This document shows positions 1-64,000 of a DNA stretch of 64,000 bases, one piece after another. The notes under the pieces are model-generated. The model was given only the letters and a program-made list of their open reading frames with translations. It was not told where the DNA came from and did no database searches. Source of the stretch: Takakia lepidozioides (Eukaryota; Plantae; Bryophyta); assembly GCA_030704615.1 (NCBI GenBank), contig CM060734.1, positions 22,382,001 to 22,446,000 of the forward strand, written 5' to 3'. The stretch's first letter is position 1, and each line of letters begins with the position of its first letter. A program made the translations under genes and the position numbers.

Positions 1-1942
1 CAGCCTGTTCAGGAAGAGGGTGAGGAAGAGGACTCCGATGGAGACTTTGCAACCAGCCCACCCCCCCAAACGCAGGCTGCCTCCCCTGTGCCCACCGTTG
101 TCACGAGAGGCACGAGAACTGGCTCGGCAAAGAAGGCACTCTTCAACCCCCCAGGGGGGCACCCTTTCGAGCCGGTGGAAATGAAGAGGCCGAAAGTGGC
201 TCCCGAAACAGTAGTCCAGTGTGTAAATGAGAGTTTCTTGGCGGCTTTGGATGGACGGGCAGCCAAGTTGGCATACATGAAGACCATGGAGGGTCTGAAG
301 GGCAGAGCACTGAAGAAGGCGACTGCCGAAGAGCCTTCCGACACCCCAGGATTTCAGAATATGGTCTCGTTCTTTGAGAGGGTGTGTGCAGACAAGGATT
401 GTAGGAGGGGCGGAAATGCCACCGAGTGGTCTTGCGATATGATCATCTTGGATATTCCGGACGGAGAGCCTGTGGAAGGACTGCAAGCTTTGCCATCTTG
501 GAACAGGTACTCGGAGGACTTTTGGAAGAAAGGATTCGGGCTTGCCCGCATGGTGTTGGACGACAGAGGCTGTGTGGTTGTCCTGGCGAGCAGAGGAAAA
601 AACACTCAGACAGGAATTGCGAAGTGGACCCGCAAGAGCGCCGTCCCGATTCTGAAAAAGAAGTGGACGTGCATCAACACACTGGGCCTTCGGTCGGAAG
701 GGAAGAAGGTGATTACGACACTGGCACTCGTCCATTCATTTGCTTGGGTGTTTTCAAATGCGGTGCCGCATTCGGTTTCTAATCGTTTTCCCCCTGTGTA
801 TGCAGACGAAGCAGTTCGATGCATACTGCTTTGTGAAGGAGAACTCCACCTTTGCTTTCCGGAAGGAGGGAGGAAAGGTTGACCCGAACTGCGACCCACT
901 CGATTACGACGTTCTGTTCAACAACGTTCCCAAGGAACTTCTCCCTCATAGCCTCACTTCAACGGAACCCCTGCGGTACTCACGGACTCGGAGCCCTGCC
1001 TTCATTCAGACAATTATGGAGACATGCACAGACGTGGAGGGCACAGTGCTCGACCTCATCTGTGGGACAGGTATGCAGAATCTTGATCTATGCTGTTCTG
1101 CAAATTCTCGTTAGGATGTAGTTCGCAACATCTGAAGCGCCATGTGGTAATGTGTGGATGGCATTGTAACAGGTGCCTCAATGTGGGCTGGGCGGTTTTC
1201 CGACCGGCACCTCTTTGCCTACGAGGAGGATTCATCCGTGTGGGGATCCCATCTGGAAGGGCTGCAACGGAATGTTAAGGCTCCCGACAGAGCGGAAGTC
1301 TCCTCGGATTCGTCGGAGTCCGAGGAAGACACAGTGGACATTGATGCGGAGGAGAACCCGGAATACGAGTGAGTGCAAACATTGTAAGTTTGCAAAGCCT
1401 TCTGGGTCATTTATGTCAAACGAATTTCCCGACTGTGGTTCTCATTAGTCTCGTTGATGATTGTCATGTGCAGGATTGCAGGGTCCGGGTCGAAACATGT
1501 AGGGCCTACACTTCCTGCCAGGAAGAATGTCCCGTTCTTTGCGAGGGCCGACTTCATGACGAGCCCGGTGAGGGACTACTCCCTTCCTAGTTATGCAGCT
1601 AAACTCGCAAATACAGCGATTAGAAGAAGTGAGAATCCCAGTAAAGTAGAGCAGATTTTGGAGAGGGCTAGGGAGGACAGAAGGATAAGGAAAGAGTTGG
1701 CAGCAGCTCAGACAGGTAGACGGGTACGAAAGTACATATGTGATTCAGCGGATGAGAGCGACGCAGACAGGGAGGAAGACGACCCAACGGAGGTGAGATG
1801 GACAGTTCCGCAAGGGGAAGATGGGATTTTCGAAAGCCTGGCCAACGAGCAGTCCGCTGGAGATGAGAAAGGCACTGAGGGGGTGGAGGCGGAGCAGGAC
1901 AGTCTAGAACAGGATGAGGATTCGGATGATTTTCAAGATTAA
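1..1942 (+). CDS. Intron-containing gene (5' end outside window) with a beta-class N6-adenine/N4-cytosine DNA methyltransferase-like fold; exons <1-708, 806-1070, 1173-1368, 1474-1942
   Basis: Three GT-AG introns join the ORFs with matching phases (0, 1, 2). The spliced protein has DMIILDIPD (motif IV position), ARMVLDDRGCVVVL, and RSPAFIQTIMETCTDVEGTVLDLICGTGASMWAGRFSDRHLFAYEED (motifs X-I-II), in beta-class order. Confidence 0.65.
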
Positions 1943-2079
1943 TAGAATTTTAATGAAGTCTCTGTAAATGTAAATTCTCTTCCAGAGTATATAAAGGAAA
2001 TTCTGCCAGACATTCGTGACCCCTCTCCAGTGTGCATTCCAGCCACACAATCGCTCAAACCACGACGCTCCCAAAATCA

Positions 2080-2785
2080 GAAATGGGGCACCGCATTTCC
2101 AAAATTTTGGCAACTCTAAGAACCTCTTTTGGAAATGCGGCACCGCATTTCCAAAACAGGGGAGGGACTAAATTTTCCATTTCAATGTTGGCATAGTAAA
2201 AAGTAATCGGCCGATTGGAAATGCGGTGCCGCATTTCCAAAATTTCCTTTGTCCACACGCCAGTTTTGGCCTCTCCCGCTCATTGCATGGATGCCACCAC
2301 GCTTACAGAGGTCGAACAAGGAGGTCGAACAAGGAGGTCGAGATGGCGGAATTGAAAATGCGGTGCCGCATTTCCATATTGGGGATGGTCGTTGTTCGAA
2401 CTGCAGGCCCATCACCAAAAATTGGCACCGCATTCCATTGTAAAAAAAAAGTCGATGACGGACATGGAAATGTGGCGCCGCATTTCCAGAACGGACATCG
2501 CAATTTGTCCATTTGCAGACCCTCTCACGGAAATGCGGTAACGCATTCCATCGCGCTGGTCGGAAATGTCACACTTTTCGAAGTGTTGGACGGAAATGCG
2601 GCACCGCATTCCCTTGTCCAAAAAGAAGTTTCCATTGCCAAGCTGGAAATGCGTCGCCACATTTGCAATGCCAACCTCGTTGTCTGTCCAATTTATAGAC
2701 CCTGTGTTGGTATTTCGTGTACCTGGACGGAAATGATGCACCGCATTTCCTTGTCCCACATGGAAATGCGGTGCCGCATTTCAAT
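2080..2785. repeat. Dispersed array of about 12 palindromic motifs, consensus GGAAATGCGG(CA/TG)CCGCATTTCC
   Basis: Copies near 2081, 2131, 2217, 2355, 2418, 2466, 2529, 2562, 2592, 2645, 2729 and 2762 with variable spacers; outlying copies at about 756 (intron) and 3900. Confidence 0.9.
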
Positions 2786-3039
2786 GTCCGACATGGCGTT
2801 ACTCTGGTATATTCTTGACACATGACTCACATACCGGTTACTCTGCTATATTCATCCGGACAGACACATTGTAGAAATGAGACATCAAATTGTAAACAGT
2901 GGGCCAATTCCGACAGTTATTCAACAGCATGAAACACAATCATACAGAAGTGAGGTACGATGGGTTTATTGATCGGACACGATGTCTCACATTTACCAAC
3001 TGCAGACAAAACTAAGCCCTTCCTCCTTCTACATGGGCT

Positions 3040-3741
3040 TCACCAAGTCGACGGAACTTCGATACCCCTCAAAACAAGCTCATCACTGCTGCGGCACCTC
3101 GAGGTAAACTGCAATTCGGTCGTTCTGCTGCCCTTGCTGGAGCCGACGACAATGTCATGTCCATCAATGATACCACCATCATACATTGACAAGGTCACTG
3201 TGGGCCTCATGTGCCCGTGCGATTCGTCTTCGCAACTCAGCCGAATGTCTCCATACACTGGAAGAGCGGAGTGATCTGCACGTATATAGTTTTCCCCGGT
3301 GCCGTCCTCCCTGGTCCACTGGCAGCAGTTCCAGCGCCAAAGCGAGGCCGTGCGTGATCTGTCCGGCATCCCTTTCCAGCTTGGTATATCGAGGTCAACA
3401 ATTTTCAGGACCCACGGACCGCATTGACCCTCGCCCTCACCTCGCTCAAAGCGGTAATAGCCCTCCAGATACTCCATTGCGCGCAAAGACTCTTGCTTGA
3501 TTCCAGCAGCGTCTGTGAAAACAGAGAGCCAGACAATGATGTCTCCTGATTCTGGTTTGAACATAGCATAATCGTGGCCATGATAAGGGCAGTCGGCTGG
3601 ATTTTGGCGGCACGGCATCCTTGAAAAAGAGTAGCGGAGTACGCTCAATGACAGCAGCTCCCGGATAGAGGAGGAGCAGCGCGGTGGCTGGAAAAAGTTC
3701 AAGCTAATGCTGCAATTCCTCACAAACACTCCAGGGCACAT
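3040..3741 (-). CDS. Hypothetical protein, paralog of the 4003-4398 ORF
   Basis: 233-aa ORF; SFSRMPC..ADCPYHGHDYAM..SGDIIVW..EYLEGYYRFERG..PWVL aligns by eye with the opposite-strand ORF at 4003. Confidence 0.5.
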   Translation of the reverse strand: MCPGVFVRNCSISLNFFQPPRCSSSIRELLSLSVLRYSFSRMPCRQNPADCPYHGHDYAMFKPESGDIIVWLSVFTDAAGIKQESLRAMEYLEGYYRFERGEGEGQCGPWVLKIVDLDIPSWKGMPDRSRTASLWRWNCCQWTREDGTGENYIRADHSALPVYGDIRLSCEDESHGHMRPTVTLSMYDGGIIDGHDIVVGSSKGSRTTELQFTSRCRSSDELVLRGIEVPSTW

Positions 3742-4002
3742 TTAAATTTCCCCCCTACAGGATCCTGGACCGATGAAGATTGGCTGCTTCATGAATGTAG
3801 CCGTTTCAGTTTCCTACCCTGCCATGCAAACTATGGGCACTCACTGCCAGGTGGGCCGATAGCCACTGGACACGACGAAGTCCATCCCCTCTTCGATGTA
3901 AATGCGGCGCCAAATTTCCATCCGGGGGGATGGACTTCGGTGGCAGATCTCAAACTATAACTTCTTGATGAGAAAGATGTATGGGTTCATCCACCTCCGT
4001 CG

Positions 4003-4398
4003 GTGGGTACGTGGGACCCAGATGCTCCATTATTGGAGGCCGGACTGCTCTTCCACTTCGCATCATTTCCAAAATCTAAGGGCTTCGTAGCTGTCCGCAA
4101 GGTCATTGTCATCTGCATCCAAGTCGTCCTCAGGTCCTCCTTTGCAAGGATGCCGTGCTTCCGGAACCGGGACGACTGCCCATTTGGAGGCATCGATTAT
4201 GCAATGTATTCGGCCACATCGGGAGACATTGTTATCTGGTACACAGATTACACAGAAGATACTGGTTCGATTGTGGAAACATTGGTGGCTTTTGAGTATA
4301 TCGTAGGCCACTACGCCTTCGAGCGGGGTGACGATCTTGGTCTGAGGAGTCCGTGGCTCCTGCGCTCTACCGGGCCCGCAAACGCCTTGAAGTCATGA
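4003..4398 (+). pseudogene. Truncated paralog of the 3040-3741 ORF
   Basis: SFARMPC..DDCPFGGIDYAM..SGDIVIW..EYIVGHYAFERG..PWLL; similarity stops at about 4370. Confidence 0.45.
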
Positions 4399-5614
4399 AC
4401 ATCCCACTTGGCAAGGTCCTCTACTCTCCGATCACAGCCTACACCAAGCGCGGGAGTAAAATGTGGAACGACTTTCTCAAGGTGGAGCTACTGCACCCAG
4501 CCACGGATGGCATCGCACTTCTCCAAGGCAACCGCGCATTTGTCATGACCATGGAGTCCGGGGAGCAGATGCAAGGTAAAATCGAAAAGGCATATGACCT
4601 TCCCGCCTCACCTGACCACCTCTCTCTCTATTTGGCCAGTGATATCCTACTTGGCAAAATAGCCAGCAAGCTAACCATGCATTTCATCATGGAAACGCAC
4701 CAACATGGAGACGAATTCGAAATCGTACAGGTTCAGAAGACAGGCCCAACATCAAAGTTTTGTTTCATCTATCTTGCTGCCGCAGACTCCAAACAATGCA
4801 TGTTAGAACAAGGGGTGCGAATTGAGCATACGTTGATCAAACCACAACTACGAACATGACGCTCCAGTATGACTGGTATCACTGCAACACCACGAGAGGC
4901 CATTGCGGAGCGCGATGCCCTCACTTTGGTGGCAAAAAATCTCAACCCACTTCATTCACAATCGGCCACGGAAGATGCCCTCTATGGCATCTTTGGCAAA
5001 GACAACGCTGAGCACATTCATTTCAACTCAATTGACAGGATGGAGAAAATTCGGCACACAGGGATGGCTCTAATCACTTGCAAGAACCCTAGTGTATATG
5101 CCCAATGGTGCAACCGTCCGCCAGACCTAGTTATCAACAGATTCATCAAATTCGAGCCTCACACGAATAGCCTTAATGGGGCTACCCCACTAGCAGCCGA
5201 GATTCTGGAACACTGAGAGTTGCTAACATCAACCAAGCACTGGCCGACACTGTCAACTCCCTCACCATCAAATCAACATCGACTTCCAAGCATGGGCACG
5301 AATTCCTAATGTCGGAGATTGACAAGAAACTGGCTACGCACGCCATCTCTATCAAAACCGAATTCAAGGGTGATCTGGCGAGCATGGAGAACAGGGTCGC
5401 CCTCACCATGGCAACCCAGCACGAAGCTCACCACAATTACCTTGTGTCTCTCCAAGACTCCATCACCAAAAATCTTGGAGCTAATCTGGAAAACTTCTAC
5501 AACCACGCTAAGCTAGTATTGGACAAACTGCCTCCCCCCCAGGGGTGTCTACACACGTCTCCCACGGCACCATGGCGGATGTGCAGGGTAGAGGCCCCAG
5601 ACCCCTGGCTCTGA
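4353..5614 (+). pseudogene. Disrupted ORF1-like protein (RRM-like region plus helical/coiled-coil region), probably from a non-LTR retroelement
   Basis: Collinear ORFs 4353-4859, 4869-5216 and 5309-5614; LTLVAKNL...HTGMALITC...IKFEPH resembles RNP2/RNP1 of an RRM. Confidence 0.35.
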
Positions 5615-5963
5615 TCGAGCTCCTGCTCTCCACTCCCCCAGGCTTCTTATCCGGGCCAACCACCGTTGCCAAAGCGTCTCTCCATCCACTTCCTGACCGC
5701 TTCCTGACCCTGCGCCGCCCACGCACACCCACCACGCTCAGTTGACGAGCACTCTCACCATGCATGTTGTAGTGTGAAAAGAAAGGGCATAAATCCCCTT
5801 CTAGTTAACTCCTAAATTGTTCCTTACCCAAATATGGACAAATTAAAATCTGCCACGTAGGCAAAATGCCTCCAAACCTCGGTTATGGTGCCTGATTCCC
5901 AAGCTAGGTTATAGTATTTGATAGCTTGTTTTTTACTCTCTGGATTTCTTCTATTATATAGGC

Positions 5964-6145
5964 TTGGAAATAGTTGATATCCGTGGACTGCCTGTTGTTA
6001 GGGCTATGCCAGCAGAGGCAATTCAGAGAGGCAATGAGCTTTCTACAGATGCTGGAAATGAAGGGGAGAAGCCCAACCAGGTGACGTTCCTGTGTGTTTT
6101 GAATGCATGTGCGAACTTGGCAGCCCTGGGGAAAGGCAAGGAGAC
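5964..6145 (+). pseudogene. PPR protein fragment
   Basis: KPNQVTFLCVLNACANLAALGKGKE is a PLS-class PPR motif; frameshifted and isolated. Confidence 0.6.
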
Positions 6146-8118
6146 CAGAGATTGGGTACCCTCATCCACGCCGCAGCGGAAGAGAAGACATGGACAGGGG
6201 TTGAGAAGTTTCTCTAATTTATAACTTGGCTCAATTATAAACAGGGTATTGCATATGCCAGGGTTCTGTTTCCTAAATGTTTCAACACATACATTATCAC
6301 AAAATCAGGTTAGCCAGCACCCATGAAGGGCAATCACTTGATAATACTGGCAGGCCAGTTCCATGAAGTACACATCAAGTTTTGTGGTCACTGGTTCAAC
6401 TATAACCAGCTCCGGGTTTTCCACACACATAACCTCACTTTGATGATCCACCATTCCTCTTTCAAGATCTCTTTTCCCCATCCCTTTGCATCAAGGATGT
6501 ATGACACTTTCAACCCTCTCAATCCCTTCTTGTAGATACAAATGGGCTACCAATAATCACCCTCAAATGATCTTCTCTGTTGCAGGCCTCAGCCCCTACA
6601 TGCTTCTAAGTATATCATGCAATCAGCAGCCAACAGGTTTACTTCCACCTGATTCATTCTCTCTGAAAATTCTACTGCCTAACCTAATTATATGCATGCT
6701 GCCCTCATTGTAAGTCATGGGCACTTCTTCTTTACTCTCCCTCATTCACGTCCTCCCAATACAGGAGACATCCTATGTTACGAACTGACATTCCAACTTC
6801 TTGCAGCACTCCACATAACTTCCATCCTGCCTCACTTTCTCTCTACCACCAGGACTGGTATGAATTCTAGAAGTCTCCATTCCATTTTCCAAAGCCTTTT
6901 TTCCCCAAGGTCATCTCTAGCAAAACATCCCTACTCCTAAATTGTCACCAGTAGAAGAAGAAGATTTTCATTGCACTTAGCTCTCTTATACCCCCTCCAC
7001 TCCGGCGGTCGAGCTCCTTGATTGCTATGATTTATCCACATCCTCTGTCAGCCAGTCTTAATGCCTGCCGTGGCTGCCTTTGTTGGCGCATCCTCAGACA
7101 GGAGATATCAAGCCTTGGTTTATGATTCCGTCACCGCCCCACTTCTATCCTATTCTCTATCGAGCTATACATTACGCATCATCAATACCATGGCGGCACC
7201 GCAGCTGCTGCTCTTTCCCCGGCGCACCCCCAAACAGGATACATCAAGGCATGGCGCTCAGTTCTTCACCCCCCCCAACTATCCTATCCTCCAGCAAGCC
7301 AGGTCTCCTCAATTCATAACCCCTTCACGGCATTACTGGCAGTAGCACAGATTTCTATGCTGCCCCCCTCATCACTCCTTATCCTCTTACATAACTATTT
7401 CTAAATTGAGCTATGAGCTAAAATCAACAGTCAGCACACAGATCGTGTGCTCAGGTTGCCAGGCATGCCAGCACTTTCTCCTCGCAGCTTCGCCATCGTT
7501 CTTCTTCATACTTCGCCTCCCCGTCATCCTAGGGCATCAACAAATGATGTATGCTTCTACGAATGAAAAATACACAAGGTTCATTAGTCAAGAAAAAGTA
7601 CTTAAACATTTTCACTGGACAGATAATGCCCCCCCATGCATTCATACTGCAATTTTAATGGAGTGTGGCAAACCCCCCACACATTCACACTACATATGTA
7701 GTGTGTCTCCATTTATTAAGTATCAACGTCCTCGTGGATCATGTTGACAGGCATGCAAGAAGAGCTCTGTACAAACAGTTTGAGGGCCCTTCTGTTCCTT
7801 GTCCACAGTTTTCGTGCTCCATCCCTGAGCTTGCATCGTCGTCCAGCCTCTCCTGTTTAAGTGACAGCGTCCCGGCTGTCCATCTGTTCCGCCGGCCAGA
7901 GCAAATCCAATTTGTGACAATGCCTTCTTCCTCTTCTTGTAGTTCATGCCAGGCAGGTCCTGATCTCCTTCCAACTCTTTCATCTCGGAAATGCCCACAT
8001 CTGGTCCGACCAATGCAAAGGAACAAACCCTTCTTTTGATGTCAATTTGCATTGAATCGGGCAACTGGGCAGATATGGTCTCTTGAGTTGGATACTTGAA
8101 GGCCTCATGGAATTGAAT

Positions 8119-9276
8119 CTAGGTTGAATCTAGTCCTAGATCTACATTCCACACAAACCAGCGTTTCCCAATTTTGTTGTCGCTCCCTGGCTCCTTGTTT
8201 TGAATCTCAGCTACCACTTGTGCTCCCATCGACACTCGCACCTTTCGTACTGCCTCATTTCCTGCATGCAGGTTGTTCTCAACAGCAGGCTGCAATTTCG
8301 TTTGCATTGTTGGTGGCAAGTCATGGGCAACCATCTGGTCACCATGCCTTCCTTCTCCCTTTTCAACCAGCTTGCCCTCTTTAAGAGATTCAGGGCTGGT
8401 GTATGCCTTGCAAATAGAAGTGATCGTGACATGGGCAGGCTTCATAGCCTCCCACATCAACTGCCCATCCATCTCCTGAGCCTGAATTTCACAACCATGC
8501 TGGGCATATCCTGAAATCATTGCACTCCATGAGAGCAGATTGGGTGGCATACCTTCCTGCTCCATTTGTTCAAACAGTTGCGGGGCCTGTCCTTCAGAGC
8601 TATGCTGGGCATAACCTGCAATCATTACTCTCCATGACCCCACTTTTCTGTGAGACATATTGTCAAACACTTGTTGTGCACCCTTCATGCTCCCACATTT
8701 GGCATACCTGTCAACAATGGCAGTCTCCATAATGATAACTGGTGCAATACCAGATTTGATAATGTCAGCATGGACCTCTTCGCCTTTTACCAGGTCTGCC
8801 AGGCTCGCAAAGGCCTTGAGAATGCAAATGTGACCCTGTTGGGCATCACCCCTGCCTGATGCATCTGCTCATAGATCTTTAAAGTCTCCATCCCATGCCC
8901 ATGCTGGACATATCCTGCGATCATTACACTCCATGAAAACACATTTCTCTCAGCCATATTGTTGGCCACTTGTCGAGCATCCTTCATGTTCCCACTTTTG
9001 GCATACATGTCAACAAGGGCACTGGTTCAGATTGTCATTTGGTGCAATTCCAGCCCTTATGACGTCAACATGGACCTGCCTGCCCCTTGCAAAAGATGAA
9101 AGGCTGGTGCATGCCTTGAAAACTGAACCGAACCTGACCTGGCCGGGCTTTACACCTTCCCAGATCAATTGCTCATGTATCTGATCCAGAGCCTGCATTC
9201 CACAACCATGCTGGGCATTTCCTGCAATCATCACATTTGATGACCCCACATCTCGTTCAGCCGTATTGATGGACAC
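8119..9276 (-). pseudogene. PLS-class PPR protein pseudogene
   Basis: Repeated MYAKSGNMKDARQV, FSWSVMIAGYVQHG, YAKCGSMKGAQQVFDNM and FGSVFKAC motifs spread over three frames. Confidence 0.8.
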
Positions 9277-10849
9277 TTAGGGAATTCCAAAAAGGCCTTG
9301 ATGTGAAATTCATCGCAATGCCCAGTGCCCCAGGAGGGCTGAGGTCCTGGACATTAGCATTCTGTACTATCCTCGAACAAAGCGACGGGCGTGAGCGCCG
9401 TGCCGTAGGTGAGCTGCTGTTAGGACCCATAGTGGTGAGAAGGAACAAGAGGATGAAAGCTGAAAAGGATTGAGAACTACAGAGCTCGGTGGAGGTGGTA
9501 AGGTTTACAGAGAGGGTGGCGGTAAACAGGTCAGCCGACCAAGTTCAAGGTGGCAGGAAGAGAATATGTAGCGAGTTCATGGCGGCAGCTTAGTTGGATG
9601 TGGAGACAGTGGTTATGGAGCACCGTCAACCTGGAGCTCCAATTAAGTTAACCCCTAGACGACGACACGATGAACTCAGATGGATATTGAGTCAAGGATT
9701 TGCTCGTCGATACCAGACCAGCCTGGGTTGTCGTTTACCCATTCCAACGGTGGACCTTCCTCATTTTCTGGGGGTAGATGAATGTGGTAGTCAGGAATGT
9801 ATTTGTAAGGTTCAAATTTCTGGATGATTCAGGGGAGCAAGATAGAGCTAAAGATAGGCAGGTATGAACACTTTTGGGGGTGACCCACCAAAATAGGTCT
9901 CGTCCTTTAAGGGTTAAGGATTAAGATGAAGGCACGATGAAGATCCTAAACATCTGCTAGGGGTAAGGTGGAAAGGAGTGTATAGAACTTTGGGTAGTTG
10001 AGGGATCTGCAGGTAATAATTTTTTGCTTTGAATCTCTTGGGCTACCCTTCGAAGCTGTGTCTCTACCCATACACCTTTCTTGAAAGATTGTCCCACCCT
10101 GAATGATTCCAAGCCAACTTCCCGAAGAACCAAAGAACTATGTGAAGGGGTGGAGTATTGGAGGTGAACATTTGCATCTTTTCAATGGATGGATCATTGA
10201 TGCACATTGAAGTTATTTGTTGATAGGTCACGTCTGATGAAGTGGACAGCTGCTCAGTTGCTAAAGTACACTTTTAAGAGTCCATCTTGAGTACTGAACA
10301 TTCTTGAACGAGTTTTTCACACATTCTGTTTGTTATCTCACATGCTTCTTTGGCCTGTTGATTTTGCCAGACCATCCAGGAGCCAAAAGTAAGAAAGGCT
10401 CTAGATATTGTCGTGCTCAGATTACTTACTGGCTTAACATCACTGATCTAAGGACTGAGGAAGGGCGCACACTGCAGTTTTCTTGTTGACCACCAATGGT
10501 TTATCCTCTCGGGTTGCTCTCACACTGTGACATGTAGGAGGAAATTATGCAATCAAGCTGGCTAACTGATGACGAGAGTCATCTCTCTCCGTTTTTTTTC
10601 ATTTTGTCCCATAAGCTCTTTGAGCTTTCTACAGATGTTATAAAGTACCATTTCATTTCTCCTTGACCAAGTTTTGTCTTTGGTGATGCTTCCGAGGGAG
10701 TAGGGAGTGGAGGAACGTGAGGTTGGGCTTGAGGGGTGGAATGACATGGATGGTGCATATTGCCTACTGATACAGTGGTGGCGACCAGCAAAGGCTTTGC
10801 AAATCAGTCATTGTGAAGAGCATAGCTATGGGTGACTCTCTCATGGTAG

Positions 10850-11750
10850 ATGCTGACGCTGAGAATCCTCTTCACTTTGGAGTTCGAGTAATTAGCCAAA
10901 ACAAAGGATTTCTTCATAAGAAAATTGACGTGTCATGGTTTTAGTCATGGTTAACTAGAATTACCTACTTCTAGTTAATTATGATATTTTGGATATTTAT
11001 ATTTGTATTTTGTGTGTGGGGACTTCATTTGGTCTCACATGCCAAGTGAGGTGTCAAGCCACACTTGGGACATGGGGATGGGTTTTCTCTTTGTGAGGGT
11101 TGAGAAGGCTCATCTTCTTGTAGTGATAAGAGATGAGAGTTGAGGGAAGTGGAAGACAATGGAAACTCTCCAAGCATGAAGCAATCACATTAAGAACAAG
11201 CCCTAGTCCTTCCAAGTGAAATGCACTCTATCACATAGACTAAGTCAAGCCAATGGCACCTTTACTAAAGGAATCCAACCTACAAAGCCCTCAACACACT
11301 CCCTCTCAATACCTAGAGCTTATGGAGGCATTGTGGCATAGCTTTCAGCTAGGATTGTGTGCTTAGAATGTGTATGGACAACGATGTATGTTATGGCACG
11401 ATGCTTAGGTGCACGACAGATGAGATGCAATCCCACCAGAATTGAGGCTGTCAAATGCATATGAAAATGAACTTTAAATTACAATAAATTACAAGTCATC
11501 AAAGGGAAGAGTTGTGGCCTGTCAATTGCATTCATTCCATTTCCCAGAGAAGTTCTTTACAATCCTGCTGTAAGATAATTCCTCTCAGATCAGGTTCTTC
11601 TTCCTGTAGTGTGTAAAAGCATTCATCCACTACTCCGGTCAATCTTGAGACTGAACTGTGTAACGTCTGTGTAACCAAACGCGATTGTGGCACCATCCTC
11701 AAGAAAGTTGGAGGCGTTGCCCATGATAGATGAGGTTGTGATTAGAAACT
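10850..11750. repeat. Dispersed repeat homologous to about 42615-42945, interrupted by the 10931-11418 insertion
   Basis: Shared blocks such as GCTGAGAATCCTC, GAGATGCAATCCCACCAGAATTGAGGCTGTCA and GATTGTGGCACCATCCTCAAGAAAGTTGGAG. Confidence 0.85.
10931..11418 (+). mobile_element. Solo terminal-repeat unit (A'-B') of a diverged relative of the permuted-LTR gypsy family
   Basis: Ends TGTCA...GCACGACA; flanked by GACG/GATG (4-bp TSD with one mismatch); empty site present in the paralogous repeat at about 42690; internal CA|TTGTG junction at 11330/11331; 3' end resembles repeat B. Confidence 0.7.
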
Positions 11751-12934
11751 TAAAGCAGACAAATATTAGTTGGGTCAGTAGTAAATGTGTTTAGAGATAA
11801 GCTTCAAGAGTTTACATTTGGCTCAACATCTGGTTTTGCATTTCACATCTAAGATAGGAAATTTGGAGAAGTAACTAACACAAATCTTTCAAAATATATT
11901 ACCTTCAGGGACCTCTACATCATGCACCATAACTTAGAATGAAGACTGCAGCCATGCCCCATTACTAGGCAAGGATATGATGCTACTACCAAAGCAGTCA
12001 TAGAGATGTTCCAAAGGGTTATAGGGTGTGTTCTGTACATGAGACCAGTTATCAGGCACCTCCTGCCCATTGCCATTGGATCCTAAAGGCTGGCTGGATT
12101 GTTATTTTGGAATATATGTGGCAAAAGTAAAGGCATGCATTTTGTGCCTCCTCAAAAATTACACTGCAGGTGCACACAACCTACTATACACACAGTGGAA
12201 TAAAGAGTCTCAGAAGTCTTACTTGCTTATTGACCTTCAACGACATGAAGTGTTGATTGTTCGAGTGCCCAGACACTTTCCTGCTCATTTTGTCTTCTTT
12301 CTTGATGGAAGCCACCCTGCAAAAATGTATAAGACAAGTTGATGCTCAAACATTTGCGAGAATGATTTGGCAGCCATGGTGGCACCTCATTGACCTCAAA
12401 GAACTTCAGTTACTTGAATGCGCACTAGCTCTTATTGTGAATGAGCTGTCCGTCATTCACATCAATATACGAAACGAGGCGATTTGTTTGTTTGTTTTGT
12501 TTGTTTTGTAGCGTTGAGATGTCCCAAACCGCAAGGCCCCAACCCTGGTGCTTGGTACCGTTGGAAAGCCCTCGATGAGGAGGGGTGCACCGGCTTGGTC
12601 TCACGATTTTTGGACCTACGGTGTGGGAGATGTGGAATTCCAAGTACTTTTGGTCTCTGGATTTCACGAAAAAAGAAAAATGGCTTTCCTGGGGACAATG
12701 ATTGGAGCCTCGACATGAGAAATATGGAGGGGTCGCGATGTAGATCGCTCCACAAGTTGCGGTGAGGAGAGTTGGGACTTAGCCATTTTGGGCTGAGTGC
12801 AGCTACGACGTGAGCCCAGGGGTTTAGTGGAGGAAGAAGCAGGCCCTGTACCCGAGTCCTCTGTTTAGAGAGGGTCCTATTGTCGTGGAAGCAGTTATAG
12901 CGCTTAAAAAAAGAGGTATAGAAAGAATGGAATG

Positions 12935-14300
12935 GTCATTGTGAAATTTACTGAGGTTTTCTTATTGAAGAAGAGGTGAAAAAAAAAAGGTTGGGTGAGT
13001 CATCATGAATCTTACTTAGGGATTCTTGCATGAACAAGAGGCAAGAAAAGTTTGGATGCTCATTGTCAAGCTATCTGTCGTTTCCAGTATTTCATCCATG
13101 GTGGATGGATGATGGATGCATGAAATATTGAAGGAGAGGTTAAAAATAATGAGGATGGGCAAGAACAGGCCCCAAAATATGACCCCTCATTGTGAAACAG
13201 ACAATGGTTTTTGTTAATATAAATGAGGTGAAAATTAAACAGATGGTCATCTTCAAGCTTATTTAGGCTTTGTTTGTGAAGATGTGTAACAAAATGAGCG
13301 GTTTATTGTGGAACTTGTTCAGGTTTGTGTTATTGAAGATGAGGTGAAAAAAAAACACATGGTCATTGTGATTGCTTATTTAGGGTGTCTTTGTGAAGAA
13401 GAGGTAAAAAAAAACATTGAGCTATCCTTGTGAAACTTGTTTAGGATTATGTTATTGAAGAAGAGGTGAAAAAAAAAGTTAAGCTCTATCATTGTCAAAC
13501 TTGTTCAGGTTTCTGTTATTGAAGAAGAGGTGAAAAAAAAAATCAGATGGTCATTATGAATGTTTATTTAGGGTTTGTTTGTGAAGAAGAGGTGAAAAAA
13601 ATATTAGATGGTCATCATGAATGCTTATTTAGGGTTTGTTTGTGAAGAAGAGGTGCAAAAAAAACTTGAGCTCTATCATTGTCAAACTTCTTCAGGTTTC
13701 TGTTATTGAAGAAGAGGTGAAAAAAAAACCAGATGGTCATCATGAATGCTTATTTAGGGAATAAATTAGGGATTGGTGAAGAAGAGGTGAAAAAAAAACT
13801 TGAGCTCTACCATTGTCAAACTTCTTCAGGTTTCTGTTATTGAAAAAGAGGTGAAAAAAACCAGATGGTCATCATGAATGCTTATTTAGGGTTTGTTTGT
13901 GAAGAAGAGGTGAAAAAAATTGAGCTCTATCATTGTCAATCTTGTTCAGGTTTCTGTTAATGAAAAAGAGGTGAATAAAAATCAGATGTCATCATGAATA
14001 AATTAGGGTTTGTTTGTGAAGAAGAGGTGAAAAAAAAACTTGAGCTCTATCATTGTCAAACTTCTTCAGGTTTCTGTTATTGAAGAAGAGGTGAAAAAAA
14101 AATCATATGGTCATCATGAATGCTTATTTAGGGTTTGTTTGTATAGAGGACATGGAAAACAAATGAGCTGTCATTGTGAAACTTGTTCAGGTGCCTGTTA
14201 TTCAAGAAGAAGTGGAAAAAAAAACAAATGGTCATCGTGAAGCTCATTTACGCAATGCTTCTGTAGAGGCCGTGAAAAAATAAAATGAGCTTTCATACTG
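12935..14300. repeat. Tandem satellite of about 60-bp units with alternating (about 120-bp dimeric) organisation
   Basis: GAAGAAGAGGTG(A)n core followed alternately by ATGGTCATCATGAATGCTTATTTAGGGTTTGTTTGT or TTGAGCTCTATCATTGTCAAACTTCTTCAGGTTTCTGTTATT. Confidence 0.95.
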
Positions 14301-14574
14301 ACACTTGTCCATGTTTAACAGGCCCTCGAACAAAAAATGGTTTTTTTTTTTTTTTTTTTTTTTTTGGCCCGGGGGCAATATTGGGGGTGGGGGCAGAAGT
14401 GGTGTGCGTTGACGCACTCAATTTTAGAGGCTCGTTAACCAAACCCGATAAAAAAATAAACTACCTTTCATGACAAGACATCGCCTGCTTGTCTAGATTT
14501 AAGAACTGTGTATACATAATCTACAAACAAGGCAGCCCTTTCCGACATTGCGAAAAATCGCAACATATGCAACA

Positions 14575-14874
14575 CTACTCGATATTGCCAATGTCTCGCT
14601 GTAAAAGTGTCTGTACCTCACCAGGACCTAGTGTGGCCTGGTGAATGATTTGGTCTCTTTTGGGATCACAATACATCATGCGCAAAAAGATGTAGTAAAG
14701 ATGCTTGCAGGGAACCCATTTTCCTCTCTTTCCTAGAGCTTCCTCACGCATGCACACGAAGTCGGGAGAGGTACACCCCGGAAAATTTCCCACCGTCACC
14801 TGATAGGCCCTGTCGTGCAAAATAGACCCAGGACTGCTTGAAAGGCAATCAGACAGACTGTATGATCTGAACAA
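14575..14874 (-). CDS. SWIM zinc-finger domain, paralog of the MULE transposase C-terminus
   Basis: YQVTVGNFPGCTSPDF...VPCKHLYYIF...CDPKRDQIIHQATL matches the 30590-30831 (+) translation. Confidence 0.6.
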   Translation of the reverse strand: MFRSYSLSDCLSSSPGSILHDRAYQVTVGNFPGCTSPDFVCMREEALGKRGKWVPCKHLYYIFLRMMYCDPKRDQIIHQATLGPGEVQTLLQRDIGNIE

Positions 14875-17462
14875 CAGTGAATGACGATACCGTCAGTCAC
14901 CCACTCATTGTGCGGTAAACCCTTAACAGAGGAGTAGAAAGCAAATCACCGTTGTTTCATGGTGATGGTCGGTAGCGACAATCCATTTCTGGGACATTCC
15001 ACTCAATCTCTACACAGATCTTCAACAATGAAATGTAAGTTAGAGAAAACTTACTGGCGCCCTTGAAATTGGATCCCCTTCTGCAGCTTTCCCCTTCCCT
15101 CTCACATCTGCTGGAATTTATGTCTGCTCTAGGGTTTCTGGACCTTCTCCCGGTTTAGCGTTCCTCATACTTCCACCTCCTTCAGTTTCCCTGCGAGTCA
15201 TCTCGGCATCCACAGGCTGGTTTCCAACGCGCAATGTTATCGCCGACTGTGTCACAGCCACTGCCTCAGTCTCGGTCTGCTCTTGTGAATCAATCTCCGC
15301 GTTCCTCGGCCCTGTGTTCTCCAACAAACGACGCCTCGTCATTTGCTCTTTTGCTCTGCGTCTCTCTCTAAGGGAAGTAAAATAAAGAGACTTTATTCTC
15401 TTTCGTATTGTAGAAGGAACCCTCTCCAGCTTGACTACCACTCTCCCTCTAAGCGCGAAAAGTAGAAAAACGAAGTGACTCCCGATTTCTTGCGGGATTG
15501 CGTGCGTTGTTGCTTGTCTCTAGAAGCATCGGATTCCCTCTCGCGTAACCGTTACACGTAGTCGTTCCCTTAATAGTGCACATGCCAGCAATTAGTGTAT
15601 AGCTGTTCGTATTCAATTATCGATGTCTGACGTGTGTCGCCCAAAATAAACGGCGTGTTCTTTATTAGAATGGTTTCAATATTTAAAAATAACAACGAAT
15701 CCCAGAAATCTTGGCGCACAGTCTTAGACAAATATATGTAAATGAACAAGAGTTTGATAACAAATTTTGGGATATCATACACATTCATCCTTGTTAGCCA
15801 ACCCCACGTTCGTTTCACATTTTGAACTTTCCAGGTACGCATGATCATTGGTAGTAGTATAAAGATACATTTACTTAATCTGCAATCCCACCCTCAGATC
15901 CTGTGGCATGCTTCCAGGAAGTCGGCTTGTTATTGAGTTTATTGATGAGGTTTTGATTAACGGTTTAATAGCTGCCGACATTGCTCCTAGGGATACTCTG
16001 ACCACTGGGCCCACAAGAAAAGTAATTAAAATGGACGGCTGCATATCTGGAAGGAATAACAGAATATGCACAGTCGTCGTCTGAGCTTCCTCCGCCATAT
16101 TCTCTGCTCATTCTTCAACTGTGTTCTGGAGACATCAGTAAACCGATTTACACTGAAGGTCTGTGATAGCAAGGTATCAACGTACGCGAGGAAGGAAGAT
16201 GGCTTCCTTTGAAGCGGAGTTCTTCTCTGACGACAAACCAGTGCCGTTCTCCCAGGAAGTCCTTGACAATGGATTTGCAATTGTTCTGGAACATGTCTTG
16301 GCTACCCGTTTTCAGCTTCAGAATGGCTCCATCTTTTTGGAGAAAGAGGTGTACGATTTGAAAGGGAAGTTGTTGAAATACTCTTTCCAAAACCGTGATA
16401 AGACGGCTCATGTCAGCCAGTGGAGAGTGCGCCCTGGTCGATACAGAGTACTTGGAGAGCCTCGACGAAAGTCCCTTGGGTCATATGTGACGCCCAGGAC
16501 TGCTGCTTCGGTCGTTGAAGACAAGAGGGAGGTGGTGGTGAAAAAAGAACAGACGTCCTCCACTCCAATCGTTGAGCTTTCGGATTCGTCCGATGATGAC
16601 ATAAGTGAAATTCCAAATCCAGTCCTTCCTATTGTGGTTGGAGAAGCTGATGAAGAAGAGATTTGTAGTGTCATTCCAAAACTACAGGCGATGGGAGGAA
16701 TGGCTGGATTCAAAAGTGAGTTGCGAGGAATTGATTAGGAATCTTTGAAGCAGGTGCTTGTGAAGTTCTTGCCAGAGACTTTTGATGGCGATATCCTATT
16801 CGAGCTGCCTCCTCCTCCGCGAGTTGGAGGTATAACAATCATGATGCATGGAATGGACAAGAAACACGACGGGCACCCGTGGTGCAGAACAAAAACATCC
16901 AATATTCAGAATGATGACAAGCTTGTTTTCAGGAGAACAGTTTGCAATGGACACCTTAGGTGTGATAATTTGAATTGCAGACACTTTCTTCAGTCTGGGG
17001 TTCATAATCAAAGCGAATGGGAGGGTCTGGCGGAAAATCCATTTCAGCCTGGGACTGCCCCACCACCGGCAAACACTTTCGTCTGCAAATTCTGCAAACT
17101 TGTGCCATCCTGCTTGGCGCTCTGCGGAGCAAGAATGTACTATGTTGTCCACCGTTTGAAAACAATGACAAGAGCTTGTGTGCATTTCGGATTCCATAAC
17201 CATCCTGTCTCGAAGGGGGATTACAGGGAGAGTGTTGAGACAGTATCGAGGTTGATGAAACAGGAGTTTGGGAGAAACCCATCCGCAACAACATCTACAA
17301 TTGCTCTTGGCGCAAGCAAGTCCTTCTTGGAAAGCCATATTTTGAGTGAAGGGGATTCTGTGGGGACTAAACTTGACGGTGCAGCATTGGACCTGGTCAT
17401 GGATCATTTCTCCACTTTGAGTTCACCTAACATTCGGCATCAGAGCAATGCATTAAGAATGG

Positions 17463-17789
17463 TGTCAAGTTATTTTACCACTAGTGTGAAACTAGCTAGG
17501 AAATAGCTATCTTTTACATATTGACATTTGGGATTGGCCCAAGTGTCAATCCAGGCGTCAAGGCAGATTTAGGCCCTGGAGTGGTTATCTTCACGGCAAG
17601 CGCGGGAGGCTCATCTTTCTTGAGTTGAGCCTCACCGCGCCTAGCTATGGCGCCGTAGTGTGGATTCCCCATGGCGTGGGGTGCACTTGGCTTGACTTGT
17701 ATTTGAGTGATGAGGTTATATATGCATGAGTTTATGCTTCAGCTTTGTGAGCTCGCATGAGCTCGTGCTTGTATTCTTCTTCTTTATCA
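17463..17789 (+). repeat. Terminal repeat A1
   Basis: Near-identical to 28085-28410 and 58250-58576; TG...CA ends. Confidence 0.95.
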
Positions 17790-17805
17790 CTCGAGAAAGA
17801 TGAGC
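17789..17805 (+). other. Putative self-priming primer binding site
   Basis: ACTCGAGAAAGATGAGC begins at the last base of A1 and is complementary to GCTCATCTTTCT(C/T)GAGT at 17609-17625; there is no TGG tRNA-type PBS. Confidence 0.6.
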
Positions 17806-19329
17806 TCGTATCTATGAGTGCTAGATACGAGTTAGTTGTAGCACTTGTGGTTTTTGCTTGAGAATGAGAGAAACCAAGTTGTTATGCAAGGAGCACCGTG
17901 GAGCTCTTGGTTGTTAGAAGCGGAGGCGATGTGGGTTACGAGGTGGTAAACCTTGGCATTCGATCTTCAGCTTCAGAGATGAAAGCACCATACTGTAGGT
18001 AATTCCAGAGCACCTTGATGGTTTCAGATTGTGTACATGCATGAGCAAGCACGATTGGGAAGAGGACCAGTCAAGAGCAGGTTATAGTGGCTTTGGTGGC
18101 AAAGCTGAGAACTGGACTTGGGAATGCGAGCTGTCATTGTGTGAAGGATTGCAAGACCAAGCGAAAGGGCTGATTTGGCTTGGGGCAAATCAGTGCACTT
18201 TGTGGAGTATGGTGAGATGGGTTTTTCAATCTCGAGCTTCAGCATTGAGAGGGCTCTTGTCATGGCAGAGCAGCAGGGCTGGAACAGGAGCTAAGAGGTG
18301 CGGCAAGGCATGGAATGTGCACCTAGGGTTTCAGAGCTTGGAAGAAGAGCTCTTGCACCACAAGAGAAGTGTCTTGTGGCTGGAAATGTAAGCCTTAGGG
18401 TTTCAGGAGCTTGGCAAAGGCTATGGAGTGCTTAGTCTTGTCTTAGAGAGCATCAAGGAGCCAAGGAGCCAAGATAGGGGGCTGATATCTCTTGTGTGAA
18501 GAGGTTGCATGTGTGGAGCATGTATTCAACTCATTGAAGCTTCCATCTTCAAGCTTGGAGGGCAAGCAAGGAAGTGGGAAGGGCTAACTTCCCTTATGTG
18601 AGGGCAATGCATGTGTGGAGCATGCTATCAGCCTGGTGAAGGCTTGCACTTTTAGGTGTGGGAGTGCAAGGAATGAAGGAAGGGGCTGGTTTCCCTGTAG
18701 GGCATGTAGAGCATGCTTTCAGCCTGCTGAAGCTTGTATTTTTCAGGTTTGTGGGTGCAAGAAATGAAGCAAAGGAGCTGATTCTCTTATGGTGAGAGTG
18801 GGGCATTTGTGGAGCATGCCTTCAGCCCATTGAGGCTCTTGTTTTCAAGCCTTAGAGAGCTAGAACGGAAGGTCTAGGGCTGGTTTCTACTTGGAGTGAA
18901 AGAACAGCACTTGTAGGGCCTATGTGAGTTGGGGTTTCAACTTCAAGCTTGAAGGAGCGCAACTCTTGAAGCAACAGGTGTAGAGGGCTGGAATAGGCTC
19001 TAAGACAGATGCTATGGCCAATGAGGGGAGTGCTTGAATGAGTGCTCACAAGGGCTGGGGAACCAGCAGGGCTTGGTTGTTTGCCATTGAGTTTAGTGGC
19101 GTGTTTTGGGAGGCTAAGTGAGAAAGAAGGCTTGGTTTGTGGCACCACCTCATGGCTTAGGGCTACTATGGTGGTGTGTGGGAGCCGAAAGAGCAAGGAT
19201 ACCTTGCTGATTCCTTCCTCACAGCCACCATAGCTCGGTGGAAAGAACCTAGAGTCCAAGAGACAAACCCTAGCTTTGGCGTGGCTAAACCCTTGGAGAA
19301 ATGGCTAAACTGCCAGAGAACAGGCCATG

Positions 19330-20170
19330 TGTGGGGGCTGTGACAGGCTGTGGCAAGCTGGACGGGCTGTGACGGGCTGTGTCAGGCTGTGGCGAGCTGT
19401 GACGGGGCCGTGCCGAGGCCTTTGAGGCTGTATGGGCTTGACAGGCTGTGCCCTGTGCCCTGTGTACTGTGACGGGCTGTGTCAGGCTGTGGGCTGTGAA
19501 GGGCTGTGTGCTGCCCTGTGACGGGCCTGTGGTGTGGGCCTGCCTGTGCCTTTGGGCTGTGATGTGAGGGCTGTGTGCCTGAGGCCTTAGGCTGTGACGG
19601 GCTGTGAGGCAGGCTGTGAAGGCTGTGCTGACAGGCTGTGCCCTGGGGGGTGGGGCTGTGAGGGGCTGTGACAGGCCGTGCCCATGGCCTTTGGGGCTGT
19701 GACGGCTGGCAGGCCGTGCCTGAGGCCTTTGTGGGGGGCTGTGACGGGCTGTGAACTGAGGGCTGCTGTGAAGAAGAGGGCTGTGACAGGCCGTGCCTGA
19801 GGCCTTTGAGGCTGTGGGGCTGTGATGGGCTGTGACAGGCTGTGACGGGCTGTGGGGTGCCTGGCCATGTGACAGGCCTGTGTGTGACCTGTGACTAGGC
19901 CTGTGGGCTGCCTTTGGGCTGTGAGGGCTGTGAGGGCTGTGACAGGCCGTGCCTGAGGCCTTTGGGGCTGCTGTGAGGGGCTGTGATGGGGTGTGACGGG
20001 CTGTGATGTGACAGGCTGTGCCTGTTTGTGTGACTGTGAGGGCTGTGACAGGCAGGCTGTGACCTGTGAGGGGCTGTGATGTGCTGGCCTGTGGGACTGT
20101 GCTGTGACCAGTGAGCTGTGTGGGCCTGTGCTGGTCTGTGGTTGTTGACCTGTGGATGGCCTGTGCTGAC
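19330..20170. repeat. Low-complexity (GGCTGTGAC)n-type array in the retrotransposon leader
   Basis: Dozens of GGCTGTG/GGCTGTGACG variants; a shorter remnant lies at 60105-60222 in copy 2. Confidence 0.95.
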
Positions 20171-20369
20171 TCTGGAGGCACTGGTTAACTGGCATGTGGT
20201 CTGGAAGGCCGAATTTTGAAGCTCGTGGAGGGCGGTTTGAGGAGTATCTTCATGATATTCCCATGGTCATGCAAGTTCAGGTGTAGGCTATGTTAGGAAC
20301 TTAGTATTCCAAACCATAAGCCGCAACAGGTTCTCTACCCGGTTACCTTGTGGAGAGGGGGTTAGGGAC

Positions 20370-23300
20370 ATGTTCATGACCGTTGAGTCAACACGGAGGT
20401 GCCACTAGTTGCTGGGGACAGTGCCGGTTCGAGCACTAGCGATACTAGTGGGTACACGAGACGAGGTGTGCGGTTTAGGCCACCTTCACCTCCTGTGTCT
20501 TCTACGGAAGGTTCTGATTCGGATTGTGAATCAGGAGGACTCATACCGGCGGTGCAAGTTGTTTCTTTGCCATTGTTGTGGGACACAATGGAGGAGATGT
20601 ATGGAGCTACCAAGGGGCCACGAGGTACTCTGGGCGGTGGGCACCATCGAGTTGGATGATTTTATCCAAGAGTTTGATAGTTGGTGTGATTTGCAGCAAA
20701 TGCGCAATCCACAACTATTTACGCCTTCATGGCATGGAAAGGGCTGTTTCAGCACCTTGAGGGCCCGCCTATGGATGATTACCATGAGTTCAGGCGGGGG
20801 CATGAGGTTGAGATCGAGGAGTGGAGGATGTACTGGTCACCCGACTATGTCTCCATCACTAGGGGCACTAGAGCCACGAGGGCAGTGGCTACACCTGCCG
20901 CTGCACCGCAGCTTCAGCAAGTAGCAGTGGGACTGGTGGTACAGTAGCTACGTCCACCCAAGCCACTACCGCACCAGCACTAGCACCCGTGCCTGCCTTC
21001 AACCCTGTTTGTGGAGTTCTTCGAAGAGTTGAGAGGGAACTACCAAGGGGTGAGGACAGAGAAGTTGCGGAGCTTGCAAGAGTTCCAACGGAAGCCGACC
21101 GAGAGCTTGAGGGAGGCTTTCACTCGCATGAGGCGCTTGATAAATGTAACCCAAGGGTTACGGAAGCTCAGGCAGTCCAATTCTGGTATGGGATATTGGA
21201 CAAGGAGCTGAGGAGAAGGGTGCGGGATGCAACTCTCCTACAAGCGGCCCAACCCACCTTAGCAAATGTGTTTTTGCTGGCAGAGCGGATAGAGCTCAAC
21301 ATGGTGGAGGAACGAGTGGTCATGGTGGGATTTGCTAAGGAGACACCACGGGGTAGTGGTGCTCCTAGCCAACCACTACCTCAACGTGCTCAAGGCAACA
21401 AGGGGCTCAGGTGAAGCTCAGGGAAGGGCAGAGAGACCTCAGATGCAGGGGTCTCTCCCTTCATTTGCTGGCCAACAACGGGCGGATGTGGTGTGCTGGA
21501 CATGTGGAGGACCCCATGTCAGAAGGATTGCCAGAGGGAGGCAAAGGGCCGGCACATGCACAGCCTGCACAGTTGCAGTGTGGGCATTGTGGCAAACACG
21601 GGCATGGAGAGGCCAGTGTTATGGTTTGCATCCTGAGTTGCGCCCAGGCCAGTTCCAAGGGAACAATGGTGGCCGGGGCGAGGTGGAGCAGCCCAGAGAG
21701 GACGAGGTGGCCAGCCACGAGGTGCAGGCCAAGGGCAAGCTCAACGTGGCCAAGGACGCGGAGGTCAGGTGTTGACCAAGGCATGGCCAACCGGCTTCAG
21801 CAGCTAGAGCAGAGGCTCGCTGCCATGGCTACAGCTCAGGTGGTACCGGCTCTAAGGCCGGATGGTCCACCTCCTGCTCCTGAGGGAGGAGATATGGGAG
21901 GCATGGGATTCATGTGTGGAGCAGCACTACCACTAGTGCAGGTGGAGTCTGCTGCAGCCGTGACTCGAGGAGCAGCACGAGTTCCTGAGCCACGGGTGCA
22001 GAGGTGGAGTTGGATCCACAGCGTGGGGAGGCAAGCCGTCAGGCTAGGCTTCCTCAGTCATTCACATTGGCGGAGACAGTGTCGACGCCATCCATGGCAC
22101 CTAGTTCTCGCCCGACTGTTACCGAGCGGAGGTTACTATGCCATTGGGGAGAGCTACACGGGTAGCACCACTACCTAGTGTTGCCAAGGCTACGGCAGCT
22201 AGTGTGCTGCTAGGAGCGGCCACATCTGTGTGCCAGGCTCATTGTTCTCGACCATGATTGCGACGCCGGGGGTAAGACCAGCTGAGGTGTTCAGGCTGGC
22301 AGCTACACTCTGAGAGTGGGGAGGTTACTTCATCTTCTGCGGAGATAGTGGGGTGTAGTGCCGGAGGGATCCTCGGATTTGAGGGTCAAGACTGCCACGG
22401 CGGCGCCATGGCAAGCTGCAGCTGCCAGGTTGATGGAGCTGCCAGCTAGGCCAGCCATTGAGCGCGCCATGGTGACACCTGGAGTTGTCATGTTAGACAA
22501 CCAGGATGGCATTTTCTGTTTGAGTGGACCGGCAGGCAAGAGGTACCGGCCACTGCGAGTCTTGTTGGACTCGGGAGCTCAGCCACTGATGCTGGGCAGA
22601 GCTGCTATTGCAGGCTTGGGCCTCACGGAGGCGGATATGGAGCCTTGTCCTTTCCAGATACAGACGTCTCTGGGAGGATCGGAGCAGGCTCGGGGCATGA
22701 CACGGCTGAGTTGGCTATCAGACTACGGCCGGATCACCCTACAGATGGCTCAGTGATGCGAGCCAAGGCCATTGTGACAGACGCAGTCTCATACGATGTC
22801 CTGGTTGGTGGGGCAGTGTTGTACCCCATGGGCTTCACCCTGGATTTTTGGGAGGAGTCAGCTTCCTATAGGCCTGCATGGCAGTCAGGGAGGGCCGGCG
22901 TGTGCAGCTCCCTGTGACGTTCATAGGAGGAGTTGCGGTTGCCCAGCGAGGCAAGATGCCGACACTAGCAGCATTCACAGCGGCAGTGAGTTGGCCTAGA
23001 GAGTTGCTTGAGGGCAATGCTCATTCAGAGGATGTACCACCTCCGGGAGAGCAGGATGACATGTATGGTATGGCGGAGTTGCCTACCATGGTTGCTCAGA
23101 CTCCATTGTGGGGCACGAGCAAGGATTTGCAGCGGGATGCTGATCGACGGGTGCAACAAGCCCTGGGTGGAGGCTTTTGTACCGTCAGGAGAGGAGGAGA
23201 GTGTGGGGATTGCACCAGGACCACCTCAATTGTCTCCATTGGACACCACACCTATTGTGTGGCAGTCTCCGGATGAAGGCATTTGTCTTCTGGACTTGTT

Positions 23301-26300
23301 TGGCGGGATCAGCACCGGATTGGCTGCTGTGTTACAGGCAGGTGTACGAGTTCGGCGTTACCTGTATGTGGAGAGGGATGAGACTGCACGACGCGTTTCA
23401 CTTCGCCATGTTGCTCAGTTGGTGCAGCGGTACCCTGAGTTGTTGTCGGTGTCTGCAATTCGTGGATATCAGCAGCCTTGCCAGCAGACATTTCGTTGCT
23501 GGGGGCGCAGATTTGGAGCGGGTTGGCTCCATTGATCTGGTAGTGGCAGGTTGGCCCTGCCAAGGGCATTCATCAGCCGGGCATGGCAATGGATTGCGAG
23601 ACTCGAGGTCGGGTCTGTTTTGGGAGATGGTGCGGGTTTTGCGCCACTTGCAGCTTCATCAAGCTGTATCTCCAGCATACATCTTGGAGAATGTGCCACT
23701 GATGGGCGATTCTCGGGCCAGGTGATGGCCAGTGTGCATCAAGTCCGGTCGTGGCTTGGGTCAGCAGTGTTGCTAGATGCAGCTACAGTGGGGTCACGGG
23801 CTCATCGTCCACGGCTATGGTGGACTAACTGATGCCACCCGCACTGCTCAAGCGTGCATTTGATGGGGTGCAGCGGCCAGCACATCTCACAGTGGATAAC
23901 ATTCTGGACACAGGGAGGCAGTCTCAACGTGTGAGACACGATGACCGTTCGCCTTTGGCAGTGGTCAACAAGGTGGGTCAACCACGAGCAGCATTACCTA
24001 CACTGCAGCTTCCCAGGATCGCATGCTTTCCGGGATAGTGGACCTGGCCTCCTGTGGGATGCTCAGTTGCAGCAGTTAGTGGAGCCTAATGCTGACGAGC
24101 GTGCGGGCAATGGGTTTTACCACTGGTACCACGGCGGTGTCGTCTCTTTCTGAGGCATCACGTCGTCAAGTGTTGGGGCAAGCAATGGATCTCAATTGCT
24201 TGACCTGGATTATCAGCTTGGCTCTAGCTGAGCAACGCAGAGTGCGGAATACACTTCCCTCAATGGTCTCTCTGCCTACCGAGACGGTACAGGCAGTGAG
24301 TGGGGGCGAGCATGTGAGGACCACGGGGTGCATGCATCCATGGCACACGTGGGAGGTGCTCGAGGTTCAGAGAGGTTGGCAGCCAAGGCGCTGTGATGGA
24401 TGAGGTTGGGGATTCTTCTCGGTTGAGGAGGTCCTCAAGGATGAGATGGGGCAGGATGAGCCTTGTCATTGACTGAGCAGGTAGGGAGTACTGCTCAAGA
24501 GGTTGCAGCATAGCAACCACGGGACGCGTCCTCTACCTCTAAGCCCACTGGACTTAAGGTTGTAGTTACGGAGGACAATTGGGAGCCTGACATTGGACCC
24601 ATTGTCACCGGAGGAGAGAGACGACGTATACGGCGGTTCCTGAGGGCTTACAGGAATTGCTTTGCCTTCAGTTTGAAGGACTTGGGAGCACTGAAGGGTC
24701 AAGAGATCCGTATTGAGTTGGCCACTGACACGCCAATCTTTCGGAGACCCTATAGATACAGTGACATGGAGAGGTCTTTGATTCAGATGAGGACTCAAGA
24801 TCTCTGGGAGGCAGGTTTGGTGGAGCTCTCTGGTGGAGAGTATGCTTCAGCCACAGTGATGCCAGCCAAGAAGGATGTCTATGGCAATTGGACGGAGAGA
24901 CGTATGTGCGGTGATTACCGGCCTGTAAATCGTCAGACCAAGTCCGATAAGTATGCCATGCCAACACCAGAGGAGATCTTTGATGCCATCGGGCATGCTA
25001 AGGCCTTTAGCACTTTGGATTTACGATCCGGATATCACCAGTTGCCAATCAAGGAGGCGGACAAGCAGAAGACGGCATTCTGGGGATCAATGAGCACGGC
25101 AAGGATTGCCTATATCAGTGGCGGTTCTTACCATTTGGGCTTAAGAATGCTCCTGCAGAGTTTCAGAGAGTCATGGATAGGATTCTAGCAGGGGTGGACT
25201 TTGCTCGGTGCTACATAGATGACATCATCATCTTTAGTGTTACGATGGAGGAGCATGAGAGACACCTTCAGGTGGTATTGGAGCGCTTGAGAGCGCACGG
25301 ATTGAAGTTGCATCCGGGGAAGTGCAAGTTTTTCCACAACCAGATTGAGTATCTGGGTCACATGATATATCCTGGAGGATTGGGGGTACAGCAGACTAAG
25401 GTAGAGGCCATTGCACAAATTCCACGCCCCACGGATGTGAGCCGAGTTCGAGCTTTCATGGGGTTGGCAAACTATTATAGACGGTTTGTCAAGGGATTTA
25501 GTACCATTGCAAAGGCTCTAACCAAGCTGACCAAGGTGACCAGGAGTGGCAGTGGGAAGATGAGCAGGAACGAGCTTTTCAAGAGCTCAAGGCGAGGTTG
25601 ACCTCGGCGCCTATCTTGAGACGACCTATCAGGGGGCGTCCCTTTCAGCTGCATACGGATTGGAGCATGCTGGGGCTTGGAGCGGTGCTCACACAGGTGG
25701 ATGATGAGGGAAGAGAGTTCGTAGTGGCTTACGCTAGCCGCTCGAACAACGCTGCAGAGGCTAAGTACAGCTCATATGAGGGAGAGTGCTTAGCTGCAGT
25801 GTGGGCCGTGGCACACTTCAGGTGCTATCTATACGGCAATCTTTTCACCCTTGTCACGGATCACCAGCCACTCAAGTGGTTGATGGAGTCAGACAAGCTT
25901 ACGGGGAAGCTTGCACGGTGGGCACTTATACTCCAGGAGTATGACTTTCAGGTTGTGCATCGACCGGGTTTGGTCAATCGGGATGCGGATGGATTGAGTC
26001 GCAATCCATGCATGAGCCAGCAGGATGACACTGGAGCTCGGTGGCATGGTGAGACGGACGAGGAGATGGTGCCGGGATGGCACGCATCTGCATTTTGTGT
26101 ATCTTGGCATCGGGAGGTCAGATTGGACCTACAACAGGATGACTGTAGACGGAGTGTCTGAGGACCCTGAGGCTAGTGATGAGCTAGGTGGTGCCAGAGA
26201 TATACATGAGGATTCGGCTGTGTTGGACTACCTCCGCACGGGAGACACGGCAGCCATTGTGACTGCCAGGGAGAGGGATCGGATCCTGCAACGAGCCAAG

Positions 26301-27639
26301 AGGTTCAAGTGGGAGGGGATACACCTACTTCGAGTGTGGGAGGATGGTCGGGTGAGGATTGTGCCTCACCCCACACAGCGTGCACGGTTAGTGCGGCATG
26401 CCCATGAGGAGTTTGGGGCATTTTGGAGTGCGACGCACTCACAGTTTACTGCAGGGCAGTATTGGTGGCGTGGTATGCATACAGAGGTGCAACAGTTTGT
26501 GGCTAGGTGCATGGTGTGTGACAGGGTGCGTGCTTCATTCAACGCCCCTACACCACAGTTGCATCCTTTACCTATCATGGATTGGGCTACAGGTGGAGTC
26601 TTGACTTCGCAGACCGTTGCCACTGACTATGCGCCACCACAGATATGTGTTGGTGATGGTGGAGCACTTCTCCAAGTGGATTGAGTTGGTTCCATTGCCT
26701 GACAAGGCTAGTGAGGGGGCTGCGTATGCATTCTTGGATCGTGTGCTTAGCCGATTTGGTGCTCCAGCTGAGGTACTCACGGACCAAGGGAGAGAGTTCT
26801 TGGGGGAGTTTCAGGCTTTGTGATAAAGCCTTGATAGACCACCGCACCACTTCTCGGGATCATCCTGAGGCCGATGGCTTAGCAGAGAGAGTTGTTCAGA
26901 CGGTGAAGAGGGGTTTGCGCAAGTATGGCTTGCAGAAGGGACACCTAGGAGATTGGGATCTTCAGGTTCCTTGGTTAGCCATGGGCTACAGGTTCAGCAA
27001 ACAAGCATCACTTGCCTCCTTCTCACCATATTTCCTTCTCTTTGGCCGAGAGCCGGATTTGCCTGCAGCCATTCGTAGGGACACTGCTCAAGTCCTTAAC
27101 CTTGACGATCCGGACGTGTGGGTACGTGCATGTGATCAGCGTGCAGAGTTGTTCAAGAAAGTCATGCCCATGGCTTTTGAGAACCTTGCCATTGCACAGC
27201 ACCGTGATACGTTGAGGTATGCCACTATACGTGGTGGAGGATATCGTCCTGGGGTTCGGAGGTTTAGCCCTGGTGACTATGTTTATTTGCAGCAGACTGC
27301 TCCTACGACTCTGGATGTTACTGCAGGGCGTGTTATTCTGAGGGTTCGAGAGGTGTTGCCCTCAGGGGTCCTGATCTTAGAGGGTCGGGATGGCATGACT
27401 TGGAAAGACCATGTGCGTAATTGTGCGCCATGTCACCTTCCCAATGTCGATGGCAGAGTTGACCCAAACTTGGCAGTGGTACCTGCAGGTTTGAGGTGCA
27501 TGCTCTGTGGGTCTGCCAAAGGGGCAGCCACCATGCTGGTGTGTGATCGTGCTCAAGGGGTTGGCATATGGGATGCTTGACACCACCTCTTGAGAAGGTT
27601 CCTGACGGAGATTGGTTGTGTCCACACTGCTTGGGATAG
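20370..27639 (+). CDS. Gag-Pol polyprotein of copy 1 (many 1-2 nt frameshifts): gag with two Zn knuckles, aspartic protease, C5-MTase, RT, RNase H, integrase, PHD
   Basis: CWTCGGPH and [10 protein letters not shown]; LLDSGAQ (Asp at 22568); [16 protein letters not shown] and YIDD (25212); LHTDWS..YASR..TDHQPL; HAH..GH..CMVC; WSLDF, TDQG and LAERVV; stop TAG at 27637-27639. Start position is approximate. Confidence 0.9.
23278..24210 (+). other. DNMT3-like C5 cytosine DNA methyltransferase domain within pol (copy 1)
   Basis: LDLFGGI (motif I), YVERD (II), AGWPCQGHS (IV, Cys at 23558), ILENV (VI, 23687), [10 protein letters not shown] (VIII), ERxRAMGF (IX), [10 protein letters not shown] (X). 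Confidence 0.92.
27497..27630 (+). other. PHD finger at the integrase C-terminus
   Basis: After one 1-nt frameshift correction: [38 protein letters not shown], a C4HC3 pattern. Confidence 0.9.
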
Positions 27640-27887
27640 TGGCAGTGGACATGACTGGAGGCAGCTAACAAGACATGGGAGGCCAAGCTCATAGGAGTCA
27701 ATACATGAGATCCCAAGCTCAAGTTCACAGGTTGCAAGACGGCGACTAACGATGGGGCAACTCTTGCACCGGCCTCTTGATCTATCGAGTTTGAGTGTAG
27801 TAGGGATAGTGGTGGAGGACTTAGTGAGGCTATGGTCACTATCACATCTTGTGGCTACCTGGACTTAGAGGGACCTAAGCACCAGCT

Positions 27888-27894
27888 AGGGGGG
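27888..27894 (+). other. Putative polypurine tract
   Basis: AGGGGGG lies 3 nt upstream of the start of B1. Confidence 0.55.
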
Positions 27895-27897
27895 CGA

Positions 27898-28599
27898 TTG
27901 TGTGGACTAGTGACTGCCATAGTGGGCAGCGTAGTGGCAGCCTAGTGACTGACTAGTTGTAGCCTAGTGGTTGGACTAGTGGACTAGTGGTAGACTAGTG
28001 GTATACTAGTGTGTGGTGTGCACATGTGTTGTGTGGTTTTGGACAGCGATGTAGTTGTGTAGCGATATGTATGCGCACGACAGCTGTCAAGTTATTTTAC
28101 CACTAGTGAAACTAGCTAGGAAATAGCTAGCTTTTTACATATTGACATTTGGGATTGGCCCAAGTGTCAATCCAGGGGTCAAGGCAGATTTAGGCCCTGG
28201 AGTGGTTATCTTCACGGCAAGCGCGGGAGGCTCATCTTTCTCGAGTTGAGCCTCACCGCGCCTAGCTATGGCGCCGTAGTGTGGATTCCCCATGGCGTGG
28301 GGTGCACTTGGCTTGACTTGTATTTGAGTGATGAGGTTATATATGCATGAGTTTATGCTTCAGCTTTGTGAGCTCGCATGAGCTCGTGCTTGTATTCTTC
28401 TTCTTTATCATTGTGTGGACTAGTGACTGCCATAGTGGGCAGCGTAGTGGCAGCCTAGTGACTGACTAGTTGTAGCCTAGTGGTTGGACTAGTGGCTGGA
28501 CTAGTGGTAGACTAGTGGTATACTAGTGTGTGGTGTGCACATGTGTTGTGTGGTTTTGGACAGCGATGTAGTTGTGTAGCGATATGTATGCGCACGACA
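27898..28599 (+). repeat. 3' terminal block: B1 (27898-28082), GC, A2 (28085-28410), B2 (28411-28599)
   Basis: B1 and B2 are identical except for a 4-bp indel; A2 matches A1; the B1/A2 junction is the palindrome GACAGCTGTC. Confidence 0.95.
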
Positions 28600-31417
28600 A
28601 TGGGCTCTAATATCAGAGGCTACATAGACAACATTTTGGAGTTGAAACGAGTGAGCAAGTACGATTACATCCAAGACAATGTATTCCCAGGTCAAGGTGC
28701 CATCAAAGTTTTTCTTTTCAAAATGTCGACTGTTGGGGAGGGCAGCGGGGTTAGCCTCGTGAAGCGGATGCAGAAGACTGGGGACTTGCAGAACTGTTTT
28801 CTTATGTTTGATCATGTGAAACGAGTGAAGGATTAGACGACAATGGCTTGTCATGTCTACGATCTAGTGTACCGACGAGTTATGACAATTGCAGTTTGTG
28901 ACATGCAATCCAAGGATACGGAATCCCAGAAGCTCATGTGGAATTCCCTGATACGTGTCATGGGCTGCCATCTCCAAATTTCGCAGGTTTCATGGCGGAT
29001 AGTGCTCAAGCAAATTTCAATGTTGTTCGTATTGTCTTCGGATCGGGCGACCCAAAAGTGCCAATGCGAGGAAGAGAACGTACATGTCTATTCCATTGGA
29101 CACAATCTCTGGAAAAACGTACAAGTCGGACATCAAACCAGAGATGCAGACTCAGCACCGTAAATTGTGCAAAGAGTACAAAGATGCTAGAACAATGAAG
29201 GAAGCGGACACTTTGTTCCAGACAATTCGTGCCTGGTGGTTCTCTTCTGAAGCTGCATCACTTGAGAGTATGAGAGCATTGGAAGATTGGCTGGCGTTTT
29301 GGCACTTCCGGTATAGACAGTGGGGAGCAGCCATGGCAGTGGTACGAGGCTTATATTTCTTGCTTTATTCATACATTTACTTTCCATTTTATTGTCTCAT
29401 CATTTTCTTTGTGTTGTTTTATGTTCACTGTTTTGAAGTGTGGTTCTCTACTTTGCAGAACATGTCCATTGAGGAAATGGCGGACATGCCATCTTGCAAT
29501 TTGGCAGAAACTGTGCACAACGCATGGTTGCAGCAGTCTGGGAAACGAGGTTGGGATTTGTATGTGGCAACAACAAATGATTTGATATGTGCCTTGCAAC
29601 AACAAACCCGATACCGTGATTTCTTGCGAGGTGGGGTTGGTGGAGGTGGAGTGTTCAATTCCCTCTTACAGGAGCCGAATCTCCCCTCCCCCTTCAAGAT
29701 GTGGAACTCTAGAAACAAGTGGCGTTCCCTGGGCATACATGCTCACCGCCCGTGCTATCTTGATTGGATCCCCAGATCTGTTTGCAGCACGCAACATCAA
29801 CTCCCATTTGTCCGGACCCTGGTTCAGATTCCGATTCACACAGGGCTTCTCGAAGCCTCGTGTTCCCTTGCATGACAGCTCCATGTCCGGAACCTCCATT
29901 GTGGAGGAACCTCCAACACGACGGCAAGCTCCAGCATCAAACAGTGCCACTGAAATGGTGCAGGAGAGAAACAACCCCCTTGATGTGCTTGAGTCCATAT
30001 GCCCCGACCACGTTTGGCACATAGAACGCACAAGTGTAGGGTCTCGTGTGAAATGTATAGCGATCAGGGCAACTAATTTCGAGAAGTGCACTTCATCAAT
30101 ATCCAGAGGTGGTGCCCGAACTCCTGCTCCGACTTTCACGGGTTTGATGCGTCCATACGGTCAACCAGAAGCCAAGAACCACAAGTTATGGTTCTGCACA
30201 GATGATTGTGCCAAATGTGTGCATGGAACTGTGCGTCCTTCCATAGTGATGAAGTCATTTCCTCCAACCGTTTGGCCCGTGAAGGTGGGAACACATCTCA
30301 GATTTTAGGAGATTGAAATGCTGGAGGAGGCAGGCTTTTCCCTTGCGAGACAACCCCAACTCCATGCATGTGCTACTACTTCTGCGTCCTCCCGGGTCCC
30401 CCGACAAATCCTGACTTGTGGCCAACCAAACGAGATGGAAAGCTCGTTCGGCGTTTCCTTCCAACCGCTGAACACTTTGGCAAAGTGGAGTCCGCAAGAA
30501 TGCTCCAAGCTCGTGTTGGAAGCACCACGGAAGTACCCGATCCAGGATATGGTCGGGTATTCACAATCATCACTTCCACATCTGCTGTTCATGACAGGAC
30601 CTACGACATCACGGTTTCCAATTCCCCCCCAATTGCACATGTCTGATTTTGTGAATATGCTATCAACCAGTTTTGGGCAAGAGAGGTAAATTCATACCCT
30701 GCAAACATTTGTATTTCATATTTTTGAAGGAGATGGTTTGCGATCCCAAACGTGACAACTTCATTCACCAGGCCACTATGAGTTTCAACGAGGTCGATAC
30801 TCTATTGCAGCGGGATACAACACATGGGTAGCATCAACTATGCAATGTGGTATGTGGACGACCATGATTTAAAATGTGTAATTCACATCAATTCGTCGGC
30901 GGTGCAATGATATGGCCTCCAATTATACTGAGTGAGCTCTGAGTGGCAACTTTTAAAAGCACATTTGTCATTGCACCGTTCGAAGGCTACATGTCTTGCT
31001 GTCGCTATGCACTACAATCATCTTTTGAAGATGATCCTAACTCTCATTGTTATTTGAGGAGGGAGGAAGGTCTTCCCGTGGCAGCCTCTATGGTGCACAC
31101 TTTGTGAGGATATTTTCTCGTCCTCGTAATTGTAAAAGTGAAACAAGCATTTGTAATTGCACAATGTTGGATGCTACAATTGTAGGCCTCATGGTAGTCT
31201 TGATTCTATTTAGGCAAGATTCCCTGCATTAATTCCACGGTCATAGGACCATCCTCGGTTATAGGCGGCGCATGTTAATGCTGACGTGGCAGATGACGGA
31301 CAGTGCCACGTCATCATTTGCCGCCACATCAGCATGCTGACATGACGGTCACGCCACGTCAGTGTGGGTGCACGCTCACGCCACGTCACTCCTGCGTGAG
31401 CGTATGCTCGCGCGCTC

Positions 31418-33565
31418 ATGCCATTGCGTCGTTGGATGGTCACCAGTCAGCCAGTTCTGCAATTGGACAAGGGAAAGCTCAAAACGCAGATGGAAAAGCT
31501 TACGCAAAGGGGGATCCTCATCTATTTCCCTGGGAAACTTAAATCCAGGAGCTCGGTACGCACTTGGATAGTGGAGCACCTCGGAGCGGAGGGAGGTCTT
31601 CCCCATCACTATTGCCTCTCCATGGGTAGAGGTTTCTATTTGGCCCTTTTCAGTTCATCAGAGGAAGCAGAGCTGGCTCTAAATTTCAACACGCAGATGT
31701 CTGCAGTCAAGGTCTTCCTCTTCCCCTGGATCCACGATTGGGGTCACAAAGAGGGTGTGATGTGGAAACCCAGGGTCATCGCCATTCCTTACCTCCCTGC
31801 CACTTACTTGACTTCCCTACCAGAGATTGGCGCCAGCTTCGGCACCTTCATTGGCTCGTTGAATGTCTACGAGCCGGTTCAAGACAACATCAGGAGCGTT
31901 GACAACGAAGCTGTAATTTATGACTACTCCAAAGACAACGGAGGACCTAAGTTGGTTGTCTTAATGCCGGAGACTGAGCGGATTGGCTCCTCGATCAAAC
32001 TGCCGACTTTGGATGATTCGTTCATAGTCGTTGCAATCAAAGAAGAACTCATCTCCACGATCTGCTTCATCTGCAATGGAGAAGGCCATATTCGCTCCAA
32101 CTGCCCAAAGTTCGGCAAGCAAAAAGGCTCTTCCTCCAAGCCCTCGTGCATGCCAAACAACAAAGCAGGCTCCTCATTTAACCTGGTGGCTCCAGGTACT
32201 ACAATGCAAGTCGCTTTGGAATCGGATGTAGAAAGGCTTCAGGCAGGCCCGTCCTCCAAAAAAAGGAAACGAAGTGACGACAAGTCCAAATGGGTTCATC
32301 CCAACCGGCCATATGATCGTCACCCAGTCAGGATGAAGGAAGCTTGGGCCTCGTTCCCTTTCTCGCAAGAAGAGCTGCAACTTTTGAACAGCACCAGCCT
32401 AGCGATTTCCTTCCTCGAGCTGCACTCCTTCAAAAGTAGGCCTTTGACTGGCTGGGCCCCAGGATCGATTTATGCGAGAGACGGGGCAGCGATCTGTGTG
32501 ACCCTGCTCGTCTATACTTTCTTTGACGATTACACTAACTTTTGCGTCCCGAAGGAGGGGGAAGGCTTTCGCTCAGCCTGGGTCACTGAAGACATGACCA
32601 AGGAGCTAAATGTGGGAAAAGAAAAAGACATCACACTGCAACTCACCGGCCAGATCCTCACGGACTTTTTTCCAAACATCTCCCTCTCTCTATCTCAAGT
32701 CCACAACATAGGCATTATGGTTGAAAACAACAATGCCCTTGTTAATCTGGCGGTGGTACATGTGCTTCCGATCTTCCATGTCAAAGACCTGCACATAACG
32801 GTCAGACCAAACAAAGGGCTGTGGGTAGACGCCTTTGGCTTGCCCTGCAGGGTGAAGGACCCAAACACCTGGGCTCGTACCTCCTTAATCATGGAAGAAG
32901 GGCAGCGCATGGTGGCTGAACTTACAAGTCTGCAGAAGCTCAGGGGCCTGGCAGACCAGGCAGTCCAAGCGAGCAACATCTCCTAGGAGGTGGAGCTCAC
33001 AAATAGAGCAATAATCTTGTATAACTACACTGACATGCTGTTCTCATCCAATGAGGCTAGCAAATGCTTTGAAGAAATGGGACAGCCAGAGGAAACTGTG
33101 GACTCACCCCCACCGGTAAGCATGTTTCCTCATGCTTCTTCTCCCTCTCCACTCATCTTCTTTGTGCATGATGAGACAAACAGGAATCGTGGCTGGACCC
33201 TTATGCTAGAGCATCAACAACTTGCCCTTAAAATTCTACCAGGATGGTGTGAATTATACAACATCTTGTGTTCAAAATTTGCTATTGACTACCTCTCTTC
33301 AACGCTCTCTTGGCATCTCTCCCTATCAGATCTTTCTATGCTAACAGAAAGCAGGAACCAATTCCTGGAACTGGGATGTCTCAGCAAAAGAAAGAAGTCG
33401 AGACAGGTCTTTGTGTGGAACCTACCTGATTTACTGCCACCTCCTGCTGGTTTTAAATGGATAAATACGCTGCAACCCTGGGACAAGAGGACTAAATTCA
33501 AATTCTTACCTACCTGGCCATCAAATCGCGAGATCAACGCGGGCCTTGCCCTGGCAGTACAATGA
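31418..33565 (+). CDS. LINE ORF1 (522-aa ORF plus a same-frame 191-aa extension after TAG at 32984-32986)
   Basis: SMGRGFYLALF, PWIHDW and CFICNGEGHIRSNC are typical of plant L1 ORF1; the final stop overlaps the ORF2 start (ATGA at 33562). Confidence 0.75.
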
Positions 33566-36500
33566 ATTTCTCTCTTTCTACGTGGAATATCCGTGGCATT
33601 GGTTCTGATCACTCAGCCCCAAAAAGGGCCAGAATCAGACGACGGGCCTCCAACCTCATAAACAAATCCTCTCTAATCTTTCTCCAAGAGCATAAGCTCG
33701 ACCAAGCCAAAATTGCATCTCTGGGGACTTCTATGTGGCCTCCTGCCTCCGCATTCTGGAACCCCACGATCGTTGACACTAGAGGTGGCACAGCAATTTT
33801 TATTTCCCCCTCCTTGGGGCCCTCTGTTCTTTCTAATGACATATGGCTTCAGGGTAGGGTTTAGCTTGACGTTCTGCATATGGGTCCAGCGATTGGGAGT
33901 GTGGGGGTGTTAAATGTTTATGCTCCCAATAGTGAGGAGGAACGTATAGAGCTGTGGTCTCTTACTAGATTGAAAATGCTGCAGCTTAGTGACATCCAAC
34001 ATTGGATTGTGGGTGGGGATTTTAAAATGGTAGAGTTTGAAAATGATCGCTTCGGTTCTAACGTTCATGGCCTGTCTGTTGCTGAAAGAGACTCTTGGGA
34101 CTTTCTATGCATGGCGGTGGGTTTGCTGGACGCCACAACCCCCTGAGGAGAGCTGAAATTTACATGGTCTAATAACAGGGAGTCTCCAAATCTCTCCCTG
34201 GTTCGTCTAGATAGAATCTATTGCTCTGAGCACCTGTTAAATTGGACTGTCACATCCCCTTTGGCCCCAGTGCCTCCTAGTTTTGACCACTCCATTGTCA
34301 ATCTCTCTTTACACACCCCGGGGACAAGAGCAAAGGGTAGGGGTTTCCTTAAGCTCAACCCATCCCTCCTCAAAGACCCAGAGGTTGTTCTAGAGCTGCA
34401 AAGAGTTTGGTCCTCTGCTGACCTACCTTTCACCTCACCCACTCTCCTCTTTCTATCCAAGTTGCAGAAGTTGAGAGGCATCTGTCAGGATTTGTCTAGG
34501 AAAAGGCCAAAGACACCTCCAGAAAAGAGAGGGCACTCACAAAATGCCTTCATGTCTGTCAGTACCAACTTCAAGAAGGTAGAGATGACCTCAAACCATG
34601 ATCTCCTACAAAACAGCCAAGAAGAATCTCTCTTTGTTGTTACATTCCAGGGAGCAGTTCATTAGGGTCAAGGCAGGGGTAAATTGGTCGCTGAAGGGGG
34701 AAAAAATGTCTAAATATTTCTTTGCTAAAGCTGCTCAGCGTCATGCTTCTACTTTGATCCCCTCTTTGCGTGATGATGCTGGCATTCCAAGTGTTGTCCC
34801 GAAGAAGATGGCCACCATTGCAGCCGGCTTCTTCAGACAACTCTTTGAAAAAAGGGAGCACACTCCAGAGATATATGAAGCAAGAAATGCTCTCTTGAGA
34901 AATAAACCCTGTGCCCTATCTGCTGCAGATAAATCCAAGTTAGCAAAACCCTTTACAGTCTGAGCTGGGTAAAGGCAGTAGATGCCCTGGCATCTCTTAA
35001 AAGCCCAGGTCCAGATGGTCTGCCCATTGAGCTTTTCAAATCTTTGTGGGAAAATCTTGGAGATGACTTTCTGGGTATGGCCAACGACATCCTCCAGAAG
35101 CAGGTGATGCCCTCTCAGATCTCCGAAGGCCTTATCACTCTCATCTACAAAAAGGGGGAGAGGGACAACGTAACCAACTACCGACCTATCACCCTACTCA
35201 ACTCTACATACAAGATTGTAGCCAAGGCCCTTGCTTTGAGAATCCAGCCCTTGCTGCCTCAGATCATCAGAAAAGAGCAGACCGGTTTTCTTAAAGATCG
35301 TATGATCTTGGATAATATCCTGCTGGCCCATGAAGCGCTTCACCGGGCAAATCTGAACAATCAGCCTCTTGCTTTCTTGATGTTGGATTTTGAAAAAGCT
35401 TTTGATTCTATTGACTGGACCTTCCTCCTCGCTGCTTTGGAAAAAACAGGTTTAGGTGGTCATTTCTTGTCTTGGGTAAGGATCCTCTTCATTCTGCCTC
35501 TAGTAAGGTAATGGTGAATGGAGTCATCTCCCAATCCTTCCCTATCTAAAGGTCGGTGAGACAAGGGTGCCCCTTGGCACCTTTCCTCTTTCTCATTGCG
35601 GCAGATTCTCTTGGGCACTTGTTTGAAGCCAAGCAGGACATTGTGGGCCTTCATTTACCTACCTTCCGGCCGGAAATGGTCAAGTTTGTCAATGTATTCT
35701 GATGATACCTCCTTACTGCTGGACAATTCATCCCGGGACAACATTGATCATGCACTTCAAGCCCCGCACATTTTCTGTTGGCTCTGGCTTGAAAATCAAT
35801 TGGGGAAAGTCGGTGGGACTTCTCTCGGTGTTGCAGAGTCAAGCTTCCTCTGCTCACTGTGCTGCTTGGGGGGAAGACATTTGCCTCCGATGGCTGCAGG
35901 AAGGGGAATCCCACACGCTGTTGGGCCATCAGGTTGGAATTAATGTGTCCCAACAGAGCAGAATGCAGAACGTACATTCCAGATTGAAAAGATCTCTTGC
36001 CCACTGGAGCTCCTCCATGCTCTCAATTGCTGAACAAGCACTGGTGGCAAACCAGGTTCTACTGGTCTCTTGTTGGTTCTCTGCAGCAGTGTGGGATCCA
36101 TGAACCTCCATGGTGAAAGAGATAAAAGCTCTTATTCGGAATTTTATCTGGGGCGCAACAGTGCAAACTCCGGTAAGACGGGCTCTGCTTTCTTGGGAGC
36201 AACTATGCCAGCCCAAAAAGAAGGGGGGGGGGCTTGCAATTTTGGATCCAGTGGCACAGATCAAGGCTCTTTTAGCCAAGTGGATCCCTAGGGCCATTAC
36301 GCACCATCACAGCCCATGGAGTAAATTGATCCAGCCTTACTTGATGGGTGCCAAACCCTCTTCATCCCACTTGTGGGCAGATTCACTTTGCTGGATTGTT
36401 CAAGGGAAAAATGTGAACGTGCACTTGGGATCCCGCCCATGGCAATCCATATGGGCTGCTTGGCAGTCTCTCAGGGACAAGCTTACTCAAAGACCACCAG

Positions 36501-38050
36501 CAAATTTTGCGGAGGCCTGGCAACAACCTCTGTTTTGATACAATGTTTTCAACTCGCAAACACTGTCCCTGCAAAGACCAAAGTGGGCCTTCTAGGAGCA
36601 CAAAGGTCTTACTCATCTTGGCAATACTTGGGAGCAGGGCAGTTACCTTTCACCAGCCGCAGTGACACAGAGTGTAGGGGCCAGACGAGCAATTGCATGG
36701 TCTTCTCTTCTTGCAGACCTGCTGAGAAATGGAGGTGACTGGGAGGCCTTGCCAACCTGGATAGCTGCAACAACCAACGGAGGTGGTACTGTCATGCTGG
36801 TCCTTTCTATGAATGATCAGATAGCCTCTGGAATTCAGTTCATTTCAGACTGTGAGGGCAACCTGCAGCTGACAGGCTATGCGGATTTGCACAAGCAATC
36901 TCTGTACCTTATAAGGGTGCTTGATGACAAAGGAAATGCCAACCCAGCCCCATCGCAGGGGGGGGAATTGCAATGGGCCTTGCACTCCAGTTTCACTTGG
37001 TTTCTACGCTACCCATTGGCTGCTTTACAGTTCGACCCCGGGGAATGGAGCTGGAAGGATGAGCACCACTCCCCTTTCTTTGCTTATTTGGTAGAGACCA
37101 CAAATACGTTTAGTAAGTTGGACAAAGTGCTTGTCAATCAATCTAATGTCTAGAAGGGAGAAAGGTGCTGCATGAAAAGAATATTGAACTTGTGGTTTGA
37201 GTATTGATTGGATAAGAGAGAGTTTGGGGCGAATGGCCACGGGGGATTTGAGGAGTGCTAAGCTTATGTCGGATAATTTAGAGATCATAGTGGTTTTTTG
37301 TAGGTGCCATGTGAGCGATGGGACAAGTTGTATACCTAGGTAGGTATAGGGTTCGTCGAGTTCCTAGCCAACAACAACCAACTCCCCAACGTGCTCAAGG
37401 CAACAAGGGGGCTCAGGCAAAGCCCAGGGAAGGACAGAGAGGATCTCAGATGTAGAGGTCTCCCCATAACAACCTTCTTCTCAAGGTGGTCCGAAAAGTG
37501 GGGGCATTTGAATCTGTCATCAGCCAATTGGGACTCGGTGTGGAAAGATATATGGAAAAAACAAAGGGCTGCCAAAATCTCAGGCTTCTTGTGGAAACTG
37601 GCTCATAGAATCTTGCCTGTCAATGCCAAGACCTTATTCAACAATGCTACTTGCGGTTTGTGCATGTCACACCCTGAGTCCATCGAGCACTGCCTGGCAG
37701 ACTGCCCCTTCCCTGCTAGAGTTTGGAGAGCTGTGTTACACTTTTACTCATGTTGGGAGTCTTTTCCATCCCCAGCCCCCTCCTCTCTTGTGCTCTTGAA
37801 TTTCTGGTCTGCTCACGTGCCATCTGTTTGCCCTGTGTGGGCAAGTCTAAGAGCTTTAACCTTATGGAACCTCTGGAAGGTTAGATGTGCTCTTGTTTTC
37901 GAAGGGAGACCCCCCAGGGGCAGGTCTGTGCTTTTTTGCAATTATCAAGACCTGCTTACTGAGGGAAGGAAAGCTTGGGATATGTTGTGTGCAGCTGTTT
38001 CCAGATCTTCAGAACAACGTGGCAGACAGCTCATCATTAGCTTTCAATAG
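33562..38050 (+). pseudogene. LINE ORF2 (endonuclease-RT-Zn finger), frameshifted
   Basis: STWNIRG, FLQEHK, NVYAPN, GGDF, RLDRIY, NYRPITLLN, LDFEKAFD, RQGCPLAP, YSDD and CGLC..ESIEHCLADC. Confidence 0.9.
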
Positions 38051-39793
38051 TCCTGGGGTAAAAATGACATTCTCGGAACTAGTCTTCCCAACATGCGGTA
38101 TTGCTAGAAAGTCTCCACTCCCAATTCATGGGATATCCCCTGGTGATGGGGACGATGTGGACTTCAACTGGAGGCACAAGAAGCCTCGAGTTGCCAAGCC
38201 TAGGACTCGGTTGCATTTTTAGCACGTAGCTCAAAGAATCTTTTCTCAAACTTTTCCCCTGCTCCAGACTTGGGTACTACTTTTGCCACCAGGCAGCTGT
38301 ACTCAGTGTTATCTTTCTCCTTGGCTGCTTATCAGCCTTGCTCTTTAGGCTCACTTGCTTAATCTCTCCTCATGCACTACTCCGCTTCATTTGTTCTTAG
38401 CTAGTATGCTTGGTCACGGGGAAGTTCCCCCTCAGTGAGCCTCTACGGCCTCCCTGGTGGTTATTTTTTCCACCTTAATGTGAACCTTTGTTTCTTTTAA
38501 TTTGATTAAAAGACCCCTTCTCCCCCTTAATTAAAAATAAATAAATAAATAAATAATAAAAATGAAGGGAAAGGTCTCCGGTTCAAATCTGGTCGTAGGC
38601 TCTCTGGAAAAAAAAAATTGGTGAGATAGGGGATTGCACTTGGACTCATATGACATTGGACACTTGGGCCAACGGCACAGGCTACCGTAGTTATTATTAC
38701 TGGCAAGGGCACTGCAGTCGACGAAGATGGCAGGACGAACAGAAGATGAATGGACGAGGACAGAGCAGCGGGGCGCCATCTTATTTTCAAACTGGGTCCC
38801 ACCGAGCTGCACCCTTAGGGGGCCGCGCTGGTGGGCCCTTCACCTATCACCGTGTGACGTGTCACTGCTCCTGCGCACGTTGCCCGCCTGCTGTGTCTCC
38901 ACCAAATTGGCTCCTGGAACTGTGTGGGGATTCAAACTTTAAATTCGGATTGGCGGAGGAGGAGGAGGATTGATTTGGAGCCATCGATGGTGCTGTCGCA
39001 TGGATAATCTGTTTGTCGTTAAGGGGGAACAGTTGACAGGGTGCAAACTTTCCAGGTGTGTCTGTGTTTTTGAGAAACCGAATATTTTGGTCAACAAAGT
39101 TGTCCTTGTACCGAGTGTACTAGTCATGTTGGCGTGCAGTTGTGTGAATAATCAGGAGAGTGCAGGCATCTTACGGTATTCTTCATTGCGAGACAACAGG
39201 GTAAGGGAGGGTTGAGCTGTGTCACGGAGGGAGAGAGAGAGAGAGAGAGAGAGGGGTCAGTTCCGGAGGAAGTGAGAAGGATCCGGAGTGAAGTAAATTC
39301 CTGTGCATTGTTCACACGCTGTGTAAGAAGCAAGTTGAGCAACTGCGTCTTAGCTGATGGCTTGATTACCAGAGAAAAAGGGTCGCAGGGAGGATTGAAA
39401 AGAAAAGGAGACGAACAGAAGTGAGCTAAGAGGGCACTGAGAACGCTTAGAGGGTATTTGAGGTGTAGTCTCTGTTCGCAATTCAGAGTGTGACGAAGGG
39501 AAGGCGGTGGTTCGAGCAGAGAAGCAGCAGATTGGCGTGCCCAACTTCGCTAAATGCCTTCTTCGGTCATAGCGAATGGACATAGTGTTGATGTATGCTC
39601 GCAATGGAGACGTCTGATACGCTCGACAAAATAGCCGAGAAACTAGAATTAGATCAAACTCGAAAGAGCAATAGTTTGGTATTTCATCATCCCCTCTCCG
39701 CAATCGATTTTTTTGGTTACTGAGGATTTTCCCAATCAAGCAGCGCAAGAGTCGGAAAGATTGTGCAGGTTTAGGAGATACAAAAGTTCATTC

Positions 39794-40815
39794 ATGGCGG
39801 AATACAATAAAAAGGCCTCGACCAGTCTTGCGGAGTCAATAACGAGTTTGAACGTTGTATCGTTACCTGCCAAGAAGGGTGGCGGGAACATGGTGAACAA
39901 GCTGAAGATAAAAGCAGTGGATATGGTTGTGCCAATGCAAGAGCACGCATTCCGGTGTGCGAGAGATGCCCTAGAAACTTCGGAGAAGCCGAATTGCAGG
40001 CGTGTTGCATCAAGTTTGAAAACGGTAAGCACGGCTTGTTCCAGCAGGTTCTCATGATGTTCATGTATTATGGATGGATTAGGTGATAGTGGTGGGGTAA
40101 ACCCGTTCTTGTTGTTCTGATTGCTTATATGGTACAATGCAACGGCCAGCACGGTCGATTACTTTTGTATGACTCGACAGACCGTGACCGTGATGGAGTA
40201 CTGATACGTCTGCTCATCCTTGTCAGGAAGAGATTGATTTTAGGTTAACACAGTAGTTCCACTAATTTGCAGTGCATGAGTAAGGATTGAGGTGGCAGCG
40301 CATCCTACTCATACTTACTATTAATGAGATATTTAATGACTCAAATGGCTCCCACTCATTTTCAGCGCAATTTGAAAGAGAACAGAATTATTATCCCTAT
40401 TGCTAGTTTGAAAACTGTAATGGTTTTGTTGTTGGGAGTGTTGCAGCTTCCTTTCATCTCCTTTTCCCTTGCAATGACTCTCCTAGGAACTTGAGGGTTA
40501 TTCTAGGGGTTGGCTGTGATGTGGCAAAACTTCCTCTGTGAATCAGCAGTATCAAGGCTCCTGCTCATCCTTGCCACATTTGGAAGATTAGTGCTTTCCA
40601 TACCAACCCAAGCATCCTACAATGAAGTATCAGGTTTTCATTGATGTGATTCATTGCAGGAATTTGACAAGGCATATGGACCTGCATGGCACTGTGTTGT
40701 CGGCTCCAGTTTTGGGTCATTTGTGACACATTCTTTGGGAGGCTTCATTTATTTTTCAATAGGCAAGATCTCCATTCTTTTGTTCAAAACCACAGTAGAG
40801 CCTGTCAAGCAATGA
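39794..40815 (+). CDS. Dynein light chain LC8-type protein; exons 39794-40024 and 40660-40815
   Basis: [23 protein letters not shown]|[34 protein letters not shown], joined by a phase-0 GT-AG intron. The true start could be further upstream. Confidence 0.9.
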
Positions 40816-42109
40816 CAAGTGACAGGTGGTGGGGTGTTGAATTTGAGCATTTGCCTTTTCAAGGGAGTACTTATTTATCCTGCCATATTTTTACAATTTT
40901 CAGGAGTATTTTTTCTAATTTACAACTAGTGGTCTTCCCTGTAACAGGAGTGTAACATGCCATTTCTTATGTCCAAAGCATGTTAGGTAGACAGAATTTT
41001 CGAGCACTTTTTTTTATAGAAAAGGCCCTTCGTCTTGTGCTATTGTTTGATCAGGATGTGCTCAAGTCAGGTCTCGGTTCCTCCTAGGGTAGGAGGGTCA
41101 TAGGGTGAGTTTGGGTCTCACTTCAACCAGTTGTGTATAGATTGCTGCTATGCAAAGGAGTTTGACTGCTCAAGAAGTAGAAATGCGGAGACTGCGTAGA
41201 TCACTATGTTCACTGGCTTCACCAGAGTCACTTGGGAGGCTTATAATTCTACTACAGGTTCTATTGTAACAGTGTATGCCCCCATTGAAGATCCAGTGGA
41301 TTGATCCAGAAGGCGAGTAGGTGGGACAATGTATAGGAGAGATGCAGCAACAAGTGATTTCTCTATGTCAGAAGATAGCATCTTGTTGCAGGTTATGGTG
41401 ATGGAATATTGTGCAAAGTCTTAACTATGGGCCTGGGTCAGACATAGCAGGAAGAAACTTGGGGGATAAGAAGGTTCATGTGATCATGCTTAAGTTGTGA
41501 CGGTACACACAGACATGAACACACATGTGAATATCACTCATGTTGCTTGATTGAGGTGTACAATGGGAGACCGTCCTGGCCGGTCCTCTTTTTTTCCTCC
41601 AAATACAAGAAGGCAAAGGATTTTTGTTAGATGACATGGCAACATACATGGAAGTGATGTGTTTTAAGAACATATATGGATGGTCAGACAACCACTTTGA
41701 GCATGTTGTAGAAGCACCTTTTGGCCTTATCTTATGTGGACATGAATGAAGAATGACAAATTGTCACCTAAACAAAATTAAATCTGGAACTGTGCAGCTA
41801 CATGATATGGTAGCAAGCAAAACATCACAACTGCTGGGAAGTACATTTCCCCCCAACAAGGACCTATCAGACAACTTGACCCCTCCCTATCTGCTTCAAT
41901 TACAACTACCCACAATTCATCGACAGAAATGTAAACAGCTTTAGTTTAAGTATCAGCGCATGGCCCTGGTGTGGACCTTCGTAACGGTGTTGTCAGCTCT
42001 TGGTCGAGATACAAACAGTGATGCAAGTACTGAAGCTCCACCAACCACCTGCAGTATCCACAGAGAAGAAAAATGTACTTACGAGACTGTTTGCTTTAAA
42101 TTTGAGACC

Positions 42110-42430
42110 ATAGACTCGAGTGAAGAGAAAGAAGAAAGAAGAAAGATAGAAACTTTATAACGTCAAGGAAGCTCAAAGAGCTTATGGAACAAAAGAAAGC
42201 AGGATAACAGAAAGAAACGTGGTCCCCTTAACAAGCAACCGAAAAACAAACATTCATCAAGAGATTCTCGAAGATTGATTGCCTCATGCAGATATACTGC
42301 CAAGCATTTCTGATCCTAATAGCAAAAGACCTCAGCAAGGGATTTGCTGCATTAGTATTGACCCCAGATCACATAGTAGAGAGGACAGTGAACAAAGAAA
42401 ATGTTCTTCAGTCTCGATCTCCTGTCACTA
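42110..42430 (-). mobile_element. 3' fragment of a non-LTR retrotransposon (RTE-X-like)
   Basis: Minus strand reads EIETEEHFL/HCPLYYVIWG...DQKCLAVYL across a frameshift, like a LINE C-terminal Zn-finger region. Confidence 0.4.
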
Positions 42431-42448
42431 GCTTATGTTATTAGTTTG

Positions 42449-43096
42449 GAATTCAAAGACTTCCCTCCCAGTAACTGAAAGTGGCGGTTTGTTTTGTCCA
42501 CAGGTATTTTTGGTTTCATTAGAGTACCAAATCCAGCGGAAACTCTCACCCAAGAGCCCCTGAAAGCAGTTGAACACCTTTGGTGCCAGTCTCACCTTAT
42601 TTACCACCCCTGCTCCAGATGACGCTGAGAATCCTCTCCACTTGGAGCTCAAGTAATTAGCCAAAGCAAAGGATTTCTTTATAAGAAACTGGTGAGATGC
42701 AATCCCACCAGAATTGAGGCTGTCAGCATATGAGAATGAACTTTAAATTACATTAAATTACAAGGCATCAAAGGGAAGTGTTGTAGCCTGTCAATTGCAT
42801 TCATTCCATTACCCAGAAAACTTCATCCACAATCCTGAGACAGAACGGTGTAACATCTGTGTAACCAGGCAGGATTGTGGCACCATCCTCAAGAAAGTTG
42901 GAGACGTTGCCCAGGATAGATGAGTTTGTGATCAGAATTCCAAGACTTCCCTCCCCGTAACTGAAAGTGGGGTTTGTTTTGTCCACAGGTATTTTTGGTT
43001 TCACTAGAGTACCAAATCCAGCGGAAACTCTCACCCAAGAGCCCCTGAAAGCAGTTGAACACCTTTGGTGCCAGTCTCACCTTATTTACCACCCCT
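42449..43096. repeat. Direct duplication of about 160 bp (42449-42611 and 42936-43096)
   Basis: GAATTC..AAGACTTCCCTCCC...CTCACCTTATTTACCACCCCT is present twice with few mismatches. Confidence 0.9.
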
Positions 43097-43802
43097 CCAA
43101 CGCCTGAAAGAATTTGATGCTCTTTAAGCTGATGATGACCACTTCCTGGTTGATTGTCGGTATATCCTCCTGCAGTGTGCAAAACATTTTCTTTCGCTGT
43201 CTGAGGCCACAAAACTGACCCCTTGGAGGAGTTGATTCCTCTTGGATCATCAGCTTGTCCTGCCAATACCATTGTCCAGGGACTAGTTAAAAATAATTCA
43301 CCACTCACGAACTTCTTTCAGATGCTCTCAGAGCTCACTCCTGGTGCCTATATGTTTTCATTCGAACCTGGACCAGTGCAACTGTCGAGGACAGATGACG
43401 TGGAATTGCATCTGTTTAAGATAAATGGAAGAAACCAACATGCCCTCAGCACAATGAGTATAATCTTGCATGCTAATGAGAAAGTACTGCTGAATAGCTA
43501 GGGTACAAATGTAGCCATGAACAATTTGAGACAAACAAAGGAGTAGAGACATCATAAGCATCAAATTTTTCTGGTAGTATCTGGGCAGGAGCACTGAAGT
43601 GAAGGCCTTTGATGCAGTCTTCACGCCTAAACTCTAAATCTCTGTATCTGGTGGATGTACCCAAGTACCACACTTTTCCACTAGTCTATCATATATGTCA
43701 CTTAGCTGCTGATGTACCCTGGGTGGCTCATTTGCTATCCAATAGACTACAAATGAGGCATGATTAAAGTCCAGGAGCTTTGATTTCATCCAAGCAAAAA
43801 AA

Positions 43803-46800
43803 TCAAGTGTAAGAGGGTACCTCTTCAGAGGACGGAGCTGGAGGTGCGGGTCTGAAGTCAACACTAGTCTTTCGTGCCCATCTAGCTTCAGGGCCAGGCC
43901 CCATATCTGGCCGTTGGACTTTTCCAGAAGTGCAGAGTATCTCATCTGCAATGGCAACTAACGCCTGTCTGACTTTGGTTGTAAATCCTTCCTGAGAATC
44001 TGCTGGCACCCTGGCATCTTTAGTGAGATGTAATTGGAGTGATTGCTGGAGCTCTGAGCCTGACTGAGGTGGCATGTCACTTTGGCCAGATACATGCCTT
44101 CCATCTTCCGAAAGCTTTTTAGGCTGAGATTTAATCCCAGCCATGGCAGGTGAAGTTTCGGCATTTGGAACTCTGCAATTAGGGGATGTCATTGGTGCAA
44201 GTCCTCCCTCTGCTGGGGCACTTTCCAACTTGGATGCTTTTGTGGCTACAGCCAGCATCCTCGTGGCAGTCTGTGTTTGCTTCTTAGGTTCTGTGAGCAC
44301 CATTGAGTCTTTGGGTTTTGCTGGAAATTGAAGAGTACACTTTTCTTCTTCTATGTTCCATCTTTGTTTGTTCACAAGCTGTCTCTCTCCAGCTAGTGTT
44401 GATGCCTGCTCACCAACAGAAACAAGGATTAGACATTACTACATGAAAGTACCCCTTGCACACACATATTAATAATGATAGGATGCATATCTGTGGTACA
44501 TAGAGGGAGAGAGAGAAGACTATGGCCGAAGCCGGCGTAACTAAGTGCCACTTCGCCTGACGGCTACTGCCCCCTCTTGGGGGTGGGCCCTATAAATCTT
44601 AGGGGGACATTCCTGCACAGAGGTCTGAAAAATCTGCACCTGATTACATAAGGTCAAGCTACAGCCAGAAGGAATCTGGAAGCTGCGATGATGTTCTGAT
44701 CCATCTCCAGGAATATCCATGGAATTGCTGTCAAAATCTCCACATACACAAATTTAATGATGACATCTTCACATACTGATCCAAAAGCAGTAGACACAGT
44801 GCCAAACCTTCCTCATAGTGGCTCCCTGGGCTTCTTCCTTTCCCAACGGTAAATGTTCCTCAGTTGTCTGCCTTGCACCAGGGACCTGCCCAGCTTGTTC
44901 TGTTGTTGCTCCCCTCTGTTCCTTCCTCATTTCCTCCTCTGCAGCAACAGCAACTGCATCAGGGTCATAAGAAACATCTGTATCATAATCAATTCTGATT
45001 TGGTTAGGATGTAATTCTTTTCTTCAAGATACAAGTATCCCATCGTTTTTAAAATTTATATGTACGTCTACCATATCGATCAACCTACTGTCTTTTGTAT
45101 GGAAAGCCTGACCTGGTGTCTGGCATGGACCCTCCTCCCCTCCCTTTGGTACTTGAAACTGGCGCTCCAGTCTCCGAATCTGCTCTTCTAGGACCTTCTG
45201 GCTGACCCCCCTGTCAACTTGCTTCTTCTCTGTCGTATGCTCTTCCATCCTTGATCTTGATTTCTCAGTGACAACCAAAACGGCTGGCACTTCCCAAGAG
45301 AGCTATGGTTCTAACTTGTAAAGAGTCAGTCTTCACATGCATACCTGGTGGAAGGTGGACTCCAAAGCCTGAATGCAAGCTTTGACATTGCCCCGGGTCA
45401 CCCTTCCAACATATCGGCCTTGCATGGATGGTGGGAGGGTTGGGGTCGATGATTCTTGCTGTGCTGTTGCTTGAGAGTGGGCAGGTGGCAGCACCAAACT
45501 AGACGGAAGGTTCCTATTGGACACATTACTTTGGGTCTCAGTTGACGTTGACGACAGCTTGCTTCTCCTTAGTGATGTTTCAGGACAAAGGCCAATCTGA
45601 CTGGAAACTCTCATAGCCGGAGTTTTAGGAGCATCTGGAGGGAAAACTGCACTTGTCAGGGTAGAAGCTGAGGTCTTGCTTGGATCAGTGGGCAACGACT
45701 CCACTATTTCGGTGAGATTCTTAGGGGATTTCATGCCCACCTCCCTCTCCATAGGGCGGGGCGTAATTGGGGCCAAAGTGTCAACCTCCCTCTCTTCAAT
45801 ATGGCTCGCAAGAGCATGCTGTTCCACTGGAGGGATTCAAACACCTTCTTTTACTACCACCTTTTTCACTGGGGCAGATGCAGCAGAAGTTATTGGTACA
45901 TTGGCGTTTGTTCAATACCTTGAGCATATGTAATACCCACTGCTTTTGCATAGTTAAAATTGGGTGTAGGTTCCGAGGACTTTGCAGTGCCCACAAACTC
46001 CACTGATGCTCTTTCGTTTTCTTTTTCCTCTCTCACTGAGTCAAATGTCTCGGTTAGAATCACGCTTGGGACCACAGAGGGCACCATACGATTGTCATGA
46101 GTAGGCTGAAATGCTTGAAATGCTTGCTCCCTTCTTTTCAAGGCAGCTGCTGCCCTCTGCAACATGAACCAGATGGACAATCATCAGTAGGATAAGAGCT
46201 ACAGGTGCAGCTCCCGAAAATTTAGCTTCAGCTCAACACTCAGCTATCCACTATTCACCAATTTGTACTCAGTAGCAGTATTCCAACGTAGAAATTGTAC
46301 AAACCATAGGTACCCTTCAAAGCTTGGAAGAGATGATAGTAAAGACAGGAGGATGCTGGATGCATAAAGACAGACATGCAACTGATAAAGTTTTTACCAT
46401 CACTTCAATCTGTTTCCGCTCCTTGTCGGTGAGTACAAAGCTCAGTTTCAAGTGAATGTGTCCGCCTCCTTGAAAGGTCACAAACTCATCTTGGTAGCCT
46501 CTCTTGACAATTGATGGAACCTCAATATCTGTCGAAAATTCCAAATTGTGATCCCTTCAGCAATTTAGTCCCAAATATGGATTTGACTGGTTTTATGTAA
46601 GGCAAGAGCAAAGTTCTACCCTATTCGAAGATCTTACATATAGTATTGTAGAACTACCCGGTTGGTCAAATCTGGGCCATAATTGTTGCTGCCCGTTCAA
46701 CACGAGAACAGGAGCAGCTCTGTCGAAAAGATTACCAGTTTCGACAAGAGCTTCACCCTCCTTATTGCACACGGCCACCACCAGCTTCTCCCGCAGATTC

Positions 46801-49071
46801 ACAACTGGGCTGTTCAAGAGCAGAAGGGTGATCAAGCAGAAGCTATTCCAAAAAGATGAGTGCAATATTGAGAACTTGAATTATAGTTTTAGAGAAAAAG
46901 TCAGCTAATTGTCAAAGCGAGCACTCCAACTGAAAATATAGCTGTAGTTGTCATATTTGATGACTTCAAATCTGCTCATACAAAGAAACTTTGCTATGAA
47001 CGTTAAATAGTGACCATCTGGCTTATATCCCCTAAATTTAATTCACTATTTGTGCAATCTCTGGAGAAGTCCAGTTAATATTTCACTAAGTCAGGCCATG
47101 CAGGGTGCTTGATTGTATCTTTGTTCCTGCAATAACTGTAGGACCCTGTAGAGACCCCAGGACAATGCTGCAGGTGCACCATAGTATCCCTGATGTATCT
47201 TGGTCAAAGAGATAGGCCTTGATTCCACAGTCAAGTGTACGACCAGAGGGATGGATTGGAGTCTGTAGGCATCCATGAGGATCATGCAATGATTATATGA
47301 TACAAACTGTATGCCACAAATGGAGATTCGTGACGTACAAAGCAAAATCAGAGTTCCATGGGGCAGTCTTGCCCCCATCCAAATTGGTAGGCTTGGTCTT
47401 GTATTCCTTCTTCCCAAGAGTCACTGCAAGCAGCACCACTTCTCATCTCTCCTCTCCCTCTCACATTCTTCCATAAGGTCCTTGTCTTTGGGCAGCAATT
47501 TCAGGGTTGAAATTTCTGTGTCTTTTGTTTGTGGTTGTATCTCTCTCTCACACACACATCTATGGCAAGCAGGGTCAAATGAGCTATTTCGCCTCCACCA
47601 GCCAGGAAAATGAAGGTTATCGAGGGCTTGCCTTTGCTAAGGAAGAACAATGAGCTTAAGACACGAGGCCCTTCCAAATCCGGAGTTTCTTCATCCTTCC
47701 TATACCTTAGAATTTTCATTTGGATACTTCACCAAAGGTCCAACCCCATATCTCTACTGAACCACTTTCGTTCCAGCAATGAACACCCGTGCAAGAAGAA
47801 GAAAATAAAAGGGGGCAGAGGTAACATTTGCATACCTTTTACAGTTACGTCCTTGCCAGCTGTTCCAATTGTACATACATCGGATGTTCAAGTTAGTCAC
47901 CCAAGGATAACATGCTCGCTCAAATTTCTATTATCAAAACACTGGACTTAGGAGCTGTAACACTCTGAGGGGACCCATCTGCAGAAAAAAGAAAAGAAAT
48001 GAAATGACACTTTCTCTGCGGAAAGAAAACAAAAAAAAATTCTAACGTCCGGAGTAAGCTCAAAGAGCTTGTGCGACAGAAGAAAGCAGGTAACAAGAAC
48101 GACAGCCGGGCCTCTACAAGCAGCCCGGAAATTTGAACATCGCGATGAAAAGAACTTTATAACGTCCCCAAAGGCACTGAGACCCCTCTTACCAGGGACT
48201 CTTGTGGGCAGATCAACGACCTCCAAGACTGCATCCAGGCAACAACCACACATAATCGTCAGTATGGCTTCGATTAGCAGGCGACCAATCACAGGAGTCC
48301 AGCACAGCTAGCAAGCGAGCAGATGGCACTTGAGCATCTCCAAGCAGCTAAATAACAGCCCTTCAGGTATATTGTACGAATTGGGCTCGCATCAATGTAC
48401 CTTAAATTGAAGGACACTACACGATAATTATCAGTACCAAGGCCAGCACTGAGAGTCACGTGAAAATGGGTAATTATCTCAGATATGCTGCTATGTGTAA
48501 ACGAGTGGATGCGGTGGGCACGACGGGAGGCACTCTGCCTTGTGGGAGCATCTCAAAATGGATACACTGCTGAGTGCAAAATTCAGCCAGTTCAAAGGAC
48601 GGGGAGGGCTTGCGTCACTATCCGGAAAGTTCATGGGGCCTATTCACCTTCATTGCAGAACCAGGGATGGGTTTTGGACCCAACAGACTGTTGAGATAAA
48701 ATTCACGTCTCGCTCGATAGTCAACCAACAGGTTCAACCCCGAGCAACCGCCCAAAGCCACCCCTTCTCTAGGAAGTTTGGAATCAACAGTTGTCTTGTC
48801 AGTCCTTGAAAAAATTCTAAACTAGGTGGAACCAGAATCTGCGCAATGGGGTGTAAACAAACACCACAAATTTGAGAATTAATGCAGACTTGCGTAAGCT
48901 GCCAAAGGTTACATTGGAAAATCCGTCTTCAACGATGGCAAAGCACAATCAAATATCTTGCAAGGAAGCCATATGTCCAATTCTCCTAAAACATTCTGCT
49001 GCCAATCCAGCAGCAACGGACTTTTCAGCTCAAGTTGGACAACCACCTGAGACTTGAATGGTTCCCGGCAT
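43803..49071 (-). CDS. Uncharacterised plant protein with N-terminal C2-like domain (MPGTIQVSVLE family), multi-exon
   Basis: Exons 49071-49047 MPGTIQVS, 48228-48193 VLEVVDLP, 47859-47836 GKDVTVK, about 47423-47338 TLGKKEYKT..DFAF, about 46810-46737 PVVNLREKLVV, about 46530-46398 GGGHIHLKLSFVLTDKERKQI, then a long low-complexity C-terminus whose exons and stop are uncertain. Confidence 0.75.
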
Positions 49072-50060
49072 CTTGACCCCGCAGTTCGTCTTGCAAGCTA
49101 GATGGGCCTAACACCCTCCCGAAGCGTGCCCGCTGCACAGACCAACACTAGCACATATAACCTACATAGCTCCTCAGGCCAGTGCAATGACAGAGTGCAG
49201 GAAAATTTACGCATTTGGAGAAAGAAATCTGCAACCACTAGCTCCTCCTCCAACCACACCCGAATTTGACTACCTGCACCAACCTATGATCTTCCGAAGA
49301 GAGTGTGGATGACCCAGAAAAACAGGGAAGGGGGCGAGGAGAAATAGGCACCCTATGCCCGCAAAAACCCCATAGCCGTGCCCCCACCCAATCCACCTAC
49401 GCATCTCCACCGCAAACACAATCACAAACGGTCGAGCGACTTGATGGCAGCTGGAGACGTGGCAGGAGCCAATTGGGTCCTGCACCTCGCACGCGGCCAT
49501 ACATACCACGGATCTACTCTTCCGAAATTCAAAAACAGAAACAGCGGGACAGTAGCCTGGACCAAACCTAATACCGAACCTGAGGAGCGGTCCGAGGTCG
49601 TCACGAACCTACAATCGTCGCCTAAGCAAAACCCGAACCTGCGTGTCTCTCCGAGCGTAGCTTCCTTCACGCGGTGGCTGAGCTGGTGGTGTGTTGCTGA
49701 GGGTTCCCGCCACAGTGCTCCACCCCGTATCTCTGTGCTGCATTGCTGCAATTCTGAGCGCAGATTGTTGTGAGTGTTGCAGGAGGCTGCCTGGTGCAGA
49801 GGGCAGACAGGAGAAGCTCTGCATTCTCACCTGGGGCGTCCTTAATGAGTCGGTTTGGGGTCACTCTGGCGCTCTGTTTTGGATACAACTCAATACAGTA
49901 GGTGGGTTCCAGCTCAAACCAGCTTCCACCTCTGGCTGAGGTGTGGATAAGATGTTTTGGGAGTCTAATGTTGCATGTGATGTTGCCCAGAAGAGACCGT
50001 GTAGTGAGAGGGGTTTAACCTAAGTCATGGCGAAAACTTGCAGGGAATTCTGGAGCCAGA

Positions 50061-53000
50061 ATGAGTGCAGTGTTGGCCAGAAGATTGGAAGTTGCTGCAC
50101 ACAGTAGAGGTCTCGTCGAAGGGACTGCTCGCGAAAGCGTCTGGGAGTTTACCAGTGGCAGCAAGGAGTGCCAAACATGCGGCCGTTCCCCTGGAAAATT
50201 CAATGTATGTATGGATGTGTCTCCGATATCTTGTTTTTGAACCTCAACTTATACCTTGATGGGTGAAAACGAAGTGAGGTGGGTGGGTGTGTGGGGCGGC
50301 GGGGAGGGCGAGGTGGTACAATGCAGTTGTAAAGTGTTTTGTTTTTGGCAGGCAAAGTTAAACTGGGTGGAGCTGCCAGCAGGAGTTCGATTTGATCCTA
50401 GCGATGAAGAACTGCTAGAGCATTTGGCCGCTAAAATCGGACGCGGCGCTGCCACACCACATCCTCTTATCGATGACTTCATCTCCAGCTTAGATGGAGA
50501 GGATGGGATTTGTGGCACCCATCCTGAGAAGCTACCTGGTAACCTCTCTCTGGGTGTACCCGTAGACGGAATTATGTCTTTCTTTTCTGGTTCTCTCTCA
50601 CTTCTATGTCCTCTGTCTCATGTCTGTCTTTTGCCTCTCATTCTTTCTTGTCTCTGTATGCCACATGTACTTGGACACAAAAATTGTGGGGGAAAGCAGG
50701 GGTGAAAAAGGGTGGCCGCAGCTGCCACTTTTTCCACAGGCCTGCAATGGCTTACACGACGGGGACGCGCAAGCGCCGCAGAATTCAATCCGATGAATTT
50801 GTGAAGGGTGGGGGGGATACACGGTGGCACAAGACTGGCAAGACACGTCCAATCCAAAAGGTATGTTGTGCATCATGCAGGTCAATTTGAATCCATTATT
50901 TATGTGATTTGCCTCTTGCCGGGATTCATTTCACTTCAAAATATGGCTGTAACCTGCAATCACAAGTAGATAATGTTTTATTACTAAAGCTTTAATGACA
51001 TTTATTCGGTTTAGTCTGGTCCGTGACCTTTCATGGAGAATGCGGAATGTTAGTTCCCCATTTGAATCCAGATTCTGTCATTCAGATAATTTTGGCTCAT
51101 TGAGCCTTTCAGGGCTTCCCAGTGGAAAGAGAGAAAAATCCAATGGGGGTGGGACATCCATGGATAGGTGCAAGGGTTTAAGTTTAACGCGTAGGGTTTT
51201 AGAGCAAGCCCTGTTTCTTGGTCCTGTCTGTAGATGAAAGCCCTAATTCCAGAGTGAGTAAAATAGTGATCACATGAGAGAAAATGATATCTTGGTAAGA
51301 GAAGGGAGGGCTGGAGAGTTGCAATGGAAATGTAACCACTCCTTTTTATTGCAATTGCAGGATGGAAGGATTATGGGGTTCAAGAAGATTATGGTTCTGT
51401 ATTGTAACACTGGCAAAAAGACGAAGAATGTTAAGACCAATTGGGTGATGCATCAGTATCACCTTGGTGAGCAAGAAGAGGAGAAGGATGGAGAGTTAGT
51501 GGTTTGCAAAGTATTCTTCCAGATACAGCCCCGTAGTTGCCCAGGTGGGCGGAAAGCAAGCATTCCTGTAGAGGACGATGAAGATTGCAAGCCTTCAGAG
51601 ATTGACATTGGGTTCCAAGAACGGCCTGCACCAGGGCGGGATGGGAACTCCCCTGCAGCTTCAGGGGTTACGAGGGGGATGCCACCAAAGACCCCCAAGT
51701 TATATGCTCCATCTCGTCCAGGGAAACAACCCCAGAGAGAGCCAGTGGAGTCAATCTCCGAAATCTCCCTGGAGCAACGATCAGCTTTGGTAAGGCCTCA
51801 CAATTCTGTTGGGAAAAAAATGTGAGGCATATATCTATGAAGTGGGATTGGGATTAACTGATGGATGGGTTCATTCCACTGTGCATCCAGGTGACAGGCG
51901 TCGCTTCAAAATACAGCAACTTTGAAGTTTGCTGTTTGAATTCCTATCAATTGCCACATGGCCCAATGCCTGCCCAGCAATGGGAAAGTGTAGAAGGGCC
52001 CAACCCAGATGGCTCTTCTGGCCATCAGAATGTTGTTGAAGACTCAGTGGTTGCCAGAACCGTCTCATATGGAGAAGATGAGTCTTTTCAGACAGTCAAC
52101 CTGGAGGATGACCATCAGCCCTGGGAGGCAGTTGTTGCACCTCAGGCAGAACCCAAGGATATCACAATTGATTTCGACCCTGCAGCACTCTTTTGCAATG
52201 AGGAGCTCAATGGTGACCCCCTAGTGCAGGTAGGCGTCACACACATTGAAGTTCCTTTCTTTTTTCACTATCTAAAAAGGTAGCCTTTCCCTCTTATATA
52301 TCGACTCCATCCAGGCCAAAATCAGGCCATTTATGAGTCTCTCGTGCTTCTGGAAAGGGTGCTGCAACTTATTTACAATTTTGGTTGTAGTAACATGTCA
52401 CACGTTGAGAATGCAGGATTCATCATATGCAGATGTCAACTGGAGGAGCTGTGCCTTAGAAGTTGGCTGCAGCTTAGAGGATCCGGTGGATGAGGTGGAA
52501 CTGTGCACTATTCCAGATCTGCTAGAGGTTAGTGGGATGTCCATGTCAACTGACCTTGCGCCTGCACAATCTTTTTTCTGTTTTGTCTCTCTCTGATGTT
52601 TGTTAACTTTGTCTTGTTTATCGCTCTCTCTCGGCAGCTTATCATCACAAGCATGTATTATGACTTGTAGAGGCCTTTATCCATGAATTTTAGTCCAGAA
52701 TAGTTGACCCTACTGGATGAAGCTGACCTGGAGGGGGTTGTGTCCAAAGCCATGTCTGATGCGGGGCGGGAACTCAGGGCAGGAAGCCTATCTGTGAACA
52801 ATAAGCAGATGTAGAGAGGAAGAGGAGATTGTAATTGCCAGATGTGCGGGCAGCCTGAAGACCATCTATTTTATGATGTGTTGTCCGGGATATTCTCACC
52901 CGAGAGTGACCCTCTTCAGGACGATCAAGAACATTGTAGTCCCTGCACCTCGTTCGCCAACTTTCAAAATCTTAAGGCTGAGCCTAAAACCCTGACCCTC

Positions 53001-53410
53001 TCTTTGGGTCTAATTGCTGGGCAGCTCACAGCAAGTTGATGCTTGTGTGAAGGGCTTTCTAGAGGATATCTGGGAAAACAATTGTCCCTATCAAGGTAAG
53101 TCACACTACCAGAGTGAGCCCCTCACAAAGGTAGTTTATGTTCCATTTTGTTCCACCCAAACTGGGTGCGGGGTCTATGGCGACAAGGCTACGGCAAATA
53201 ACATCTTATGAGTACCTTCTTTCTCTCCCTTGTAGCCCCCCCTGTTGAAAGTTCTTTTCAATCTTTCTTTTTCTTTCTCTCGATAGATCCTACTCTAAGG
53301 ATGCAAGGGTGGTGGTGCAGTGCCCAGAAATGACATCCCAGGATTGGGACTGGATTGGCAAAAGTCCTGTGGTTGATCCTGATAATAGTGACAGCCAGTC
53401 AACTACTTGA
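50061..53410 (+). CDS. SOG1: SOG1-like NAC transcription factor; exons about 50061-50204, 50352-50538, 50700-50860, 51361-51789, 51891-52229, 52417-52527, 53321-53410
   Basis: N-terminal CxxC (KECQTCG), [62 protein letters not shown] and C-terminal SQDW. Start codon and last exon are inferred; orthology is not tested. Confidence 0.85.
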
Positions 53411-53439
53411 CACCAGGTAACACTCGCTTGTCTTTCTTC

Positions 53440-56400
53440 CAGACGTGTAACATGCTGAATGCATGTGAATTGCTGCTGAAAAATGAATATGAATGGTCAT
53501 ATTACAGTTGAATCAGGCCCTCCATAACCATGACATACACTTTAAAAATAACTATAGACATCCCTATATTAGATAACCATAAAATTTTAGGGAATTCAGA
53601 GATCGTACCTGTCATTTCCAGCTGCCATCTTGTGATCTGTCTGAGTCTGTATTCTAGATATCCATAGGAAGTTAAGAAGGTTGTTTTGTTCCCTTTTCCT
53701 AACGATTCTTTGTGTGGTTCTGCAGAGCCATGCCTCCAGGCAACTGAATTGGGTAGAAACTCCAAGAGTGCAAAACGCAGATTGTTTGCAAGGGTTAATG
53801 GTGTGTGGCAGTGGCTGAGGGTAGAAGTCCACATCCCATTGTCACTAGTGATATATCATTTGGCAGGCTCTATGTATAAGACTCGGGATGTGGCAAACAA
53901 TCCAGCATCGCAGCTTGGTGAATATTTCCTCTGCTTGCTCTTAAACAGCATGGTAATTTTTGCCGTGCTCCGGTACAGGAAGTTTTGAGAGGTAAACTCT
54001 GTAAACAGTAGAACGCGTAGAGAAATTGTCACTGATTTGCTTGTGAGGGGCCAAAGATGGCCCCTGCATTTATTGCTAAATTTTGTACATATAGTCTTTA
54101 CCTAGATAAAGGCTGTAATGCGGAGGCTTTGGTATGCTATGTGCTTTTGTCTGTGATATTGGACCCTAGATCAATCCTTCCCAGGTTTTAATGCAAAAGA
54201 ATATTTGATGCAGAGGATGAAATCATTTGCAATGTTAGAATGCCAGAGAGAGGGAAAGAAAGCCTTGAAGCACTGGATGATGAGAGTACAGGTTAGATGA
54301 TGTTGCCAACATTGTCCAACATTCTCTTTGATGTCCATGGATTGAAGTTTGGGTCAACTGTAAATGCCGTCTCTGGACTGTAAACAGTCTCAATTCCCTG
54401 AGTTCCAGAACCTTGAAAAGCTGTTGCCCACCTCTGCATCTCAACTCTGGGGGAGTACTTCCATAACTTGATGCTACCGATCCAGTCAGATCCTAAATTA
54501 ACTCTCAATATCGCTTTTTCTGTGCGGGTGAGTACCCCTGGAACGCCTATCCATATAATCAAGAACCTGCGGATAAGTGGTACATGATGACTGCCACACT
54601 GCTACCAAGTTCATCTGGAAAAATGTCCACCCAATTTGAGAAATCGTTGCAAGGGATGTGAACTGCTTCCATCACTTCAAAGATGATAAGTGGACAACTC
54701 TAGGCCAACTTGGGTGGCCAATCTATCAGAATCTTGGCCTACCAGAAAAGCAAAATTGTCTCCTGGAATTGTGCAAGGCTGCAGTTATTGTGGATACCTC
54801 TCTCAGTGGTTCAAACGTTCAAACAGGAAATAGCATGAGTGCATTCAGGCTAAAGTGGTTCGAACAGCTACATGCAATGCTTTGGATTTTTCTACTGATG
54901 AATACTGAAGTTAAAAAGACCATGCTGTGCAACGTTATTAGGCCTACCTTGGAGAACGCATCTGCTGCAAAGACAGTTGCTAAACTTTATAGCCGAAAGC
55001 TACAGTTTCGGTGCTGAAAGAGAGCAAAAAGCAAAAGAAATGGTGCAAGCGGATACCCTTGCCTCACGGACTTGAAAAGCGGAAAAGATTTAGAAATGAC
55101 CCCGGTGATGATGACCCTACTGGAAGCAGAAGAGAGCAAGATGTGAATCCATTTTAGGAAGGAACCATCGATACCAGAAGCTTTGAGGGTTCCAAGCAAA
55201 TATTCCCAGTTGATATTGTCGAATGCCTTTTCAAAGTCTAGCATAGAGCATGGCAAGAGGCTGATTGTTTGAGTGAGCCAGATTGATCGCCTCGTTAGCC
55301 AACAAAATGTTGTCTAGAATCATTCTCTTCTTTAAGAAACCAGTCTGCTCCGGATGGATCAGTTTCAGCAAGGGCTGCAGCCTTCTAGCCAGCGCCTTCG
55401 TAATTATCTTGTAAGAAGAATTCAAAAACGTGATAGGCCTGTAGTTAGCAAGGTTGCTTCGGTCACTTTTTTTATGAATCAGGGTGAATATCACTTGAGA
55501 GATCTGCGAAGGCATGATGCCTTTCTCAAGGACGTCATTAGCCATTTCTAAGAAATCATAGCAACAGGGCTCACTGTACCTTTTTCAAGGCTCGATTGGC
55601 AATGATTGAGACATTTGAGAAGCGCTTTATCTCTATGTGATCTAGCCAAAGCCCAAGCACGAGAAAGAGATTGCGCCATGTTTCTAGTAGCATGGAGTTT
55701 GTGGAGGTAGGTAACCGTAGGAGAAGCAAAGTCCTTGCCCGAGGAAGTCCATCATTCCTTCAGCTGCTGCAGTAAAGGGGGAATTTTGAGGATGGATGGG
55801 TTCATCTTGAAATAACCCCGACCTCTTTTGTACATTCCAGGAGGACAGAACGAGACCGCCACCTCGGCGTGATCAAAATCAGGGAGAATGGGTCCATGTG
55901 TCACACAGGAAGACCATGTCAGAGGGGCTTGGGAACAATATATGCTATCAAGCCGCGCCATCCTAAGGTTAGGGGGATGTCGTAAATTAGACCAAGTGTA
56001 TTTTAGCCCAGAAGCAGGAGTCAACTAGTCCAACACAGAATGTAAGCATGTCCCAAGCATTAAATGCTCCTCATCAGAAAGAGACTGCGAGGTAAGATCC
56101 GAACGCTCAGAAAAGCAATCTACCATATTGAAGTCACCAGCGATGACCCAATTAAGAACATGAAAGAGATCCAAAATTCTACCCCTAATGAGATCCCATA
56201 AGGCTGCACGCTCAACAGAAACATTGGGAGCGTAAATGTTCATGAATGCAGTATGGCCGAAGCAAGATACAGGATCAATGAAGATGCACTGTACTCGCCC
56301 CTGCTGCACCTAACCTCCTTAATGGAAGCCGCGAGAGAGGGGGAGGCCAAGATTGCCGTTCCTCCCCGAGAGCCAGAAACAGTCGGATTCCACCATGATA

Positions 56401-57700
56401 AATTCAAAGGCCAGAAGGAGTTTCCACTGGATTGGATTTTGGAGTCGTCTAGCTTTGTCTCCTGAAGAAAGATAAGAGAGGCTGAAGCTTGTTCAGAGAA
56501 GAGGCCCAGAGCTTAATTCGTCTTCGCTGGGGCACAGAGGCATCTGAGCCTATACCAGCTCTCACGACGTTCCAGGAGTGCAGAGTCCAACTTATGTCGG
56601 CAGGCAAGCCCATGTAACAACGTACATGATTTGATGGCTGATGAGACACAAAAAAATAGAGCCTTCGCGAACAGAGGGGGTGAACGATCAGGCGAGGTCA
56701 CAGAGTCATGTTGAGCAGCGATGAGGGGAACGACGGCGCATACGTCCAAATTTAGATCAAGGTAGTAGATTCTCGAAGTCTGACAGCCGGCATAGGATGT
56801 AGAATCCAGAGTCCGAAAGGAATAGAGATGAATGCCAAAAGCACGGCCGCGTAAACGACTAAACAAGGTCTTTGGAGATTTGGTATGGCAGCTATCCAGA
56901 CATTTCGTCAGAACATCCCAATGTGCAGAATTATCAAGAATAGAGACCATTTGTGAGCAGCAAGAGTAGTGTGGGCTCACCGGAGCTGGGGACTCAATGT
57001 CCAGATCCATGAGAAAAAAAACTCGATCATCAGGGGTGGCTCTGATTCCGTGGGAGCGTTTCTCTGAGAGTAGCCGATCTCTTCGATAATCCTCATGCCG
57101 TTTTCGAAAAGGGCCGAGAGAAAATGCCTGTTCCTAGCCTCTCCAAACTCTTCTGGAATCTTTTTTCCTGCCATCCGTGACAGAAAGGGAAAGCTGATAT
57201 CCTGCAGCTTAAGATCGGACAATCGTAAGACATGGAAAAGCTGGATAGAGTTGTTACCAGAGGTACACTGATCTGAAGAAAAGACCCGAAGTAGAAGGCA
57301 GTGTCCTTGGTTACTGTAAAAATCTAGGAGCCAACGAAGGAGTCCTTCCCAGTGGCCAAAATGGCTGGGGCACTCTCAGGGAATCCAGAAACAATTGGAG
57401 TGATGTGAATGGCAACAGCCAAGGGCCCATCGGGCGAAGGGTCGTCAGGTAGCAACAACCTCGAGAAGGACTTTAGTCTACTGCAGAAAGCACCCAGATT
57501 TTCATCAGCCCCTTTTGCAAGGGTAAAAATTGCCGCGTCGCTCTTGAGCGTGAAATCAAGGGGACGGGAGATAAGCACCTCGCGAGGGCTGAGAAAGCAC
57601 CCTTGTCCTTTTGGAAGGAGGAAGGTCACAAGGAGAGATATCATCTCGAGGACGCATCCTTAACTCTGCACCATGTTCTCAAGCAGCAGACGCATCTGGA
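53440..57700 (-). mobile_element. Degraded L1-clade LINE related to 31250-38560
   Basis: HSWNV..GIGSD, NIYAPN, IAGDFN, YTWSN..RLD, NYRPITFLN, LDFEKAFD and RQGYPLAP in broken minus-strand ORFs. Confidence 0.85.
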
Positions 57701-57744
57701 TTATCCTGCATAGAAGAAGAAGAAGATGAAGGTTAGGAGTACTA

Positions 57745-57800
57745 GAGCCTTTATTGAGGGACTGAGCCTTTATTGAGGGACTGAGCCTTTATTGAGGGAC
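57745..57800. repeat. 19-bp tandem repeat x3 (GAGCCTTTATTGAGGGACT)
   Basis: Seen directly; the third copy lacks the final T. Confidence 0.95.
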
Positions 57801-57820
57801 AATCCGCTCTAACATGGCTT

Positions 57821-58249
57821 TGTCAAGTTATTTTACCACTAGTGTGAAACTAGCTAGGAAATAGTTGGTTTTGATATATTGACATTTGGGATTGGCCCAA
57901 GTGTCAATCTAGGGCCAAGGTATGTTTAGGCACCTGGCGTGGTTATCTCCACGGCAAGCGCGGTGGGCTCATCTTTCTCGAGTTGAGCCCACCGCGCCTA
58001 GCTATGGCGCTGTAGTATGGATTCCCCATAGCATGGGGTGTATTTGGCTTGACTTTATATGAGTGATGATTTCATGTGCAAAGTTTGTGAGCTAAAGATT
58101 CTTCTTATTTATCACTCGAGAAAGATGAGTGCCAGATACGAGTTAGTTGTAGCACTTGTGGTTTTTGCTTGAAAATGAGAGAAATCAAGTTGATATACAA
58201 AGAGCACCGTGGAGGTCTTGGTTGTTAGAAGCGGAGGCGATGCTAGTTA
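57821..58249 (+). mobile_element. 5' end of a related subfamily element (variant A, PBS and leader), interrupted by copy 2
   Basis: Starts TGTCAAGTTATTTTACCACTAG, retains ATCA|CTCGAGAAAGATGAG, and is collinear with 17463-17938 up to GTTA. Confidence 0.9.
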
Positions 58250-61200
58250 TGTCAAGTTATTTTACCACTAGTATGAAACTAGCTAGGAAATAGCTAGCTT
58301 TTACATATTGACATTTGGGATTGACCCAAGTGTCAATCCAGGGGTCAAGGCAGATTTAGGCCCTGGAGTGGTTATCTTCACGGCAAGCGCGGGAGGCTCA
58401 TCTTTCTCGAGTTAAGCCTCACCGCACCTAGCTATGGCGCCGTAGTGTGGATTCCCCATGGCGTGGGGTGCACTTGGCTTGACTTGTATTTGAGTGATGA
58501 GGTTATATATGCATGAGTTTATGCTTCAGCTTTGTGAGCTCGCATGAGCTTGTGCTTGTATTCTTCTTCTTTATCACTCGAGAAAGATGAGCTCGTATCT
58601 GTGAGTGCCAGATACGAGTTAGTTGTAGCACTTGTGGTTTTTGCTTGAGAATGAGAGATTCCAAATTGTTATGCAAGGAGCACCGTGGAGCTCTTGGTTG
58701 TTAGAAGCGGAGGCGATGTGGGTTACGAGGTGGTAGACCTTGGCATTCGATCTTCAGCTTTAGAGATGAAAACACCATGCTGCAGGTAATTCCAGAGCAC
58801 CTTGATGGTTTCAGATTGTGTACATGCATGAGCAAGCACGATTGGGAAGAGGACTAGTCAAGAGCAGGTTATAGTGGCTTTGGTGGCAAAGCTGAGAACT
58901 GGACTTGGGAATGCGAGCTTTCATTGTGTGAAGGATTGCAAGACCAAGCGAAAGGGCTGATTTGGCTTGGGGCAAATCAATGCACTTTGTGGAGTATGGT
59001 GAGATTGGGTTTCAATCTCGAGCTTCAGCATTGAGAGGGCTCTTGTCATGGCAAGAGCAGGGCTGGAACAGGAGCTAAGAGGTGCGGCAAGGCCATGGAA
59101 TGTGCACCTAGGGTTTCAGAGCTTGGAAGAAGAGCTCTTGTACCACAAGAGAAGTGTCTTGTGGTTGGAAATGTAAGCCTTAGGGTTTCAGGAGCTTGGC
59201 AAAGGCTGTGGAGTGCTTAGTCTTGTCCTAGAGAGCATCAAAGAGCCAAGGAGCCAAGATAGGGGGCTGATATCTCTTGTGTGAAGAGGTTGCATGTGTG
59301 GAGCATGTATTCAGCTCATTGAAGCTTCCATCTTCAAGCTTGGAGGGCAAGCAAGGAAGAGGGAAGGGCTGACTTCCCTTATGTGAGGGCAATGCATGTG
59401 TGGAGCATGCTATCAGCCTGGTGAAGGCTTGCACTTTCAGGTGTGGGAGTGCAAGAAAGGAAGGAAGGGGTTGGTTTCCCTGTAGGGCATGTGGAGCATG
59501 CTTTCAGCCTGCTGAAGCTTGTATTTTCAGGTTTGTGGGTGCAAGAAATGAAGCAAAGGAGCTGATTCTCTTATGGTGAGAGTGGGGCATGTGTGGAGCA
59601 TGCCTTCAGCCCATTGAGGCTCTTGTTTTCAAGCTTTAGAGAGCTAGAACGGAAGGTCTAGGGCTGGTTTCCACTTGGAGTGAAAGAAAAGCACTTGTAG
59701 GGCCTATGTGAGTTGGGGTTTCAACTTCAAGCTTGAAGGGAGCGCAACTCTTGAAGCAGTAGGTGTAGGGGCTGGAATAGGCTCTAAGACAGATGCTATG
59801 GCCAAGGAGAATGCTTGAATGAGTGCTCACAAGGGCTGGGAACCAGCAGGGCTTGGTTGTTTGCCATTGAGTTTAGTGGCGTGTTTGGGAGGCTAAGTGA
59901 GAAAGAAGGCTTGGTTTGTGGCAACCACCTCATGGCTTAGGGCTACTATGGTGGTGTGTGGGAGCCGAAAGAGCAAGAATACCTTGTTGATTTCCTCACA
60001 GCCGCCATAGCTCGGTGGAAAGAAGCCTAGAGTCCAAGAGACACAAACCCTAGCTTGGCGTGGCTAAACCCCTTGGAGAAATGGCTAAACTGCCAGAGCG
60101 GCCATGGATGGGGCTGTGACGGGCTGTCCTGTGGCCTTGGGGGCTGTGACGGGTAGTGAGGGGCTGTGCCGGTGGCCTTCGGGGCTGTGCCGGGCTGTGA
60201 CGGGCTGTGTCAGGCTGTGGCGGGAGGAGTGGAGGATGTACTGGTCACCCGACTATGTCTCCGTCACTAGGGGCACTAGAGCTACGAGGGCAGTGGCTAC
60301 ACCTGCCGCTGCACCGGCAGCTTCAGCAAGTAGCAGTGGGACTGGTGGTACAGTAGCTACAACGTCCACCCAAGCAACTACCGCACCAGCACTAGCACCC
60401 GTGCCTGCCTTCAACCCTGTTGTGGAGTTCTTCGAAGAGTTGAGAGAGAACTACCAGGGGTGAGGACAGAGAAGTTGCGGAGCTTGCAAGAGTTCCAACG
60501 GAAGCCAACCGAGAGCTTGAGGGAGGCTTTCACTCGCATGAGGCGCTTGATAAGTGTAACCCAAGGGGTTACGGAAGCTCAGGCAGTCCAATTTTGGTAT
60601 GGGATATTGGATAAGGAGCTGAGGAGAAGGGTGCGGGATGCAACTCTCCTACAAGCGGCCCAACCCACCTTAGCAAATGTGTTTTTGCTGGCAGAGCGGA
60701 TAGAGCTCAACATGGTGGAGGAACGAGTGGTCACGGTGGGATTTTCTAAGGAGACACCACGGGGTAGTGGTGCTCCTAGCCAACCACTACCTCAACGTGC
60801 TCAAGGCAACAAGGGGGCTCAGGTGAAGCTTGGGGAAGGGCAGAGAGGACCTCAGATGCAGGGGTCTCTCCCTTCATTTGCTGGCCAACAACGGGCGGAT
60901 GTGGTGTGCTGGACATGTGGAGGACCCCATGTCAAGAAGGATTGCCCAGAGGAGGCAAAGGGCCGGCACATGCACAGCCTGCACAGTTGCAGTGTGGGCA
61001 TTGTGGCAAGCACGGGCATGGAGAGGCCCAGTGTTATGGTTTGCATCCTGAGTTGCGCCCAGGCCAGTTCCAAGGGAACAATGGTGGCCGGGGGCGAGGT
61101 GGAGCAGCCCAGAGAGGACGAGGTGGCCAGCCACGAGGTGCAGGCCAAGGGCAAGCGCAACATGGCCAAGGACGCGGAGGTCAAGGTGTTGACCAAGGCA

Positions 61201-64000
61201 TGGCCAACCGGCTTCAGCAGCTAGAGCAGAGGCTCGCTGCCATGGTTACAGCTCAGGTGGTACCGGCTCTAAGGCCGGATGGTTCACCTCCTGCTCCTGA
61301 GGGAGGAGATATGGAAGGCATGGGATTCATGTGTGGAGCAGCACTACCACTAGTGCAGGTGGAGTGTGCTGCAGCCGTGACTCGAGGAACAACACGAGTT
61401 CCTGAGCCATGAGGTGCAGAGGTGGAGTTGGATCCATAGCGTGGGGAGGCAAGCCGTCAGGCTAGGCTTCCTCAGTCATTCACATTGGCGGAGACAGTGT
61501 CGACGCCATCCATGGCACCTAGTTCTCGCCTGACTGTTACCGAGGCGGAGGTTACTATGCCATTGGGGAGAGCTACACAGGTAGCACCACTACCTAGTGT
61601 CGCCAAGGCTACGGCAGCTAGTGTGCTGCTAGGAGCGGCCACATTTGTGTGCCAGGCTCCATTGTTCTCGGCTACCATGATTGCGACGCCGGGGGTAAGA
61701 CCAGCTGAGGTGTTTAGGCTGGCAGCTACACTTTGTGAGAGTGGGGAGGTTACTTCATCTTCTGCGGAGATACTGGGAGGTGTAGTGCCGGAGGGATCCT
61801 CGGATTTGAGGGTCAAGACTGCCCCAGCGGCGCCATGGCAAGCTGCAGCTGCCAGGTTGATGAAGCTGCCAACTAGGCCAGCCATTGAGCGCGCCATGGT
61901 GATACCTGGAGTTGTCATGTTAGACAACCAGGATGGCATTTTCTGTTTGAGTGGACCGGCAGGCAAGAGGTACCGGCCACTGCGGGTCTTGTTGGACTCG
62001 GGAGCTCAGCCACTGATGCTGGGCAGAGCTGCTATTGCAGGCTTGGGCCTCACGGAGGCGGATATGGAGCCTTGTCATTTCCAGATATAGACGTCTCTGG
62101 GAGGATCGGAGCAAGCTCGAGGCATGACACGGCGTGAGTTGGCTATCAGACTACGGCCGGATCACCCTATAGATGGCTTAGTGATGCGATCCAAGGCCAT
62201 TGTGACAGACGCGGTCTCATACGATGTCCTGGTTGGTGGGGCAGTGTTGTACCCCATGGGCTTCACCCTGGATTTTTGGGAGGAGTCAGCTTCCTATAGG
62301 CCTGCATGGTAGTCAGGGGAGGGCCGGCGTGTGCAGCTCCCTGTGACGTTCATAGGAGGAGTTGCGGTTGCCCAGCGAGGCAAGATGCCGACACTAGCAG
62401 CATTCACAGCGGCAGTGAGTTGGCCTAGAGAGTTGCTTGAGGGCAACGCTCATTCAGAGGATGTACCACCTCTAGGAGAGCAGGATGACATGTATGGTAT
62501 GGCGGAGTTGCCTACCATGGTTGCTCAGACTCCATTGTGGGGCACGAGCAAGGATTTGCAGCGGGATGCTAATCGACGGGTGCAACAAGCCTGGGTGGAG
62601 GCTTTTGTACCGTCAGGAGAGGAGGAGAGTGCGGGGATTGCACCAGGACCACCTCAATTGTCTCCATTGGACACCACACCTATTGTGTGGCAGTATCCAG
62701 ATGAAGGCATTTGTCTTCTGGACTTGTTTGGCGGGATCAGCACCAGATTTGCTGCTGTGTTACAGGCAGGTGTACGAGTTCGGCGTTACCTGTATGTGGA
62801 GAGGGATGAGACTGCACGACACGTTTCACTTCGCCATATTGCTCAGTTGGTGTAGCGGTACCCTGAGTTGTTGTCGGTGTCTGCAATTCGTGGATATCAG
62901 CAGGCCTTGCCAGCAGACATTTCGTTGTTGGGGGCGCAGGATTTGGAGCGGGTTGGCTCCATTGATCTGGTAGTGGCAGGTTGGCCCTGCCAAGGGCATT
63001 CATCAGCCGGGCATGGCAATGGATTGCGAGACTCGAGGTCGGGTCTGTTTTGGGAGATGGTGCGGGTTTTGCGCCACTTACAGCTTCATCAAGCTGTACC
63101 TCCAGCATACATCTTGGAGAATGTGCCACTGATGGGCAATTCTCGGGCCAGGGTGATGGCCAGTGTGCATCAAGTCCGGTCGTGGCTTGGGTCAGCAGTG
63201 TTGCTGGATGCAGCTGCAGTGGGGTCACGGGCTCATCGTCCACGGTTATGGTGGACTAACTTGATGCCACCCGCACTGCTTAAGCGTGCATTTGATGGGG
63301 TGCAGCGGCCAGCACATCTCACAATGGATAATATTCTGGACACAGGGAGGTAGTCTCAGCGTGTGAGACATGATGACCGTTCGCCTTTGGCAGTGGTCAA
63401 CAAGGTGGGTCAACCACGAGCAACATTACCTACACTGCTCAGCTTCCCAGGATCGCATGTTTTTCGGGATAGTGGACCTGGTCTCCTGTGGGATGCTCAG
63501 TTGCAGCAGTTAGTGGAGCCTAATGCCGACGAGCGAGAGCGGGCTATGGGATTTTCCACTGGGACCACGGCGGTGCCTTCTCTTTCTGAGGCATCACGTC
63601 GTCAGGTGTTGGGGCAAGCAATGGATCTCAATTGCTTGACCTGGATTATCAGCTTGGCTATGGCTGAGCAACGTAGAATGAGGAGTGCACTTCCCTTGAT
63701 GGTCTCTCTGCCTACTGAGACGGTACAGGCAGCGAGTGGGGGCGAGCCGGTGAGGACCACGGGGTGTAGATATCCATGGCACACGTGGGAGGTGCTCGAG
63801 GTTCAGAGGGAGTTGGCAGCCAAGGCAGCTGTGATGGATGAGGTTGGGGATTCTTCTCGGGATGAGGAGGTTCTCAATGATGAGATGATAGGGCAGGATG
63901 AGGACTTGTCATTGACTGAGCAGGAAGGGACGCGTCCTCTACCTCTAAGCCCACTGGACTTAAGGTTGCAGTTACGGAGGACAATTGGGAGCCTGACATT
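58250..64000 (+). mobile_element. Ty3/gypsy-type retrotransposon, copy 2 (runs off the window; internal deletion at about 60222; nonsense mutations)
   Basis: A at 58250-58576; leader, gag, PR and MTase are collinear with copy 1 up to about position 24594. Confidence 0.95.
62705..63640 (+). pseudogene. DNMT3-like C5 methyltransferase domain of copy 2
   Basis: LDLFGGI, GWPCQG (Cys at 62988), LENV, HRPRLWW, ERERAMGF and [10 protein letters not shown]; TAG stops at 62853 and 63351. Confidence 0.9.

Follow-up and report, generated by a model that had tools for sequence, protein, structure and literature searches.

Permuted terminal repeats in a Ty3/Gypsy retrotransposon family of bryophytes and a possible route of integration through end-joined cDNA

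For forty years linear cDNA has been the textbook integration substrate of retroviruses and LTR retrotransposons, and circles have been seen as by-products. The split-direct-repeat elements, which have the DIRS order (PAT, Ngaro, TOC1), carry a gene for a tyrosine recombinase and insert without duplicating their target. In IS3, IS30 and IS21 the ends of the element abut on a circular or tandem intermediate, separated by a spacer of 2-3 bp, and a DDE enzyme cuts both of them there. Work on foamy virus and HIV indicates that integrase may reopen circles (PMC1180852, PMC1905944). Retroviral integrase makes a restriction-like cut at the CA...TG palindrome of 2-LTR junctions (PFV, PMC1180852; HIV-1, PMC1905944, PMC4372172), and the resulting ends are 3'-processed and integration-competent. 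Finally, an element of Klebsormidium nitens, KnitGypsy-Dnmt3, has been described as having Gypsy domains and repeats that are DIRS-like and not LTR-like (de Mendoza et al. 2018, PMC5890265, Fig. 4c legend).

Here we analyse a window of 64,000 nucleotides from Takakia lepidozioides. The original prediction for this DNA was that a Gypsy element with a DDE integrase had inserted through a circle opened at an internal palindrome, and this was thought to be new. That claim to novelty must be narrowed, since DIRS-like repeats in the company of Gypsy domains had already been noted in the legend just cited; the legend offers no mechanism, and the mechanism of a permuted-LTR Gypsy family appears to be undescribed.

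The element in the window

To judge from its sequence, the window element is a defunct member, with frameshifts, of a Ty3/Gypsy family that is found in liverworts and mosses and carries a DNMT3-like methyltransferase in Pol. It occupies positions 17463-28599 (the parts of this and of the two further copies are read on the plus strand, except for the palindrome, which has no strand) and reads A1-internal-B1-GC-A2-B2. The 5' terminal repeat A1 (17463-17788) stands on its own, begins with TGTCAAG and contains the 3' part of U3 followed by R and U5, when the repeat is set by the reverse-transcription signals presented below. B1 (27897-28082) is the 5' part of U3; it ends with CGCACGACA, and its last ~45 nt are conserved between species. 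An invariant GC spacer (28083-28084) separates B1 from A2 and forms the center of the palindrome GACA-GC-TGTC (28079-28088), in which the ends recognized by integrase would lie back to back around the GC. The second copy of A, A2 (28085-28409), completes the sole full B-GC-A repeat of the integrated element and is followed directly by the A/B joint (28409-28410), where the last base of U5 meets the base that immediately follows the polypurine tract, in the manner of a 2-LTR junction. The terminal copy, B2 (28410-28599), closes the element on the right with CACGACA. A1 and A2 are 98.2% identical (BLAST E = 1e-161), and B1 and B2 are 97.9% identical (E = 1e-91), with one 4-bp indel between them. 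The whole is bounded by a 4-bp duplication, ATGG, at 17459-17462 and, identically, at 28600-28603. The layout, termini and duplication are thus as originally described. When the element and one ATGG are deleted in silico, a continuous host reading frame (...NALRMGSNIRGY...) results, as had also been claimed; the proposed identity of this host as a MULE found no confirmation, in that its ORF has no Pfam match and no named homologue, despite a 108-nt inverted-repeat pair (14633-14740 and 30669-30776) that flanks it.

A long untranslated leader (17806-20870) contains a G-rich degenerate tandem array at about 19285-20200. It is followed by a frameshift-fragmented gag region (20872-22180), located by tblastn with the gag-region ORF of an intact relative on an ENA contig (L005), in which Gag has a zf-CCHC zinc knuckle. 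The aspartic protease (22430-22890) gives a weak Pfam match to Asp_protease_2 and a tblastn match to the PR-DNMT ORF of L005. Between protease and reverse transcriptase in Pol lies a frameshift-broken, DNMT3-like C5 cytosine methyltransferase domain (23260-24240; Pfam DNA_methylase, E = 2e-12); for the corresponding domain of L005 the nearest solved structures are DNMT3A/3B. Reverse transcriptase and RNase H (24559-26095) were identified by tblastn and by the Pfam models RVT_1, RT_RNaseH and RT_RNaseH_2. The DDE integrase (26358-27630) consists of an H2C2 zinc domain (Pfam Integrase_H2C2), an rve core and a C-terminal PHD finger, with a frameshift near 26815; the rve core of the window copy was read by eye at 26605-26820, and both rve and PHD are present in homologues. 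The Ty3/Gypsy order PR-RT-RNase H-IN is therefore present (Pfam matches along 22358-27577). This copy, with frameshifts in the gag, DNMT3-like and integrase regions, is itself non-functional. L005 encodes gag, PR-DNMT, RT-RNH and IN (H2C2, rve and PHD). A tyrosine recombinase of the Phage_integrase type found no match in ORFs of at least 100 aa on both strands of the window copy, nor in the ORFs of L005, in agreement with the prediction of a DDE integrase with no visible recombinase.

Two further copies lie in the window. Copy 2 (58250-64000) comprises the 5' part of an element that runs past the window end; it begins with A alone followed by the primer-binding site, and its PR-DNMT region (61857-63692) is in a single frame. 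Its leader array is ~1.37 kb shorter, and the spacing between copies 1 and 2 shifts from 40785 to about 39410 across the array. Copy 3 (57821-58249) is a 5' fragment of an older copy, with A, primer-binding site and leader, that is broken at 58249/58250 by copy 2. The 3' ends of copies 2 and 3, at which duplications of GTTA and GCTT had been predicted, fall beyond the window. As originally noted, the A repeats at 57821 (89% identity) and 58250 (98%) share the TGTCAAG start of A1 to the base; neither has a B upstream, and both are followed by an identical primer-binding site.

Signals for reverse transcription

A G-rich polypurine tract, AGGGGGGCG (27888-27896), directly adjoins B1 and ends a conserved 3' cis block (27857-27896) that is near-invariant between liverwort and moss elements. 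At the other end, the primer-binding site ACTCGAGAAAGATGAGC (17789-17805) follows immediately after U5 and is kept in all three window copies. Since the polypurine tract adjoins B and the primer-binding site adjoins A, the repeat defined by these signals is B-GC-A, as the original prediction had it. Three segments, namely the block with the polypurine tract, the final 45 nt of B and ACAGCTGTCA, stay conserved against a diverging remainder of the repeat.

A primer-binding site had been predicted after A1, and one is present, but it is not tRNA-like. The site is the reverse complement of a motif within A and not the complement of a tRNA 3' end. In A1 this 17-nt motif (17609-17625) carries one C-to-T change and is followed by a conserved TGAGCC; it is unchanged at 28230-28246 (A2), 57967-57983 and 58396-58412. 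In 8 of 9 5' ends the motif and the primer-binding site are exactly complementary over 12-17 nt; window copy 1 and L016 show one mismatch each, and in every case complementarity stops exactly at the U5 boundary. Compensatory changes are found across four lineages (the window species, Marchantia, Calypogeia and Sphagnum). This pattern of complementarity suggests a self-primed reverse transcription, as in Tf1-type elements. Against this, in the minimum-energy fold of the R-U5-PBS RNA, the primer-binding site pairs with another U5 segment and not with the primer motif.

Recurrence in other bryophytes

Named matches are from Marchantia, Calypogeia, Sphagnum and Haematococcus. Our comparison took in about a dozen independent loci and is a sample rather than a genome census. 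A polypurine tract followed by a B-GC-A-B tail is present in M. polymorpha (L002, L004, L015, L017), C. fissa (L018), S. fallax (L020) and the ENA contig L005, and the permuted layout, with its invariant GC and exact joint, recurs at no fewer than 7 independent loci in at least 4 species and in different assemblies. All six complete elements have perfect 4-bp duplications (ATGG, CCGG, ATCT, AGGT, CCCC and GATT), and A is not preceded by B at any of nine 5' ends. GACA-GC-TGTC is found at the B/A junction also in L004, L005, L015, L017, L018 (twice), L020, L014 and L021; by chance ~0.4 occurrences would be expected in all of the DNA examined. The original account thus gains by this collection of copies, in which termini, spacer, tail and duplications all recur. 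Its alternatives, that most copies would be conventional or that the tail was a one-off tandem insertion or a misassembly, were also considered: no conventional copy, with a B-GC-A repeat at its 5' end, was found among the loci examined, and recurrence in several species contradicts a single accident.

The exact A/B fusion is also seen in L015, L018 (twice), L020 and L005. It unites the 5' ends that minus-strand and plus-strand strong-stop DNA are predicted to have, without a base being added or removed; in L018 this is unambiguous. Copy-specific variants are common to both members of the A and B pairs inside one element; each round of transposition regenerates the A1/A2 and B1/B2 pairs.

Eight copies have the extra unit at the tail and none has the mirror form (A/B-GC-A-internal-B). 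There are also shorter A-internal-B copies (L001, L016, L006 and L010) and one longer-tailed copy, L018, with two extra units. Both forms could come from later unequal recombination or from other intermediates. Assembly problems were seen in L016 and L017.

Routes to integration and known systems

The ends of the insertion (TGTCA... and ...CGACA, with the 4-bp duplication) sit back to back inside B-GC-A as GACA-GC-TGTC, and the integrated form can be read as a circular permutation of the reverse-transcription product. Because what is inserted is that product in rotated form, a DDE integrase would be expected to open end-joined, probably circular, DNA at the palindrome within the repeat. We assign a probability of roughly 0.6 to this reading, in which insertion proceeds via joined cDNA (a 2-LTR circle or equivalent) cut by integrase at the palindrome; both the circular intermediate and the cleavage are deduced from DNA.

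The proposed sequence of events is as follows. An RNA would span from R of A1 to R of A2. Its 5' part would be cut after the motif ...GAGT and would prime the minus strand on the complementary primer-binding site, in the manner of Tf1, and the usual strand transfers would then yield a linear cDNA, [B-GC-A]-internal-[B-GC-A]. Joining of its blunt ends, in a 2-LTR circle or equivalent, would create the A/B joint. The integrase would nick after CA on both strands of the upstream-repeat palindrome (junction GACAGCTGTC), in effect carrying out 3' processing twice at a distance of 2 nt, and would release a linear A-internal-B-GC-A/B whose CA-3'OH ends are recessed and whose 5' overhangs read GC. These overhangs would be lost as concerted strand transfer with a 4-bp stagger inserts the molecule. 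Such a cleavage is chemically plausible because, when given palindromic LTR-LTR junctions, the integrases of PFV and HIV-1 cleave them to 3'-processed ends (PMC1180852, PMC1905944).

The original circle proposal is upheld as far as the back-to-back position of the integrase-defined ends inside B-GC-A is concerned. It does not stand in its simplest form. A symmetric 2-LTR circle contains two identical palindromes, and random opening should give the mirror product as often as the observed form, whereas the ratio seen is 8:0; the simple symmetric circle model fails to account for the missing mirror product, and the shorter and longer tails also call for it to be amended. One may speculate that the bias toward the upstream repeat is kinetic, in that this repeat becomes double-stranded first.

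The same bias would arise naturally without a covalently closed circle, if integrase cut the upstream-repeat palindrome on linear or incomplete cDNA because only this repeat is double-stranded early. Host end-joining would then unite two unprotected blunt ends, the start of B and the end of A, before or after strand transfer; alternatively, end-to-end template switching by reverse transcriptase would make the joint. That the joints are exact in all lineages is consistent with joining that is protected or templated, and A-internal-B copies would follow directly if both palindromes were cut on linear cDNA. However, it would leave a chromosome break for repair if joining followed strand transfer. 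We found no precedent in the literature for a cut made internally, at 100-190 bp from the end of a DNA, although cleavage of a circle junction has one (PMC1180852). We consider this route unlikely, though the most probable of the alternatives. Insertion of a circular cDNA at the B/A junction by site-specific recombination, as in DIRS, PAT and Ngaro, with the recombinase acting in trans or unrecognized, would explain the A1-internal-B1-A2-B2 order typical of the split-direct-repeat tyrosine-recombinase elements and would agree with the term DIRS-like applied to the Klebsormidium repeats (De Mendoza et al. 2018, PMC5890265). It is nevertheless very improbable: searches of every frame of the window copy and of the intact L005 gave no tyrosine recombinase, conservation extends to the TG...CA termini and to an intact DDE integrase, and the perfect 4-bp duplications of six elements, which differ in sequence without relation to one another, contradict it. 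In addition, the GC spacer is missing from the integrated ends, so that there is no shared crossover core.

Two simpler explanations treat the tail as something other than a product of the integration route. It might be a secondary accident, such as the insertion of a solo repeat beside an element, duplication of the local sequence or faulty assembly; a single complete copy is visible in the window, and tandem repeats misassemble easily, as L016 and L017 illustrate. This is hardly credible given the same architecture, invariant GC and exact joint at the independent loci counted above, the concerted evolution of the A and B pairs of one element, and duplications that bound the whole A...B unit and in no case A2-B2. 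Alternatively, the element may be conventional with a true repeat A-B (TGTC...GACA), its 5' repeat having lost B and its 3' end having gained B. The TG...CA termini and the duplication would fit, but there is no primer-binding site after B and no polypurine tract before A; in every lineage the tract adjoins B and the site adjoins A, and all nine 5' ends have A by itself, which makes this explanation extremely improbable.

If integration does proceed through joined cDNA ends, the LTR-LTR-joined form would be an obligatory precursor and not a dead end, and it would form a bridge between LTR elements, DIRS-like elements and circle-junction transposition of the IS type. We tentatively suggest, at somewhat under even odds, that the family represents an ancient LTR lineage with a DDE integrase, in mosses and liverworts and possibly in charophyte and chlorophyte algae, whose integrase attachment sites have shifted into the middle of the LTR. 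The cDNA ends would then have to be joined (in a 2-LTR circle or equivalent) before integration, and this would be the first natural system of the kind. A family with a fossil LTR-LTR joint in every insertion, and with its integrase sites within the LTR, would offer a natural and genetically tractable test of circle reopening, and Marchantia polymorpha carries copies. LTR-finding software presumes identical terminal repeats, so that such elements will be mis-annotated or missed, and the dating of insertions by divergence between 5' and 3' LTRs needs adapting for permuted elements. That one family unites a DNMT3-like methyltransferase and an integrase with a chromatin-reading PHD finger bears on the interplay between transposons and host methylation in early land plants.

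Among known systems, KnitGypsy-Dnmt3 shares with this family a Gypsy composition with a DNMT3-type methyltransferase inside Pol and a DIRS-like repeat arrangement; compared by its published description, it differs from the bryophyte family in host and in the PHD finger on the integrase of the latter. With Tf1 and the sushi group there is a likeness in a primer-binding site complementary to the element's own 5' R region, with complementarity ending at the U5 boundary; the bryophyte motif is 12-17 nt long, and a conserved YGAGCC comes after it. As in Ty3/Gypsy elements, the termini are TG...CA and the duplication is short and of fixed length (4 bp in six complete elements), but the rule of identical repeats at both extremes is broken in four species, where the 5' end has A only and the single B-GC-A lies near the 3' end with an extra B behind it. 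PAT, Ngaro and TOC1 have the same layout, and in them the B/A junction is, as proposed for the bryophyte family, the opening site of a joined or circular cDNA, whereas the bryophyte family encodes a DDE integrase, ends in TG...CA, loses a 2-nt spacer when it inserts and is flanked by duplications of 4 bp. The likeness to IS3, IS30 and IS21, which are prokaryotic DNA transposons without reverse transcription, is one of logic (back-to-back ends and a DDE cut) and not of ancestry. In retroviruses, the palindrome of the 2-LTR junction arises when LTR ends are joined, in a side pathway; in the bryophyte family each repeat already contains the palindrome, the cDNA ends, once joined, would form a non-palindromic joint that is retained in the insertion, and the route appears to be obligatory.

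Layout and surroundings of the window element

Within the window, a repeat search and BLAST reproduced exactly the repeat map of the original prediction for the Gypsy copy on the forward strand at 17463-28599. Repeat A1 occupies 17463-17788 and is 98.2% identical to A2 (28085-28409). B1 (27897-28082) is followed by a GC dinucleotide and then by A2, and it differs by a single 4-bp indel from B2 (28410-28599), which forms the right end of the element. The element begins with TGTCAAG, ends with CACGACA and is flanked on both sides by ATGG. The five differences that separate A1 from A2 all fall within the first 158 nt, comprising the U3 portion and the primer motif described below, and none falls in the 168-nt R-U5 part; one of them, a C-to-T substitution in a CpG, makes the A1 primer motif weaker. 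The 3-kb leader contains a G-rich degenerate tandem array of GGGCTGTGA-like units (19285-20200).

It had also been claimed that two further insertions start at the same base, and indeed the A repeats at 57821 (89% identity) and 58250 (98%) begin identically, lack an upstream B and are followed by the sequence that follows A1. These insertions, of which the window includes the 5' sides only, represent a nested self-insertion, in which copy 2 (from 58250 to the window end) lies within the leader of an older fragment, copy 3 (57821-58249), about 130 bp past the copy 3 primer-binding site. The leader array of copy 2 (around 59740-60400) is about 1.37 kb shorter than that of the window element, so that its length varies among copies. 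A 126-nt direct pair (42486-42611 and 42971-43096, 99% identity, 485 bp spacing) was considered as a second permuted element and rejected, since it lacks a palindrome, a polypurine tract and a TG/CA context.

Deletion of the element together with one ATGG restores the interrupted reading frame, as had been proposed, but the identification of that host as a MULE was not confirmed: Pfam and homologue searches with the host ORF gave no domain and no named relative, although the ORF has unnamed homologues. A pair of 108-nt inverted repeats (14633-14740 and 30669-30776, 74% complementary) brackets this ORF, which suggests as host a DNA transposon, roughly 5 kb long, that ends in terminal inverted repeats. 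Just inside its left inverted repeat is a tandem array of eight units of about 120-130 bp with 60-98% identity (13378-14254).

Recurrence of the layout in other loci

DNA was fetched around homologous integrase or methyltransferase ORFs, giving a sample of about a dozen independent loci selected through these protein anchors, and A and B were mapped in each. The layout is not a one-off, as the tail, consisting of the polypurine tract, B, GC, A and B, recurs across species. The standard form is present in Marchantia polymorpha (L002, L004, which is the same locus as L003, L015 and L017), in Sphagnum fallax (L020) and in an ENA contig (L005). In Calypogeia fissa (L018, 15454-16429) the tail has one GC-A-B unit more (B-GC-A-B-GC-A-B), with identical joints. 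Other copies have the form A-internal-B and stop at the first B (L001, 1701-11423; L016, 4905-17257; L006, to 11292; L010, to 1501). The predicted 4-bp target-site duplications are perfect in all six elements with both ends in view: ATGG, CCGG and ATCT for the standard tails of the window element, L015 and L020, AGGT for the extended tail of L018, and CCCC and GATT for the A-internal-B copies L001 and L016. None of the copies that stop at the first B can supply a 3' R, and two of them carry intact duplications. An N gap in the tail of L017 makes its duplication unreadable. L016 is counted with caution, because 8 kb of it (9211-17258) matches L015 at 100% identity and because it contains an exact 1000-bp duplication (4905/5905) that includes flanking DNA; both features probably arose as artefacts in the M. 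polymorpha assembly of 2018.

A conventional B-GC-A repeat at the 5' end would have spoken against the original prediction; B-GC precedes A in none of nine 5' ends. The fetched DNA does not reach the 5' ends of L002, L004 and L005, that of L010 starts inside the integrase gene, and no 5' end was found within 10 kb in L006. The 10-mer GACAGCTGTC is present at every B/A junction, with about 0.4 chance occurrences expected in all the DNA examined. When metagenome contigs were scanned with a junction 19-mer, three of the four matches were chance bacterial ones and the fourth, on a 1.2-kb contig (L014), looks like a relative; a scan of viral contigs with the integrase gave no match.

Occurrence of the permuted architecture outside bryophytes is only hinted at, because the contig of one distant relative with a PHD-finger integrase (L019) is too short to judge, and because the locus from Haematococcus lacustris (L021) is a nested mosaic in which the polypurine tract is followed by B (about 42 bp), GC and A, with an unclear tail and no visible A|B joint. 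The Haematococcus locus also contains, inside an integrase ORF and in two duplicated segments (22613-22690 and 26289-26366), a unit of about 80 bp made of two inverted B ends (TGTCGCG...CGCGACA), which may be an autointegration by-product or a tiny non-autonomous derivative.

Reverse-transcription signals, the A|B joint and coding content

Alignment across the liverwort and moss elements reveals three blocks that stay conserved although the repeats have otherwise diverged: 40 nt immediately 5' of B that end in the polypurine tract AGGGGGGCG, the final 45 nt or so of B, and ACAGCTGTCA. In every element the 3' end of A adjoins a sequence of 12-17 nt that starts with ACT and is the exact reverse complement of a motif located 110-180 nt inside A (with one mismatch in the window element and in L016), and this motif is always directly followed by YGAGCC. 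Compensatory changes separate the lineages, the motif and primer-binding site being ...TCTCGAGT and ACTCGAGA... in the window species, AGTTCTTCGAGT and ACTCGAAGAACT in Marchantia, AGTTCTCTAAGT and ACTTAGAGAACT in Calypogeia, and ...GTTCTTTGAGT and ACTCAAAGAAC... in Sphagnum. Complementarity with covariation is the signature of Tf1-type self-priming and argues for this mode of initiation rather than for tRNA priming. U5 thus stops with the final base of A, and the repeat defined by reverse transcription is therefore B-GC-A, with B and the first third of A assigned to U3 and the remainder of A to R-U5. An RNA fold of R-U5 with the primer-binding site gave a strong structure (z = -7.7) that does not contain the primer/primer-binding-site duplex. 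The R-U5 part of A also includes a GGCTTGACT block (window 17689-17697, 28310-28318, 58046-58054 and 58476-58484; also L001, L002, L015 and L020), which, like YGAGCC, is kept from liverworts to Sphagnum; both are candidate cis signals for primer cleavage or polyadenylation.

In the window element, L015, L020 and L005, and at both L018 joints, the A|B boundary in the tail directly links the base preceding the primer-binding site to the one following the polypurine tract, with no nucleotide gained or lost. The assignment is unambiguous in Calypogeia, where the boundary bases are different. Judged by these positions, the joint corresponds to the product expected from blunt joining of complete linear cDNA, that is, to a 2-LTR junction. 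Furthermore, A1/A2 and B1/B2 of a given element share variants that are missing from other copies of the same subfamily. Both pairs are therefore remade, like LTRs, in every round of transposition, and plain inheritance of B1/B2 from a master copy was rejected.

Pfam searches with ORF fragments of the window element, which has many frameshifts throughout, identified an aspartic protease (weak), a C5 DNA methyltransferase (E = 2e-12), RT, RNase H and the H2C2 zinc domain of integrase; the rve core is legible at 26605-26820 and resumes past a frameshift. The methyltransferase is DNMT3-like, closest to DNMT3A/3B among solved structures, and lies between protease and RT (window 23260-24240; L005 1470-3614), while the integrase carries at its C-terminus a PHD finger and no chromodomain (window 27480-27630; L005 5696-7012). 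In the intact relative L005, the gag carries a zinc knuckle, protease and methyltransferase form one protein of 715 aa, RT-RNase H has 574 aa, and the integrase, which comprises H2C2, rve and the PHD finger, has 439 aa. The methyltransferase and PHD finger suggest possible self-methylation and chromatin-guided targeting. The nearest named proteins are from C. fissa, M. polymorpha and Sphagnum, which on this similarity would point to a liverwort as the most likely origin of the window. In a representative search, PHD-integrase Gypsy elements, Haematococcus among them, proved to be a large clade (531 clusters at E < 1e-30).

Proposed opening of a joined intermediate and comparison with known systems

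At the borders with host DNA stand the two palindrome halves, minus the central GC. If both strands of GACA-GC-TGTC were nicked after CA, this would amount to two 3'-processing reactions 2 nt apart and would yield recessed CA-3'OH ends with 5'-GC overhangs, the usual substrate for concerted strand transfer; transfer of such ends would therefore account for the lost GC and for the duplication of 4 bp. Palindromic LTR-LTR junctions are cut in the same manner by PFV and HIV-1 integrases (PMC1180852, PMC1905944). If an end-joined cDNA with two repeats were opened at the palindrome of the upstream repeat, the result would be exactly A-internal-B-GC-A|B, the sole opening product that would retain a 3' R and hence be able to replicate again. 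We infer these steps of joining, palindrome opening and strand transfer from the architecture of the elements.

A symmetric circle would contain two identical palindromes, and opening the other would give the mirror form, A|B-GC-A-internal-B. We found eight elements with the extra segment in the tail and no mirror form (nine 5' ends), for which the odds are about 0.004 if both products are equally likely. Selection should not act against copies that are dead on arrival, so the palindrome to be cut must be chosen in a directed way. Integrase may, for example, engage the upstream repeat first because this becomes fully duplex long before the downstream one. The same early completion would also permit the A|B joint to form without a closed circle; this is the main alternative to opening of a circle, and we regard it as rather unlikely. 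The A-internal-B copies and the two-unit tail may reflect unequal recombination in the short tandem tail, cutting at both palindromes, or intermediates with one or multiple repeats; the former may be deletions or derive from a different intermediate, and the L018 tail would be either a product of unequal recombination or an insertion from a three-repeat intermediate.

Three other explanations are contradicted by the data. A tail that arose by accident or misassembly would not recur across species and assemblies. A conventional repeat of the form A-B would place the polypurine tract and primer-binding site elsewhere than where they are found. A DIRS-like insertion, mediated by a recombinase, conflicts with the 4-bp duplications, and no tyrosine recombinase is present in the ORFs of the window element or of intact L005.

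The window element shares its layout with elements of the PAT/Ngaro/TOC1 type, whereas its enzyme, termini and duplications are those of Gypsy elements. The only prior mention of such a layout that we found, in literature searched without most subscription journals and Repbase, concerns KnitGypsy-Dnmt3 of Klebsormidium, for which Gypsy domains and DIRS-like repeats are noted in one sentence, without analysis (de Mendoza et al. 2018, PMC5890265, legend to Fig. 4c). A 2026 preprint mentions streptophyte Gypsy-DNMT3 elements and does not discuss their repeats. We therefore regard the window element as a variant, from a bryophyte, of a kind of element that has barely been described; the mechanistic reading proposed here appears to be new.

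Follow-up and report, generated by a model that had tools for sequence, protein, structure and literature searches.

A window of 64,000 nucleotides from Takakia lepidozioides (a moss), by which we mean the whole stretch of DNA analyzed, holds two copies of one Ty3/Gypsy element, each with a methyltransferase domain. Reading the sequence, we consider it probable that this is a broken moss retrotransposon in which a DNMT3-like enzyme ends the Gag–protease frame ahead of a conserved UAG-CAR-YYA that is likely read through to RT–RNase H–integrase–PHD, and that the enzyme would be packaged at capsid levels and likely methylates newly made cDNA, for which integration from a circle is likely. Retrotransposon-borne methyltransferases were described by de Mendoza et al. 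2018 (PMC5890265) as KnitGypsy-Dnmt3 of Klebsormidium nitens and SymbioDIRS-Dnmt3; the hosts reported for them are algae. Because close relatives of the present element occur in Marchantia polymorpha, a genetic model with methylation mutants, the role of such enzymes, a question that dates from 2018, can be tested in a land plant.

Two degraded copies of a moss Ty3/Gypsy element

The window element has the Ty3/Gypsy order PR-RT-RH-IN with a DDE integrase (Table 1), and the land-plant host given in a preliminary description of this DNA is indeed a moss. The family is an abundant moss retrotransposon, known here within Takakia from the two window copies. Neither is intact, with frameshifts in copy 1 and stops in copy 2. 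The methyltransferase domain of copy 1 has six small deletions (near 23475, 23510, 23721, 23830, 24006 and 24101), and that of copy 2 has in-frame TAG codons at 62853 and 63351 plus a substitution at the end of motif I; several of the copy 2 stops are C-to-T changes at CAG. Thus, the catalytic residues that had been called intact are present, but neither copy retains an open frame, and the 'ERERAMGF' motif can be read in copy 2 but not in that form in copy 1. Copy 1 was inserted recently, as had been proposed, given three substitutions over 517 aligned repeat columns and a 4-bp target duplication.

Table 1. Features of the two element copies, with positions counted from the first nucleotide of the window.
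Feature	Position	Strand	Remarks
Left 4-bp target-site duplication, copy 1	17459..17462	+	repeats at 28600-28603
Repeat A1 (TG...CA), copy 1 5′ end	17463..17789	+	
Predicted RNA 5′ end and self-primer inside A, complementary to bases after A1	17608..17624	+	17 nt perfect versus A2, one mismatch in A1
Primer-binding-site position, complementary to inside of A	17790..17805	+	no tRNA-type TGG start seen
Long 5′ leader, GC-rich degenerate tandem repeats	19335..20175	+	
Gag, two zinc knuckles (21494, 21579), frameshifted in copy 1	20588..22102	+	tblastn with Marchantia P0124
Aspartic protease, LDSGA at 22565	22427..22890	+	Pfam Asp_protease_2 below cut-off in intact relative L031
DNMT3-like C5 cytosine methyltransferase, copy 1, six small deletions	23251..24244	+	
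In-frame TAG then CAA CCA (UAG-CAR-YYA context), end of Gag-PR-DNMT	24511..24519	+	TAG itself 24511-24513
Reverse transcriptase and RNase H	24574..26095	+	RT YIDD at 25212
Integrase, H2C2 zinc domain and core	26199..27400	+	rve in intact relatives
C-terminal PHD finger and stop	27480..27639	+	PF00628, E 4.8e-7 on 30-residue piece
Polypurine tract immediately 5′ of B1	27888..27897	+	same tract in L053, L068, L080, L025; G-runs in L031, L037, L082
Repeat B1	27898..28082	+	
10-bp palindrome at B1/A2 junction (CA-GC-TG core), predicted integrase cut site	28079..28088	.	
Repeat A2	28085..28410	+	
Repeat B2, ends in CA (copy 1 3′ end)	28411..28599	+	
Right 4-bp target-site duplication, copy 1	28600..28603	+	
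5′ part of copy 2, truncated at the window end: A, leader, Gag, PR, DNMT	58250..64000	+	37-nt deletion near 63925 removes stop junction
DNMT3-like domain, copy 2, single frame with two TAG stops	62679..63680	+	protease motif of copy 2 at 61992

The domain resembles DNMT3 in sequence and predicted fold

C5-methyltransferase motifs lie in both copies where the preliminary description had placed them, with the protease motif upstream in each and the RT motif downstream in copy 1: motifs I, IV (WPCQ), VI (LENV), VIII (HRPR), IX and X are at 23290, 23552, 23684, 23803, 24107 and 24167 in copy 1 and at 62718, 62982, 63114, 63234, 63543 and 63603 in copy 2. The profile search suggested there, with PF00145 (Pfam), returned E values of 2.4e-12 and 4.4e-15 for the pieces from copies 1 and 2, respectively. 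Its assignment to DNMT3 rather than to permuted DRM enzymes is borne out by three lines of evidence. The motif order I-X is the DNMT3 arrangement without the DRM permutation, which rules out a DRM-type enzyme; the top PDB sequence matches are led by DNMT3A (E 9e-10, versus 3e-5 for HhaI and 1e-4 for DRM); and the folds closest to an AlphaFold model of the domain (pLDDT 89.7) are DNMT3B (Z 28.4, rmsd 2.7, 277 aligned) and DNMT3A (Z 27.4), followed by M.MpeI (Z 24.6) and HhaI (22.9). Among aligned homologs, the catalytic Cys is kept in 57/60, the motif VI Glu in 58/62 and the motif VIII Arg in 54/61. Judged by Pfam, motif order and predicted fold, the domain is a real DNMT3-like cytosine methyltransferase. 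It differs from mammalian DNMT3A and DNMT3B, its best sequence and fold matches, in that identity in the structural alignment is 22-25% and the catalytic-loop sequence is different; the intact Gag-PR-DNMT frame gave no family match to PWWP or ADD. Because the loop behind PCQ is unlike that of DNMT3A in the sequence alignment, target context cannot be read from the sequence.

A conserved stop codon separates the methyltransferase from RT

The preliminary description had placed the domain inside a Pol polyprotein. Instead, it closes a Gag–protease–DNMT frame, which an in-frame stop divides from RT–RNase H–integrase–PHD, the two frames being in line. The motifs TAG-CAR-YY (35) and TAA-CAR-YY (17) together account for 52 of 60 DNMT–RT junctions, most of which come from one family and some of which are the same insertion counted twice, against a background of 202 of 20,982 TAR triplets (~1%). 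The eight junctions without it are decayed, divergent or deleted. The stop is kept across lineages near synonymous saturation (window, L011, L001 type, L031/32, L037 and L082), and in the L031 and L082 loci this single codon divides two long in-line frames, the second of which has its first Met at residue 117, past the RT N-terminal motif at residue 75.

We considered a single Pol polyprotein that includes the methyltransferase as a regular segment, the copy 1 TAG then being a decayed CAG codon. C-to-T changes at CAG did create several of the stops in copy 2, and the Klebsormidium clade, like some others, has DNMT and RT within a single frame (P0187, P0173 and P0163). However, the stop and its 3′ context recur in the 52 junctions above and are retained by otherwise flawless elements, and many homologous proteins of 1230-1450 aa end soon after the DNMT domain without RT. 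We therefore regard this explanation as very improbable, and it is already largely refuted for the land-plant clade.

How the second frame is reached is suggested by the bases around the stop. The stop and the six bases that follow match type I readthrough UAG-CAR-YYA, as described for tobamoviruses (Firth and Brierley 2012, PMC3542737), in the window, L011, L031, L032, L037 and L082, with the downstream frame in phase. Here, in contrast to the viral case, the putative signal divides a retrotransposon Gag-PR-DNMT from RT, and in the largest metagenome family the sixth base is C (CAA CCC), short of the full CARYYA. That family carries an ATG two codons past the stop, so reinitiation is possible there, whereas no ATG occupies this place in the window, L011, L031, L037 or L082.

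Production of RT–integrase from spliced RNA or by reinitiation, either of which would bypass the stop and still leave the DNMT to travel with Gag, strikes us as quite unlikely. Public gene models do splice over the junction, which is also a practical annotation issue, but the five bryophyte models that join DNMT to RT (P0128, P0132, P0127, P0088 and P0160) skip it over a different length each and so disagree on the boundaries. The ATG of the one family speaks for reinitiation; its absence from the other elements and the type I match argue against it. The conserved stop is thus likely read through by ribosomes. Readthrough of a few percent would yield the long polyprotein, from which the protease would free the domains inside the particle. 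Because the DNMT ends the Gag frame ahead of the stop, the enzyme would be as abundant as Gag, and the conserved leaky stop would suggest that it is wanted in bulk, together with capsid. Nevertheless, related clades fuse DNMT with RT (P0163, P0173 and P0187) or put it between RNase H and integrase (P0158, P0159 and P0166), so a Gag-level dosage is not needed everywhere.

Purifying selection and land-plant relatives

The preliminary description had named dN/dS across copies as a check that neutral evolution would fail; purifying selection between families was found instead. DNMT dN/dS is 0.06-0.15 among the intact L031/L032/L037/L082 and 0.09-0.10 between copy 2 and its nearest family (L001/L012/L027). 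Between families, it is 0.06-0.27 (up to 0.27 in distant, near-saturated pairs), compared with 0.08-0.46 for the protease region and 0.04-0.05 for RT. Values of 0.65-0.86 among L001, L012 and L027 would fit a captured passenger evolving neutrally, but these loci are dead copies of one family (dS 0.06), the between-family ratio resembles that of the protease region though it lies above that of RT, and the same main clades appear in DNMT and RT trees. A neutral passenger is accordingly scarcely credible, and these ratios indicate that the domain is under purifying selection between families. Chance insertion of a host gene was likewise rejected, since the domain is present across families.

Relatives occur in Marchantia, Calypogeia, Riccia, Sphagnum and Klebsormidium. 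Those of Marchantia polymorpha are 65-72% identical over the whole domain and are annotated 'hypothetical', and kinship to the Klebsormidium elements is borne out by K. nitens KFL_009030040, which matches 77% of the domain at 45% identity (E 3.6e-53). A quick unrooted RT tree was built from 59 of 160 RT-bearing proteins (all those with DNMT or at least 47% identity and every eighth of the remainder), eight loci and the window piece. The K. nitens clade (SH-aLRT 100) and the land-plant clade (97) are distinct, with weak joining branches (81-88), and neither falls within a 13-row clade of Gypsy RTs lacking DNMT (98). Note that the DNMT tree has no reliable root and includes no host DNMT3 or DRM; its bacterial outgroups fill under half the columns. 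Viral contigs yielded one distant locus (32%), and prokaryote genomes yielded four distant Streptomyces methylases and the full element L082 in a cyanobacterial bin, which is taken as eukaryote contamination. Four raw RNA runs sampled at 1 in 100 gave 0 reads, too sparse for a test; one presumed RNA run, X12, gave 55 contigs, which may be DNA.

As described in PMC5890265, KnitGypsy-Dnmt3 shares with the moss element the Gypsy domain set, a non-permuted intronless Dnmt3-like domain upstream of RT, DIRS-like A-ORF-B-A-B split repeats, and purifying selection on the DNMT (criterion Ka/Ks under 0.2). It differs in that its DNMT lies in the Pol ORF with RT, whereas the moss DNMT ends the Gag-PR frame before the conserved stop; the element comes from a moss and has close kin in liverworts and Sphagnum, and the moss elements form a separate clade in RT and DNMT trees. 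By these sequence comparisons, the moss element is a land-plant branch of KnitGypsy-Dnmt3; since a stop intervenes before RT, it is a variant rather than a strict member. No report of land-plant copies, readthrough or a repeat mechanism was found in a literature search whose coverage excluded most subscription papers and Repbase, and the parts of PMC12344493 and bioRxiv 10.1101/363937 within that coverage likewise contain none. The text supplements of PMC5890265 hold neither 'Marchantia' nor 'Sphagnum'; its supplementary figures, which lay outside the search, may show ORF layout or bryophyte sequences.

Split repeats and a possible circular intermediate

The element, named an LTR element in the preliminary description, has no ordinary paired LTRs but the layout A-ORF-B-A-B, seen in the window, L053 and L068=L080, with B-A-B in L028. 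LTR finders that require paired terminal repeats would presumably miss such elements. The junction palindrome is present in the window, L025, L053, L037 and L082, and with one mismatch in L028, L031 and L080. The 4-bp target duplication is perfect in seven of eight distinct insertions. The primer-binding-site position is complementary to the inside of A over 17 nt in the window, 17 in L044 and L053, 16 in L031 and 13 in L082, where controls reach 8-9 at the 95th percentile, and its letters differ from family to family; in 5/18 decayed copies, the complement falls below 10 nt. A primer site that complements the element's own LTR rather than a tRNA is shared with Tf1/Sushi and with plant Tcn1 chromoviruses, the latter also in moss hosts (Neumann et al. 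2019, PMC6317226), the likeness here being one of complementarity alone. These elements differ from ours in its PHD finger, DNMT and split repeats; L031 and L082 gave no Pfam chromodomain match at E up to 0.05 (the PHD finger was found instead), and the main text of PMC6317226 contains neither 'methyltransferase' nor 'PHD'.

Together, the self-priming site, polypurine tract, B/A palindrome and 4-bp duplications suggest a normal LTR of composition B+A and a circular cDNA opened at the palindrome. The RNA would start inside A, and its own 5′ end would prime the minus strand behind A1 in the manner of Tf1. Plus-strand synthesis would begin at B from the polypurine tract, making the true LTR B+A and the linear cDNA BA-ORF-BA. 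Joining of its ends would give a two-LTR circle, the source of the A/B joint at 28410/28411, and integrase, by cleaving the palindrome where B meets A, would then insert A-ORF-B-A-B and duplicate 4 bp of target. Foamy virus, whose DDE integrase opens a two-LTR circle at a palindrome (Delelis et al. 2005, PMC1180852), is a precedent, although the viral palindrome is the LTR–LTR junction and yields a normal linear product, whereas the one here is LTR-internal and would permute the genome. Against this route, 13 loci (11 distinct insertions) have B alone at the end, which may reflect insertion of a one-LTR circle, recombination of B with B or collapse of short reads. A terminal overlap of 127 bp in L082 was rejected as evidence for a circle because it is an assembly loop.

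Because a symmetric two-LTR circle has two palindromes, the mirror form A-B-A-ORF-B is expected too, yet B precedes A1 in 0 of 24 5′ ends (20 distinct insertions). This one-sidedness would be explained by copying of the split repeats in the DIRS/Ngaro style, from RNA running into B2 with the B1/A2 junction or its plus-strand copy as splint for the ends; in that case the A/B joint would arise by templated synthesis instead of ligation, and integrase would be offered one junction only. Such copying also accounts for the A2/B2 joint being precise in 4/4 complete cases, and the layout is that of DIRS-type elements (legend in PMC5890265). Under this scheme, however, neither the covarying primer-site complement after A1 nor the polypurine tract ahead of B1 would play its usual part, and we judge such copying possible but rather doubtful. 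Sections 9 and 11 of PMC5890265 give no replication model for split repeats; the end signals described here would offer a concrete, testable path to DIRS-like repeats in an integrase element. SymbioDIRS-Dnmt3 shares the Dnmt3-like domain and A-ORF-B-A-B repeats but has a tyrosine recombinase (PMC5890265), in contrast to the DDE integrase with PHD finger and the 4-bp duplications found here. Membership in DIRS/Ngaro was rejected given the integrase and target duplications, and no tyrosine recombinase was found in intact L031 (two frames of at least 200 aa; rve, no recombinase family).

Possible targets of the enzyme

Under the preferred reading, an abundant methyltransferase would mark long-lived extrachromosomal DNA before insertion, so that it resembles host chromatin or is shielded. 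Alternatively, the main target might be genomic copies or the insertion site, with self-silencing or interference with host methylation by free Gag-coupled enzyme. C-to-T differences that separate the copies are proportionally more frequent at CG (21/298) and CHG (26/457) than at CHH (31/1245), but host moss methyltransferases would leave this spectrum anyway. Gag-level synthesis would far exceed the need of one cDNA, which favors a genomic target, whereas one large clade has the domain between RNase H and integrase, a place from which it would accompany the integration complex. A slowing of transposition that benefits the host is named as a possibility by de Mendoza et al. (PMC5890265). On balance, we consider a genomic target unlikely. 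According to the same paper, the SymbioDIRS-Dnmt3 enzyme produced de novo CG methylation in yeast, and a Klebsormidium relative gave none, a result its authors called inconclusive.

A more speculative proposal, to which we assign a low probability, is that a Gypsy lineage of green plants gave up linear-end integration in favor of a circle cut at an LTR-internal palindrome, and that DNMT3 at capsid level acts as a restriction–modification-like timer, methylating CG beside the palindrome, protecting the junction during reverse transcription and choosing which of two junctions integrase opens. If true, it would explain both the one-sided permutation and the recurrence of methyltransferases in split-repeat retroelements. 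In the window, L025, L037 and L082, the palindrome does have a CG beside it (CACGACA-GC-TGTCA).

The two copies and their methyltransferase domain

A Ty3/Gypsy element is present twice in the window, as copy 1 (17463–28599) and copy 2 (58250–64000, cut by the window end), which are 95% identical across 3.8 kb. A profile search with PF00145 bore out the cytosine methyltransferase domain previously recognized by motifs, giving one match per copy (E values of 2.4e-12 and 4.4e-15). In copy 1, this domain is followed on its 3′ side by Pfam matches to reverse transcriptase (RT), RNase H, and an integrase zinc domain. Motifs I, IV, VI, VIII, IX, and X indeed lie in that order between protease and RT. 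The preliminary description had placed the domain in both copies, which holds for the motifs, but neither copy is whole. Numerous deletions of 1 to 3 nucleotides, chiefly in base runs, interrupt copy 1, six of them within the methyltransferase domain, and copy 2 is a single frame with two TAG stops inside that domain. Contigs from public runs carry the alternative form at no fewer than 12 indel places of copy 1, among those listed, and have loose ends at four more breaks in its domain. Therefore, the breaks either are peculiar to copy 1 or arose during assembly. The number of matching contigs per run (~87,000–90,000), which says nothing on copy number, shows that the element family is large and diverse. 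A GC-rich tandem array and the gag start are mostly deleted in copy 2.

Among solved structures matched by sequence, DNMT3A and DNMT3B ranked best, with HhaI and DRM behind. A predicted structure model based on an alignment of 62 sequences (pLDDT 89.7, pTM 0.90) was closest to DNMT3B (Z 28.4, rmsd 2.7, 277 residues) and DNMT3A (Z 27.4), followed by M.MpeI (24.6), and ranking of the model by Foldseek had the same outcome. Catalytic residues are retained in 52 to 61 of the 57 to 62 homologs covering each position. Values of dN/dS were 0.06 to 0.15 for four intact relatives, 0.09 to 0.10 for copy 2 versus its nearest family, and 0.65 to 0.86 for dead copies within one family. Neutral evolution, which would have spoken against the preliminary description, was thus not seen between families, and the low values for the intact relatives and copy 2 indicate that the domain is under selection in active lineages. 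We regard the domain as almost certainly real and selected, and as probably active on DNA.

Features of the window
Feature	Position	Element copy	Strand
A1 repeat	17463–17789	copy 1	
B1 repeat	27898–28082	copy 1	
A2 repeat	28085–28410	copy 1	
B2 repeat	28411–28599	copy 1	
~100-bp repeats, element 5′ leader	18479–18847 and 59264–59655	both	
GC-rich tandem array	19335–20175	copy 1	
TAG CAA CCA, RT frame	24511–24519	copy 1	
Reading frame interrupted by copy 1	16739–17462 and 28600–29875		
Older A repeat	57821–58242		
LINE-like element, decayed	31400–38050		
Piece of Gypsy gag region	37349–37465		
NAC gene exons, SOG1/NAC73-75 group	50241–51825		
PPR gene fragments	8119–9243		minus
AT-rich satellite, ~60-bp units	12908–14316		

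A stop codon between methyltransferase and RT

The proposal that the methyltransferase resides inside pol had to be revised, because a conserved in-frame stop codon parts it from the RT frame at 52 of 60 junctions. The junctions counted were those with both a methyltransferase end and an RT start, and most come from one metagenome family. The RT frame carries TAG-CAR-YY at 35 junctions and TAA-CAR-YY at 17; the motif is absent from eight, including copy 2, where it was lost by deletion. Its background rate is 202 in 20,982. The signal also occurs in related element loci from other DNA (L011, L031/L032, L037, and L082), with synonymous sites near saturation versus the main metagenome family. 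L031, a clean element, has two in-line frames of 1369 and 1047 amino acids divided by the stop codon, and L082 is likewise arranged. The first Met of the second frame does not occur before residue 117.

This stop context matches the tobamovirus type, for which PMC3542737 gives UAG-CAR-YYA as the readthrough consensus and notes that UAA also works. Ribosomal readthrough is therefore very probable, as judged from the sequence context, and the methyltransferase would then be made alongside Gag, far exceeding RT. Counting against readthrough, the bases after the stop are CAA CCC in the main metagenome family, where an ATG also follows two codons downstream.

Split repeats and a candidate replication route

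Copy 1 is flanked by a 4-bp duplication lying within another reading frame, and its repeats are arranged as A-ORF-B-A-B. Because A1 and A2 differ by only three substitutions and B1 and B2 by none (plus seven gap columns), the insertion must be young. The layout is shared by the related loci L053 and L068 (the same insertion as L080), and its 3′ part by L028. KnitGypsy-Dnmt3 has the same split-repeat layout, being described in passages of de Mendoza et al. (PMC5890265) as a carrier of Gypsy domains whose repeats are of the DIRS type. For an alga, both the concept and this arrangement of repeats have already been published. No report of land-plant copies, the stop, or a replication model was found in the literature searched, whose coverage was incomplete and which included passages of a 2025 follow-up.

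Four end signals are conserved though the A and B sequences diverge: a polypurine tract upstream of B1; a B|A palindrome with a CA-GC-TG core; outer TG and CA termini, with the 4-bp duplication perfect in seven of eight distinct insertions; and bases behind A1 that complement the middle of A. This complement spans 17 nucleotides in the window, 17 in L053, 16 in L031, and 13 in L082, with different letters each time. Of 18 decayed copies examined, 13 have a complement of at least 10 nucleotides, compared with a median of 6–7 in controls. In L068, L031, and L082, a sequence readable as a TATA-like box precedes the segment of A that forms this complement by ~26 to 29 nucleotides; that of the window is poor. 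The site resembles the self-complementary primer sites of Tf1/Sushi and Tcn1, for which self-priming of this type is described in PMC6317226.

Read from sequence, these signals suggest a normal LTR in which A follows B. The product of reverse transcription would then be BA-ORF-BA, joining of its ends would create the A|B joint present in the genome, and a cut at the palindrome of the left LTR would leave exactly A-ORF-B-A-B. Foamy virus integrase, reported in PMC1180852 to cut a palindrome in two-LTR circles, is a precedent for such circle opening. The route is weakest in that circle integration should also yield a mirror product, and B precedes A1 in none of 24 5′ ends. DIRS-like templated closure is thus a serious rival, and we favor integration from a circle only slightly. 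At 13 loci the 3′ end is a lone B, and four of these have both element ends as well as target duplications. Such loci may have arisen by insertion of one-LTR circles, by recombination, or by collapse of short reads.

The most likely role of the enzyme is cDNA methylation, as also proposed in PMC5890265, and cDNA is somewhat favored as the main target. According to passages of that paper, the Klebsormidium nitens domain showed no activity in a yeast test, in which two SymbioDIRS-Dnmt3 domains methylated CG.

Distribution and phylogeny

Homolog searches returned 330 and 81 proteins, with Marchantia polymorpha, M. paleacea, Calypogeia, Riccia, Sphagnum, and K. nitens among the named hosts. By Pfam, three layouts occur: Gag-PR-DNMT ending without RT; PR-DNMT-RT in a single frame, which includes K. 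nitens; and RT-RH-DNMT-IN-PHD. Quick unrooted trees of RT (68 rows) and DNMT (48 rows) both recovered three clades, one of land-plant elements to which the window copy belongs, one of Klebsormidium, and one in which the domain follows RNase H. Gypsy RTs lacking the methyltransferase formed a 13-row clade (SH-aLRT 98), and every DNMT-bearing RT fell outside it. These unrooted trees, whose deep branches are weak, would fit a single old capture with later movement of the domain.

In a large related clade (P0158, P0159, P0166, P0169, P0171, and other proteins), the methyltransferase follows RNase H and precedes integrase, and a PHD finger is present. In the element protein P0420 (2710 amino acids), CCCH zinc fingers and a weak match to the methyltransferase accompany RT, integrase, and PHD. 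A complete element (L082, 1–9285) lies inside a cyanobacterial genome bin, and one homolog (P0024) is labeled a bacterial MAG protein; both labels probably reflect plant or algal contamination.

Other features of the window

The reading frame interrupted by copy 1 resumes past the right duplication and may be a transposase-like gene; its left part matched no Pfam family. Directly 5′ of copy 2 lies an older A repeat (81–89% identical) with a primer site, and it seems that a relative's leader was the target into which copy 2 inserted. The LINE-like element, with zinc knuckle and RT matches in Pfam, contains a ~110-bp piece of Gypsy gag region (79%). For the NAC exon at 51262–51825, the best named matches, which point to a moss host, are from Ceratodon and Physcomitrium (64–65%), followed by Sphagnum and liverworts (~50%).
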